DNA of 64,000 nt from Mantamonas sphyraenae STR306 (Eukaryota > Protista > CRuMs). Position numbers and translations under genes: made by a program. Of this stretch, positions 1 to 64,000 are shown one piece after another (positions within the stretch are counted from its first letter, which is position 1; each line of letters starts with the position of its first letter). The stretch spans positions 186,001 to 250,000 of the forward strand of contig JAPMXV010000058.1 in NCBI GenBank assembly GCA_026936335.1, read 5' to 3'. The notes below the pieces were generated by a model. The model did no database searches. It was given only the letters and a program-made list of their open reading frames with translations, and was not told where the DNA came from.

Positions 1-1006
1 CAAGGATCAGATCGAACGCAACCGCACGGACAAGCGAGGCTTCTACCGATGCAGTGGGTGGGATAGCACCGTGGCGAGTGTGGTAGCGTTGGAGAAGCTG
101 TGCGGTGTGTTGTGCAACAACACCAGCCTGCGTTCGTTGGAAATGGGCCTCAACAGGTTCCAGTGCACGGCCATGGTGACTCCGGTGGACTTTTTCACCA
201 CCATGTTCACACACAACCACACGCTGAAGCGACTGGTGTTCACGGACAACCTGAACCTGGCCACGCATCGCACCATGCGCGAGGTGTTCCAGGACGCATC
301 GCCGGTGGCACACGATCTGTTCCACAGCATGAGTGTGGCCGACACCCTGGAGGAGCTGCGTGTGGATGCCTGCGGCGTGTGTGACTCGGGCGTGCAACTG
401 CTTGCCAAGGCGTTGCTGTCCAACACCACCCTCCAGGTGTTGCATCTGGGCAACAACATGATTGGCAACGAGGGCGCAGACACTGTCTCCGAGCTCCTTG
501 TGCGCAACCACACCCTGCGTGCGGTGCGTCTGGGTGAGTGTGGCATCAGCGGCCCGGGCATGCGATCCTTCATCGAACGCATGCCCTACTGCTACGGCAT
601 CCAGGAGCTCATGATGGACCGCAACAACATTGGCAATGACGTGGCCATCGAGGTGGCTAACATGTGTGCACAGACATTTGTGTATCCAGACGATGATGAG
701 GATGAAGAGGAGGAGGAGGAGTTGGTCAAGGTGCGTGTTGACGACGAAGCAGGCTCTTCATCGTCGTCTTCATCCTCCTCCTCCTCCTCCACTGCTGTGG
801 AAGAGCAAGAGGCATCTGAGGAGAAGAAAACGAAGCGTGGCCAGGTGCAGCTGCGTCGTGTGGACATCCGAGGCAACCCGCTGTCTGTGCGTGCCATGGA
901 TGCCATCCGAGAGCTACTGGATGGCCTGGAGAACCCAGAGATGCATCCATTGTTGGAGTGGGATGGTGAGAGATTGGCACGTGGCCTGCGGCGGGGCACA
1001 GGGTGA
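1..1006 (+). CDS. Leucine-rich repeat (RNI-like) protein, 5'-partial
   Basis: Repeated NTTL/NHTL-x-x-L-x-L-x-x-N-x-I-G-x-x-G LRR units; the frame is open back to the window start; acidic/Ser-rich insert before the last LRR. Confidence 0.85.
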   Translation, partial: KDQIERNRTDKRGFYRCSGWDSTVASVVALEKLCGVLCNNTSLRSLEMGLNRFQCTAMVTPVDFFTTMFTHNHTLKRLVFTDNLNLATHRTMREVFQDASPVAHDLFHSMSVADTLEELRVDACGVCDSGVQLLAKALLSNTTLQVLHLGNNMIGNEGADTVSELLVRNHTLRAVRLGECGISGPGMRSFIERMPYCYGIQELMMDRNNIGNDVAIEVANMCAQTFVYPDDDEDEEEEEELVKVRVDDEAGSSSSSSSSSSSSTAVEEQEASEEKKTKRGQVQLRRVDIRGNPLSVRAMDAIRELLDGLENPEMHPLLEWDGERLARGLRRGTG

Positions 1007-1122
1007 GGTTGGGATCCGATTTGGAAATCGAGATGCGCCGCGAGACACAGAGCATTTTGCCGTGGCAGCGTGGAAGAACCTGGAGAGCGCTGAGTGAGGG
1101 AGAGAGACAGAGCAGAGAGACA

Positions 1123-2784
1123 ATGGACGATTTGAGCAATGAGATGCGGAACAAAATGGTGTTGGATGACCTGATGGATGCAGAGACGCAGAGCGAGTTG
1201 TCTGCAGACACGGCTCTGGCGATCATGGAATCGGTGATGGAAGGAGGGTACGAAGAGACACCAGAAATGCAGGTAGAGGCGATGTTGCCTGGTCTCCAGC
1301 AAGGAGCGTATGCACATGGGGACTACGGGGACGATGAGAGCGTCAGCAGTGTACATGGAGAGTCGGACGCGGGATCGTCGTCCGGCAGTTCGTTGGCAAG
1401 GCTGCACATGAGCAACCAACACGCATGGTCATCGTCCGACACAGACACACCGCAGACGGAGGTGACGACGTCATCTTCCTCCCTGTTTGAATCCCGACAG
1501 ATGTGGTCGGATGTGGATGGAAGCGAGATGGTGAGTCCGTTGTCAGACACCACGTTTGGGTCGGTGGAACTCAACCTGAAGGGGTTCATGGGTGTGTTGC
1601 AAGGCAATGACCTCGAAGAGATGGTCATGGGATTGACTGCAGACAGCGATCAGATCATTGCTTTTCGCTCGCCCGTGGCCTTGTCCGACACACCCACACG
1701 CGTTGTGCTCGGGATGGAGGGTGGTGATGGCAAGGGCAAAGGCAAGGAGGGTGGTGGTGTGGACACGTGGGAAGCAGTCAATACGTTGACGAAACGGACC
1801 AAGGTGGACGTGGAACGGGCATCGCAGGGGAAACTGAACATGGGACGTAGCCTTTGCAGACCGGCAGTGCAACGTGTGGGAGGGAGGGATCTGGTGGTGA
1901 CAGGCACAGACACGCTGATGGAGAGCCAGCCAGAGATGCTGGTGTGTGGATACATCGACGGGAACGAGGTGCGGCTGGCCGAGGTGCCACGTGAGTATGT
2001 GGATGGACCCGTGAACGACGTGGCGTGGATGGACGAGACGACGCTGGTGTTTGCATGCCACGACAGCATCTGTGCCACGTCGTTGGACGAGGGTGGGTTC
2101 TGCGAGGACACAATGATGATCCAGCAGACACACACGGATGCAATCCGAGAGATTGCGGTGCAGGGAACGCGTGTGCTGTCGGGTGGCCATGACAAGATCC
2201 TGGCCATCACAGACATCAGCGAGGCGAACGAACAGAGCGTGAATGGGTCGGGCAACATCAACGACGTCATTACGGCGTGGGACATTGAACAGGTGGTGGG
2301 CAGTGTGTCATGGTTGCCCAATGGCAGCGCAAATGTCGCCTGCACCACCGATCTCGGCTCCTTCTTCATCTGCGACCCGCGACTGCCTCCCGAACATCAC
2401 CACGCCTTTGTGTATTCCACCTCGCGCACTCATTTGTTTTCGCATGCGTTTCTGGATGAGTTTACTGTTGCGCTTGGGTATGGGGGAGAGGATGCTCACT
2501 TCAGTTTAATCGATGTTCGCAACGGCCAAGTGATCACTGGAAACGCCGACCCCTCCCAAACGCAGCTCGGCGACATCCAATACTACCCAGAGACGTCGCA
2601 AATGATCACCATGGGAGCACCCGGACTGACAATGTGGAGTCTGAACGCAGAGGAGGAGCTGATCAGCGAAAAGTGGCGCTGGCATCCAGAGAATGTCGAG
2701 TCGACCTATGCTGTGCTGTATGGCGACCATTTGGTGTGCACCGACAGCAACTCCAACATTTTCCTGCTGCACAGCGACGTGTAG
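1123..2784 (+). CDS. WD40-repeat protein with acidic disordered N-terminus
   Basis: WD-like repeats (HTDAIREIAV...VLSGGHDK, ITAWD, ICDPR, LIDVR); likely ATG at 1123 (MDDLSNEM). Confidence 0.75.
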   Translation: MDDLSNEMRNKMVLDDLMDAETQSELSADTALAIMESVMEGGYEETPEMQVEAMLPGLQQGAYAHGDYGDDESVSSVHGESDAGSSSGSSLARLHMSNQHAWSSSDTDTPQTEVTTSSSSLFESRQMWSDVDGSEMVSPLSDTTFGSVELNLKGFMGVLQGNDLEEMVMGLTADSDQIIAFRSPVALSDTPTRVVLGMEGGDGKGKGKEGGGVDTWEAVNTLTKRTKVDVERASQGKLNMGRSLCRPAVQRVGGRDLVVTGTDTLMESQPEMLVCGYIDGNEVRLAEVPREYVDGPVNDVAWMDETTLVFACHDSICATSLDEGGFCEDTMMIQQTHTDAIREIAVQGTRVLSGGHDKILAITDISEANEQSVNGSGNINDVITAWDIEQVVGSVSWLPNGSANVACTTDLGSFFICDPRLPPEHHHAFVYSTSRTHLFSHAFLDEFTVALGYGGEDAHFSLIDVRNGQVITGNADPSQTQLGDIQYYPETSQMITMGAPGLTMWSLNAEEELISEKWRWHPENVESTYAVLYGDHLVCTDSNSNIFLLHSDV

Positions 2785-2794
2785 GACTGTGAAA

Positions 2795-5700
2795 TCAGCT
2801 GAATGCAAACCCGGTTCCTCCCTCTTCAATGGCCAGCCGTAGCTTGGCAGCAAGGGTGTCTGCGTCGGTGTAAGCGGGCAGTTTGACCATGTTGAAGCAG
2901 GTGGATGCCGAGGGCAGCTTGTCGACGTCGGGCACCTTGTGCACCGTCAGCGGCGGCTCAAACACATACTGCAAGGGTGCACGTGCACACCCGGTGGCAA
3001 ACAGCAGAAAGGGTCCTGTCAGGTCTGGTTCGTCATGCAGTAGTTGCCACAGGGCCTGCACCACAGGATGGGAGTCATCGTAGCCTTGTGCGTATTGCAC
3101 CACATTGCGCAGCGCGTCCACGTCGTACGTCTCCTGTCCACACAGGATGAGTTCCAACTCTTCCTCGGTGAGCATGTGCACCATGGAACTTGGCACGATG
3201 TCGGAGAAGCCACGGCATAGGGCAGCGAGCTCCCGTTCGGCCTCTCGTGTCAATTTGTACTCCACCAACAGGTCCAGATACTCCAGTTTGTTGGCATTGG
3301 TCACTGTGCGATGTGCCCCACCCTTGCACAGCTCGATTTCCTCACCCTGCTCGTTGGTGATGCTGAAGCGCTCGTCCAGGATGCCCTCGATGTCGTTGTC
3401 ACGCACCCACAGGATCTGATTGTCATATACGTGGCGGTCGATGGTGCGTATGTCGTGGTAGGACAGTGCGCGCCCCAGCAGCCGCTTGTAGACAAAGCGG
3501 GACAAGCGTGCGTCGAGCAACTCGCCCTCCAGCATGCACTTGGCCATGAACCGTCCTGCAAACTCAAAGTACCGCAGCAATCGTGCATTGCCTCCGCCTG
3601 CATGTGCCTGTGGAAAGTAGCGTCCGTCGTCCGAGCGTGCAAACAGTTGCTGGTGTGTGAACAGTTCCCGCGATAGCAGTGTCACAAACTCACGTCGCAC
3701 ACCCTTGATGTCCAGCGCCTCTTCGTTGGCAAATGTCACCTTCCACTTGCGCAGCAACTCGGCGCGCTTGCGTTCGCCAAACGCCGCGTACGACGATTTG
3801 AGCAGCCGGGTGCGATCGATCTCCCAGTGATCCACGGGGTCGGTGGGCGACAGATGCAGTTTGATGTACGCTCGCTTGATCTGCAGGTCAAACAACACGG
3901 GTACTCTGCGAAAGAGAACCTGGTGTGCCGTGGCTGTGGAGGAGGATGAGGATGAGGACGACGAAGACGACGATGATGACGCACCGCTCGCTTCCAATCC
4001 CATCACAAGGGACATGTCACGTGCATAGTGATCGGTGAGCCATGTGGCATAGAAAGCATGCGTGGGCATGTACTGCCAGGCTTGGTTGCGGCGCAGGAGG
4101 GCGTTGAGGAGCTCCAGGAGCATCAGACAGCGAGGATCCGTACGCACGAGCTTGGCTGATGCATCGTCGCTGGACGCAACTGTGTCCAGCAACGAGGCGA
4201 GTGCATGGTGACAGAACGCAACGATGGCGTCCAGATGCTCCTGTGTGAGTGCAACATGGGTGTAGAACACATCGTCTGGGATCACACGCACCAGCTGCGC
4301 CAGCATGGCCACCTTGACATGGTTGTTGTTCTTTGCAGTCTGCATACCCAACCATCGCCAGGCATCTGCATCGCGTGTTTGACCGCTGGCCGCTGCCATG
4401 CGTGCAATCACTTCCGAAGCGAGTTGGCTGCTGATCACCTGCATCAGGTGGCTGTTGCTCTTGCTGCCACCTCCCTGCACACGCACTCTGCTCATCGCGT
4501 CCATCAACGTGCGTGCGCGCAGCAGCTGCAACGATGTCTCGGCGAGCCAGATCCCATCGGCATCCACACGCAGTTGGACCATGCGGCTGCACCACAGCAG
4601 GGCGTCCATGTTGCTCATGGCATGGAGTGTGTCCCCATCACGCACAGACACGTACTCCTCGCTCTCCACGGATCCTGGTTGCATCCATTCGGCCAGTGTC
4701 TCCCAACGCCCGTCCTGTGTCTCTTTGTGCTTGCGAAGCACCATCGAGAGGAACCCACCGGCCACAAGTGTATGCCTGGGCCCCTGGCCCTGTGCACATG
4801 CCACCAGACAGTCCACGAGTGTCTCGAGTGCGTCTGTGTCTTGCAACGGGGCAGCGGACGACGCGTACTCGTCAAACAGCGCGTCTGCGTCACGGTCTCC
4901 ATACACACGTGCTGCGCTTTGCCACAGAGCCCATGTGAGACCCATACTATGTGCCTGTTGCACATTTGCAGTCGCCAGCGCGTGCACTGCCTGAAGGAGA
5001 GGCACTGCAGGAGTCGGCGGGGTTCCCGGGTGCATCACACGCTGGCCAAACAGCGTCCACAGCGGTTCGTGATTCATCAGCACATCCACAGATGCGGTGT
5101 CTCCCTGAGCCAGGTGCTGCACCGTCTCTAGGGCATATGCCGGTTGGACGCCAGCTTCGATCCACTCGCACAGGCCCGCCACTACATCCTTGGACACTGC
5201 TTCGTCTTGAATCTGCACACAGTCAGCCACAGACGCTGCCAACTCGTCGTGGTCCACGCCCAGGGACAGCAACCATGCAGCCAGCGTCCGATCAGCCACA
5301 GGCAACGCGAGGTCCTCTGGAAGCACATCCAGAAGCTCCACAGGCAGCACTGCGTCGTGCCAATGACACAACGCGGCAAGGAAAGACGTGGCATCCTGTG
5401 CACTCCATGGCAGATGCGCCAGTTCGGCGATCCAATCCCGCAAACCAACAGGCACACCTGCTTCGTGCTGTTTCAGGTTATCCATCGACGCCTGAAACGC
5501 CTCCATCACGCGTACCATGTGTGCATCGTCGCTCAGGCGTCCGCTGTACATGCATGCCTCGTGCACCATGGCGTATGCGAGTGCGGTGTGGCCGCGTTCT
5601 TCCATGTTGTCCATGCCCACCACTGCCTCCCATAGCTTCACCAGCGCCTGTTCTGTTGGTTGTCTCTCTGTCACAAGGGCATCTGCATCTTCCACATCTG

Positions 5701-8700
5701 CGGCTGCCTCGTCCACAAGGGAGCGCACGTCGGTGTGATCTCCGTCGCCGTTCGCAATGTCACCAGCCACACGGAGCATGCGTGTTGCAAGGCTCTCGTC
5801 GCCCGTCTCACTCGTAGGTGCACGCAGCATCTCACACAGCTGCGCGTGTTCCTCTGTCTCGGACGACACCAGATGCAACATCCGTTTGGCAAGCAACGCA
5901 TCCTCCAACGCCACAGCCATGTGAGCTACGTATGAGTGTGGACACAAATCATCCTGGAGCACATCTACGAGTGCCTCGTGTGTGTTGGCACCAGTCTTTG
6001 TCAATGCTTGTGCAGCTTCGGATGCGTCGATGTGGGCCTTGGCAAGCAAACGCAGCGCTGTGCCTTCGATTGCGCCCGTATGCATCACAGCCGCCGCCAA
6101 ACCACTTGCTTCCACGTCCCACGACCCAGTGTCGTGCAATGCGTGCAGGGCATCCAGCGCAGCTGCGCGCACTGTGTCATCGGCCAGCAAATCGATCATC
6201 CGTGCAGCCAACGCGTCACCATCGTCCAAACGCCCCATCTCTGCACACGCATACGACACCATGGCCACATGGAGAGATTTGTCGCGGAGGAGGCCACCCG
6301 CAGGCAGCAGAATTGACTGCAACGCAGCAGACGCTTCTTCTGATTCGCCAACATGCATCTCCAGCAACGCACGCACAGCCAATGCACCCTCCACATCCAT
6401 GTCATGTGCACAACACACAGCCAGTACCTGTACAAAGAGCACGCACACATTGTCGATGCCGCTCTTGGGTTGCCAAAGACGCAACAGACGCTCCAACGCC
6501 ACATGCATGCTTGTGTCTTCTTCATCATCCTCAGCATCATGTGCATCCATCACTTGCAACACATACTCTAGCCCCACGAGTGTCTCGCGCGGCTGCAGCG
6601 ATTTGCAGCGCATCAGTTGGAGCAGATGGGGCGACGGGACGGATTCCGCCAATTTGCTCAGCCAGGGGCCTTCCACGCGCACCTCGCTCAGATCCATGGC
6701 TTCCCTGTGCTGGCTCGCATTGTCGCCCAACCCACGCCAGCTGGCCTGTACACTGTCCCCGTCGTCACACATCATCAGCAGCGACCTCAGCAACGGCTGC
6801 TCACGCACATCGTCTCGCCGCGCACGCAGTGCATCCGGCAACGTCACTCGCGCTTCCCATGCAAACAGTGTCAGCAACGCCATGTGAAGCTCGTCCGTAG
6901 CATCCTCCTGCACATTGGCGAGCTGACGCAACACAGCTTCGAGAGCAGTCAACATCGCGTCGTGGTCGTCATCCGCCACATCCTCGCCGCCATTGGCTGG
7001 CATGTGAATGCAATCGACGGCCTGAAGCGGTTCCAGGAGCAGATTATGTGCTTGGACGGCGTGCAGCAGCACAAACTGTACAATTGGCAGGTGTTGCGCC
7101 ACCTGCGTGCTACCCAATGCCTCCAACCACGCCTCTGTGTGTCTCTCCAGCATGGTCACTTCATGGTGTGCTGCGTACTCCAACACAGCTGCACCGAGGC
7201 CATCCATCGCCTTCTGCACGTCACGTTCCTGCGACGCACGTTCAAACCCACCGCAGCTGTGCATCACGACCACATGTGCCACAGCACGCACTTGGTTGCT
7301 GTCCAATCCGTCCCAGGGCATCGCTGCAGGCGACAGCACGCTTGCACATGATGCCACGGCCCATCCCACGGCTTCCAACGCGCGCGCCTCTTTGTACCAC
7401 CCCCGTTCGCGCCTGCCACTGCTTGCAGGTGTGTTTGACGCCGATGCACTGGTTACGCTCATGTCTGCGTCGCTGTGCAGGAGCAGCTGGAGCAGCGGGT
7501 GTCCCAGCTGCGCCAGCACCAGTGATGGTTGCAGGTATCCCGCCTGTAGTGCGCTGTACAACCCCTGCAGGGCATCCACCTGTTCCCGTGCATACATGCG
7601 CACAGGGAGTGCACATACATGCGACAAGGCGTCGACGTAGTCCTGTTGCCTGCTGCTGTCCTGCGATTCCTGAACACGTGCAGCCAGCCCCTGCAGCACA
7701 GGTTTCACATTGGCACGCACATCCAACGCCACGCGGTAATACTCCACAGACGTACGCCAAGACGACACTCGTGCCTGCCACTCCTGCACAGCCACCTCCA
7801 GACTGTCGATTGTCGCTTCCTGACTCGCCACAGTTTGCTTCAAACTCCTTTCCTGCTCCTCCAGCCTCTCCAGACGTGACTTGAGCGCCTCCTTGCCATC
7901 CAACATGGCCTTCAGTGCACCTTCCCTCTGCCTGATGGCCTCTCCGGCCTCCATGGATTCCTGCAGCATGGCCCTGACTTCGCTCACCTCCTTCTTGGCC
8001 TCCTGTGCCCGCTTCCGTTCCCGTTTCTCTCGCTTCTCTGCCTCCTCCGCCTTTGCCCGTGCCTCTTTGGCCTCTTTGGCCGCCTCACCATGCTTGCGTT
8101 GCCACTGCTCCGCGGCCTGGGCGTTTGCTTCATACGACGCCTCGGCAATGGACAACGCATACTTCAAATCGTCACGTTCTGTGCGCATCTGTTCCAACAA
8201 ACCCTGTGTTTCCTGTCGCTGCTTCCTCTCTGTGCGTAGTTTGCTCTCCATGCCCCGCAATCGCTCCACTTCGGCGCGTAGTTCATCCACCTCGTTCCGC
8301 AGCACTTCTCGCTCGCTGTGCAGCAGTGTGATGTCCACAGCGTTCACCTCCTTGTTTGTGTCCACCTCCCTGTGTGTATGTTCTCCCGTCTCTGTCTCAT
8401 CCTCCTCTTCCTCATCCTCGTGCTCGTCTGCCACCGATCCGGGCAGCGTCAACGCGCGAGGCGTTTTGGGCAGCGGCTCCAGCGTTCCCGCGTGCCTGTG
8501 CGCCACAGGACTGCTTTGCATGACATGTACGTCATCCTCATCGTCGCTCTTGTGACCCAGATCTTCCGTGACATCCATGGGATCGTCGTCGTCGTCGTCG
8601 TCGTCGTCTGCAACGGGACTCATCAGTGGGTTGATCTCGCTCTCACTCGTTTCGTGGGTGCTGGGCTGCACCATGAGCACACGTCCACCATGATTGGCAC

Positions 8701-8827
8701 TGTGTGTGCGTGTGCGTTGCCACAGTCGCCACAGAAGCACCCACGACACCACCAGCAGTGTGGAGACCACAACAAGCGCCACTCCCGTCCCATCCATCGC
8801 GCGTTGGCGACGCGGTCGCTCTGCCAT
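2795..8827 (-). CDS. Large HECT-domain E3 ubiquitin ligase with N-terminal transmembrane helix and coiled coil (~2010 aa, apparently intronless)
   Basis: C-terminal HECT motifs (F..EEALDIKGVRREF, FLLFATG, LPSASTCFNMVKLPAY with catalytic Cys, terminal GFAFS); hydrophobic VALVVVSTLLVVSWVLLW near the N-terminus. Confidence 0.92.
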   Translation of the reverse strand: MAERPRRQRAMDGTGVALVVVSTLLVVSWVLLWRLWQRTRTHSANHGGRVLMVQPSTHETSESEINPLMSPVADDDDDDDDDPMDVTEDLGHKSDDEDDVHVMQSSPVAHRHAGTLEPLPKTPRALTLPGSVADEHEDEEEEDETETGEHTHREVDTNKEVNAVDITLLHSEREVLRNEVDELRAEVERLRGMESKLRTERKQRQETQGLLEQMRTERDDLKYALSIAEASYEANAQAAEQWQRKHGEAAKEAKEARAKAEEAEKREKRERKRAQEAKKEVSEVRAMLQESMEAGEAIRQREGALKAMLDGKEALKSRLERLEEQERSLKQTVASQEATIDSLEVAVQEWQARVSSWRTSVEYYRVALDVRANVKPVLQGLAARVQESQDSSRQQDYVDALSHVCALPVRMYAREQVDALQGLYSALQAGYLQPSLVLAQLGHPLLQLLLHSDADMSVTSASASNTPASSGRRERGWYKEARALEAVGWAVASCASVLSPAAMPWDGLDSNQVRAVAHVVVMHSCGGFERASQERDVQKAMDGLGAAVLEYAAHHEVTMLERHTEAWLEALGSTQVAQHLPIVQFVLLHAVQAHNLLLEPLQAVDCIHMPANGGEDVADDDHDAMLTALEAVLRQLANVQEDATDELHMALLTLFAWEARVTLPDALRARRDDVREQPLLRSLLMMCDDGDSVQASWRGLGDNASQHREAMDLSEVRVEGPWLSKLAESVPSPHLLQLMRCKSLQPRETLVGLEYVLQVMDAHDAEDDEEDTSMHVALERLLRLWQPKSGIDNVCVLFVQVLAVCCAHDMDVEGALAVRALLEMHVGESEEASAALQSILLPAGGLLRDKSLHVAMVSYACAEMGRLDDGDALAARMIDLLADDTVRAAALDALHALHDTGSWDVEASGLAAAVMHTGAIEGTALRLLAKAHIDASEAAQALTKTGANTHEALVDVLQDDLCPHSYVAHMAVALEDALLAKRMLHLVSSETEEHAQLCEMLRAPTSETGDESLATRMLRVAGDIANGDGDHTDVRSLVDEAAADVEDADALVTERQPTEQALVKLWEAVVGMDNMEERGHTALAYAMVHEACMYSGRLSDDAHMVRVMEAFQASMDNLKQHEAGVPVGLRDWIAELAHLPWSAQDATSFLAALCHWHDAVLPVELLDVLPEDLALPVADRTLAAWLLSLGVDHDELAASVADCVQIQDEAVSKDVVAGLCEWIEAGVQPAYALETVQHLAQGDTASVDVLMNHEPLWTLFGQRVMHPGTPPTPAVPLLQAVHALATANVQQAHSMGLTWALWQSAARVYGDRDADALFDEYASSAAPLQDTDALETLVDCLVACAQGQGPRHTLVAGGFLSMVLRKHKETQDGRWETLAEWMQPGSVESEEYVSVRDGDTLHAMSNMDALLWCSRMVQLRVDADGIWLAETSLQLLRARTLMDAMSRVRVQGGGSKSNSHLMQVISSQLASEVIARMAAASGQTRDADAWRWLGMQTAKNNNHVKVAMLAQLVRVIPDDVFYTHVALTQEHLDAIVAFCHHALASLLDTVASSDDASAKLVRTDPRCLMLLELLNALLRRNQAWQYMPTHAFYATWLTDHYARDMSLVMGLEASGASSSSSSSSSSSSSSTATAHQVLFRRVPVLFDLQIKRAYIKLHLSPTDPVDHWEIDRTRLLKSSYAAFGERKRAELLRKWKVTFANEEALDIKGVRREFVTLLSRELFTHQQLFARSDDGRYFPQAHAGGGNARLLRYFEFAGRFMAKCMLEGELLDARLSRFVYKRLLGRALSYHDIRTIDRHVYDNQILWVRDNDIEGILDERFSITNEQGEEIELCKGGAHRTVTNANKLEYLDLLVEYKLTREAERELAALCRGFSDIVPSSMVHMLTEEELELILCGQETYDVDALRNVVQYAQGYDDSHPVVQALWQLLHDEPDLTGPFLLFATGCARAPLQYVFEPPLTVHKVPDVDKLPSASTCFNMVKLPAYTDADTLAAKLRLAIEEGGTGFAFS

Positions 8828-8845
8828 TGCAAACCCACCTCTATC

Positions 8846-9661
8846 ATGGCTGACGACGACGGACTCACACCTGTGTTTGTGGAAGTGAAGGACAAGGAGG
8901 TGAGTGACATGATTGCCCCGCAGTGCACACGCGACGTCTGCCTGAGCGCTGGCAGCTTTGTTGGTCATCTGGCTCTTTGGCGCGAAAACAAGTGGCCGTC
9001 ATACGCAGCACACGGAGCCATATGCGCCTGGAAAACCACACCCACGTGTGCATTGCTGCGGTGCAGTGACTCACATCCTACTCATGTGTGTGTCTGCATT
9101 TCCCCACAGGCGTTCTACGAGCTGCAGGAGGAGATGCGCGCCACGCAGAAGAACCTGAACCAAGCCCACCAGTCGTTGGCGCTTCGTGAGCGTGCCAAAC
9201 GCCGCATTGAGCTGACGGTGGCCGAGGTTGGCGCCCTGCCCGACGATGTGGTCACGTACAAGAGTGTGGGTAGGTTTGCACAGCCACGCATACGTGCCCC
9301 AGGCAGCCCAAACACAGCAGCCGTTTCCTCCCGTTTTGCCAAGTGTGTGATCACGCGCTGCCCCTCCCCACACCACCACGCTCCGGACACAGACGACACA
9401 CACACACACACACACGAGCACATCCGCACGGCCTGCTGACACACCATCCCTGCGCACGCACGCACTGGTGCAGGCAAGATGTTTATGCGTGTGGAGAAGC
9501 CCAAGTTGCTGGGGCAGCTGGACGACGAGGCCAAGCAGATGGACGCACACATTGAGGATGTCAAGGAGCAGGTCACCTACTACGAGGAACAGGCCAAGAC
9601 TCAGAACGAAAAGATTGACAAGCTGGTGGTGCGTCACGATGCCCCTCCCGCCGAACAATGA
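8846..9661 (+). CDS. PFDN1: Prefoldin subunit 1 (3 exons: 8846-8899, 9110-9269, 9474-9661)
   Basis: Spliced product AFYELQEEM...RRIELTVAEVGALPDDVVTYKSVGKMFM; in-frame GT-AG introns at 8900-9109 and 9270-9473. Confidence 0.85.
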
Positions 9662-9689
9662 GGATGATGGTTTCCATTTCCTCTTCCTG

Positions 9690-11634
9690 TCAATAGAAAT
9701 CAGTTCGACGCCTGCCCACACGACTGCTGCTGCTGCTGCTGTTGCTGTTGCTGCTGGATGATGATGACGATGAGGATGTCGAGGAGCTTGTGCGTGAATA
9801 GGCGTAGCTGGGCCCCGGATCTTCCTTGGGCGCCTCTGCATGCCCACTCTCCACTGCTTGCCGGTTGCCCTCATCATACTCCTCCCGTGTGCGTTTGTAT
9901 CCACCATACTCCGGTGCCTGTGCCTCCCTCTGCTCCCTCATGGGCGGTGGTCCCCCTGGCGATCGTGGTCGCATCGGAGGAGGGGGCGATGATCGTTCCC
10001 GTCGTGGCGGCGGTGGCGGCGCTCCTCGTTCCCTCTCTCGTTCGCCCCAATCCCGTTCCCGTTCCCGTTCCCGTTCCCGTTCCCGTTCCCAATCCCGATC
10101 CCGTTCTCGCGAGCGCGAGCGTTCATATTCCCGGGGCGGCGGTGGTCCACGTCCTCCTCGCCCACCATACTCACGGTGGTCGTACCCACCTCCACCTCGT
10201 CCATAGTCCCGATCCCGGTGGTCGTAGTCTCGTCGACCGCCCCCGTAGTCCCGTCGACCTCCGCCCCCGCCATAGTCGCGCGGCGGCGGCGAATCCCGAT
10301 ACCCTCCTCCACGGCCCCCACGGTAGTCATCCCTCCTGCCACGGTACCCACCTCCACCACCACCTCCACCTCCGTATCCTCCACCACCTCCTCCGTATCG
10401 TCCTCCTCCTCCTCCTCCTCCTCCTCGCGGTCCTCGGCCCCCTCCGCCTCCTCCTCCTCCGCCGTATCCTCCGTATCCGCCCCTGTAGTCGCCTCCACGA
10501 CGTCCCTCGGGTCGCACCACACGCCGTTGCTCTGCACGTCGTCCTGTGTACACCACATTCTTCTTGTCTGCTGTGCGTGTTCCTCCAAGGCCTCCTCCCA
10601 GTCGCCGCGGCTTCCACTCGGGCACTGTTCGGCCCCGCTCCACGTCCACCACCACGCGTCGTCCGTCGATTTTCCGTCCATCCGCACGGTTGAACGCCTC
10701 TGTGTGCCCGTGTGCCCATTCTTTCCTGTGTCAGTGTCTCTTCCCGTCTGCCCCACGCCCCGCGCACATGCGTCGCCTCACCTTTCATCGCCTCCTCCTC
10801 CTCAAACTCCACAAATGCGTATCCCCGCGGCTTGTCGCTCTCCTTATCATACACCACCGTCACCTGAGTGGTCCATAGTGTGTGTATGAGTGCGTCCACA
10901 TGCCGTGTAACATCCGCATCATCAGTCATACGTGTCAGTGAGCTGCCCCCCCATGCTGCCCTCCCACACACACCTCCCCAGTGTGTCCACACCCTCACTT
11001 GCGCACCTTTGAAATCTCTCCAAACTCGCCAAACTCCCGTCGCAGTGTCCGTTCGTCTGTGTCGTAGCTCTGTGTACGTGTGTGCATACGTGTGTGCCCC
11101 GCAACCGTGTGTCAGTCGCAATCTCCCGCGCGGAACCTGAGCATCGCCCCTCCCTCACCCCCTCTAACCTCCCCTCCGTCACCAAAAACCTACCAGTCGT
11201 CCCACAAACAGGGTTCGATACGCTGTCTCTGGGTCGCTCCCATCGTACGGTTTGTCTGTGGTGATGAATGCCCACCGTGTGTGTGTGTCAGTGGTGGAAC
11301 CGGGAACTCAAGCCACCACACCTTCCCAATTCCCCTTCCCCCCTGTCATCCACATACACTCTTTCATGGCCTCTTCCAGCTTCTCCTGGTTGGCTTCGTA
11401 TTTCTCCTTGGCAATCCGTGCCTTGCGTTGCTTCTCCGTCTCCACACCCTCGGCAGGCTTGTCCAACGCCTCCTTGAGCTCGTCATCCTCCCGCAACAGC
11501 GCCAGCGTCTCTGCCAGACCCGTCAGCGGCTCCTTCCGCGTTTCGTACGTTTTGTACGTAAACACAGGCGCATACTCCAGCTCCTCCGGCGGCTCAAACA
11601 TCGCCTTGAGGTGCGGCGGCAGGAACTTGGTCAT
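9690..11634 (-). CDS. SNRNP70: U1 snRNP 70 kDa protein (multi-exon)
   Basis: N-terminus [13 protein letters not shown] (cf. MTQFLPPNLLALF), RRM RNP1 [35 protein letters not shown] signature, RGG/RE/RS tail. Confidence 0.95.
10052..10090 (+). repeat. (CCCGTT)n hexamer repeat encoding the (ER)n tract of U1-70K
   Basis: Direct tandem hexamers visible in the sequence. Confidence 0.8.
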
Positions 11635-11669
11635 TGCTGGCGGACAGGAGGACGGTTGGCTCCTTCAGC

Positions 11670-11763
11670 GCAGGCCTTTGCGACCGACCGTGAACACTGC
11701 TGTGCTTTGTTGAAAAACAATAAAAATCCATCCTTTCGATGGTAGTCGGTCGCAAATCCCTGC
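11670..11763 (-). ncRNA. Candidate Fanzor omega-RNA scaffold (multi-stem four-way junction); putative guide would continue to about 11650
   Basis: Perfect 12-bp stem (11677-11688/11745-11756) extended by a 5-bp stem (11670-11674/11759-11763), enclosing three hairpins (11728-11742, 11707-11720, 11693-11706). Starts 67 nt downstream of the Fanzor-like stop codon. A G-U pair favours the minus strand. Confidence 0.55.
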
Positions 11764-11790
11764 CGTCAGCCGCCCGTCGCCCCGCCCACC

Positions 11791-11796
11791 TTTATT
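11791..11796 (-). promoter_or_regulatory. Putative polyadenylation signal AATAAA of the Fanzor-like gene
   Basis: TTTATT on the + strand, 34 nt after the stop codon. Confidence 0.4.
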
Positions 11797-11829
11797 CCGT
11801 GTTGTTTTGTGCGATTGTGCGATTCACTC

Positions 11830-14800
11830 TTACTCCTTGCGCAGTTGCGCCCGTTGCTTGCGCCACCTCCTCGATGACAGCTTTGTGTGAGTCTTCCTGT
11901 CCACGCCCGAGATGGCCAGCACCAACAGGGTGGCGATGGTCACCGCAGCGTCCGTATCCTTGTGCTGCGCCCATCGTTCGCAGCGTGCGCAGTCCCACCA
12001 TCTTCGGCTACAGCCCCGCCTCGTGTACGATTTCGGGCTCAGGGTCACCTGGTGTCCACACTCGCGGCACAGAGCAGAGGTGTACGCCTCGCGTGTGACC
12101 ACGAGCGTATGTGTACGACTCAGGTGTCTCTTGACGTCCGCCAGAGGGACCCGCGCACTGAAGCCGCCGTTCCCAAAAGCAAGCAGGGAGCGCTGCTGGA
12201 CCAGCCTGTCAATGTCCGAGATGGAGGCCGAGATGCCAGCAAGGTACCTGTTGCGGAGCTTGCGGTGTTCGTGATGATGCGCATCCACGAGGTTCCGGTG
12301 CGGCTCTCGCTGTGCAAACTCTTCCCGCTTTGCTTGGTTCAGTTCTTGCCATGTCGGGGTAGAAGAAGCAGATGATGATGGTGATGAGGAGGAGGAGGAG
12401 GAGGATGATCGTGCGTTGGATCGTAGCGTACGTCGGGAGGACGCCGCTGCTGCTGCTGCTCCTTTGCATCTTCTGACTGCTTCCGTGGCAGCCTGGGTCA
12501 GGACGTTCTGCTTCTTCCTGAGCTGACTGGTCCGCAGCATATGTCTGTAAGATGGTGTTGGCAATGGAAAGTAGATACCTGCGTCCACGTGCAGAACATT
12601 GTCGCGATCGAGTGTCGCTGACATCTTGTTGTGGTGAAAGACAGCGACGCAGCTGGTGCAGTCAACGTTGGGGTCCATCCCGATTACAGGTATACCAGCA
12701 GGCGTCCACAAATCGTTCTGCCCTAGTGTACGGGCCACTTGTTTGTCGGACTCGAGCAAGATTCCAGTGCGCTTGCCAGCAGAAGTTTGCGATGGCTTGC
12801 ACTCCGCATCCAGGTGCTGCATGGCGGCTGTAAGGCTGCTCTCGTCGACACCAGACTCTTCAAACCACTGCTCCAGCTTGGGCATGGCCGCTCTGCCGTA
12901 CGCTTGATAAAAGAGGCTCGCCATATGCATGACGTGGAACCACGATAGATCCCGCACTTTACCCTTCGCGTCGAACCCAACACGGACACATGCGACACGC
13001 AGTGCCTCGTCGACGTCTGATGCTGCCACGCAGCCCTGAGCCCCTTTCACCTTGCGACGGGCTCCAACCGCCAGGCTATGCGGGGCGTAGACAGTTTGAA
13101 AGATCGATCGACCGTCGTTGCCACCGAGGGTGATCCCCTGCCCTCGAGTCTCCTGCCCTGTGTCTGAGTTCCAGAGCCCCGGTAGAACGAGCATGGTGAC
13201 TGCGTTTACAAGGTCACCTCGGTGGGCTGCCCATCCAGCTTCCGTTCTCAACATGCCGACATGTGTTCGCCCTTTGATCCTCTCCAGTGCACGCTGTGAA
13301 CCTGGGCACAGAACAGCAGCGTGGTCCACAATAAGCTGGTTGAGCTGGCGAGCGAGCACGTTTGACTTTGCTCGCTCATCCCAGGGCAACGTCTCGATGA
13401 TCGCGGTGGCGGCTGCTGCTGCTGCTGCTGCTGCTTCGCCTCCCCTCGTACTCAGGTGCTTCAGAAAGTTGTATGCGACCCGAAACAGCTTAAACTTTAG
13501 ATCGGACCCCGATACCGAGACCGTGCAACGTGCAGTCGCGCGTGGGCGAGGTACAAGCTGGACAGCGTGGCCACATACCTCAGCCTCCAATTTGAGCAGA
13601 CAGATGTAGGACGCGACACGGGCCTGGTTCTTCTCGTCCTCCTTTGCCTTTGAGAGCAAAGGCGAGCCAGCCACGACCTTGCTCACCTTCACTTTCAGCG
13701 GCAGCAGCTGCGTCCTCCAGTCCATCTGCTGCTGCTGCGCAACCACATGCGCCTCTTCATCTTCATGGTCCTGGTCTTGGTCCTCATCTCGATCGTGCTC
13801 GTGATCTTGGTCTGCTTCGGGTTCTCCATCGTCGTCCACCTCCTCGACCTCCTCTGCTTTCACCCTCTTCTTCCATGATGCGAGTGACATCCCCGACACG
13901 TATGCGCATGCCACCTCCGTTAGCTTCCGCGGGAGCTCCGGCACAGCATCGCACACCATTCTCTTCACCGAGGACGTCCAGTGCCTGGTCGCAAGGTTCC
14001 ACATGGTCCTCATCTGACGTGCAGCTGACCCCTCAGCCAGCAGATTCTCGAGTTGCTCACGCTGCTCCTCAAGCTCCAGGCCGTCGTAGTATGGACTCGC
14101 AATATGGGCGCACAACACTGCGTACAAGAGCTCCCGTTCCTGCACGAAGCGACTGTGAGTGTCGACCAGGACTGCATCCAATTCCTGGCGTTGGCTCTCA
14201 GTCATCCTGCTGTCCGCTGCGTCCTGAATACTCCCACGTGCCACGGTCGTGGATTTTCCCGCCAGTCCCATCACTCGTTCCACGCCTCCGTGTCCACGGC
14301 CGTCATGCATCCCGTACACACCAGACAACGCCTGTTCCTCGGTCGGGCGGCGGTCGTTTAGCAGCGCTGCAACCTTCCGTCCAAGCTTGTAGAACGATTC
14401 ACGCTCTGCTGTGCGCGCCTCGTCAATCTCATCCTCATTGTCCTCTTTGCTTGACTCCTGTACGTAGCAAACATCCTTGCCACAGAGCAGTTTGGCCAAA
14501 CGGCCCTTCAAGTAGGTGCCCTTGGCCAACATCGAGTCACACAGTGTCTCCACCTCGTCGCTGTTGCTGCATGAATCAAGTCTTCCCGCCTCGACATCCG
14601 CGAGCAGCTCCTCTCGCTTCTGTTCCACTGCCTGCTCGAACTGCTGCATGTTGTCGTACCTTTTTGCCTTCTTCTTTGCCTTTTCAATCTCCTCCTGCAG
14701 CTCAGTCTGCCGTTCAATCGCGTTGTCGAGCGAGGCACGCTCCTGCGTCCCCAGCCGTATCCGTCCTTGAGCTGCAAACGCATCGACGACGTCGGACATC

Positions 14801-17766
14801 CTACCATCGTCGTGGTCGACACGAATGGTGTATGTCCTGGCGTTCACCACACCGTCACTGAGCACCATTGCCGGGCCCGGGGCAGCTGCAGGTTCCGTTT
14901 GGTTTGGTTTGTGCTCCGGCACCCGCGTGTTCCTCGCCAGCTCCATCAACTTGTCCACGGAAGACGCCAAAGAGTAATCCGCACACAGTTGGCGCATGAC
15001 ATACTTGAGCTGCATACTGGTCCTTGTTCGCATGGCCGGGCGAACGGATGCCAAAGCGAGACGCAGACACGAATCGTCGCTCATTGCCGGACGCAGCTCG
15101 CCGGCGCTGTCGGCGCTGTCGGCGCTGGATGTGGCATATGTGTCCTCACGTGCGCTGGGCATTGCATGTGCCTCTTGCATGTCCTCTGTCTGCATCTCAT
15201 CCGACTCCACTTCGTTTTCCAAGTCCTCTTCTTCCGCCCCGGCTCTTCCGCCGGCCTCCCAGGCCTTTACAAACGCCTCTTCATCCTGGACATCCTGGAC
15301 ACCATTCTCAAGGTCCTCTGTCTCCATACCCGACTCCACTGCGTCGTCAGCGACGTGGTCCACCTCCACGGTTTGCACATCTTCGACATCTGCGCTGGCC
15401 TCGGCCTTCCAGACCCTGTATGCCTTGGCGAACGCATCCTCGTCCATGGTGACGTCGTTTCCCCGTTCGTCATCGATTTGTACCCCCAGCGTCTCGGCCA
15501 GCAAGGTCACCTGTTCCACCATGCCGCTCCTGGCATCCTTGATTTCGACATCCGACGCGCGTCCACGAGCAGGTGCTGTCGGCTCAAGTGTGGACGCCTG
15601 CACGTTGGAATGAATGATTTGGTCCACAGCGTTCTGTACACACCACTTCTGTTGTTCTTCGGCAACGCGCTGTACACTGTCGCAGATGCGTTCGCGATGG
15701 AAGTGGAGAAGGCCAACGGGAGCACGCTGTACAATGGCGCCCGCACAGGTTCCACCCAAAAGCGCATACGTGAAGAAGCGTGCGTTTGTGCTGTCGTTGC
15801 CCACGTGCACAGCTCTCAGATCTGTGTTGCCAGCAAGGTACTCGTTCCAGTTGTCCTGCCGGCACCAGCCGCACCGGACGCCTCTCGCCATGAGTGCACA
15901 AGCGTCTGCACCCACCACGAGTGCATCTGCGGCGTGCTGAATGGCGCACAGGTTTGCATCGTCTGTTGCCCACACGCAGAGGCGCTGGTCCACCCAAACG
16001 TTCCCGTCGTCGCTGATTGAAACGCGGTCGTTGTCCGCACTCCTCAGGGTCTCGTACAGCCCACGCAGCCGGTGCTTTTTGGTGTACGTGTGTACGTGCG
16101 CGTCCAGCTCCTGCCGGAATGATGCAGGGATCGCATGGATGGCCGCCAGAACCAAATCCATTTCCACCTCCTCCTCGACGCTGCCTTCCTTGCTGCTGCC
16201 ACCCTCCACGCCGCCGAGTATGAAGTGGTCGAACCCAGCAACTTCAATGTCGTCGGCAAAGCGCTGGACAAGCGGACGCACGGACCGGACAAGTTTAGCC
16301 AACGTTGCCGTTTGTGCAAACGCGGCTGAGACAAAGCTCCACGTCCTCACCGGACGGCCCTCAGGCGGGTTGGTACACTCCAGTGGGACGTACGTGGTCA
16401 TACCCTCGGGTGACATGCGAGCGAGCGCCTCGACGATGTCATCGCCACTGGAGTTCACGTCCAGCTGCTGATCGAGAGCATCGCCGCCGTTGGTCAGCAC
16501 AACGGCGTTGTAGTCCCCCAATGTTGCTGGTTTCGGTGCAGGAAGAGGCACGCGAGCACCAGCTTGACCGTAAGGCTTGGCACGCTTCGCCGTTGAGGCT
16601 TCGGGGGCGACAGGGGCCGTGGCGTGTCCCGGCTTGATGTGAAACGAAGGACAGGAATCGCTTGTTCGGCCTATCATACGAGCGCTGTATGTTCGGCCAA
16701 AGTGCTTCCCCACGTACCTCGCCACCTCTTTGGCAGAGAGCCTCGCCGCAGCAAGTGTGCACTCACACGCGTCGCCCTTGCGGGCTACTTCGATGCACAG
16801 CGCATACTCAGACATTGCGTAGACGCGGCCATTGTGAATGAGAGATGCCTTCAGCAAGTGGCTGATGCTGAGCCAGCACAGGTCATCGTTTCGCAGCGAG
16901 CGTGAGCGGCGTGTTTGCTTGAGAAAAGGCCAGACCTGGGTCGTGAACCGCTTGCGTGCTTCCTTGGCGCGTCTCAGCAACGTGGGGCTGGCTTGGCATT
17001 TTGTGGTACTGATGTGATGCAGAAACTCCGTCTGCTCGGGGTACTGCACCCTCGCCTGCGCCCACCGATTGGGCTGCTTTTTCTGCGTGCTTTCGCCAGT
17101 TTTGAGCGCCGTGTACATCTGCCGTGCTTGATCTGTTCGAATGTCGTCGAGAAAGGTCGTGCGTACAAAGCGGTGTTTGCTCCGTTGCCTGGTGGGCCTT
17201 CTAGGTTTGACGGTGTGCCACGAGGAGGAAACCCATTCTGACTCAGGCTCGACCTCGATATCGGTATCCATGGGGTCTTTCGTGACCGTGTCTTTGCCTT
17301 TGCTGTCTGCCTCAGTTTGCTGACGAGTGTGTGTGTGTGTGTGTGTCGTGAGGGGTCCCACACGTGTGTGAGCCGCAGCAAACGGAATTGAGTGAGGCGG
17401 AATTCAACCTACTCGCCCATTGCCACTTCTGCTCGAGGAGGAGGAAGCTGAAGACGTTGAACGAGATGCACGGCCTCGACGGCCTCGGGATGCGCTGCGG
17501 GATGCACGGGATGCGCGACCTCCCCTGGAATGTGTCTCTTGGTTCTGTACACGTTGCCGTTTCTGCTGTCGCCACTCCAACGTTTGCCTGCTCCTTCGTT
17601 CACGTCTATTTTCCCGAGCCTCCACGCTACGCGGTGAATGAGATACCTCATCCCGTGTGTCTTCATCTTCTCGACCCCTCTTGCCGCCCTCATCACACAG
17701 CAGCAAGAGAACCAACATGAAGAAGAACCAACGGAAGCGCATGTTGTTTTGGCGACCACGGCGCAT
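11830..17766 (-). CDS. Giant Fanzor1/TnpB-like RuvC nuclease (main exon 11830-17319; probable upstream exon 17413-17766)
   Basis: RuvC-I VIGMDPN (D1563 in ORF-track numbering), LLAFGNGGF, rearranged RuvC-II VVTREAYTSALCREC (E1758), second CARC zinc pair, RuvC-III HKDTDAAVTI (D1802). A phase-0 GTAGGT...CAG intron at 17412-17320 joins the upstream ORF in frame. The start codon is uncertain. Confidence 0.85.
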
Positions 17767-18065
17767 AGTCGAGCAGTCACTCGTACATTCTCATTCCAAC
17801 GTGTAGGGTGGCGTTGACAACATTCATTTCAGTGTCCCAGGGTCCTCGCGGCTCTTGCGAGGAATCGTTCTGCAAACACAGCGAGCTTGTTCAACATGGT
17901 GCACTTACGCATGATCGAACCGTAAGAACCCGCAGAAGAGCGAAATCATGTCTTGGTGAACATTCTATGTGTTTCTGGGCGTTGTTCTCAAGGGTGGAGC
18001 CACGTTCACGCTCAATTGCAACCTTCAGCGCAAGGTGTTGGTGCATTGTTGTTCCATTTTGTCAA

Positions 18066-19151
18066 TCAATCACTGTCGCTGGCCCCTTCGCTGTCTTCCC
18101 CATCGTCCATCACACGTCCAAACACATCGTGGTCCTTGGGCATCACCTTCTTGCGCGTAAACTTGTTGCGTCCGCTGCGATCCACAGCACTCGCACTGCG
18201 GCCCAACTCGTCCGACTTGTCAAAGTCCTTCATCTTGGCACTGCCCGCCATAAAGTCGTCTGCCAGCACGTCCCATCGTGAGCCTTCGTTGTCCGCGTCA
18301 GCCTTGCCCATGGACGGCACCGCCTCGCCACGGCTATCGTTGTCGTTGTCGTTCGACGTCGTCGTCTTCTTCTTCTTCGTCTTCCCATCTCCTCCCACCA
18401 CTTCAGTGCCACCCTTGGTCAGCAGGTCCAGGAAGGAACTCTTGCTCATTTTGTCCACCTGAGCCTGCTTGTGCAGCGTCCGTACGCTGCTGCTCTTCTC
18501 CTTCAGCGTGCGCTGGTGTTTGTTCACCGCGTTAAATAACTGCACCACTCCCCGGTTGGCAATCCTCTTGAGCTGTTTCTCCATTCCGGCGTCCTTCCCA
18601 TACGTCGGCTTCACATGGCCCTTTGCCTTCTTCTTCCTCTCCCGTCGCGCCTCCCGTGCAATCTCCTCCTCCATCTTCTCCTGTGCCAGCTGCCGTTCCT
18701 TCTTCCTGTTCATCGACATGATCGGGTTGGCCTCCTGTGCGTGGCAGTGGTGTGTATGTGTGTGCACGTGTGCGTGTGTGTGTGGGTGGGTGCCCTCTTG
18801 GTGTCAGATTCTCCTACGCCGGACGGCCAATGCATGCCTTTCACCCCGCCGCCCACACAGCCTTACCTTGCCACCCTCCTCATCCTCGCTTCCGCTCGAC
18901 GCGCCCTCTCCTGTCTCGCCGGCTTTGGCCCCGTCTGTGCTCGTCCGCCTGCGCTTCTTCTTGGGCAAGGGCACCGTGAGCAGCCTGTTCATCGCTCGCT
19001 CGAATCCGCCACCTTCCTCTTCCGCCTCCTCCCCGCTCAGCTCTGCTTCCCCGTCACTCTCTGGCTGTCCTCCCCACACAGCCTCCACGTCCACATCCTC
19101 GTCAAACGATTCATACCCGTCCTCCTCGTCCTGCTTCCTCTTCCCAGGCAT
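18066..19151 (-). CDS. RRP15: Ribosome biogenesis protein RRP15 (intron about 18735-18866)
   Basis: EKQLKRIANRGVVQLFNAV, KSSFLDLL and WDVLADDFM are Rrp15p family motifs. Confidence 0.88.
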
Positions 19152-19296
19152 CTTTCTGCGTTGTCAGGATTTTCGCTGGCTCGGACATCGGAACTGCTCG
19201 CCTGTGTCGTCCCTGTGTCTGCTGGTTTTGCACACCCACTCCCAACCATCCACACACGCATACATACAGTCACAGTCACAGTCACGCACACGCACA

Positions 19297-22200
19297 ATGA
19301 GCACTGTGGTCACTCGCAGCAGCCGTGGACGTTCGCGCACCGCCGCTCGTCACCTGCTCTCCCTTCCGACCACAAACGGCATCCCTTCCGCAACCTCCTC
19401 CTCCTCTGCATCTGCCTCCCACTCCCTGTCCTCCCACACTGTCTCCTCCGCCTCTACCCGTGCCCTCACCACGCTGGGGCCTTCCCACGGCGCCCGTTTG
19501 TCCTCGCTTCCGTCCGCCCCTTCCGCCTCGGTGGCCTGGAACTCCTCCTCCTCCTCCCTGGCCTCGACCCCGGCACAAGGCCTCGCTGCAGGCATGTATG
19601 CCCTGCGTAGCCATGTTGCGCGTCCGCTGGTGGCCAGTGGGTCCCATGCCACCCCTGTGCGTGGCATTACAACACGCGTCTCGTCCGCGCTTGTTCGTCC
19701 CACGCGCACACGCGCCAAACACGCGTCTTCACTTGCCGTACGTTTGTCCACGAACAGTGCACGCACTTGCCCACCCGTCCCACCATCCGCTGCCATTGTT
19801 TCAGAGTCCATCCCATGCTCACTCGCGCTTGCTGGCCATTTCGGGGCTTTTTCGCGTGGCGCGGATTGCACCCCACACAGACGCGCGCCATGTCCTCGGT
19901 TCCGGGCAACGGCGGAGGCGGCGACGACGACGACGACGAGTCGCAGGCCACCAAACGGCCACGCAGCACAAAGGTGGATGCGTCCGACCTGCATGTGATC
20001 CACGATGATGACGACGACGACGACGACGAAAGCGACGACGAACACAGCGACGACGACGACAGCGACGATGAAGACGACCAGGATGGGGTGAAGAAGGGAA
20101 AGGACAAGGCCAGCAAACACAAGGAGGGTGCTGAGGGAGAGGACGATGGCAAGGACAACGCCTCGCTTGCGAATCCGTCGTTTGTGGTGCCCGACTCTGC
20201 ACCCGTGGTGCCCATCTACAAACGCCATGTGTTTCCGGGCATTGTGGCACCTGTGGTCATCACCGACGACAAGTTGGTGGACCAACTCGACGTCAACTCC
20301 ACCGCGGCGCTGTTTCTGGTCACCAATGACGAGCTGACGGCCGATCCTGCGCCCGGCGAAGCAAGGCCTGTCATTCGTAACTACGACGATTTGGCCGACG
20401 AGGGTGTGCTCGTGCGCATCCTGGGCATCCAACGAAGCAAGATCGGCTCGCAGGTGCTTGTGGCGGGCATTACACGTGTGCAAAAGACGGGTTTGCACGC
20501 AGGCAACACCAAACCTCGCATGGAGGTCACCCTGGAGGCCATCAAGGACTCCAAGTATGACAAAGAACGACCGGAAATCAAGGCATACACGGTGGAGATT
20601 GTGCACACGCTGAAGGAGCTTGTCAAGCTCAACCCATTCTTCAAGGAGCAGCTGAGTGTCGTGCTGGAGCGTGTGGATCTGAGCAACCCCAGCGAACTGG
20701 CCGATTTGGCAGCTGCCATGACTACAGCCAACCCGGAACAGTTGCAGGAAGTGATTGCTGCACGCAACATCCCGGAACGCCTGAGCAAGGCGCTGTTTCT
20801 GCTCAAGAGCGAATTGGACGTGAGCAAGGTGCAGCAAAAGATCAGCCGCGAGCTGGAGGACAAGGTCAGCACGACACAGCGCAAGTACATGCTGAACGAG
20901 CAGCTCAAGGCGATCAAGAAGGAGTTGGGACTGGAGACGGATGAGAAGGAAGCGCTGCTGACCAAGTTCCGTGGGCGGCTGGAGACCCTGGAGGTGCCCC
21001 AAGAGGTGATGGGTACCATTGAGGAGGAAATGGCAAAGCTGGGCTCGTTGGAGCCCAACTCGAGCGAATTTGGCGTCACACGCAACTACCTGGACTGGTT
21101 GACCCAGCTGCCGTGGGGTGTGTACTCGCAGGACAGATATGACCTTGACTATGCGCAGGGGGTCTTGGATGACGACCACTACGGCCTCAAGGACATCAAG
21201 GAACGCATCTTGGAGTACATTGCCGTGGGCAAGCTGGTGGGCACCGTGCAAGGGGGCAAAATCATCTGTCTCGTGGGCCCACCAGGCGTGGGAAAGACCA
21301 GCATTGGCAAGAGCATCGCACGTGCATTGGATCGCAAGTTTTTCCGGTTCAGCGTGGGAGGCATGACGGATGTGAGCGAAATCAAGGGTCACCGACGCAC
21401 GTACGTGGGTGCGATGCCGGGCAAGCTGATCCAGAGCCTAAAGACGGTGTCGACGTCCAACCCGGTGGTGATGATCGACGAAATTGACAAGCTGGGCCGC
21501 AGCATCCAGGGCGACCCGGGATCGGCGCTGTTGGAGGTGTTGGACAAGGAGCAGAACGACAAATTCCTTGATCATTACCTGGACGTGCCGGTGGACCTCA
21601 GCAAGGTGTTGTTCCTGTGTACGGCCAACGTGATGGACACGATCCCGGCCTGGTTGCAGGACCGCATGGAGGTGTTGCGTCTCAGCGGCTACGTGCTGGA
21701 GGAAAAGGTGCACATTGCCAAGCAGTACCTGATCCCACTGGCACGCAAAGAGGTGGGTCTCAAGGCGAAGCAGGTGACCATCCGCAGCACGGCGCTGAGC
21801 AAACTGATCTCCGACTACTGCCGCGAGGCCGGCGTGCGCAAACTCAACCAAATGGTGGAGCGTATCTTCCGCAAGGCTGCGTACATGGTGGCACGTGGCG
21901 AGGAGGAACAGGTGGTGGTGACGGCAGCCAACCTGGAGGAGTTTGTGGGCAAACCCATCTGGACGAGCGACCGCTACTACAAAAAGAGCATGACGGGCGT
22001 GGTGATGGGACTGGCCTGGACGTCCATGGGGGGTGCCACGCTGTACATTGAGACTGTGCCCACACCGACACCGACGGCGCCGCGCAGGAGGAAGAAGGGC
22101 AACAAGAAGAGGAATGACCTGGTGGAGGACAACGACGTGCTGGACAACGACATCCGTGTGAACAGTGACAACAACGACGACGACGACTACGACGACGACG

Positions 22201-22691
22201 ATGACGACAGGAAGCGCACACAGGCCACAGGTAGGCTGATGACCACGGGACAGATGGGCGATGTGATGAAGGAGTCCACATCGATTGCCTACACGGTGGC
22301 GAAGCGCTTCCTGTACAACCTGGACCCGAACAACGACTTTTTGCACACAGCCACGCTGCACATGCACCTTCCCGAGGGTGCACAGCCCAAGGATGGGCCG
22401 TCGGCAGGTGTGACGATGGTGACGTCGCTTCTGTCGCTGGCTCTGGACAAGGCACCGCGAGAGAACCTGGCCATGACGGGTGAGGTGACACTCACGGGAA
22501 AGGTGCTGCCCATTGGCGGCGTCAAGGAGAAGCTGATTGCCTCGCGTCGCAGCGGCGTCAAGGTGGTGATCTTCCCCGAAGGCAACCGTAAGGATGTCGA
22601 CGAGCTCGAGGATTACCTCAAGGAAGGCATGGAAATCCACTTTGCGGATTGGATTGACGATGTGGTGCGTGTGGCGGGATTGATTGATTGA
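19297..22691 (+). CDS. LONP1: Mitochondrial Lon protease (exons 19297-19737, 19881-22691)
   Basis: Walker A GPPGVGKT, HRRTYVGAMPG, IDEIDK, catalytic KDGPSAG and PIGGVKEK; Ser/Arg-rich presequence exon joined by a phase-0 GT-AG intron. Confidence 0.96.
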
Positions 22692-22725
22692 GAATAGAGT
22701 GAATGGCAGCGTCAAATGTGGGCTG

Positions 22726-23615
22726 TCAGCGTTTCATTGCACGGGCGACAAAGTTGAGGCCGGAACCGACCGGCACATCGGCAGGATCGTCTTCCACGTA
22801 GCTGAGGAGAGACAGACCTGCGCGTTCGAGGTGTGCGGTGATGCCACGCTTGTCAAAGAGGTGCATGTGGACGTCGCCGTTGTTGCTGTGGGAGCCGTAG
22901 AGCTGGTAGGAGAGGACTGTGCTGTCCCACTTGCCCGACTGGTAGGCTTTGATCATGGCAGGGAGGGAGGGACAGCGGATGGCAATGATCTTGCCTGGCT
23001 TGAGGACACGGGCCCACTCACGAAGGACCTGATCACACTCGCGGTGGCTGATGTGCTCGAGGACGTCCTGAGCAATGATGCCATCCACGCTGTTGTCCGG
23101 CAGGTCAAGGTTGCGGATGTCCATGGCCACCACATCGGGATGGTCACTGTACAGGTCGATGTTCAGCAAGTTGTCCCGTACGTCCTTGCCGCAGCCCAGA
23201 TTGAGAATGAGCGGCTGAGGCAGCGGCTGCGGCAATTTGCCGGTTGCAGGCGTCGTGGAAAAGGACATTTGGATGAGCTTGCCTGCTCGGATGTAATCGC
23301 GAATGATGCCATCTGGCAGAGTGCGAGGTAGGTGGGGTTGAAGCTGTGCCGGCTCCTTGCCTCCCTGGCTGCCTGTATGTTTGGTGGAGAAGGCGGTGGA
23401 CACCATCCGATGGCGTGTGAGCAATTGTGGAAAGTGTGCATCCAGGTCCTGTGTGACGGGAAAGGTCGGTGCGTGCACACGAGCCTGTGGGAGACAAACA
23501 CACCTGCAGAGCCGCGCTGAGGGTGCTTCTTGTGTCTATGGGCCACGGTGGGCTTGCCCCACACATGAGGGCTGAGTAACAAAGTCAACACCAGCGCGAA
23601 AACGACGGTGCGCAT
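22726..23615 (-). CDS. Class I SAM-dependent methyltransferase, probably with a signal peptide/anchor exon
   Basis: LNLGCG, DVLEH and RVLKPG motifs; upstream MRTVVFALVLTLLL in another frame. Exon structure is uncertain. Confidence 0.75.
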
Positions 23616-23693
23616 GGCTTGAGGTGCTGGACAACGCTGGATGACACGGCGGGCCCCAGCCCTCCCATCAAAACTCAAACCCCGTTTTCAGAA

Positions 23694-24871
23694 ATGTAAG
23701 TGCAGGTGTGATGAAGCTGTAAACAAGCCTACTGCATGGAGCGTGGATGTGTGCATGTATCCGTGTGTGCAGTATGTGCTGTACATGCCTTGTTGGGTCT
23801 CGGAGGGTTGTGGCAAGCACCCGATTTTTTTTCGGGTGCCCCCCCACCTCTGCAGCGCCCGAGGGCATGGCACACAGGCATGCAGGGCGCACGCCACTTG
23901 CCGCATTGCAGTTGAGCACATGTATGCAGACACACTGTGCAGACGCATGTGTGCAGCAAGGCTGCATGCAAGTGCACTGGGTGCGCTTAGGTCGACCTTG
24001 TCTATTTTTCCCTCTCGCGGCAAACGGCGCTGCGCAGTCCTTTTCCCGCCACGCAGACACTCACACCCGCCGCGCTGGACACCCATCATGACACAGGTCT
24101 TGGCAGTACGTTGTCGCACAACACATGCACATGTGCAGCATGTCTGCATGTGCCCTTGCGCATCGCCCCACCGCTTTTTGACGCGACGGCCTGATCAGGC
24201 CCTCTTTTTCCGACCGGCCTCTGGCTAACCCTCCCTCTCGCCGCTTTTCCCTCTCGGCAACCCACCCTTCCTCGCTTGCGCCCTTCCTTGCCCTCGCCCC
24301 TGCCTCCATCGCAGAACCTATGTTGATGATTCTCTTGTTGGCTCCGGCTACGTGTCGGAGGCCGCCATCCACGGCCACGACGGTGGCGTGTGGGCCACTT
24401 CTTCCAACCTGAACGTACGTTTTCGCTCGCCTGTGGAAGCCGCGGCGAATTATTTTTCGTGTGCCATTTCGTCAGCCTTCCGTTTACCCACAGGCAAACA
24501 CACACCACGCTCATGCGCTGACACTCTCGTGCCCATTGCCCATGATGGACATTTCTGCAATCCACTGGTGCTGTTTCGACGACGCATGGTCACGTGTGCA
24601 GGTCTCCGCCGATGAGGTCGCAGCCCTGATCGCCGCTCTGGACGACAACTCCAAGGCCTTCAGCTCCGGTCTGGTCATCGGTGGCACCAAGTACATGTGC
24701 ATCCGCATTGACGACAACTCCGCTTACGGCAAGAAGGGCCAGGCTGGCGTGACCATCTACAAGACCGCCCAGACCCTGCTCATCGGAACCCACAGCGAGG
24801 ATCTGCAGGGCGGCAACTGCGAGGTGACCGTCGGCAAGGTCGCTGACTACCTCTCCGAGCTGGGCTACTGA
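23694..24871 (+). CDS. Profilin, 126 aa (exons 23694-23695, 24097-24105, 24315-24414, 24602-24871)
   Basis: Spliced product MSWQTYVDDSLVGSG...AAIHGHDGGVWA...YGKKG...GKVADYLSELGY; all three introns are GT-AG and keep the frame. Confidence 0.93.
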
Positions 24872-25080
24872 ACAGCCTGTGCGAAACGCATGCAATGCGC
24901 GGGACAACGCACATGTCGTTCGTAACAGCCTTTGTTGTTGGTCTTCACGGCCGATCCATTTGCCCCGACTCGCGATCGGCTCTTCTGCTCCTTGTGTAGG
25001 CTGACTGGTTGTACCGCATAATGTACGCTGTCCATTGTCGCGCAATCGCACCCCTCTCGTCTCTCTCTCTCTGCATCATG

Positions 25081-26490
25081 CTACCCAGAGTTGCTCATCG
25101 CTGCACCGGCGACACACATCTTGCTCAGCTTCTGCAACCTGGCGGTCAAGGCTTCCACCTCGTCCTGCTGCAACGCCTCATGCACCTTGTCCAGTGCCAG
25201 CGCCTGGCTGCACATTTCGCCTGCTTCGGACCACTGTTTGTCCACCACCATGCCACTGACGAGACGCGAGTATGCCGGCAGCCAGCCCGGTTCCAGGGCG
25301 AGCGCAGCCCGTGCTGCGTCCACACACTCCTCAGCACATCCAAGGCGTCCATAAAGACCCGCCTGTTCGTCCAGTGCACGCAGGGCGACCACCAACGCCT
25401 CACCCGTCTGCTCTTCCTGTGGCAAGCCACGAAACAGAGTCAACACCGTCTCAAACTGTGCCAGGGCCTGCGTTGCATTCCCGCAGCCATTGCTTGCCTG
25501 TGCCGCCGCATGTGTGGCTTCCATGCGACCCACCAACTCTTGCACAGACACACTGGATGAGGAGGAAGATGAGGAGGAGGATGAGGAGGAGGAGGAGGCA
25601 CCTTGGCCCCCTTCACGCGCAAGAAGGACATCGACATCGTCAATGAGACTGCCCAGGCCCTTGTCCACATTGTGGATGTCTGAATGACGGAAGCCAATGG
25701 TGATGTGCATGTCTCGCGGCTCCAGGCCCAGACGAGCACGAGCGGCGTTTGCCGAGGGCCAGTGGAGCACACGGAAGTAGGCTTCGTTGCCATCGTCCTC
25801 CTTGGCATAACCCAAACCTGCGTCACGCCAATTGTCCTCCAAGAGGGCACCCAACACCTGCACCAATGCCCTGTTGCGCACCTTTTTGTTGTCCCAGGAC
25901 ACCTGCTCCAGTCCCAACTCCTCGTGCAACGCCTTGAGCATGTCCAGCTGCTCCGTGCACACTTGGGTCACTTCGGCACGCGAGAGGAGTGTCACGTGAA
26001 ACACATCGCCGTCTCGCTTCTTGCGCATGGCCGACAACGCAGCCGCCTCTTCCTCGCCCACACGTGCTTGCACCTGCGACAGTCCCAACACCCCGCACGA
26101 GTCCACGTGTTCGCCAAACAGACCGATGTATCCCTGGTTCTTCAACTGTTCCACAATCACGTCATCCTCCTCCTCCTGCTCCTGCTCCTCCTGGTGTTTG
26201 CCATCCTTGCGTCGTCGTCGCCGAATCACCAGAACTCGCTCGCTCTTCTTGCCCTCCGATTTGTGACTCAGACCCAACAGACCGGCAATGCCATGGACCA
26301 CCACCCGCTCCTTGGCATCCAGATTGGGAATACGCAGCTCCTCACCCACCTCCACCTCCAGCAGCTTCTCCACCCACTTCCGCTCCTCCTCCGACGTGTA
26401 CATCATACACAGCGTCTCCTTATCCAGTGCCATCCCAAGTGACGCCCTACGCTTCATGTCCACAGCAGATGAGCCGCGAGACGACGACAT
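25081..26490 (-). CDS. R3H + 2H phosphoesterase + TPR protein
   Basis: R3H (ERVVVHGIAGLLGLSHKSEG), two H-x-T motifs (FHVTLL, MHITIGF) and C-terminal TPR-like helices. Confidence 0.75.
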   Translation of the reverse strand: MSSSRGSSAVDMKRRASLGMALDKETLCMMYTSEEERKWVEKLLEVEVGEELRIPNLDAKERVVVHGIAGLLGLSHKSEGKKSERVLVIRRRRRKDGKHQEEQEQEEEDDVIVEQLKNQGYIGLFGEHVDSCGVLGLSQVQARVGEEEAAALSAMRKKRDGDVFHVTLLSRAEVTQVCTEQLDMLKALHEELGLEQVSWDNKKVRNRALVQVLGALLEDNWRDAGLGYAKEDDGNEAYFRVLHWPSANAARARLGLEPRDMHITIGFRHSDIHNVDKGLGSLIDDVDVLLAREGGQGASSSSSSSSSSSSSSSVSVQELVGRMEATHAAAQASNGCGNATQALAQFETVLTLFRGLPQEEQTGEALVVALRALDEQAGLYGRLGCAEECVDAARAALALEPGWLPAYSRLVSGMVVDKQWSEAGEMCSQALALDKVHEALQQDEVEALTARLQKLSKMCVAGAAMSNSG

Positions 26491-26549
26491 GATCAGACTG
26501 TAAAGACGTTTATGTGCTGGGTGATGGGGATGCGGGTTTTGCCTGCCTC

Positions 26550-27951
<1,402 letters not shown>

Positions 27952-27996
27952 TCATTCCCATCCCACACCACACATCCTTTCGCAACACATCGTCCC

Positions 27997-30441
27997 CTAC
28001 GACTCTCCAGGCTTGGGTGGCTTGCGACGAGGCCGTGCTGGCACATAGCCACCTGCTGAGGATGACGAGGTGGACGACGACGACGTCGAGCGCTGTGTGA
28101 TGCTCAGTCGCGACTCACCGCCGCCCTCGTTGTCTGTTCCAACCCCACCGAGCCTGTTCCTGTTGTTGTTGTTGTTGTTGCCCACCTGTACAATGGAGCC
28201 TTCGCTCTCGTCCGTGTGCAGTTCCGACTCCTCGGCCACCGTCTTGTGACGTGCCTCCTCGGCCACAACCACATCCAAGGTTTTCAGGTTGAGTCGATCC
28301 AGCGTGGCTTGGATGCGCACGTTGAACCACTCGTCCTTGGGCAACACGGCGGTGCCGTCTGCCCCGTCGTGCTGGTTGGCATACTCGCCCAGCGCACGTT
28401 TGACCAAATGGTTGATGGCCTTGCGTGACAATCCACTGGCGTACGGTCCCGCCGCTTCCAACAGGAAGCGCATGTCCAACACCAGCTGCACCAACCCCTG
28501 CTGTCCAATGGTGGGCGGTCCCGTTTCCTCCCCATCCCAGTACTCACCCATGGCCATCATGGTGCACATTTCGTCCAGGATCATCTGCATCGCTGGCACC
28601 ACACTCTCCACGTTGACTGTCTCCACCACCGACGCCTGCATGGAGTACACGTGCTTCAGTGCCTCCTGAAACACCTTGCGTGGCGCGTCGACCTCACCTC
28701 GTTCGCTGCTGTAGTCGCTGTGTTCCCACGCCACCCGTTCGTTGACCAACGCCTGTCCACGCTTGGTGGTAAAGTCACTCAACAGCTCCGCGTGCAGGTT
28801 GGTCGTCTTCAGCATCAGCTGTTCCAACTCGTTGATGGGCCGCTTGAACCTGGCCTTGAATTGTCGTGTGATGCGTGGCAACAGGTCATGGGTCACTGAG
28901 ATCACATTGCTAATCATGCTCAGTCTCTGCTTGTCCGTGTTGCGCATCTGATCCGCCGCCGTCGCCGCCTGCACCATGCGATCCATGAAATTCTCCAACA
29001 GCCGCGCCAACGCCATGATCACCACCGAGTACAGCTGAAAGTTGAGCACACGGTCCACATTGCGCATAAACTCGTGGATGAGCCTGTACAGATGCTTGCC
29101 CGATTCGGTCAGTTTCACAGAGGCCACCTCGCTGCCCGATTGCTCGCCCACGTTGAATTCCCGTGCCACCCACACCTCGTCGACAATCCGCTCCTTCAAT
29201 GACTCTTCCATGCGGTGGTAGTATGCCCCGATGGCCGAGATGAGATCCGGCATAAACATCTCGTCCAGGTAGAACGCAAAGCTCAGCCCGCAATCTTCCA
29301 ACACCTTGCAGTGCAGCTTGGCAATCTCCATACACTCGGACATGGTCAGGAAATCGTCGGTGTTGAACACTTGCCGTGCAAACACGCCTGCAAAGTGATT
29401 CAACTCTGCCACCGCCCACATGGTGAACCCCGACGTGAACTTGATGTCCACAAACGCCGCCCCAAACTCCTCCTTCACAGTGGCAATGGTGTTGAACACC
29501 AATTCGGACAGCTGACCAATGTACCCTCGCAAATCTCCCTCCAAACGCAACTTTTTGATCGCCCTCCGCAGGGTGCGCGTCTTGCTTCGCAGAAACACCT
29601 GCCGTGCACGATCCCCCATGCCCAGCTCCAGCATGTATCCAATCAACGCCTCTGCTTCGCTTGTCTTTTTGCTGTTTTGCAAATCCAATGACATGCGCTC
29701 CGACAGCGTCGACACACGATCGCGGATCACCACCTTTGCAGACGCCGTCAGTCGAGGCAACATCGACAAGTCCGGAAGCTTCTCGCGTGCCTCTTGCAAC
29801 AGCTTCACTGCCTCTCCGTACCGTCGCTCCGCAATGCACACCTCCAGCTCGTCCGGCAGATCCAGCACCCACCGCAGCATTGGCAGTTTCTCCTCCGTTA
29901 TCATCAACACCGACAAGTCCTCGTTGCCACGGCTCGGTTCGCCTGCAAAGCCGTGTGTGTGTGTGCGTGTGTGTCAGCGTGTGGATGATGGGATGCGTTG
30001 CCACGGTTCACCACCACCGAAGGACGGAAGGCCGCACGGCAAAGGAGGGCAAAAACCCCGTATTCGCCGCTCACTCACCCGCGCGAAAGTTGAGCGGCGA
30101 CTCCATTAGATTGCGCAGCACCGTTTGTTCCTCGCTCAGCAGGTTGCGCAGACTTAGCATGTCGGATTCCATGTCTGTGGTGGCAGGTGTGGTTGCGTGT
30201 TGGTCAGTGAACAAGGGTCGTTTGCTCGAAACGACGACGGACGGACAACCTACGTGAAATGCTCTGTGTGCTGGCAATGAAGCGCCGGTAGTTTTCAAAC
30301 ACAGTGAGCTGTAGCTGGCCCGCCGCAAAGTCCTTCAGGTTCTCCAGGTTGCCCAAATGGTGCACGTTGTGGTCTTCCGTGAACTTGACCATCTGCGTCT
30401 CCGAGTCTGAATGGACGACCCTGTCAGCAAAGTGAACACAC

Positions 30442-30473
<32 letters not shown>

Positions 30474-30570
30474 AGAGCAAGGGACAGACATAACGTGGCC
30501 TTCACTTACACGCAGACGTGTCAAAGTCGCGCTGTTCAAACTGCTCCAGCAGCGACTTTGAACTTTGCAT
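27997..30570 (-). CDS. EXOC8: Exocyst component Exo84/EXOC8 (multi-exon)
   Basis: VFENYRRFI..T..IS.MESDMLSLRNLL (Vps51-like N-terminus) and W..DLPDELEVCIAERR...YIGQLSELVF (Exo84 C-terminal domain). Confidence 0.85.
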
Positions 30571-30649
30571 CGTCGTTTTTTTGCCTCTGCCCGCGCTGCC
30601 CTGTCCCCCCCACCCCAACGACACCACCACCCCTCCCTTCTTGTTGAAC

Positions 30650-31123
30650 ATGGTTCTCAACCACGCTGTGCATCTTCTGATCACCCACACGACCCCACTG
30701 CGTGCGCTGGCCGCGTACGCCACCTGGACGTTCTTCCTTGTCTCGTGCATCGCCGCCTACCGGGTGTGGATGACCCTGATTGGTGCCAAGCGTGCCAACC
30801 AGTTCCATTGGACAGGCGATGGCCAGCCTGCGTGGATGAACCGCCTCATGCGAGCACACCAGAACTGTGTGGAGAACCTGCCCGTGTTTGCCAGCCTCGT
30901 CCTCGTCGCTGCAGTGGCAAGCATCCATTCCGAGTGGTTTGACGCCCTTTGCACCGTCGTCATTGTCAGCCGCGTTGCCCAGAGTCTCACCCACTGCATC
31001 AGCACACGATCGCTCGCCGTCATGATCCGCTTCTCGTTTTTTCTCTCTCAAATTGCTGCCCAGGTGTTTATGGTCCGTGAATTGTACCTCAACCTGCCTG
31101 CAAAGGGTGCCATCATCGCCTGA
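30650..31123 (+). CDS. MAPEG family membrane protein
   Basis: RAHQNCVENLPVFA and SRVAQS motifs; about 4 hydrophobic segments. Confidence 0.85.
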   Translation: MVLNHAVHLLITHTTPLRALAAYATWTFFLVSCIAAYRVWMTLIGAKRANQFHWTGDGQPAWMNRLMRAHQNCVENLPVFASLVLVAAVASIHSEWFDALCTVVIVSRVAQSLTHCISTRSLAVMIRFSFFLSQIAAQVFMVRELYLNLPAKGAIIA

Positions 31124-31203
31124 GGTGGTGAGCATGCAACCAATGAAAACACACGTCACATCCCCGCAAAGGCCCAAAACAAACACTCCCCTCTTTCGCG
31201 ACC

Positions 31204-31878
31204 ATGGTACGTGCTGTGCACTCGTCTTGACATTTCAGACGCATGCCATGGCATGTGAACGTGTGTGATGGATACATGTGTGCCCACACTGTGCTTGGAT
31301 GCGTGCTGTGGACAGCGACAGAGGCCGTTGCGGCAACACAGGCTGACACACGACCGCTCATCTTCCACTCGCGCCGTCACCGCCCCCTTTGCACACACGC
31401 ACACACGCACACGTGCACACCCACGCACGGACACACAGGCACAGAAGCAGAAGCGTGAAGGCGTGCTGGACCTGAGCGCACACATTGGCGCAGAGGTGAC
31501 TGTAAAGACGAGCGGGACAAACCAGACGCCCGGCCGCGAGATTGTCGGCACGCTCATGGGCTACGACGCGCTGGTCAACTGTGTGCTGGACAACGCCCAC
31601 GAACTGTTGATGGGTATGTGACACACGAGTGGCTGGTAGAAGGCTGTGTGGATGTCATGGGCCAACGTGGGGACCCGGGGTACATGCGCGGGTGGCGCTC
31701 ACACGCACGCACACACATGCACACACACGCAGACGCAGAGACTGGCATGCCCACAGGTGAGACACGTCAATTGGGACTGATTGTGTGCCGTGGCACAGCT
31801 GTGATGCTCATCACACCCAAGGACGGGGCGGAAGAGATTGCCAACCCGTTCCTGGAGCCCGAGGCAACCATTGAGTGA
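31204..31878 (+). CDS. LSM7: LSm7 (first coding exon is ATG only)
   Basis: KREGVLDLS...GREIVGTLMGYDALVNCVLD and RQLGLIVCRG...GAEEIANPF; ATG|gtacgt donor at 31204-31212. Confidence 0.92.
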
Positions 31879-31986
31879 AGGAAAGGGAATTGTCATTTGA
31901 TGGGAAGGGGGAAAATGAATGCAATGGGCAAAAGTGGAGTTGAGTGTTGTGGCGTGGCCCCAGGTGGACCCACTGCAAACGCAACC

Positions 31987-34496
31987 ATGTTCGCTCGTGT
32001 GACACGCCAACGCTCCTTGATGCACCGTCGTGTGCTGCCTCAGCAACAGCCAGCGCAGGGTCTGGGTGTCGTGGCCATGTACAGCACCGAGACGCTGAGC
32101 CCCAAGCTTTTTGACAAGGTTCTTGTTGCCAACCGCGGCGAAATCGCCTGCCGCGTCATCCGCTCCTGCCAGGACAACGGCGTGCGTGCTGTCGCCGTCT
32201 ACTCCGAGGCCGATGCAAACTCCATGCATGTCAAGAATGTAGGTCGAGCGTAGAGCCACCCAGAGGGCATCCCACATCTCCCCCCTCCTGCCCTCTGCAC
32301 AAGCACGCTTCCTTTCGTTAAAAGCCTCGGTCGACCCTCGTTTGCTTCAATCACCGAGGCCGCGGGTCCGTTTCCCTCTCGCCGACGCTTTTTCAGCCCC
32401 TTTGCGCTGCACTGTGGACCCCATGCTGCCAGAGTGCCACTCCACGTCATCCCATGGATTGCATGTTGCACTGTGCGTCCTTTGTGCCGCACTCTGTCTG
32501 GCCTTGCCTGTCCTTGCGCCTCGTTTGCTGCCGGAGCTTTTTGTCTCGACCCGCTTTTCCTGACACGAACAACCTCGGCCCCGCTCGCTGTGTGGCATCC
32601 CCCACCGACCATCAACCCAATCAGGCTGACGAAGCGTACCTGTTGGGTCCGCCTGCAGCCAGCGAGTCGTACCTGCTGGGCGACAAGGTGATTGAGACGG
32701 CCCTGAAGACCGGCGCACAAGCGATTCACCCCGGCTACGGTTTCCTGAGTGAGAACGAGGTGTTTGCCACAGCTGTGGAAAAAGCCGGCCTGACGTTCAT
32801 TGGCCCGCCGGCAGAGGCCATCCGCGCCATGGGCTCAAAGAGCGAGAGCAAGAAGATCATGGAGGCGGCCGGCGTGGCTTGCGTGCCGGGATACCACGGC
32901 GAGGACCAGAGCGACGATCTGTTGGCCAAGGAAGCCGACAAGATCGGATACCCCGTGTTGATCAAGGCTGTGTTGGGTGGTGGAGGCAAGGGCATGCGCA
33001 TTGTGCACGACCCGAAGGACTTTGCGGATGCGCTGAACTCGGCACGCCGCGAGAGCAAGAGCAGCTTTGGTGACGACCGTGTGCTTGTGGAGAAGTACTT
33101 GCAGAAGCCGCGGCACATTGAGATCCAGGTGTTTGCAGACAAGCACGGCGACGCAGTGTACCTGTTTGAACGCGACTGCTCGGTGCAGCGACGCCACCAG
33201 AAGATCATCGAAGAGGCGCCGGGACCCGGAGTGTCGCCCGAGCTGCGCAAGAAGATGGGCGAGAGTGCAGTGGCAGCGGCCAAGGCCGTGGGCTACGTGG
33301 GAGCCGGCACCGTGGAGTTCATCGTCGACAGCGAGGACGACTCGTACTACTTTATGGAGATGAACACGCGTCTGCAGGTGGAACATCCGGTGACGGAGAT
33401 GGTCACGGGCGAGGATCTGGTCAAGTGGCAACTGGCGGTGGCTGCAGGCAACCCGCTGCCCAAGACCCAGGACGAGCTCGTGCTGAGCAACCACGCGTTT
33501 GAGGCGCGCATCTACGCCGAGAACCCACGCAACAACTTCCTGCCCGGCACAGGCACGCTGTCCACCCTTCTGACGCCTGTGGAGACCGAAGACGTGCGCG
33601 TGGACACAGGCGTGCGCCAGGGCGACGAGGTCAGCATCTTTTACGACCCCATGATTGCCAAGCTGATTGTGCGTGGCGAGAACCGTGCCGCTGCATTGCA
33701 ACGCATGCGCAAGGCCCTGGATGAGTTCAAGGTCGTTGGCCTGCACACAAACATCGACTTTATCGGCCGTGTGTGTGCCAACCAGGCCTTCAAGGACGGC
33801 GGCGTCACCACCAACTTCATTGCCGAGCAGATGGACGACCTGTTGCCCCCTTACGTGCAGGCCAGCGACGAGGCATTGGCCCTCGCTGCCGTGGGTGGCG
33901 CCCTCAAGGCCCAGCAGCGCACACAGGCCGCACGCGAAGCCGTGGCCGACCGCAACAACCCGTTCCTCTCGGGCGATGGCAAGCGCTTCAACGGACGCGA
34001 CGGAATGGCGGTGTCGTTTGTGGAGGAAGGCGAGGAGGTGAGCGTGCGTCTGTACTCGCACGGCAACGGCGAGTACAGCACCGACGCCGTGCCCAGCATC
34101 CGCGCAACCCTGGAAGGCAACATCCTCAAGGCAGACATGCAGGGCACCCGTGTGACCGCAAGCTACATCGAAGACACGGACGAGGTGCAGCTCAGCATGG
34201 TCGGCTCCCACCACACCCACCACTTTAAGAAGCCCGTGCCCTCCTTCCTCAGCGGCGGCGCGAGTGCAAAGGGCTCGCTGGTCTCGCCCATGCCGGGCAA
34301 GATCACAAAGGTGATGGTCCAACAGGGCCAGAAGGTGAAGAAGGGCGATCCCCTCGTCGTCATGGAGGCCATGAAGATGGAACACACCATCAAGGCCTCC
34401 CAGGACGGCGTCGTCGGCGATGTCCTCTTTGCAGAGGGTGCTCAGGTGAAAGAGGCTGTTGAGCTCGTGCGCATGGAGCAGGAGGACGAGGAATGA
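31987..34496 (+). CDS. MCCC1: 3-methylcrotonoyl-CoA carboxylase alpha (biotin) subunit, intron 32239-32624
   Basis: [54 protein letters not shown] and biotin motif EAMKM; mitochondrial presequence. Confidence 0.9.
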
Positions 34497-34590
34497 GATG
34501 GGAAATTGTTGATGTAGGTTTCATTCGCTTGCCTGTGCGCTCTCGCACACTCATTGCACTGTTCCAGGGACCCCAAAGATGCATTGTGCA

Positions 34591-35326
34591 TCAGTCTGGG
34601 TCGTCGTCCATGTCCACATCTTCGGGCACGTGTTCAGAGCGGCCGGCAAAGCTGAGGACGTAGCCGTCGGGATCGGTGACGCTAAACCGATACAGTTCAT
34701 CCTCCGTGTCCTCGACAAGCTGCCATGGGGATGATGGATGGTGGGTATGCAATGGGTAGGATGTGGTGCGTGTTGGGACGGGTGGGTGTGAGCGAGAGGT
34801 GGTGGGTGGTGGGGGGCAGGAGGAGGAGAAGGCAAAACCCCTGCAAAAATGAACTCACCTCGGTGATCTCCTTGACCTTGGCAGCGGTGAAGCGACGATG
34901 GAGCCTAAAGACGTGGCCCACAAAGAACTGTACATCCCAGAGCATGTCGTCATCGGCGTGAAGTCCGCCCGTGCCGAGCATCTGGAGGGAATTGGGGCGT
35001 GGGGTCTGTGTGCCACGACACTCCTTGAGGGTGACACCGTGGCAGTCACGCATGACGACTGCGTAGTCGCTGCGACGTGGATGGTCGGTGACGTGATGGG
35101 TCAATTCGAAGCCCAGTACGCCGGTATAAAAGGCGATGGCATCATCCAGGTCGCGTACAAGCAGCACGGCACTGGCGTCCTCTAGCTCGACGATCTGTGC
35201 CAACTTGGACCGCCTTCGTTCGCTGCGCACCCACTGCGTCAATCCCACCGCCACCGCTGCGGCTGCAACACCCACCAACGCAGCTTGTAGCAAGCGTTGA
35301 GGATCCAAGCCCCCACGTGTCGACAT
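34591..35326 (-). CDS. Glyoxalase/VOC family protein with N-terminal membrane anchor
   Basis: LLVRDLDDAIAFYTGVLGF and, in the last exon, FSVTDPDGYVLSF. Confidence 0.8.
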
Positions 35327-35365
35327 TCGTGGCCTGTGCGCGCCATCGCAACCACAGCCTTCCCA

Positions 35366-36286
35366 ATGTCGGTGGCACATGATGACACAAACGACACCGA
35401 GGCGGTGGAAGAAGAAGAAGAAGAAAACACCCCCTTGGATCCTGTGCTGCTTGTGAAATTGGGTGGAAGTGCCATCACGATGAAGCAGGAGGGTCAGATG
35501 GAGAGCCAAAGCCGGGTGTTGCGTCAATTGGCCCTCACTCTTGCGCAACAGCCCCACCCATGTTTGGTCATCCATGGAGCCGGTTCATTTGGACATCGAC
35601 ATGCCAAGGAGGCGGCGTTGTCGTCGGGTGGTTTGGACAAGGGTGCCAAGCGGGCAGCAGGAGTGTCTGCGTGTCGCGTTGCCCTCCTGCAGCTCCATGC
35701 CATGGTGGTGCAGCAGCTGTGTGACGCAGGATTGAACGCTGTCTCCATGCCTGCCTTTCCACAGTGGAAGTGTCACGACGGCCGCCTGGATGCACAGCAC
35801 ACGGCCGCCGACGACGTGGTGGCCGCTCTCAAGACCGGTTTGGTGCCTGTGATGCACGGTGACGTGGTGTTTGACGACGTCCGCGGCGTCACGGTCCTCT
35901 CGGGCGACACCATCATGGCCCATCTGGCCACCCGCGTGCCTCTGGTCAAGGACACCGTCGTGTTTGTCAGCTCTGCCCCGGGCGTCTGCGCCTTCCCGCC
36001 CGAAGAGGCGTCAGACAGCCAGGAAAATGCTTCCCCAGTGGAAAGGATACACGAAATGGTGGTGGATGACGAGCATGCGGACGTGGATGCGTTGCTGGCC
36101 AAGTACGGCGTGCGGACCTCGACGCACGAGCACGACGTCAGCGGAGGCATGCATGGGAAGCTGGACGCTGCCATGGCCATGGTGCGTGCCAGTGAGCATG
36201 ACCTCAAGGTGCTCATCACAAACGCAGAGCTGTGGGACGGAGAGGACATGACGGCCGGGACGATCGTTCGTGGAGGAATCAAGTGA
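35366..36286 (+). CDS. Isopentenyl phosphate kinase (amino-acid kinase family)
   Basis: VKLGGSAIT.K, IHGAGSFGH (IPK His), PVMHGDVVFD, LSGD and DVSGGMHGKL. Confidence 0.88.
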   Translation: MSVAHDDTNDTEAVEEEEEENTPLDPVLLVKLGGSAITMKQEGQMESQSRVLRQLALTLAQQPHPCLVIHGAGSFGHRHAKEAALSSGGLDKGAKRAAGVSACRVALLQLHAMVVQQLCDAGLNAVSMPAFPQWKCHDGRLDAQHTAADDVVAALKTGLVPVMHGDVVFDDVRGVTVLSGDTIMAHLATRVPLVKDTVVFVSSAPGVCAFPPEEASDSQENASPVERIHEMVVDDEHADVDALLAKYGVRTSTHEHDVSGGMHGKLDAAMAMVRASEHDLKVLITNAELWDGEDMTAGTIVRGGIK

Positions 36287-36306
36287 TCAGGATCAAAATC
36301 TTCTGT

Positions 36307-37202
36307 TTAACGGTAGTCCACGACATTGATACTCTGGACGACCTTGTTGCCCTCGAGGACACCAAGCTGAATGTGCACGGGTTCCCACTTGCCGTCACGC
36401 AGAACGAGGTGGGAGACAACCACACCCTGCTCGTTGCGTCCCTTGACCCTGAACATGACCTTCATGGCACGTTCGCCCTCCTCGGTGTGGCCGTAGCGAT
36501 GGAACACGGTGCTGCTGCTGTCACTTGCGTACTGATAGGCCTTGATGGGTTCGCCCAGAAAGTGAGCGATCTCCGTCTCGCTCTGCACCACCGCCACGCT
36601 GTCCTCAAACGCCTTTTCCTCCACCTCCTTGCCCCACACCACGCTGACGCCGTAGTACACCGCCGTCACCAACGCCGTGCCCAGCCCCACAAACATGGCG
36701 TAGTTCACTCCCCTCTGCACGGGTGTCTGTGGAACCAACACCTCTCCGTCCGGTCCCACCCGTGTGTTCAGCTGCTCCACACTCGTGCGTTGTCCACCGG
36801 CCTCTGCCTCTGCTCCGCCTGCCCCCCGTCCCGAGGCCTTGCCTGCCTCTCCGGCCTCTCCGGCCTCTCCCGCTGCCTCCTTGGACATGTGTCGCCGCGT
36901 TTGTTGCTGGAGCATGTGCCGCGAAACCACGCCAACCCGTCGTCCCTGCCTGGTCCCTGTGGCCACCACGCTTCCACTTGTGGTCAATCCAGCTGTCACA
37001 CTGGCCCATGTCTGCCTCCCGTGTCCTCCCGTCATGCTCGTGTGCATCAGTCTTGCCTGAGGCCTGCTGGACGCTGCTGCCAGGGATGATGACACCACGC
37101 TGCTCACGCTGCTGCTGCTGCTCACCACCCTGTTTCCCATGCTGCTCGCACGTGCATGCACCAGCACACATGCACGCGATGCTGCCACGCCTGCTTTCGA
37201 TG
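36307..37202 (-). CDS. Tim21-like mitochondrial inner-membrane protein
   Basis: Arg/Ser-rich presequence, single TM segment and LGEPIKAY motif. Confidence 0.65.
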
Positions 37203-37478
37203 TCTTTGCCACACGTGTCCACATGCTGCCCTCGGAACCCTTTTTGTCTTGAGTTGGCACGGTGGACGCGTGCATTGCGTTCGGTGTGCACACATGCTCA
37301 CACGTCCCCCCCCCTTACCCCCTCCTCCCATCCCCCCTTCCCCCCATTCCCCATTCCCCCATGCCCCTACCACCACCACCACCACCACCACCACCTTCTT
37401 CTCCAACTTCCCCTCTCGCTCACCCATCTCAACCTCCACGACCCCGAAGAAGAGAGAGAGAAGCCGCCGTCCCATCCC

Positions 37479-39351
37479 ATGGCCGTCATCAGTGTCCAGT
37501 TGAACGACCAATGCCAACACTTTGTGCTCGGCGACACCGTGGACCGCGCCGACTTGGAGGCCTCTGTCCGCCTGGCATTTGGGTTGCCACCCTCCACCGA
37601 CTTTCTCCTCTTCCAGGATCTCATTGTCAACGGCGAAACCGTGCGTGCCATCGTCTCGTTGGCCACGGGGGCATTCAAGGATGGCCAGGCGTACGTGTTG
37701 GAAGTTGTGGAGCGGCCCCAAGCCGAACCGGCGCCGCAATTCGAACTGCCTCCCGTCGAGGCCATTGTGGACAACACCGTGGAATGGCAGGGTCACACGC
37801 TGCACCTTGCACCCAATTGCACCCAGGCAGCCTATGCGTACGAAGCAAACGCCCCCCTGGAGCTCTCCCTCGACGCAGACGACATTGTCTGGCCGGTCCT
37901 GTACAGCCCGGCTGCGGGGCAGCCCGATGCACAGTATGCCAACACCTGGTGGCACCTTGGCGTGCGTGCCTCTACAGGCGACATTGGATTCTACCCCGTC
38001 CACTACATGAAGGACAGCCAGGAGGATGGTAGGTTGTGCCAGGGTGACATTTCCCTGCACAGAGTGCAAGAGAGGAGGAGTCCTCTGCCCGTTCTCCTCT
38101 CGCATGCTCCCCACAACTGCTCACACAACTGTCTGTTCCACGTCACAACACCCTCCAGCTGACGATTTGTGGCAGGATGAAGAATACTTCAACAGCTACG
38201 CGACGTTGAAGATCCACCACGAAATGCTATCTGACGACGCACGCACCCTGGCCTACCAGCAGGCGATCCAGGCTGGCATGGCGTCCCCTGCCTCCGTTAA
38301 TCCTTCGTCTTCATCGTCCTCAGACACAGACACGGCGGACAAGGAGAACCCGTTTGCTGGGGCAACCGTGATGGATGTGGGCTGCGGATCGGGGATCCTG
38401 TCGCTGTTTGCGGCGCAGGCCGGTGCGGAACAGGTTTACGCTGTGGAGGCCAGCGACATTGTGTCTGCCACACAGCAGGTGTTGGATGCCAACGCAGAAA
38501 GGGGGGGAAACAAGGTGACGCTGCTCAATAGCAAGCTGGAGAGTGTGGTGTTGCCTGGAGAGGACCAGAAGCAGGTGGATGTCATTGTCAGTGAGTGGAT
38601 GGGCACCATGCTCATCTTTGAGAGCATGATCGAAAGTGTGCTCATTGCACGCGATCGCTTCCTCAAAGACGACGGCCTCCTCTACCCGTCCGTGTGCACG
38701 CAGCTCATTGCTCCCGTCACCGCTCCGGGTGTGTACGAGAAGCGCATCGACTTTTGGAATGATGTGTACGGCTTTGACATGTCCGTCCTGCGCACTCGGT
38801 ACATCGAGGAAAGCTTCCAGACGCCCCTCTTTGACGAGACGGTCGATCCGGAGGATTTGCTGGCTGCAGGTGCGGTGTTCCACACTCATGACATGGCCTC
38901 CATGACCCTGATGGACTTGGAGAACGTGCACGGCGACTTTGAATTTGTCATTGAGCGCGACGCCCCGCTCCACGGCTTTGTCTCCTGGTTCGACTGCATG
39001 TTTCCCCACACCGACGTCGTCCTGTCCACATCTCCCTCTGCCCAGGCTACCCACTGGCGCCAGTCACGCATGATTTTCAACCAGGCGGTCGACGTCCGCA
39101 AGGGCGATGTTGTCCGCGGCCGCATTCATATGGAGCGCAACATCGAATGGCGTCGGCACTTTGGCGTCCACGTGTTCTTTGATGTCATTCCTGCAGGGAG
39201 TGAGGAAAAGAAGGAGGAGGAGGGTGAGACGGACAGCAAAGGCAACGACAATGGGGAGGAGGACGCGAACGATGACGACAATGATGACAACAGCTCCGGG
39301 TCACAGCAGCACGAGTACGCACACTACAAACGCTTCCGACTGTGGCGATGA
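37479..39351 (+). CDS. PRMT2: SH3-containing protein arginine methyltransferase (PRMT2-like), intron 38029-38158
   Basis: SH3 (AAYAYEA...ELSL...WW...G.YP..Y), WQDEEYFNSY.TLK.H.EML.D, DVGCGSG, VSEWMG, THW loop and terminal F.LWR. Confidence 0.85.
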
Positions 39352-39382
39352 TGAAGGGGGGGAAATGGATGGCACCGAGTGT

Positions 39383-42300
39383 TCAGCCGACGTTGATCTT
39401 CATTTGGCGCATCATGGCGTGAATGGTGCTCACCAAAGGGCCAGTGTCCATCTTGACATCCACGGCTTTGAGGTATACGTTTGGAGCCTTGAGGGTGACA
39501 CGCTGCTGGTTGTCAATGTACAAAGTGCGTCTCTGGATGCCGCCGACGAGGCCTCGTGTGTCATACAGTGGATTTGCATCGGTGGTGGCCGGCTGCTGCT
39601 GGCTCAGCTGGCTGTACTGCTCGCCAAATTGCGAGTCAAACACTTCTTGCAGTGTGGTTGACTTGCGGTAGGCACGATAGTACTGCTTGACACACACTGT
39701 CACGTTTTCGTACGTGGACGGATCCTGCAAACGCATCCACAGCGTCATGGCAACCTGTTGCATGTCACTACGCCGTCCACGACTGCTGCTGCTGCTGCTA
39801 CTGCTACTGCTGCTTGCAGGAGCACGTGCCAACTCGCGCAGCTTGTCCACAGACGCATGGGAGCCCGAGGTGTACTCAAACTCACCGCCGTACTTGACCA
39901 CGAGCGAGGCAAACTGAGCCTCCGAAATGCCATCCATGCGCAGGATACGCCAAACCATAGCGTCCTTGAGCCACATGGTGGCCTGTCCGGTGCCGTCGTC
40001 CATGACAACCTGCAGCTCGCAGGTGACGCGCACTCGCTTCACATTGCACCCATTGCTGCAGGTGCGCTCAAACACCAGCCGGGTTCCACATACTCCACAA
40101 AGGGCCTGCACCGTGAGCCTGTGCACTGCCACAATGCAGCCGCGCAGTTGGAACACACTCTTGTCCACCAGACTGTTGTTGCTCAGGTCCACAATGCGTC
40201 TCTTGGGCAATTCCTCCTGCTTCTGCTTCCTCGCTCTCCTCCTTTTTGACTCCTGGGGTCTCTCCTGGACATCCATGGCATCGGTTGTGTCCTGTGCCAC
40301 GTCCTGCGACGAGGTGATGGCTGCCTCGAGCATCTCCTGAGCATCGTGGCGTGCCTGCTGCACATCGGTGGGCATGGACAGGACACGAATGCATGAGTTG
40401 ACCGTGCTGGAGCAGTAGATTTTGTAGGTGCGTGACACAGTGCGTGTCAGCCTGCGCATTTCCACCGTGGCCCCAGGCACAAGGCCGAACGGATAGTGCT
40501 GCTGGTTGTCATTCAGGTACACGTCGATGACGTCGGGAGTGAAACAGTCGCGCACACGCAGCAGAATGCTGTGGCCTGGTTTGCCTCCGTTGCCCATGCG
40601 TGAGGCCTCAAAAGCGGTGGAGCGTGCAAGCGCACCTGGCAACGGCTTCACCGACGCCTGCCACGTGCGGTTCACAATCACTCCAACAATAGATTTGACG
40701 TCACCCATACCTGTCGTGCCTTCCACAGACACACTCTCGCGCACGCTGCTGACTCCTCGCTTTGCCTCCACCACAAGCTTCGTCCGTGCCTGCAGACATT
40801 GCACCACACGCAGAACTGGCGCACGCTCTTCCAACAAATCACGCAGCTGTTCGATTTCATACATCCGCTCAGGCGACACACGGATGACCATGATACGAGG
40901 AGAGTTGCTGCTGCTGCTGCTGCTGTTGCTGTTGCTGCTATCGAACGCCTTCCTCGGACTGCCACCGGCCACCTCGAATCGCACACGGCGCACAAGCGTG
41001 TGTGACGACGAGCTCTCGAAGCGAAATACACTGCTTCGTTGCTGTATATGGCCCTTGAGAGCGTAGGTGGAATGCAGGTCGAGGCAGTGAAAGTGAGCAA
41101 GGCTGGCGCCACGAAACACAAGATGCACCGTGTGCGTGTGTGACCGTTGCTCCCCTGCAAGCAGCACAACCTCCACACTCGCTTGCACCGTTGTGACTTG
41201 TGCACTCACATTCAGCCTGCGTGGCTGCGTCTTGTGCTTGACCATCACAAAAATCCACCCTCCTTGCCTTTCCTCGCCTGCATCCAATGCCTCAAACGCA
41301 CTCTGCAACTCATCTTCACTCACATTGCTGCTCGAGGGCGATCGGAACAGCATGCGTGCGTACGGTCTCTCCATCTGAACTGCCAGATACGCACGGAACT
41401 GATCCCCCTCCTGCTTCTCGCGTGCATACTCAATCACCAGCGAGTAGTTGTGAAATTCCCACAGCTGGCCCAGATGGTGGGGTTGCACGTCTGTGGCAAC
41501 CACCTCCATGCTGCCTGTGTCGTCAAACAGGGCCAAGCCGCCACACGACGTGCCTCGCAGCATACCCATCAACGCAACACGGATGCCCGGTTGGTACTGC
41601 ATCAAAGGCACCAAGTCCTCGTGTTTGGCAATGCAAAACTGCCAATCGGCCGTTGGATTGTGTTCATCCAGGCAGCTCGTCACAGCGTCATCCCGCACCT
41701 TGTTGCGCCACACAATGGGCACCAAGGAGTGGATCTCTTCCATGGTAGGCAGTGAGGGCGCACAATTGCTGCAGGATCGTGGCGAGTTGAGTTTGCACTG
41801 CGACGCATAGTCGAAAAACTCGGCAAACATGTCTCGATGTTGCAGCAGCTCAAAGCCCCAGCGCTCCAGCAGGTATTGCAACACCCCGCGCGGGTACTTG
41901 CCCGTGCCACACAGCTTGTGCTGAGAGAAGGTTTGGCCAAACTTGCCCTGCATGTCTCTGTACAGCTGTACGAGTTGCGAGACATCGGCAAGGCGCATGC
42001 CACGATGCAACTTGAGTGGCATCACCTCGGGCAACCACGCACTGTCGCCATCCACGTTGGCAAACTGAAGCACCTCCACATGCGATGCAGGACACAATCC
42101 GAGAGCATGCAGCGCCTCCGAGCTGTCAAACACGCCGTGTACGTTGGTCAGTTGCAAATACGCACCCACGCGCACACCCAAGCCACCGTCTGACAACGCA
42201 TGGTGGCTCAAGATCAGCATCAGGCCGCTCTTGGTCGCCAGCACCCCGGGCATCACGACTGCCTCGATTTCTGCCGTCACGTTGATCAGCTTCTGATACT

Positions 42301-43840
42301 TGGTCACCTCCACGGCAGGTGACGACGCCATGGACAATGATGATGATGATGAGGAGGAGGAGGAAGAAGAAGAAGAAGAAGAGGATGTGCTTGTGTCGAG
42401 CTGTTGGCTCAGCAGCTCCACAGTCTCATTCTCCACACGCGCACGCTTGACATCGCTCCCCTGACTCTGTGCCTCCTGACTGCTTTCGTAAGCTTCGTCC
42501 TCCTGCGATAAGATGACACGTTCTCGCTTGATGGCAGGGGAAAACACAGACGGCGAGGTGTGTGAAGCGATGCGACCACTGCTGCTGCTGCTGCTGCTGC
42601 TGGAGGAGGACAAGGGCAGCGATCCTTCCAGAATGTGTGTCACCGTGCGTGTGAGTGCCTTGGAAAGTGCGTGCAAACGTGGCAACTGGCCGTCCATGGG
42701 CACAATGAGTACCGATTTCGTGGAGCGGTTGGTCAGCACCTGACGAGTTGCACTGTTGGGCGTCTTGGCCTTGGTTTGACGCATCTTGCAAAACAGATAG
42801 GTGTGATACATGATGAGGGTGGATCGAAGCGCACACGCACGGACGCCGCGGAGGATGAGTACGGTCGACAGCAGCGTGTCCGCGTCCTCCACCTCCACCA
42901 AGAAGTAGCATGCATCGGGCGACGCAGACGACGTGCGAGAGTACACCACAGGCGAACACGCAGTGACCCTGCCCAGCACGTGTGCCTGTTCCAGTTTGTC
43001 CAAGGTTGACGTGTCACCCTTGACCAACGAGTGCCATCCCACGGGCTTGCTCGAGGTGGTGTTGGACGAAAACAGCGAGCGTTGGCTCGACGCATACTGG
43101 GAAAGTGTGTCGGTGCAGTCTTGGAAACGGATCGGTGCGTAGCGTTGGCGGTAGGCGAGTTCAACTTCGCCCGGTTCGAGATCCACCAGCCAGCTCGGAC
43201 CGCGCCAGCCCACAGGCAGCACGTTGTCCATGTGCACCTCGAGATAGGGTGGTGAGGTGGCTGTGTTGTCACTGCTGTGGATGGGCACAACGTTGCCTGA
43301 GCGAATCCACACCACATGGCCCACAAGGGAAGGGATGCCGCCAACGAGCTTGACGGGCACGCGTGCGTTGTCGTCACACAGCACCAACATCCAGGCATCA
43401 TGCCCCCCTACGTCGCCATACTGTGTCTCCAGGCGTCCCATGAGCACTGTTCCTCCGCTCGGGTGCCACAGAGAGTCGTACTGCAGCTGCTGGGGCCCGG
43501 CAAGCGAGTCGAGCTCGACAAAGCGAGCGCCCAGCGGAAGGCCGACGTCTGGGGCCGCATCGTAGTCCAGGCGCTCCAGAGCAAAGGACGCATCGGCCTC
43601 CCCAGTGTTCCATGGGCCATGTGCGTGCGACTGGGGAAACATGAGGAGGAGGAGCCAGTGCTGGGCCCACGTGAGAGCCATCTGGGGATCAAAGATGGCG
43701 CAGCGTTCCAACAAAGTTCCCAGGAACACCTCTTCGGCCTCCGCCAGCTCGGCAGGGGCCTCGCCGGCAAACTGGAGCTGTTTGAGGGCGCACACAAAGG
43801 CACACAGCTGCTCCAACGGAGCCTGTGAGCTTGCGTCCAT
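39383..43840 (-). CDS. CTC1: CST complex subunit CTC1-like multi-OB-fold protein
   Basis: YPFGLVPGATVEMRRLTRTVSRTYKIYC resembles the CTC1 GLLPGA.V...L...VS....VYC motif; GVRVGA.LQLTNVH; C-terminal Zn-ribbon OB fold (CGVC...C, MDDGTGQA). Confidence 0.78.
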   Translation of the reverse strand: MDASSQAPLEQLCAFVCALKQLQFAGEAPAELAEAEEVFLGTLLERCAIFDPQMALTWAQHWLLLLMFPQSHAHGPWNTGEADASFALERLDYDAAPDVGLPLGARFVELDSLAGPQQLQYDSLWHPSGGTVLMGRLETQYGDVGGHDAWMLVLCDDNARVPVKLVGGIPSLVGHVVWIRSGNVVPIHSSDNTATSPPYLEVHMDNVLPVGWRGPSWLVDLEPGEVELAYRQRYAPIRFQDCTDTLSQYASSQRSLFSSNTTSSKPVGWHSLVKGDTSTLDKLEQAHVLGRVTACSPVVYSRTSSASPDACYFLVEVEDADTLLSTVLILRGVRACALRSTLIMYHTYLFCKMRQTKAKTPNSATRQVLTNRSTKSVLIVPMDGQLPRLHALSKALTRTVTHILEGSLPLSSSSSSSSSSSGRIASHTSPSVFSPAIKRERVILSQEDEAYESSQEAQSQGSDVKRARVENETVELLSQQLDTSTSSSSSSSSSSSSSSSSLSMASSPAVEVTKYQKLINVTAEIEAVVMPGVLATKSGLMLILSHHALSDGGLGVRVGAYLQLTNVHGVFDSSEALHALGLCPASHVEVLQFANVDGDSAWLPEVMPLKLHRGMRLADVSQLVQLYRDMQGKFGQTFSQHKLCGTGKYPRGVLQYLLERWGFELLQHRDMFAEFFDYASQCKLNSPRSCSNCAPSLPTMEEIHSLVPIVWRNKVRDDAVTSCLDEHNPTADWQFCIAKHEDLVPLMQYQPGIRVALMGMLRGTSCGGLALFDDTGSMEVVATDVQPHHLGQLWEFHNYSLVIEYAREKQEGDQFRAYLAVQMERPYARMLFRSPSSSNVSEDELQSAFEALDAGEERQGGWIFVMVKHKTQPRRLNVSAQVTTVQASVEVVLLAGEQRSHTHTVHLVFRGASLAHFHCLDLHSTYALKGHIQQRSSVFRFESSSSHTLVRRVRFEVAGGSPRKAFDSSNSNSSSSSSNSPRIMVIRVSPERMYEIEQLRDLLEERAPVLRVVQCLQARTKLVVEAKRGVSSVRESVSVEGTTGMGDVKSIVGVIVNRTWQASVKPLPGALARSTAFEASRMGNGGKPGHSILLRVRDCFTPDVIDVYLNDNQQHYPFGLVPGATVEMRRLTRTVSRTYKIYCSSTVNSCIRVLSMPTDVQQARHDAQEMLEAAITSSQDVAQDTTDAMDVQERPQESKRRRARKQKQEELPKRRIVDLSNNSLVDKSVFQLRGCIVAVHRLTVQALCGVCGTRLVFERTCSNGCNVKRVRVTCELQVVMDDGTGQATMWLKDAMVWRILRMDGISEAQFASLVVKYGGEFEYTSGSHASVDKLRELARAPASSSSSSSSSSSRGRRSDMQQVAMTLWMRLQDPSTYENVTVCVKQYYRAYRKSTTLQEVFDSQFGEQYSQLSQQQPATTDANPLYDTRGLVGGIQRRTLYIDNQQRVTLKAPNVYLKAVDVKMDTGPLVSTIHAMMRQMKINVG

Positions 43841-43890
43841 GTGGTTGCGCCGGCGCAGGCACCCACGGAAAGCTCTCCACCTCGCAACAC

Positions 43891-46027
43891 ATGTTTGCGC
43901 GAAGTGCATACAAGACTGGTCAGAGGACGCTGCACGCAGCTGCAGCCATGCAACCCATGCCGGCGGCCGCTGGCATGGTTCGCTCTCTGCACGATGACGC
44001 CCTCAATGTGCTGGAAAGCCAGATCTCCACGTCGTCACCCGAGTTCCAGGTTCGTTCTGCACAACTCGGCTCGCTGCACCCACGTACGCCCTCGTATCAC
44101 GAACACCACTGACCCCGATGACGCGCACGGTGGCCCTTACACATGCTACAGGAGAACTATGCAAAGAACACCCAGGCTGTGGAGGATCTGCAGGCGCTGG
44201 TGAAAACCATCAAGGCCGGTGAGTTTTTGGAAGACGAAAGAGAGGGAAAGGGCGCAAACGGCGCGCCACTGCAAGCACACAAGGACGTACACACTCACAC
44301 AACACGCCATGCCCTGCATATGGCCCCAACGCATGGGATGCACCGCACAGGTGGCGGTGAACAGGCGCAGCAGAAGCACGTGGCGCGCAACAAGATGCTT
44401 GCTCGCGACCGTATCAACGCGTTGCTGGACGACGGGTAAGTCAAGCGCAAAAGCGACACTCACATTCCTCCGACGCGCGCAGGGCGCATGCATACGCCAC
44501 GCGGCTGTGCACAGGGGCCTGTGGCAGCCATGTGCACCTTTCCATTACCATGAGGTGACCCAAACCCATGTGTGCATGGCACTGACACGGCCGCGGACCC
44601 GGTTGCACACATCCAGCTCGCCGTTCCTTGAATTCTCGCAGCTGGCCGGTCACGAACTGTACGGATCGGACTCTGTGCCTGCTGGAGGCATCATCACGGG
44701 CATTGGTACGATCCAGGGCACGCAGTGTGTTGTGGTGGCCAACGACGCCACGGTGAAGGGCGGCTCGTACTACCCGATCACGGTGAAGAAGCACCTGCGT
44801 GCACAAGAGATTGCCATGCAGAACAAGTTGCCCTGTGTGTACATGGTGGACTCTGGAGGAGCCAACCTGCCGCGTCAGGCAGATGTGTTTCCCGATCGCG
44901 ACCACTTTGGCCGCATCTTTTACAACCAGGCTCGCATGTCCTCGCAGAACATCCCGCAGATTGCCGTGGTGATGGGTTCCTGCACGGCAGGCGGCGCTTA
45001 TGTGCCGGCCATGGCTGACGAGAGTGTGATTGTCAAGGGCAACGGCACCATCTTTCTGGGTGGCCCTCCCCTGGTCAAGGCTGCCACGGGAGAGGTTGTG
45101 TCTGCCGAGGACCTGGGTGGCGCCGACCTGCACTGTCGCACGTCGGGCGTGACGGATCACTTTGCCGAGGACGACGCACACGCGCTTGCGATCACGCGTC
45201 GCATTGTGGCGAACCTGAACCGCAGCAACGTGGCAGGCACGACACTGACCGAGGTCCAAGAGCCGCTGTACGACCCGTCGGAGCTGCGTGGCGTGGTTCC
45301 CCATGATTACCGGCAGCCGTTTGACATCCGCGAGGTGATTGCTCGCGTGGTGGATGGCTCCCGCTTCGACGAGTTTAAGCGCCTGTTTGGAGAGACACTG
45401 GTGACTGGGTTTGCCCGTCTGTACGGCATGCCGGTTGGCATTGTGGCAAACAACGGCATCCTGTTTGGCGAGAGCGCACAGAAGGGAGCTCACTTTGTCG
45501 AACTGTGCTCGCAGCGCAAGATCCCGCTCCTGTTCCTGCAGAACATCACTGGCTTTATGGTAGGTTCCACCTACGAAAAGGGAGGCATTGCCAAGCATGG
45601 TGCCAAGATGGTCACTGCCGTCGCCTGTGCAAACGTGCCCAAGATCACAACCATTGTGGGCGGCTCCTTTGGCGCGGGCAACTATGGCATGTGCGGCCGT
45701 GCCTACTCGCCTCGCTTCATGTGGATGTGGCCTCAGGCCAAGATCTCCGTCATGGGCGGCGACCAGGCAGCAAACGTGTTGTCGCAGATCAAGCTGGACA
45801 ACATGGAGCGCGCAGGCGAAACCTGGCCCGAGGACGAGCAGGCTGCCTTCAAGGCTCCCATTGCCGCCAAGTACGAAACCGAAGGCCACAGTTACTTCTC
45901 CAGCGCCCGTCTGTGGGACGACGGCGTCATCGACCCGGCCGACACGCGTCGCATCCTCGGCCTCAGCCTGGCGGCCTCCGTTGGCCAGGGTGTGGAAGAG
46001 ACCAAGTTTGGCGTGTTCCGCATGTGA
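43891..46027 (+). CDS. MCCC2: 3-methylcrotonoyl-CoA carboxylase beta subunit (multi-exon)
   Basis: [57 protein letters not shown] and terminal FGVFRM. Confidence 0.96.
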
Positions 46028-46126
46028 TTGGGGTGGCAGTTTGGAAGCGGAAGTGGACGGGAAGGGGAAATGGAATGTGATTCATGGTCTGTTCCGGTCT
46101 GTTACGGTATGGTGGCGTGACACATT

Positions 46127-46865
46127 TCAATCTGCGGCCATGACGAGTGCCTCCGTGTCCTGGAGCGTCTGCAAATCCACCGTGGGTTGCTCAACCTTGG
46201 CCACGCCGGGAAGGGATGCAATGACAGTCTCTGGGTTGACACGCTCGCGCGGGTTGGACTCCTTCAGGAGCGGGTAGCGAGCAATCATGGCCGCGTGGAC
46301 CTGGTCGCCCACGTAGAAGCGCTGGCGGATGAACAAACTGGTTTCGTTCCATCCCACCACCTTTGTGCGGATGGTGTAGCGCATGAACGGGCGCAGCTCA
46401 CGTCGGTAGCGGATGTTGTTGGAGGCCATCACAATGAAGCACTTTGCGTTCTTGAACGCGCGATGCAGACCACTCTCGATAAAGAAGGAGACACGCGCAT
46501 GGTCGCATGCATACATATAGCGGCTGTGGGGGTGGTGAGAGGCAATGGGTGAGTCGGCGGGGGACAAAAAGTACACCCGCGGCTCGGCGGACTGCTTCCG
46601 AAACGCCGCCTTGACTCACCTATTGTTCATGTGGAGGTTAAAGTCAACGTCCTGCAACCACACCCAACTTGTCCACTCGTGTTCATCCTTGGTGACGTCA
46701 AACTGTGGTGCAGTGAGGCATGGTGAGCGGGTTGAAACACACGCATCGCGGCATCCAGCACGATCAATCTCAGAGACCCACCTTGGACGTGTCGATCCAC
46801 CCCAACTTGTGCCACAGCCAATGCACAACGATGAGAAAGCCCATGCGCAGTGCGTATTCAAGCAT
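46127..46865 (-). CDS. Hotdog-fold thioesterase (THEM6-like), multi-exon
   Basis: DVDFNLHMNN.RY...D.AR and IRYRRELRPF motifs. Confidence 0.8.
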
Positions 46866-47056
46866 TGTGGTCGATTGATTGCGCTGTTTCAAACCTCGCA
46901 CAGCCCCATCACATCGTCCACGTGAACCAAACCACCTCCCTCTGCGCCCCTCCCCCTCCCCCCTTAACCCCTTTCTGGTTCATCACGTTCCACATGCGCT
47001 CCCTCCCATTTCAGCTTCCCCGACTGCCCTTGGCGACACAACCAGTTCAAAACCGA

Positions 47057-47297
47057 ATGTCGATCAAGTTTGCTTTGCTCCTGCTTGCCGTGCTTGCCGT
47101 GCAGCAGGTGTCAGCCCAGCAGTACGGCCCACGTCTGGACCCGGCGTGTGCTGAGTACAACCGCAAGGTTGCGGCGGCGGAGGAGACCGCCAACATCATT
47201 TCTGGCTGCGTTCAGTTGTTCTTCTTCCTGTGCGGCCTTGTGTACGGCTACCTGGAGAAGAACCGTCGCGAAACACAGCGACGTGAGCAAGGTATGC

Positions 47298-47330
<33 letters not shown>

Positions 47331-48322
47331 TGAAAGGGATGGCCAAGTGCCAAGGGCGCTCCTCACACATTTCTCCTCTCACTTTGCTCCCACAGGACGC
47401 GGCTACGCCAACCTGAACCCCACGGGTGGCGATCACGTGGTTGGACTGTGCGATAACACCTGCAACTGCGAGATCTGTACGTGTGCAGAACGCCAAGCGC
47501 ATGCTCGGGAGCTCCTTTTTGTGAGCCGCGAGCCACCCCACACGACCCTCCCACTGACACCTTTCTCACCGCGTTCAGGTCTGCCCTCGCTCTTCCTGTG
47601 CCAGTACGTTCAGCAGGCCCAAGCTTTGCGTAGCGATGGGATACGTGTGTGTGCGTGCGTGCATGTGTGTGTGCACTGTGTACTAACGTCGTGTGTGTCG
47701 CTGTGTGTCCAGTTTTGTGGCCGTCTTCAACCGTGCCGAGGTCGACAACCGCGAGTGTCTCTGTGTCGACAGCATCTGCCACGTCAACCCGTACCAGACG
47801 CGCCAGAGCATGCGCACCAAGTTTGCCATGAACAGGTATGGATTGCACGCTCATGCCATGTTTTCTGCCTTTTACCCAGTGTTTGAGAGCGACCCCCCTT
47901 GGCGCCCTCGTGTGCTGACCCCCCTTCCCCCCCCCGTGCGACTATCCACAGGGACGAGTGCATGGACTGTGTCTGCCTCACCTTTTGCATCCCCTGCAGT
48001 CTGTGCCAGGACGCAAAGGAGATCGAGATGCGCGAGCGTGGTCTGGTCGCCGTAAGTTTGCGTTCCCATCGAGCGCCCGAGCGAGAAAAAAGTGGCATTG
48101 CACTCGCTGACTCCCGCTTGCCCCTTGTTCCACGCTTTGCTCTCTTTATGGCCACAGAACCAGGTGAACAACGCTGTGCCGGTCAACGCCCAGCCTGTGT
48201 AATTGATGCATTTGCTATACATCCGGATGGTGAGTCCCAGCGTGGTTGACAAAACCCCCACCTGCCCCTATCCTTTTCCTGCCCTGTGTCTTGAAGCCAG
48301 TTCCAGAGATGATCCAGATTAA
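47057..48322 (+). CDS. PLAC8/cornifelin-like Cys-rich membrane protein, copy 1 (multi-exon; end approximate)
   Basis: Signal peptide plus TM, GLCD..C, RQSMRTKF and DC...FC.PC.LCQ..KE motifs. Confidence 0.7.
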
Positions 48323-48600
48323 CAACCAGAGCCAGCGAGCGCCTCGCCTGTTAGCGAACATGCTCTGCTTGCGCCGGACGACAACGCAAGCCTGAGGAAC
48401 TCCCATGGCACAACCCCTTTTTTTGTCACTCTTGTCCCCACTTTTTCGCAGCCACCGTGCTCAACACACCTCCATGCTGACACGTCTGTGCACCGTTGCC
48501 GACTCCCACGTGTGTGGGTGGGTGTGTCGGTGTGTGTCTGTTCCACATTTCTGCAATGAAGACCCGCATCCCAGCCAACCAAAACTTTTCGTTTCGATCG

Positions 48601-49587
48601 ATGCGCTGGTTCGCCGTCACTCTCGTGCTGCTTATTTGCATGCACACGGCCCAGGCCGTGACTGAAGAAGAATGCAGGCGACAGCGAGAGACCATCGTCT
48701 TTGAGACGCGTCTCCCAGGTGTACGTGTTGCCCATTGTTGCGTGCGGCTCCCAAGCAGAGGTCGTTCCCACGGACACGCGACCGTGCCTGCCGCCCTCTC
48801 TATCCCCGCCTAGCTCCACACCCATACCGCGTGCACACGCGCACATGCAGTACCCATGCAGATTCGATGCACGCACACATTTCCCTGTGGCATCCGTGTG
48901 CATGACAAGCCGTGGCCGTGGTCGTCACCGCGAAAGAAACCCCGCGCTCGCAAAACCCTCTCTTCTGACCCTTTGGCTGCCCCTGTTGCCTCCCACAGGA
49001 CATCATTGCCATTGTCTTCTTCCTGGTCGGCCTCATCTGGGGCTACTTTGAGAGGCAGGCCCGTGCCGATGATCGCCGCCTCACGCAACGTCCTTACGTG
49101 CAGCGTCCCAATGGTGCCAATGCTTACCAAGTCACGCTCTTTGAAAACATGTGCAACCCGCGTTTCTGTGTGCCCACCTGCTTCTGCCTGCACGCCGTGC
49201 TTGCCTTTAACCGTTCCGAGGTCGACAACCGCCCCTGCACTCTCTGCGATGTCCTCTGCACCGACACGCCGTGGTTCATTCGCCAGAGTCTCCGCGCCAA
49301 ATACGGCATGGAAACGTACGTGTGTGCCCTCCCATGCCCACACCAGCCAATAGCCAATGTTGTAGCCAATGCCAATGACATGCCCCTAGTGGCACCCACT
49401 CACACACACACACATACACACACACACACACCCAACATGTGCAAACAGCGACGAGAAGGGCGATTGCTGGAAGACCTGCATTTGCCTGTGGTGTGCCACA
49501 TGCCAGGACGCAGGTGAGATGGAACTGCGTGAGCAGGGTGCTGGATATGGCAACTTGATGGAGGGTGAGGCTCAGCCGTACGTGTAA
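48601..49587 (+). CDS. PLAC8/cornifelin-like Cys-rich membrane protein, copy 2 (multi-exon)
   Basis: Paralogous to copy 1 (FNRSEVDNR vs FNRAEVDNR; RQSLRAKY vs RQSMRTKF). Confidence 0.7.
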
Positions 49588-49658
49588 ACGCGTGTGGGAG
49601 CACAAAAACGGATCTTGGATTTCTCTTCTGCCGCTATTTGTTGTGCGTGTGTGTGTCG

Positions 49659-51313
49659 TCACTCCTCCTCCAAGTTGGAGATCTCCTTGAGCAGCAATGC
49701 CTTTTCCTCGTTAAATACCTCCTCGGTGTTGTCCAGGTGGAACGACTCCAGGAAGGAGATCAGCTTCTGCTTGTTCTTGTACAAAATGTGCAGCACCTCG
49801 GGCGACTTGTTCGGGTTGGCCACAAACACCTTGAACACGTGGAACGCCTCAAACTGGATCGACTTGTACTTGTCGCGCAGCAGCATCATCATCGTCTTCA
49901 GGTTGTCCGGCTCTGCAATGTACTGCGTCATGATGTCAAAGTTTTTCCTGTCCAGCAGCAGTTCACCCAAAAGCTGTGCGTGTTGTGTGTGGTGTGTGTG
50001 GTGTGTGTGTGTGTGAGTACGCAACAACCCGTGGCACCCCATCCTCTTCTTGGCACCACCACGTACCTTGAGCGACTGCCTGCGGGTCACGTAGTTGTCC
50101 GACACAAGCAGCGTCTGGTACAGGCCAAACACAGTCTCAAAGTTGTTCAGCATGTACTCTGCGCACAAGTCCTTGTTCTTGGTCAGCAGATCCTTGAGTG
50201 TGGAGAAGCCATCGGATGCCAGGTCAAAGTTGGGCTCCTCGATGAGCTTGAACACTCGCTCAAACCAGGCCCCGTCCTCGGCGTTCAGGATCTCGCTGGC
50301 CAGTTCCTCGTGTGCAATGCAGTCGCGCAGCATGATGCCCACTGTCAGAGACACCTCTTGGTCAAAGTAGCTGTGTGGTTTTTGACCCGTCGAATCGAGG
50401 GTGAGCGTGGGTGAGCGATCTCCCTTGCCTCAGACGTTCCCACAGACGTTTTCCCTCCCACCCGCCTCCCTCTCCCCCTGTACCACCTACGCGTTCAACA
50501 GCAGGTCCAGGATGTTGTTCTCTAGCACATATGTGGCAAACGGGTAACGGTCTGCCGACGACGTGCCTCCTTCATGGCGCAGCAGCGCGCCAAAGATTGC
50601 AGCCAGATCCTTCTTGGCCTCAAAGTCCAGCTCGTTCAAGTTGCCCAGAAGCAGTGGGAAGAAGTTTGTCGTTGTTGCCTCCTCCACAATGCTCTCTGCA
50701 CTCTCTGCCTCGTCGTGCAACAGCGTCTTGAGTGCAGCCAGCTTCTTCCTCACCTCCTCCTGGTCCTTGTCCTGTGCGGGGTTTTTGTGTCGCTCGCGAG
50801 GTCAGCCTTCCTTTTCTGGCGCACTCACGCCCGCCTCACGCTCTTCCACGTCCATCTGCACAATCCCACCACCGGCTCGCTGACCCGCATGCTGCATCGC
50901 AACCATCACTCCTGCGCCCTCTCGCTCGCACGGCGTCCGCTGGGGTCCGTCTCGGACTGCGTCCATTTGCCCTCGGCCTGAGGAGAGGGCGCGACTTTTT
51001 GCACACACGAGGAAACCAAGAGCTCCCCCCACACACAAATACACGCTCACACACGCTCTCTCTCCCTCACGTGGTACACGGCGTACACACACCCAGGCAC
51101 GGTCACGCTGCAATAACAGAATGGGCATGATGACTACAAAGGCGTCGTGGGGATTGTCCCACGCCGCCGCCATTCCTGGTTCGCCTCCACGCCAAACCAC
51201 ACACTGACTGCACCACACCACAAACACACCTCCTTCAGAGCCTTGGTCGTCGCGGCCATCAGCTGCGACGGGCTGTTCGACGATCCGCCTAGCAGCTTCT
51301 TGAACATCGACAT
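49659..51313 (-). CDS. CAB39: MO25/CAB39 kinase scaffold (multi-exon)
   Basis: LDFEAKKD, GIMLRDC, NYVTRRQSLKLLGELLLDR and IQFEAFHVFKVFVANP. Confidence 0.95.
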
Positions 51314-51507
51314 TCGAGTTGGGCTTGCCACGTTTGCGGCCGTTTTCATTCCACACCTCATGAATGACGCATCTGCTCACCCCGGCTCCCCTCTGTGTGG
51401 CAATGCCATCCCAGGAGGAGGCTCCACGTTGAACCCTGGAGAATCCGTGTGTGCATGGGAGGGTGCACGTCGCAGGCGCAGCCAACCGGAACACGTTGCC
51501 TCCCAAG

Positions 51508-53037
51508 ATGAGCTTCCTCAAGTCGTTCACCAAGAAGCTGAAGGGCAGCAGAAACGAGGCGGACGAGGACGTACAGGAGGAAAAGGCGAAGGACCGCGAT
51601 GGCAAGGGAAAGGACACGTCGAACAGCAGCGGAGAGGGTGGAGAGGGAGAAGAAGGAGAGGGCACCTCCCTGGCTGCTGAAGGAAGGGTGTGGAGCGCAG
51701 AGGCGACGGTTTGGGACACAGGCCTGGCTGGCCACGACTACATCGCAGGGGTTCCCATCCAGGGCAAGCCACAGCTGCTTACGTTTGCGGGCAGCGCGTC
51801 AGACACCTACACGTCGGGTGTCTTCCTGCTGGACTTCCGCTTGCAAATCGCCCAAGAATTGAACGTCACCAATGGCGAGCGGATGGAAAAGCGACGTGGC
51901 CTGTGTGTCTCCTACCTGGGCAACAACCTCATCGCGGTGATGTTTGGCGCCACGCCAGGCGACCGGAAAACAAACACGGTCGATTTTGTGGAAATCAACG
52001 AGGACGAAAACTCGGGCGAGTTGACCCTCACCTGCGTCACCGACAAGTTTAAACTCAACGACGAGCGTCCCACTGGACGGTGGTTCTCCAGCGCGGTGCA
52101 ACTGTCACCAGGGGATCACGAGGGACACGGGGCAAGGTTGCTCATCGGCTTTGGCAGCGACGGCAGCAACAAGAAGAGCGACCTGTGGACCCTCACGCGT
52201 GTGGACGACACCCACATGCGTTGGGAAAGCGTATCGATGTTTGGAGGGGCGGGAGGCACCCCGGGGGAGCGCTATTGTCAGAGTATGTTCAAGTGGCACG
52301 ACGCCACGGAAAACGAGGACTATGTGGTCATCTACGGCAGCTACAGCAGCAGTGACTCGCAATTGGACCAAATGTGGAAGATGAGGCTGAGTACGGGCGA
52401 ATGGTTCCCGCTGGACACGAGTGGGGAGCCATGCACGCGTGGGTTGCACGCAGCCGGCCTCGTGGGCAATGTGGTGTGCATTTGGGGCGAGCTCGCCAGC
52501 AAGAGTACAGACGTGAAGAAGAAGCTGGCCATGTACAGCTTGTTGGACAACAAATGGCTGGCCACCGACGAATCCGGCATGGAAGAGTTTCACACACACT
52601 ACGGCGCCGCATACGCAACCTACGAGAACCAACTCATGGTCTACGGTGGGTACAATCGTAGCAAGAGCTCCAGCGCGTTTAAGCTCGTCCTCCCGCAGGA
52701 GTTCCACATGATCGAGTGGACCCCAGAGACGCATCTTCTGTTCTCCCGTGGCTTCCGCGACCGCGTCTTTGCCCTCCTCTGCGCCAATTGGATTGCATAC
52801 AACGGCCGCGACGTGGGCGACGACGAAAGCAAGGATGGGGCTGACGAGGAGAAGCTGGCCATCCTTTCCCAGGATTTGGAGGACATGACCTGGACAGCAC
52901 TGCCCTACGAGGTCTTGGAACGGATCGTGGAGCACCTTGCCATCATCGAACAACTGACCAACATTTCCACCACGGTGTCCCAGTGGAACGAAGGGGGCAG
53001 TGGCAGTGGCAGCAGCAGCAGCAGCAGCAGCAGCTGA
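51508..53037 (+). CDS. Kelch-repeat beta-propeller protein with C-terminal F-box/SOCS-like helical motif
   Basis: PTGRWFSSA, PGERYCQS, DLW.L and VYGG kelch motifs; terminal WTPETH...LPYEVLERIVEHL. Confidence 0.7.
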   Translation: MSFLKSFTKKLKGSRNEADEDVQEEKAKDRDGKGKDTSNSSGEGGEGEEGEGTSLAAEGRVWSAEATVWDTGLAGHDYIAGVPIQGKPQLLTFAGSASDTYTSGVFLLDFRLQIAQELNVTNGERMEKRRGLCVSYLGNNLIAVMFGATPGDRKTNTVDFVEINEDENSGELTLTCVTDKFKLNDERPTGRWFSSAVQLSPGDHEGHGARLLIGFGSDGSNKKSDLWTLTRVDDTHMRWESVSMFGGAGGTPGERYCQSMFKWHDATENEDYVVIYGSYSSSDSQLDQMWKMRLSTGEWFPLDTSGEPCTRGLHAAGLVGNVVCIWGELASKSTDVKKKLAMYSLLDNKWLATDESGMEEFHTHYGAAYATYENQLMVYGGYNRSKSSSAFKLVLPQEFHMIEWTPETHLLFSRGFRDRVFALLCANWIAYNGRDVGDDESKDGADEEKLAILSQDLEDMTWTALPYEVLERIVEHLAIIEQLTNISTTVSQWNEGGSGSGSSSSSSSS

Positions 53038-53160
53038 TTCGGGAAAATCACCACCACCACCACCACACAGGCCTACAAAAGCAGAGAGACATGATGACCC
53101 AAGACAGAGGGAGAGATGAAAGGGGAAGGGAGTGACTCTTCACTGGAGTGCTGTGCCTGC

Positions 53161-54562
53161 TCACTTGTCGGCGCGGATCCAGTCGTACACCTGGCCAGCA
53201 AAGGCGGTCATAAAGATGGTATGCCACGAGGCGTGGAGGGCACGGAACTGCCAGCCTGCAACAAAGGCCATGTAACCACGTTCAGCATACATCTCCTTGG
53301 CCACCGAGGTCATGGTGACCTTGGGGCCGCCAGCCTTGCGTGCCTTTTGCGAGTTGGCCACCAGGGTGTCCAGAGGCATGGTCAGCGTGGAGGCGAAGCC
53401 ACCAAAGGCACCAGCCAGCACCTTTTCCGTCATGGACAGCTCGCGCTTCTCGCCGCCCTTGAGCTGCTCCTTTGCGTACGAGTTGGCCCAGAAGCGAATG
53501 CCCCAATCAATGCCGCGCTTCGTCGTCATGCTCGTCATGCCACGGAACAGCGAGCTCATGCCCTCTGTGCGCAGCACCACGCCAATCAGCTTCGTCGAGT
53601 CGGCCAGCAGCGCACTGTGCGGTCGTGGTGCCATGGTTGTGGGTGCCAGCGTGGTTCGTGTGGTGTGTGTGAGTTTGGCGTTTCCCGTGAACAGAAACGG
53701 GCACAAAGAGGCCGGCCGGTCCGGGAACCCGCCCCCGGGTTCCGGCTTTGGATCCTTCCATGCACGCCAACCCTGCATGCAATGGCATCCGGATACTCGC
53801 CATCACATGCATTGGACGTCTGCACGTGCTGTAGTTGCATGGAGAATCTCATGCGAAACATACCCGATGCCCTGGCCCTCAGCCTTGGTCATGCCCGAAA
53901 ACTTGGGATCGGTCATGATGATTGTCTTCAGTCGCTGCGTGGGGGTCATAAACACACCCTGGCCGACACCGCCCATCATCTGTGCAGAGAGTGTGTGTAG
54001 ATGAATGCGCGAGGGCATGTCAACAGCGTGGGAATGTCAGCTGCCCCTGTGCGGAGACGTGAAGAAAGGAAAAGCGCCGCCGCCGCCGAAAACTGACACC
54101 GCCAATGGTTTGCGCCGTCTTGTCGCCCACGTCCATCTTCTTCAGATGGTACTCCACCTCAGTCTTGATAAAGAGCACAGGGATGCCCTTGACACACTGT
54201 GTGTGGTGTGAGCCGCGCCGTGTGTGAGTCTTTTGGTGACGCGGGAAGACGTGCAGCCTGACGGCACACGCATGCCACCCAGCGGCCTTGGACGCCCGTC
54301 ACCGCTTCGAAAACCGTACCTGGATGGCCCCCCAGGGCACAAAGCCCTTGTAGCATCCAGCCAGACCGTCCGCCTTGTAGATGTCCTTGATGATGGTGCC
54401 GTACGGCTGCAGCGTGGCCTGGCGAGTGATCTTGACCATCTCCATCCAATGGCCCAGCGTCACCATCTCGGCAAGGACCATCGCCGGTCCAATGACCAGC
54501 TTTTCGTAGGAAATGTGGTGCTCGGGTGTGGGAGCGATCGGCGGGGTGATGGCCTGCGACAT
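53161..54562 (-). CDS. Mitochondrial carrier (YHM2-like citrate/oxoglutarate carrier), multi-exon
   Basis: Carrier repeats (TLGHWMEMVK, MTPTQRLKT, TMPLDTL) and YKGFVPWG. Confidence 0.75.
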
Positions 54563-54624
54563 GAGGTTGCGAAAAGAAACTCAGCTGGGGCCGAGTGCGC
54601 GCCCCGGGGCAAACCCCTCCAACA

Positions 54625-55666
54625 ATGTCCACCACCACCGATGTGCGTGGCCCATTCACCACTTCCCCCCCCCCCCCCCCCATTTCACATCTGTGCTCAC
54701 GCCCCTCCTCCCTCGCAGATCTCCTTTCCGCTGCTTTCGGCGGCAAGCGTCTTGATTCTGGCGATCATCGGCGGCATTCTTCCCCTCCACCTCGGCAGAC
54801 GCAACGACACCACGGGCCTCCTCACTCTGGGCAACTTTTTCTCGGCGGGCGTCTTTCTAGCCGCTGGCATGGTGCATATGCTGCCAGATGCAAATGCAGG
54901 TGAGAAAAGCGGGTGACGTCATCGCTTTGGAAAACCTCCCGTCCACTCACACAGGCCTCCCGCAGCGTGGCAAGGTCTCAACGCGTCTGGATTTCCCCTC
55001 CCGGGCCTTTGTGCCGCATTGGGCTTCCTTCTCGTGTTCTTCCTGGAACGTGTGGCCGTCGACATCAGCGAGGAGTCCCTGCAAAAGGCGGCGCTGGCAT
55101 TGGACGAGGACTCGGAAGAGGATCCGGAAACCACGCCCACCGATCTCTCACTTGTGCGCGAGCAGAATCAGGAAAGCAGCGCAGCACAGACGACGACAAC
55201 AGCCAGGCCCACAAGCGCCTATTTGCTTTTGGCAGTCCTCTCGGTGCACTCGTTCATTGCAGGCCTTGCTCTGGGAGTTGCAAGGGACCCCACAGCCGGT
55301 GTGGTCCTCCTCGTGGCCATCATGTCGCACAAGAGTCTGGCTGCTTTTGCATTGGGCGTTGCCCTTGTGCGCTCCAACGCCAGCAGGTCAACGGTGTGGA
55401 AGCTGGTCCTGGCCTTTTCCACGGCCACCCCGCTGGGCATCTGCCTGGGGCTTCTCGTCGCCACAACGGCTGACTCGGTAGGGGTCATGTGGGTACAGGC
55501 CATCGCCCTTGGCACCGGCTCCGGTACCTTCCTCTACGTCGCCGGTGTCGACATCATGGTCCACGACATTGAAAAGTTTGGCGACCACGACAAGTCCAAG
55601 GGTGTCAAGTTTGCGATGATGATGATTGGTTTCTCTGCCATGGCCATTCTCGCCCTCATTGTGTAG
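54625..55666 (+). CDS. ZIP (Zrt/Irt) zinc transporter, multi-exon
   Basis: AGVFLAAGMVHMLPDA, LSVHSFIAGLALG, AIMSHK and GTFLYV. Confidence 0.9.
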
Positions 55667-55838
55667 AGAGTGCGGTGTGTGTGTGATGTGTGTATTTGTG
55701 CGTGTTGTGTGTGTGTGTGTGCATGCCTTTGTGTCTGCATGTGCTTTTGCTGCCCACCGAATACATGATCGAAGTACTATACAGCCTTCTCTTGATGGCA
55801 TTGTGTTGAACCCGCTGCCCATCGGCACCCAACCATCC

Positions 55839-58800
55839 ATGCGCACCCGCTTTCGCCATCTTGACCCGCTCGCAAGCTACTTGCAGCACCGACAGGCATG
55901 CATCGACGCGCTTGCTGTTCCCATCACCAGTGCAATGGTCCCTGCACATCCCAAACACACAAGGCGCACGCATGGTTCGCACGCACAGGTCCATGCCAGC
56001 GACCAATCTGCCCGTTTGCTCGAAATCGTTCCTGACATTGTTCCTCTGCTCTTGCCTTCACCCACCGGCCCCGACCCCATCCTCGCCCACCCATGGGTGT
56101 CGGAGGCTCCCAGGCACATCGATGTCGACCACCAGGACGATGATGAGCTCAGCCTTGCCGATGTCGGAGATCTGCTCGGGTTGCAGCAAGACCTGCCCCT
56201 GCTCCCGATGGACACATACACCATCTACACACACACGCACTCTCCTCGTGAACTCCAACCTGTCTATCCTTACGACACAGAGCTCCCTGAAGATGCATTT
56301 GTATGTCCAGATGCCCCGCTGCCAAACACAGTCGCTCCCAGACATCGACACAACCTTCAACCGACCCGTGACCTTCCTCGACGTCCCTGTGCTCCCGCCC
56401 TTCCGTCGCCTCAACGACACACACATCCGTGTCGTCCACCACACCAGTCGGCAGCTTTCTCGAGACGCATTTACACTCGAACTGCATGCAGACGATGCAT
56501 GGATCTTTCACGCCCTGATCTCAGCGCCACAGCCCAGCCAGGACACCATCATCGCTACAAAGCGCGTTCCACAGCTTGTTGAGTACTCAAGTGAGGCCTA
56601 TGAGCAGGCAGTGCCCGTCCTGTGGGTTGACGACGCTGCACATGCGTCAAAGTGGCCGCCGTCGCCTCGAGATCTCGCTCCATCCAACCCCAGCTCGCAA
56701 CCCCTCCCGAACCATCCTTTGCATTGTTGGGTGGTATCCCCATTGTCAAGGGAGTCCATGACGCACCTGGATTTCTCCCATGGGCACTGGTACCCGAGAT
56801 CCAACTCTTCGGCCAATCTCGCTCCCTCGAGTGGCACCCGAGGGCCCTTGCGCACACCACCATCGCACACTTCAACATCACTGCTCCAGACTGGCTTGAC
56901 ACCGAGTCGTGGACGGTGGCTTGCCCTGAACAAGAGCCGCTTGTGAATGCAGATTCGGAACTGCACTTTCAGGACTCGTGGACTGGCGATGAAGACTCGA
57001 TTGCAGAGGTTGCCCAGGAGGAACCGCCACAATTGCCCATCTCAGCCCCCCTGAACACGACAGGCATGTCTGAACTCATGAGTTTCATGCAGACAGCGGC
57101 GGCAGAGTCCGCATCCTCCAACAGCGTCCCAAACAAGGTCTTGGGCGGCGGCGCCGTGGCCATGCCCTTTACGCAACTCGTGCACGCTCAAGCTCGCGTT
57201 CTGGTCTACATGGGACTCGAGACGCTGTTTGCGTACAGCCGTGGGTGGAACTTGGTTCTTGACGAGTTGCGGTTCCGGTGTGAGCGGCATGACTCAATTG
57301 CTTTTGCTGTCCATCGTACGAGCTGCATGAACGTGACAAGTGCTGTGCGCGCACAGGCTCCGTCCACCTTGGGCATCGTTTCAGTCTGTGCGCACGAGCA
57401 GCTTGGTCAGACTCATGCCGAGCACGTTGTGGCCATTATTCGATTGAGCGACTTGCACAAGGCCTCCTGGACACCCGCCGCAAACACCGGCCTCACCTGC
57501 TTCTGCTGGGGTGATGACCTGTCTGTGTCCTCTCTGCTCGATCTTGGCACTCGCATGGGCATCGACGCTCTGGTGACCCTTGACGACGCACATCCGCTGT
57601 GGGCACCGCGAGCAGATCGCATCCACGAGTGGATGCTTGAAGAGCATGGCGCGGCCATGCAACGCGCCGTTGACATTGTGTGGCACCATGTCTTTTCCAT
57701 GCCCACGAGCAGATCGTACTCGTGGTCGACCCCTCTGCAAATGCTCACGTGGCTCAAGGGCCAGCCGAGTGCCGTGCCACCGCACCTGCTCGTTTGGTGC
57801 CGGCTCTTTCTCGTCCTTGCTGGCATGGGCATGAGTGTGGCTTTGGAGTACATGGAACAGGCGCTGGAGGCCGGTGCCATGCAGCTACAGACTCACGAGG
57901 ATCGCAAGATGCTCACCATGCTACGCAAAGGCACAGAATTGGTCAACAAACATCACAAGCACGATCACATGGCCTACACACACATCTGTACTGTTCTATC
58001 ACGCTGTCACGCACCGGCCCTTGTGCTGTTGCCCAACATGCTCGTCGCCAACCGATTGCGTGACGCTGCGTCCGCTTCCCACGTTGACTCGGCCATTCTC
58101 GACGCAAAGATGAATGTGCAGCATCTGCGCAGCCTTCCTGACCGCAAACACCTTTTCGTGTCCCTGGACGACATCCCCGACGTCCACTTGCTCCCGTTGA
58201 CATGGGCCAGCTTCGGCTACGCGGTGTGGTGGTGTCTCGACCACACAGCCATGCTTTGGCCCATGCACACCTCCATGTGCACGGCTCAACCTCCCATCGA
58301 GCTTCACCGTGTGCTAGCCCTCCAGCACACTGTTCTCCTGCCCGACGACGGCTCGCAGGCCTGGATGATGGAGGTCCGAGCAAAGTACGCCAGCCTGTGC
58401 GACCAACGGATCGACTTTCACACGCGCAGCATCTCCCTATCTACGATGGCCACCATGCAACGCGAGCTGGCCCCAGTTGTCGCTGAAGACAGCTCGTCCA
58501 ACCTCGCGCAGCTCTCTCCCACATCGGATGCCTTGTCACCCTCCCATGAGTCCCATGAGTCCCATGAGCTGCCCACAATCGAAAACCATGCATGCGTGCT
58601 CGAGGCCCAGAGTCAATTGCGAGCTCTGGACGCCCCCTTGCCTGTGTTTGCTCGCTCTCGCTGGGCGTTTCTCCCGTCTCTGGCGCACGCCATGGCTGCC
58701 TACAACATGGAAATGGTGCCTCGTGACATGGACACACACGCTGCGGACTTTGTGCTCGACGAGTGCTCGAGTCTCACTCTTTGCAGTTTCCAGAGCGACG

Positions 58801-59741
58801 ACGGCGACCTCACTGCCTACTTGAGATCATTCCAGCAGCGCTGTGTCGTCAATGCTGCTCAATTCCAGCACAATTACATCGTCATCGACTGGCAACTGGA
58901 CGACGATGGCGGGCACAGCGAGTTTGTCGACCTCCTCCTGCCGCTCATGCCCTCGTTTATCGCCACCATGCATGTGCTCGACCACCATGTCCTTCACATT
59001 GGCCTCATACACCAGTTGGCACCTGTACTTGCCCACCTGACCGTCAGCGGCGCCTCCTCTCTCGATCGAAGCTGGGTTCAGCGCTCATGCTCAGTGAACG
59101 AGCGCTTCCTCTGCGCCTTTGCGGCCATCAACTGCTTCTCTGCACAGTGGATCCTCCATCGCGTCACCTTGACCGACATTGCCCGGTATGCACTCTCGGG
59201 CAAGTCGTGGGATGTCCTCTGCGACACACTGGACCGTATCCCTGCACCGGTTGTCATCAACTTGCTGCAGGTGCTGAGTGGCGTGCAAGGCGACCACAAA
59301 CACGATGGCCACCTCGGTCCCTCTCTGGACACAGATCGGGACGAGGACGAGGACGAGGACGAGGATGAGGGTGGAAACGACCTCCATCCCAATGCCACCC
59401 CGAACGACAGCCGATCACGGTCAACCAGCAACAGCCAACTCATATCCTCTGCTCGCTCTTTGCATCATGATGTATCTGAACCTCCTCCAAGCATGCGTTC
59501 CATGGAAAATCTGCTCGCTCGCTTCGAGGCCTCGGGGCCCGGCTCTCACTTTGCCGATGCCTCCGCGGGTGCATCGTCATCGTCGTCATCGTCGTCATCC
59601 TCGTCTACGATCACAGAAGAACCCAAATCCACCGTGAAGTATCCCAAAACTCACGGGTTCAAGCCGGATCCGCGCCAAATCGGCTTTGAAAGAGCGGGCA
59701 GCAGCTCGCAAACGCGCCTGGTGTGGCGTCAACGCACCTGA
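55839..59741 (+). CDS. SHOC1/ZIP2-like XPF-domain meiotic crossover protein (5' structure uncertain)
   Basis: Degenerate ERCC4-like segment (EMVPRD...ADFVLDE), HhH-like ERFLCAFAAINCFSAQWIL and terminal GFER...SQTRLVW, resembling the SHOC1 C-terminal GQTRL motif. Confidence 0.6.
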
Positions 59742-59787
59742 GTGGCACAACACCCGCTCCCTCTCTCTCGTCCACCTCACCACCACA

Positions 59788-60860
59788 TTAAAGGTCGCGC
59801 AACAAATTGGACATCTGTTCGTACACCACAAAGGTAATGCATGCCCCGGGCGTGACCTTGATCACGTTTGCGCCGAGACCTCGATAGAAGCCAGCGATAC
59901 CCTCCTCACGCAGCGTCTTTGCAATGACGTCACGGAAGCCGTGGTACCTTGCAGCCTGACGTTCTTCTGCGCTTGTGCCGTGGTACTGCGCTTGCAGGCG
60001 AGTCTTGGTGGTCTGCAGCGGATAGGTGATGGTGCTTGCAAACAGCTTGGAACTGGCTGCCAGCAGGATGGTCTCCACAGTGTCCATCTGCGTGGCCGTG
60101 GATGCATCCAAACCCTGTGCCTCGTGCCGGGCGACCACCTTGCTGCGCAGCCATTCATACGCCATAAAGTGCAGAGCTCCGTGCGACGTGGCCAGCAAAG
60201 CGGGCACCAGACCCTTGTACAGCCCCTGAACACCCTCATGCTTCCATGCGTGGCTCAAACCATCTGCAAAGAACCGTGTGCAAAGCACAGCCGCGCGTGT
60301 GAGTTCGAGACGCACGTGCAGGCGGACAGAAAATCGGCGGAAAAGTCGGCGGCACCCGCTTGGAAGAGTGCGAACCTACGGGACAAGGAGCGGTAAAACA
60401 CCGGATCGTTGGGATTTTGCAGTGCCATGCGTGTCTTCATGAGCCACAACGGGTGCACAAACATGGTGGTAAAGGCACTGCCGCCGAGGGCGCACAACAA
60501 GTGGTCGGTGGGACCGAGCTTTGCATCCGCTGCCGAGTCCTGCAGCGCCTCGAGCCGCCAGCTCTTGAGTGTGCCATAGGCGGCAAAGTAGATTCCCCAG
60601 GAAAAGGAGGAGCCGTACAGGGATGGTGACAGGCCTCCATAGAAGCGTCGCCAGCCCTCGTTGCGCATAATGTCCCTGGCCACCTGTAAGCTGTTGGCCT
60701 TTCCAGGTTGGAAGCGTTGGCTGTTCTGCAGACGCACTTTGATCACTTCCACCGGGTGCATTGCCAATGCGGTGGCCATGCCTGCGGTGAACCCGGACAC
60801 TGCGTTCTTTGTGCTCTGTTCCATGGTGCGTGTTTGCTTGCTGTGCATCTGCTGGCGCAT
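59788..60860 (-). CDS. Mitochondrial folate/FAD carrier (SLC25A32/FLX1-like), one intron
   Basis: HPVEVIKVRLQ, WGIYF, HPLWLMKTRM, SHGALHFMAYE, TYPLQTTKTRLQ and PGACITFVVYE. Confidence 0.88.
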
Positions 60861-60933
60861 GGGTGCTCTGCTTGTGTGTGTTGTGTGTGTGTATGATTGA
60901 GCGTGCATTGACGCGTGTGCGCCACCAAAGGCA

Positions 60934-63888
60934 ATGCTAACCCGGTCGAGCAGTGGTCGCTTTGCCCCTGTGTGGGTGATCGCCGGCCTGGGACTGTGGG
61001 TATGTCTTACCCTGGTGATCATCTCGTACGAGGGCATGGGCTCGTACGGCGGTGGCAATGGTGGTGGCGAGCACGACGAGCATCACGAGCTGGAGGCGTT
61101 TGGCGACTCGCTTCCGCCGAACGCCCACGATGCAGGTTCGGACGAGCTGGCACTCGTGCTGGACAAGGGGCACGGGGTGACCGACACTCGCAGCGATGCC
61201 TCACCACACAATGAGGGCACCAGTGCAGCTGCCAGTGAAGCGGCTGCCGCTACGCGTGTGACGGTGCTTCTGCAGGTGAAGAGCACACAGGCAGCGCATC
61301 TGCGGCACGTGCTTTCCACGCTGCTGCAAAGCCATGGCGACACGACATTGCCATCCTCCTCACGAGCGCATCAACCACCCTTGGATTTGCAGGTGATTGT
61401 GCTGGAGTGCGGCAGTGTGGATTACCAGCGTCGGGACAGGCTGTTGTTTGCTGTCCGTGACTTTCAGCAGGTGCTGCTCGTGCGCGCCCCGAGTGCCGTC
61501 AAAGACCCAGAGGCATGGGCCGTGCGTACGCATGCACGTGAAGGCCTGCTCCTCTTGACACGCGAGGACGTGCTTGTGGACATGGATCTGGTGTACTGCC
61601 TGCGTGCGCAGCTGTCGGCCAAAGGCAATGCGGCCGCCCTGATTGCCGCCCCAAAGCTGGTCAACACCGACAACACCATCCACCAGGCGGGTCTGGATGT
61701 GGCCTTGCAAGCACCCACATACAGCAGTGCATCATCGTCCAGGGGTGACCCAGTGACGTTTCACAGGTTGCAAGGCTTTCTTGCCACAAACGGACGAGCG
61801 GCTGGCACGACGGGCGTGCTGGCTGCAAGCGACGTGCTCCTCCTCACAAGGCACACCTATGTACAGGCCTTGGAGAGACGCAGTGAGTTGTACGCGGCCA
61901 CCAACGATGGTGATGGTGAAGGGGTGGAGGAGGGGGTGGATCCGGTGCAGCTCGATCTGCAGGGACGCAACCACGTCGACTTGAGTCTCATTGTGGGCCA
62001 ATTCGACCGGGAAGCGCGGGTCACTGGCGCAGTGCGCTATTGTGGTGATTGTCAAGCGTATTCGCTTGCTAGGGAGATCACGGCAGACGAAAGTGAACAC
62101 CACGACGGCTCGCGAGACACGCCGGTGTCATCCTACGGAGGCAGCTCAGGGTGGTGGAGAAGCAGCAGTAGCAGCAGCAGCAGCAGCAGTAGCAACAGGT
62201 TCGGCAGCAGGAAGGAGGGGGATGAGGAGGAAGACGGGAAGAAAACGGGGGAGCACAAACAGAGGAAACCGCGCACGTTTGGTGATGTGTGGCATGGTCA
62301 GCTGACCCGGCTGGTGGTGGATCGATACCATCCAAAGCTGAAGGACATTGCGTTGACATACAACATGGAATGTGGCCTGGGCCAGGTGATGGGCTTCACG
62401 ACCGAGGCAACCAACCTGTTGGTGGGGCTGGAGGAGGTAATGCCCGTGCGCACAGAGACCAACAACTTTCGGGAGTGCAAAGGGGGATTTGTGAAGCAGT
62501 CGCCTGTGAGTGTGGGACGCACGCTGGTGCGACTGGATGGGATGCGGCACGACAAGAAGCTGTTTCCACGCATCATCCATGTGATCCACAGGGACCCCGG
62601 ACGCTACTCCCACTTTGTGCCCAAACCCTTGCGTCCGCTGGCCTACGTGGTGGGTCGTTCCATGTTTGAAACGGATCGAATCCCCAGCGACTGGCCAGAC
62701 AAGTGCAACGACAAGGCGGTGCGCGAGATTTGGGTGCCCTCCAAATTCAACGTGCGTACCTTTAGTGGCTCAGGCGTGGAGGCTGGCAAGCTGGACACGT
62801 TTCCCGAGTCGGTGGACGTGCACCACTTTGATCCGGCGACGGTGGAGCCGCTACCGATTGCCCACCGCGCCGGGTTCAACTTTCTGTCCATGTTCAAGTG
62901 GGAAGAGCGCAAGGGATGGCCGGAACTGCTGCGTGCGTACTTTGATGCCTTTTCCGTGGACGACGACGTGGCATTGATCATTCGCAGCAAGGTGGACAGC
63001 GAGAATCAGGCCAAGCTGAACCGATTCGTGCGTGCATACTGCAGCGAACGGGCCAGCGCCTCGCACGAACGCGGCGGTGGCAGTAACAAGGAGGCACGTG
63101 CGCGGGTGGAGGCCCGTTTGCCCCGACTGGTATTTATGAAGGAGGTGGTCCCGTTTGCCAAGCTGCCTGCGTTGTACAAGGCGGTGGACGCCTTTGTCCT
63201 TGCCACCCACGGTGAAGGCTGGGGCTTGCCTTTGATGGAGGCCATGGCAATGGAGCTGCCTGTGCTGGCCACAGACTGGAGCGGCAACACCGAGTTTATG
63301 ACCGCGACGACGTCGTACCCCGTGCCAATCAGTGGCCTGATCAAGGGACCCATCAAGAAGCACAAATGGGCGCAGGTCTCTGTAAGAGAGCTGACAAAGA
63401 CGATGCAGCGGGTGTACATGCAGCGTGGAGAGGCACGGGAGGTCGGACGGCGGGCACGCGCGCATGTGGTCGCACACTACAGCCAGGAACAGGTCACACG
63501 GCAGTTGGTGGACAAGTTGGTGCGCATTGTGGACAACAAAGAGGCATGGGCCGAGCTGGAGGCCAGTGCGGTCAAGCGCGAAGCGGAACGCAAGGAGGCT
63601 GCTGACAAGAGCAGCAGGAGACGATTCGATGCCAGCAAGCTGTACAGGCGGCGCAACGCGGGGATGGGCATGTCATCAACGGGTGGGGCGGGTGCGCGTG
63701 GACGCAACAGCTTCTACGAGGCGATGCAAAAGGCAAGGCAGCAGAAGAAGGAGCAGGAGGAGGAAAAAGCAAAGGAAGCAACGATGGCTCCGCATCAGAC
63801 ACCGAGACAGGCGGGCATTCAACCACGCGCAACCACAGGATCAGAGAAAAGCGGCCGCGAGACAAAGACGCGGATGAACATTCATTAA
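60934..63888 (+). CDS. Type II membrane glycosyltransferase: GT2-like N-terminal region plus GT4 (GT-B) domain
   Basis: N-terminal TM; MFETDRIP..W, FKWEERKGW and GEGWGLPLMEAMA (E-x7-E); upstream APKLVN.D.TI.QAG resembles GT2. Confidence 0.85.
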   Translation: MLTRSSSGRFAPVWVIAGLGLWVCLTLVIISYEGMGSYGGGNGGGEHDEHHELEAFGDSLPPNAHDAGSDELALVLDKGHGVTDTRSDASPHNEGTSAAASEAAAATRVTVLLQVKSTQAAHLRHVLSTLLQSHGDTTLPSSSRAHQPPLDLQVIVLECGSVDYQRRDRLLFAVRDFQQVLLVRAPSAVKDPEAWAVRTHAREGLLLLTREDVLVDMDLVYCLRAQLSAKGNAAALIAAPKLVNTDNTIHQAGLDVALQAPTYSSASSSRGDPVTFHRLQGFLATNGRAAGTTGVLAASDVLLLTRHTYVQALERRSELYAATNDGDGEGVEEGVDPVQLDLQGRNHVDLSLIVGQFDREARVTGAVRYCGDCQAYSLAREITADESEHHDGSRDTPVSSYGGSSGWWRSSSSSSSSSSSNRFGSRKEGDEEEDGKKTGEHKQRKPRTFGDVWHGQLTRLVVDRYHPKLKDIALTYNMECGLGQVMGFTTEATNLLVGLEEVMPVRTETNNFRECKGGFVKQSPVSVGRTLVRLDGMRHDKKLFPRIIHVIHRDPGRYSHFVPKPLRPLAYVVGRSMFETDRIPSDWPDKCNDKAVREIWVPSKFNVRTFSGSGVEAGKLDTFPESVDVHHFDPATVEPLPIAHRAGFNFLSMFKWEERKGWPELLRAYFDAFSVDDDVALIIRSKVDSENQAKLNRFVRAYCSERASASHERGGGSNKEARARVEARLPRLVFMKEVVPFAKLPALYKAVDAFVLATHGEGWGLPLMEAMAMELPVLATDWSGNTEFMTATTSYPVPISGLIKGPIKKHKWAQVSVRELTKTMQRVYMQRGEAREVGRRARAHVVAHYSQEQVTRQLVDKLVRIVDNKEAWAELEASAVKREAERKEAADKSSRRRFDASKLYRRRNAGMGMSSTGGAGARGRNSFYEAMQKARQQKKEQEEEKAKEATMAPHQTPRQAGIQPRATTGSEKSGRETKTRMNIH

Positions 63889-63989
63889 ACGAGGTCGCGC
63901 ACACTGTCCATCTGGGCTTGCACGTCGTCCTGTGCCGCTCCACAGTATTTGGAGACGTACTTGACAAGGGGAGTGTCCTTGAGGGCTGC
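63885..63989 (-). CDS. Probable last exon of a gene entering from beyond the window
   Basis: cag|GCAGCCCTCAAGGAC...GACCTCGTTTAA open frame (AALKDTPLVKYVSKYCGAAQDDVQAQMDSVRDLV*). Confidence 0.45.
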   Translation of the reverse strand, partial: AALKDTPLVKYVSKYCGAAQDDVQAQMDSVRDLV

Positions 63990-64000
63990 CTGTGGTGCAG

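Follow-up and report, generated by a model that had tools for sequence, protein, structure and literature searches.

We have found that the window, i.e., the whole 64,000-nt stretch of Mantamonas sphyraenae DNA analysed, likely carries a non-autonomous IS630/Tc1-type transposon whose cargo is an omegaRNA and a giant Fanzor, most likely a Fanzor1. We infer that the element is maintained by homing, in which the nuclease breaks the empty allele and the element is copied in during repair; the cleavage is untested. Three observations are new in this analysis: a non-TA target duplication, invariant right ends as opposed to flank-overwritten left ends, and truncated copies with 8–16 bp duplications. 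The features are collected in Table 1. The Fanzor-bearing host is a deep-branching single-celled eukaryote, and the nuclease is about three times the usual size.

Table 1 The element and its giant Fanzor, in positions of the window
Feature	Position	Strand	Remark
IS630/Tc1-type DNA transposon, non-autonomous	11671–18028	-	6358 bp; imperfect terminal repeats; without own transposase
Target motif (..TG), candidate TAM	18031–18034	-	upstream of duplication
Target duplication, left copy (CG)	18029–18030	-	2 bp
Conversion scar, first 7 nt of left end	18022–18028	-	CTGAAGG vs canonical CAGTTGG; equals the copy's own right flank
Conserved left-end core	18004–18021	-	common to transposase-encoding sister family; GTGAAC core inverted at right end
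Predicted exon 1	17413–17766	-	118 codons; hydrophobic signal-like start, basic NLS-like stretch, poly-Ser
Predicted intron, phase 0	17320–17412	-	93 nt; CA-repeat precedes acceptor
Main exon, giant Fanzor	11830–17319	-	first internal ATG 17271
FEN1/XPG-like motif order, by eye only	15727–16509	-	residues ~285–545; most catalytic acids absent
RuvC-I Asp1563	12673–12675	-	invariant across four giant families
Rearranged RuvC-II Glu1758	12088–12090	-	six residues N-terminal of zinc finger; Gly1730 at canonical place
C4 zinc finger (TNB)	11980–12069	-	PF07282 E=8e-5
RuvC-III Asp1802	11956–11958	-	kept in all 8 intact copies
Candidate omegaRNA scaffold	11671–11796	-	~125 nt, conserved in 7 loci
Target duplication, right copy (CG)	11669–11670	-	2 bp
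Predicted 15-nt guide (right flank)	11654–11668	-	inside 5' leader of host U1-70K gene

The ORF at 11830–17361 (minus strand) is unbroken over 1843 aa, as the original prediction had claimed. Its GTG start is mechanical, and the claimed unusual length also held, with 1813 aa from the first ATG (17271) and ~1947 aa predicted by our gene model if the intron is removed. The joining of exon 1 to the main exon in phase 0 is a prediction from sequence, as splicing is not directly shown. A similar upstream ORF with an in-frame donor/acceptor pair is present in 4/4 subfamilies, and the short-read contigs of one run end at 17318 and restart at 17447, which is merely suggestive of an intron.

The C-terminal motifs were confirmed in the predicted order, together with the codon positions of D1563, E1758 and D1802. 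The Fanzor C-terminal motif has been described as D-X(125,275)-[TS][TS]-X-X-C4 finger-X(5,50)-RD (PMC3627910), and this order is met by D1563, 197 residues, TS, C1765/1768/1791/1794 and then KD1802, where Lys replaces Arg. D1563, G1730, E1758, D1802 and the four zinc-finger Cys are kept in all 8 of 8 intact copies, including subfamilies of 43–62% identity, and E1758 and G1730 are also present in three other giant families. Moreover, the last 100 residues are 88–97% identical across subfamilies sharing only ~40% identity elsewhere. PF07282 (TnpB/Cas12f zinc finger) matches residues 1752–1809 with E=8e-5, under the curated cut-off, and an ESM Atlas feature search with the C-terminal 464 aa scored 0.96 to PF07282/PF26935 clusters from giant viruses, Mucoromycota and green algae. 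The proposed AlphaFold check of the RuvC fold and triad gave two models with a pLDDT of 40, the alignment being too shallow; the D-E-D convergence is not shown and fold searches are meaningless. Overall, the ORF very likely encodes a giant Fanzor-type nuclease under selection. The further claim of an active RNA-guided nuclease has only indirect support, from the intact catalytic residues, the omegaRNA candidate and the end scars, and cleavage is inferred.

The predicted Fanzor/rearranged-TnpB RuvC signature, with Glu beside the zinc finger and Gly at the canonical position, held, while the name Fanzor1 derived from it held only in part. Since the displaced Glu is common to Fanzor1 and Fanzor2 (PMC13565253), the signature alone cannot name the protein Fanzor1; this assignment is likely, but rests on context (Atlas neighbours, DDE host) and not on the signature or a tree. 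A TDG motif in the WED is a Fanzor1 feature (PMC10711439); at this site, before RuvC-I, the giant Fanzor has SDK, and P0005 of Mantamonas plastica has TDR. The serine recombinase partner and the absence of a duplication that define Fanzor2 (IS607EU) are not met, as the partner is DD34E and a 2-bp duplication is found in 13/13.

As for the N-terminal ~1500 residues, dN/dS against the window copy is 0.14–0.40 in every segment, and 0.2–0.3 along the whole protein, which rules out a dead or decaying frame. A domesticated single-copy host gene is ruled out by nine copies at unrelated sites. We infer that the long N-terminal part is selected and integral (expanded REC/WED plus accessory modules), with its activity unassigned. 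A new fusion subfamily had been suggested, but no fused N-terminal domain could be shown. The N-terminal and middle parts gave nothing useful against Pfam, NCBIfam, PHROGs and PDB, nor did word-based homologue searches or viral and metagenome scans; of the spliced model, the exons were searched separately and not as one joined protein. A FEN1/XPG 5' nuclease fusion found no support: Pfam, PDB, HHalign and glocal comparisons gave nothing that exceeded shuffles, and at most 2–3 of the seven active-site acids remain as judged by eye; these tests are weak, since a sibling family with clearer motifs was missed too. No transposase was found within the giant ORF.

The best functional evidence lies in the transposon context, which was absent from the original prediction, whose span of 11830–17766 misses both element ends (11671, 18028). 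There are nine full copies, six at 96–100% identity with common ends and three diverged, and the frame is intact in eight of them. The dinucleotide matches at both ends in 13/13 in-register elements. CG, CA, GG, CT, AC, TT, GT and TC are duplicated, and TA in 0/16. The target motif reads TG at 12 of the 16 sites and CG at two; by analogy with SpuFz1 (PMC10432273, PMC13565253), we infer that TG is a candidate TAM, probably recognised jointly with the dinucleotide that is duplicated. A sister family has the same left end and encodes a DD34E IS630 transposase (NF033545 142 bits, cut-off 100; PF13358 E=2e-24) in four near-identical open copies. That is, the DD34E DDE transposase expected of IS630/Tc1/mariner is available in trans, and cut-and-paste by it is shown to be possible at the level of sequence. 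According to the Tc1 footprint rule (PMC7827188), the short-read contigs contain a Tc1-type footprint allele of the window locus, CG-CTG-CG, though only this one. The 2-bp stagger and 3-nt excision footprint are thus present, whereas the strict TA duplication is not met, and the mechanics are likely Tc1-like in an atypical member with a non-TA target. A 9- or 11-bp duplication (MULE/hAT-like) as the rule was rejected on two grounds: copies without conversion end in CAGTTGG and have 2-bp duplications, and it is at this terminus that the footprint allele puts the cut.

Left ends frequently have their first 7–8 nt replaced by the right flank of the same copy. The left ends match their own right flanks at 97 bases, against 54.6 ± 2.3 expected and a maximum of 66 in 100,000 permutations. 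In-register departures from CAGTTGG carry the own-flank base in 15 of 20 cases (4.4 expected), and the remaining five, which mismatch it, are taken to come from a parent copy. Right ends, in contrast, are invariant within each subfamily (16/16). Most conversions are exactly in register, and several end at short microhomologies. Among truncated or internally deleted copies, L034, L035, L037 and L038 have duplications of 8, 8, 16 (one edit) and 10 bp at the 5' boundary, each with a chance of ~0.003 and with the same YG motif in front; three 5'-truncated copies carry 8–16 bp duplications. Right-end fragments of 35–142 nt without any left end are also found, and L028 and L035 are ORF-less 'ghost' copies. 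These statistics cover 16 two-ended elements and 5 fragments, without a Fanzor-less control family from the same genome. The converted left junctions of L006 and L026 also appear in short-read contigs (loose ends 18021, 18023); the runs come from one study, possibly the assembly's own source, and none is listed as RNA.

At the right end, we infer from sequence, without RNA reads, that a structured RNA serves as an omegaRNA with a variable guide. In the predicted fold, the element terminus and an inverted copy of it further inside form a 13-bp stem around three hairpins, with a folding z of -3.67, though only 1 compensatory pair as covariation support; no match was found in Rfam. The guide length is inferred from PMC13565253, and the predicted guide (11654–11668) has no exact match elsewhere in the assembly. 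As the right junction also has the sequence TG-NN-guide, self-cutting must be prevented by bases lying further upstream, for which there is no proof; a C at -3 is found at 1/13 sites of the window Fanzor family.

Based on the above analyses, we propose the following. The sister transposase would insert the element at YG-NN-CA sites in cut-and-paste fashion and duplicate NN. The RNA spanning the right end would then acquire its guide from ~15 nt of the right flank, as inferred from characterised Fanzors. The nuclease would target either the homologous chromosome, where the allele is empty, or a site that has been restored precisely, and would cut at some distance into the right flank; the host is diploid (PMC10492846), and Fanzor cuts fall 14–21 nt into the target (PMC10432273). 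The right broken end may invade the filled allele and copy the element from right to left, as inferred from the scars, while the left broken end would retain a tail of right-flank sequence. If copying is completed, this tail would anneal in register and replace the left end's first bases; if aborted, a right-end fragment would be left between 8–16 bp duplications. Against the homing reading stands the lack of cleavage, RNA or expression data for the window copy. A bolder reading, which we consider possible but clearly less likely than not, is that a lineage of 1500–2100 aa multidomain Fanzors forms, in a diploid eukaryote, a natural gene drive guided by RNA, cutting the naive homologue, with N-terminal modules (a FEN1/XPG-derived domain, degenerate here) steering the break to homologous copying and with a Tc1-like partner transposase lacking TA specificity.

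The best surviving rival, though unlikely, accepts a working Fanzor but derives the scars from transposase and host repair alone, by single-ended right-end insertion, target fill-in and left-end microhomology joining, or by post-excision gap repair. The very imperfect terminal repeats and the atypical non-TA transposase make asymmetric strand transfer conceivable, and several conversions stop at microhomologies. However, in-register conversions need a template with the left flank already joined to the left end, an excision break has no right-flank tail on its left side, right-end fragments lacking a left end exist, and Helitron-borne Fanzors show the same pattern with another transposase (PMC3627910). 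It is very unlikely that the protein binds the guide target without cutting, as an RNA-guided regulator or a passenger kept for another role. Its size and conserved signal-like exon 1 start are odd for a nuclear nuclease, with DPN instead of DPG in RuvC-I and KD instead of RD in RuvC-III; but all three acids are invariant in the giant family, the last 100 residues are strongly conserved between otherwise diverged subfamilies, and the scars require a cut. Assembly or polishing artefacts mixing filled and empty alleles are also very unlikely. The genome is diploid with a haploid assembly, and the window locus is evidently heterozygous or mixed; yet both ends should be affected and the right ends are invariant, the L006 and L026 junctions recur in the short-read contigs (with the above caveat of source), and the other allele at the window locus bears the footprint and cannot supply CTGAAGG. 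Finally, CAST-like insertion, with the Fanzor steering the transposase to guide-matching sites, is very improbable: the sister family holds transposase and Fanzor in one element and targets resemble the left end (NN-CA), but near-identical copies have right flanks with nothing in common beyond two bases, the nuclease keeps an intact site, and the window copy's guide has no second exact site.

According to a 2026 review (PMC13565253), homing is shown for TnpB and IscB only, and its benefit for DDE transposons is doubted. Demonstrations of the process have so far been confined to bacteria. The role of Fanzors in their own hosts is an open question that the one-sided scars address; if the homing reading is true, these are a countable genomic signature applicable to any Fanzor-rich genome, and would explain a Helitron anomaly open since 2013. 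In addition, the giant Fanzor is more than twice as long as the largest size reported, and 1500 of its residues are under selection without a known role; the element predicts a non-AT-rich TAM. The non-TA IS630/Tc1 transposase is of separate interest.

Among known systems, Fanzor1 in Mariner/Tc1 (SpuFz1, Spu-1; PMC10432273, PMC11423790; Punuivirus IS630-Tc1 Fanzor1 families, bioRxiv 10.1101/2024.09.03.611062) shares the rearranged RuvC and C4 finger, a cut-and-paste host with 2-bp duplication, a right-end RNA running into the flank (only a candidate in our element), and ghost copies. Unlike them, the giant Fanzor has 1813–1947 aa instead of typically 600–700 and ~800 at most (PMC11423790, PMC10711439), a non-TA duplication (at least 8 dinucleotides) and a GC-containing target motif, and it has no significant sequence match to solved Fanzors. 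TnpB/IscB of IS200/IS605 and IS607 (PMC10055086) are alike in the proposed right-flank guide, left-flank motif and repair from the filled copy. They differ in that our host is a diploid eukaryote and the DDE transposase leaves footprints, so that the naive homologue is the likelier target; also, their cut-and-copy homing is shown experimentally (PMC10055086), while that of the giant Fanzor is inferred from scars. The Helitron2-Fanzor elements CRe-1/2/3 (Chlamydomonas) and MCi-2 (Mucor) (PMC3627910) resemble our element in that the 3' ends are intact, the 5' ends are truncated or fuzzy, and duplications of variable length follow a fixed motif. In Chlamydomonas, unexplained 7–19 bp duplications occur in 5'-truncated Fanzor Helitrons and almost never in Fanzor-less ones. 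Their transposase is another one, the 2013 authors left the cause open, and in-register overwriting of an intact left end is not described in the relevant sections of that paper. Giant size and the same C-terminal motifs are also seen in P0003 and P0005 (1637 and 1836 aa, complete ORFs) and P0004 in the Mantamonas plastica transcriptome, which match the giant Fanzor with E=2.6e-5 and an HHalign probability of 97.6%, though they are unannotated and only ~19% identical overall. Giant Fanzors are thus transcribed in a second species.

The foremost new point of this work is quantified genomic evidence for the homing of a Fanzor in its own eukaryotic host, with homing inferred from scars. Fanzors in Tc1-type elements were already known; size maintained under selection and a non-TA Tc1-like host are also new. 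The host, Mantamonas sphyraenae, is a diploid CRuMs flagellate (PMC10492846) with an assembly of 25,061,354 bases in 78 contigs (one of 751,365), and our literature search found no paper naming Mantamonas and Fanzor together.

Features of the window and of related loci in the same assembly
Feature	Position or locus	Description
Repeat enclosing the Fanzor gene	11671-18028	6358 bp; five further copies 96-98% identical, three diverged full copies
Predicted exon 1	17413-17766	Opens with a signal-peptide-like hydrophobic stretch in 4/4 subfamilies, unexpected for a nuclear nuclease
Near-zero depth in sequencing run X4	17719-17915	High depth over the gene, as expected of an RNA run; labelled DNA by guess
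Insertion site	11634-11670, 18029-18066	~70-bp gap between RRP15 and U1-70K
Left flank apparently missing from footprint allele	18036-18046	11 bp, between short repeats
HECT ligase	2795-8968	Ordinary host gene
Lon protease	19767-22691	Ordinary host gene
Biotin carboxylase	32454-34496	Ordinary host gene
CTC1-like protein	39383-43909	Ordinary host gene
Sister family, sharing the left end	L025, L029, L021, L022, L024, L026	346-aa DD34E transposase and unrelated-looking 1640-1685 aa Fanzor
Fanzor of a third family	L028:2988-8594:+	1869 aa; around residues 250-470, FEN-type acidic motifs are more evident by eye

The original prediction of a giant Fanzor1-like nuclease held for the reading frame, the motifs and their codon positions. 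The spacing of these motifs agrees with that published for Fanzors (PMC3627910). The glutamate lies six residues before CxxC, a rule that applies equally to Fanzor1 and Fanzor2 (PMC13565253); the Fanzor1 label is likely but has no tree behind it. The zinc finger matches PF07282 weakly in Pfam, and a language-model feature search grouped the C-terminal 464 residues (score 0.96) with TnpB/Fanzor-type clusters of giant viruses, Mucoromycota and green algae. Solved-structure profile searches ranked Cas12f and TnpB at the top, only at E=0.01-0.2 and only over the zinc finger and RuvC-III. Both AlphaFold models, the check proposed originally, were unusable, and fold searches on them are meaningless. 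Judged by sequence and context, the protein qualifies as a Fanzor and probably works like Fanzor/TnpB, with cleavage being inferred.

In the whole assembly, about 55-65 loci belonging to several families have an open frame 1480-2090 aa long that matches the giant-Fanzor C-terminal profile (weaker matches were not individually checked), as do four loci of 630-850 aa. Outside the host, the sole convincing relatives among 1.8 billion proteins came from the M. plastica transcriptome, as complete ORFs 791-1836 aa long.

Eight of the nine full copies keep an open frame (1780-1861 codons), and dN/dS is ~0.2-0.3 overall from residue 30 onward between subfamilies 43-62% identical, and 0.30 among young copies. 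This marks the long N-terminal part as selected protein rather than read-through. An upstream exon with in-frame donor and acceptor occurs in all four subfamilies, its splicing being predicted. No library, profile or fold search, with exons searched singly, assigned the N-terminal part. By eye its motif order at about 15700-16260 resembles FEN1/XPG, with most catalytic acids absent, and against three host FEN1/XPG/EXO1 proteins it did not outscore shuffled sequences; this test is weak, since a sibling family with clearer motifs likewise failed. Such a relation remains possible, neither supported nor excluded. The L028 motifs were not detected by Pfam or PDB either.

The terminal 125 nt, conserved over seven loci with a stable fold (z -3.67), are an omegaRNA candidate whose expression is inferred. 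As the element lies ~35 nt ahead of the U1-70K start codon, this RNA would run into the U1-70K leader.

The sister family encodes a DD34E transposase of the IS630 class, open in four near-identical copies, and its right end terminates in CAG, not CTG. Its N-terminus weakly matches a ubiquitin-protease His box (PF00443, E=0.002-0.003). In one copy (L021/L039, C46) the Fanzor frame is broken by the internal expansion of a long 66-bp tandem array; L006 and L022 also carry frameshifts. All 13 in-register elements show a 2-bp duplication, never TA, in the context YG-NN-CA. Short-read contigs contain a second allele of the window locus, flank-CG-CTG-CG-flank (run X2, loose end before 18047; identical contig geometry in run X1), matching the Sleeping Beauty footprint of duplication plus three bases (PMC7827188). 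The CG-CTG-CG reading sets the element's left terminus at 7 nt beyond the conserved core.

Right ends are constant within each subfamily, whereas left ends take 12 forms among 16 elements. Unconverted elements begin CAGTTGG. All 7 terminal left bases equal the element's own right flank in the window copy and L003, and the same holds for the left tips of L002 and L021 once a one-base slip is allowed; other elements agree with their own flank at one or two positions. Matched bases total 97, whereas permutations preserving the duplication and CA bias give 54.6 +- 2.3. Three right-end fragments (35-142 nt) and one 0.8-kb ghost are bordered on the 5' side by duplications of 8-16 bp; a fifth fragment lacks one.

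Anatomy, selection, the duplication rule, one footprint and the statistical scar are shown. An OMEGA nuclease would leave scars of just this one-sided kind, with cleavage, TAM, RNA expression and repair route all inferred. Characterised Fanzors cut 14-21 nt into the target (PMC10432273); as the right flank is the presumed guide, the cut would land within it, and the left broken end alone would keep a tail that does not belong to the filled allele. Copying that starts at the right end would then yield a complete element whose left tip is overwritten, or else a truncated element with a long duplication. Homologous repair is implied, because in-register overwriting requires a filled template.

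Polishing error, which would make the converted tips artefacts, is disfavoured because two converted junctions recur in short-read contigs, although these runs may be the assembly's own source. A difficulty for homing is that the right junction too reads TG-NN-guide, so self-avoidance must depend on bases further upstream.

In 5'-truncated Fanzor-bearing Helitrons, Bao and Jurka described duplications of 7-19 bp that follow a fixed motif and are almost never seen in Fanzor-less Helitrons; they gave no cause. For TnpB and IscB homing is proven, while for Fanzor it is not listed as shown.
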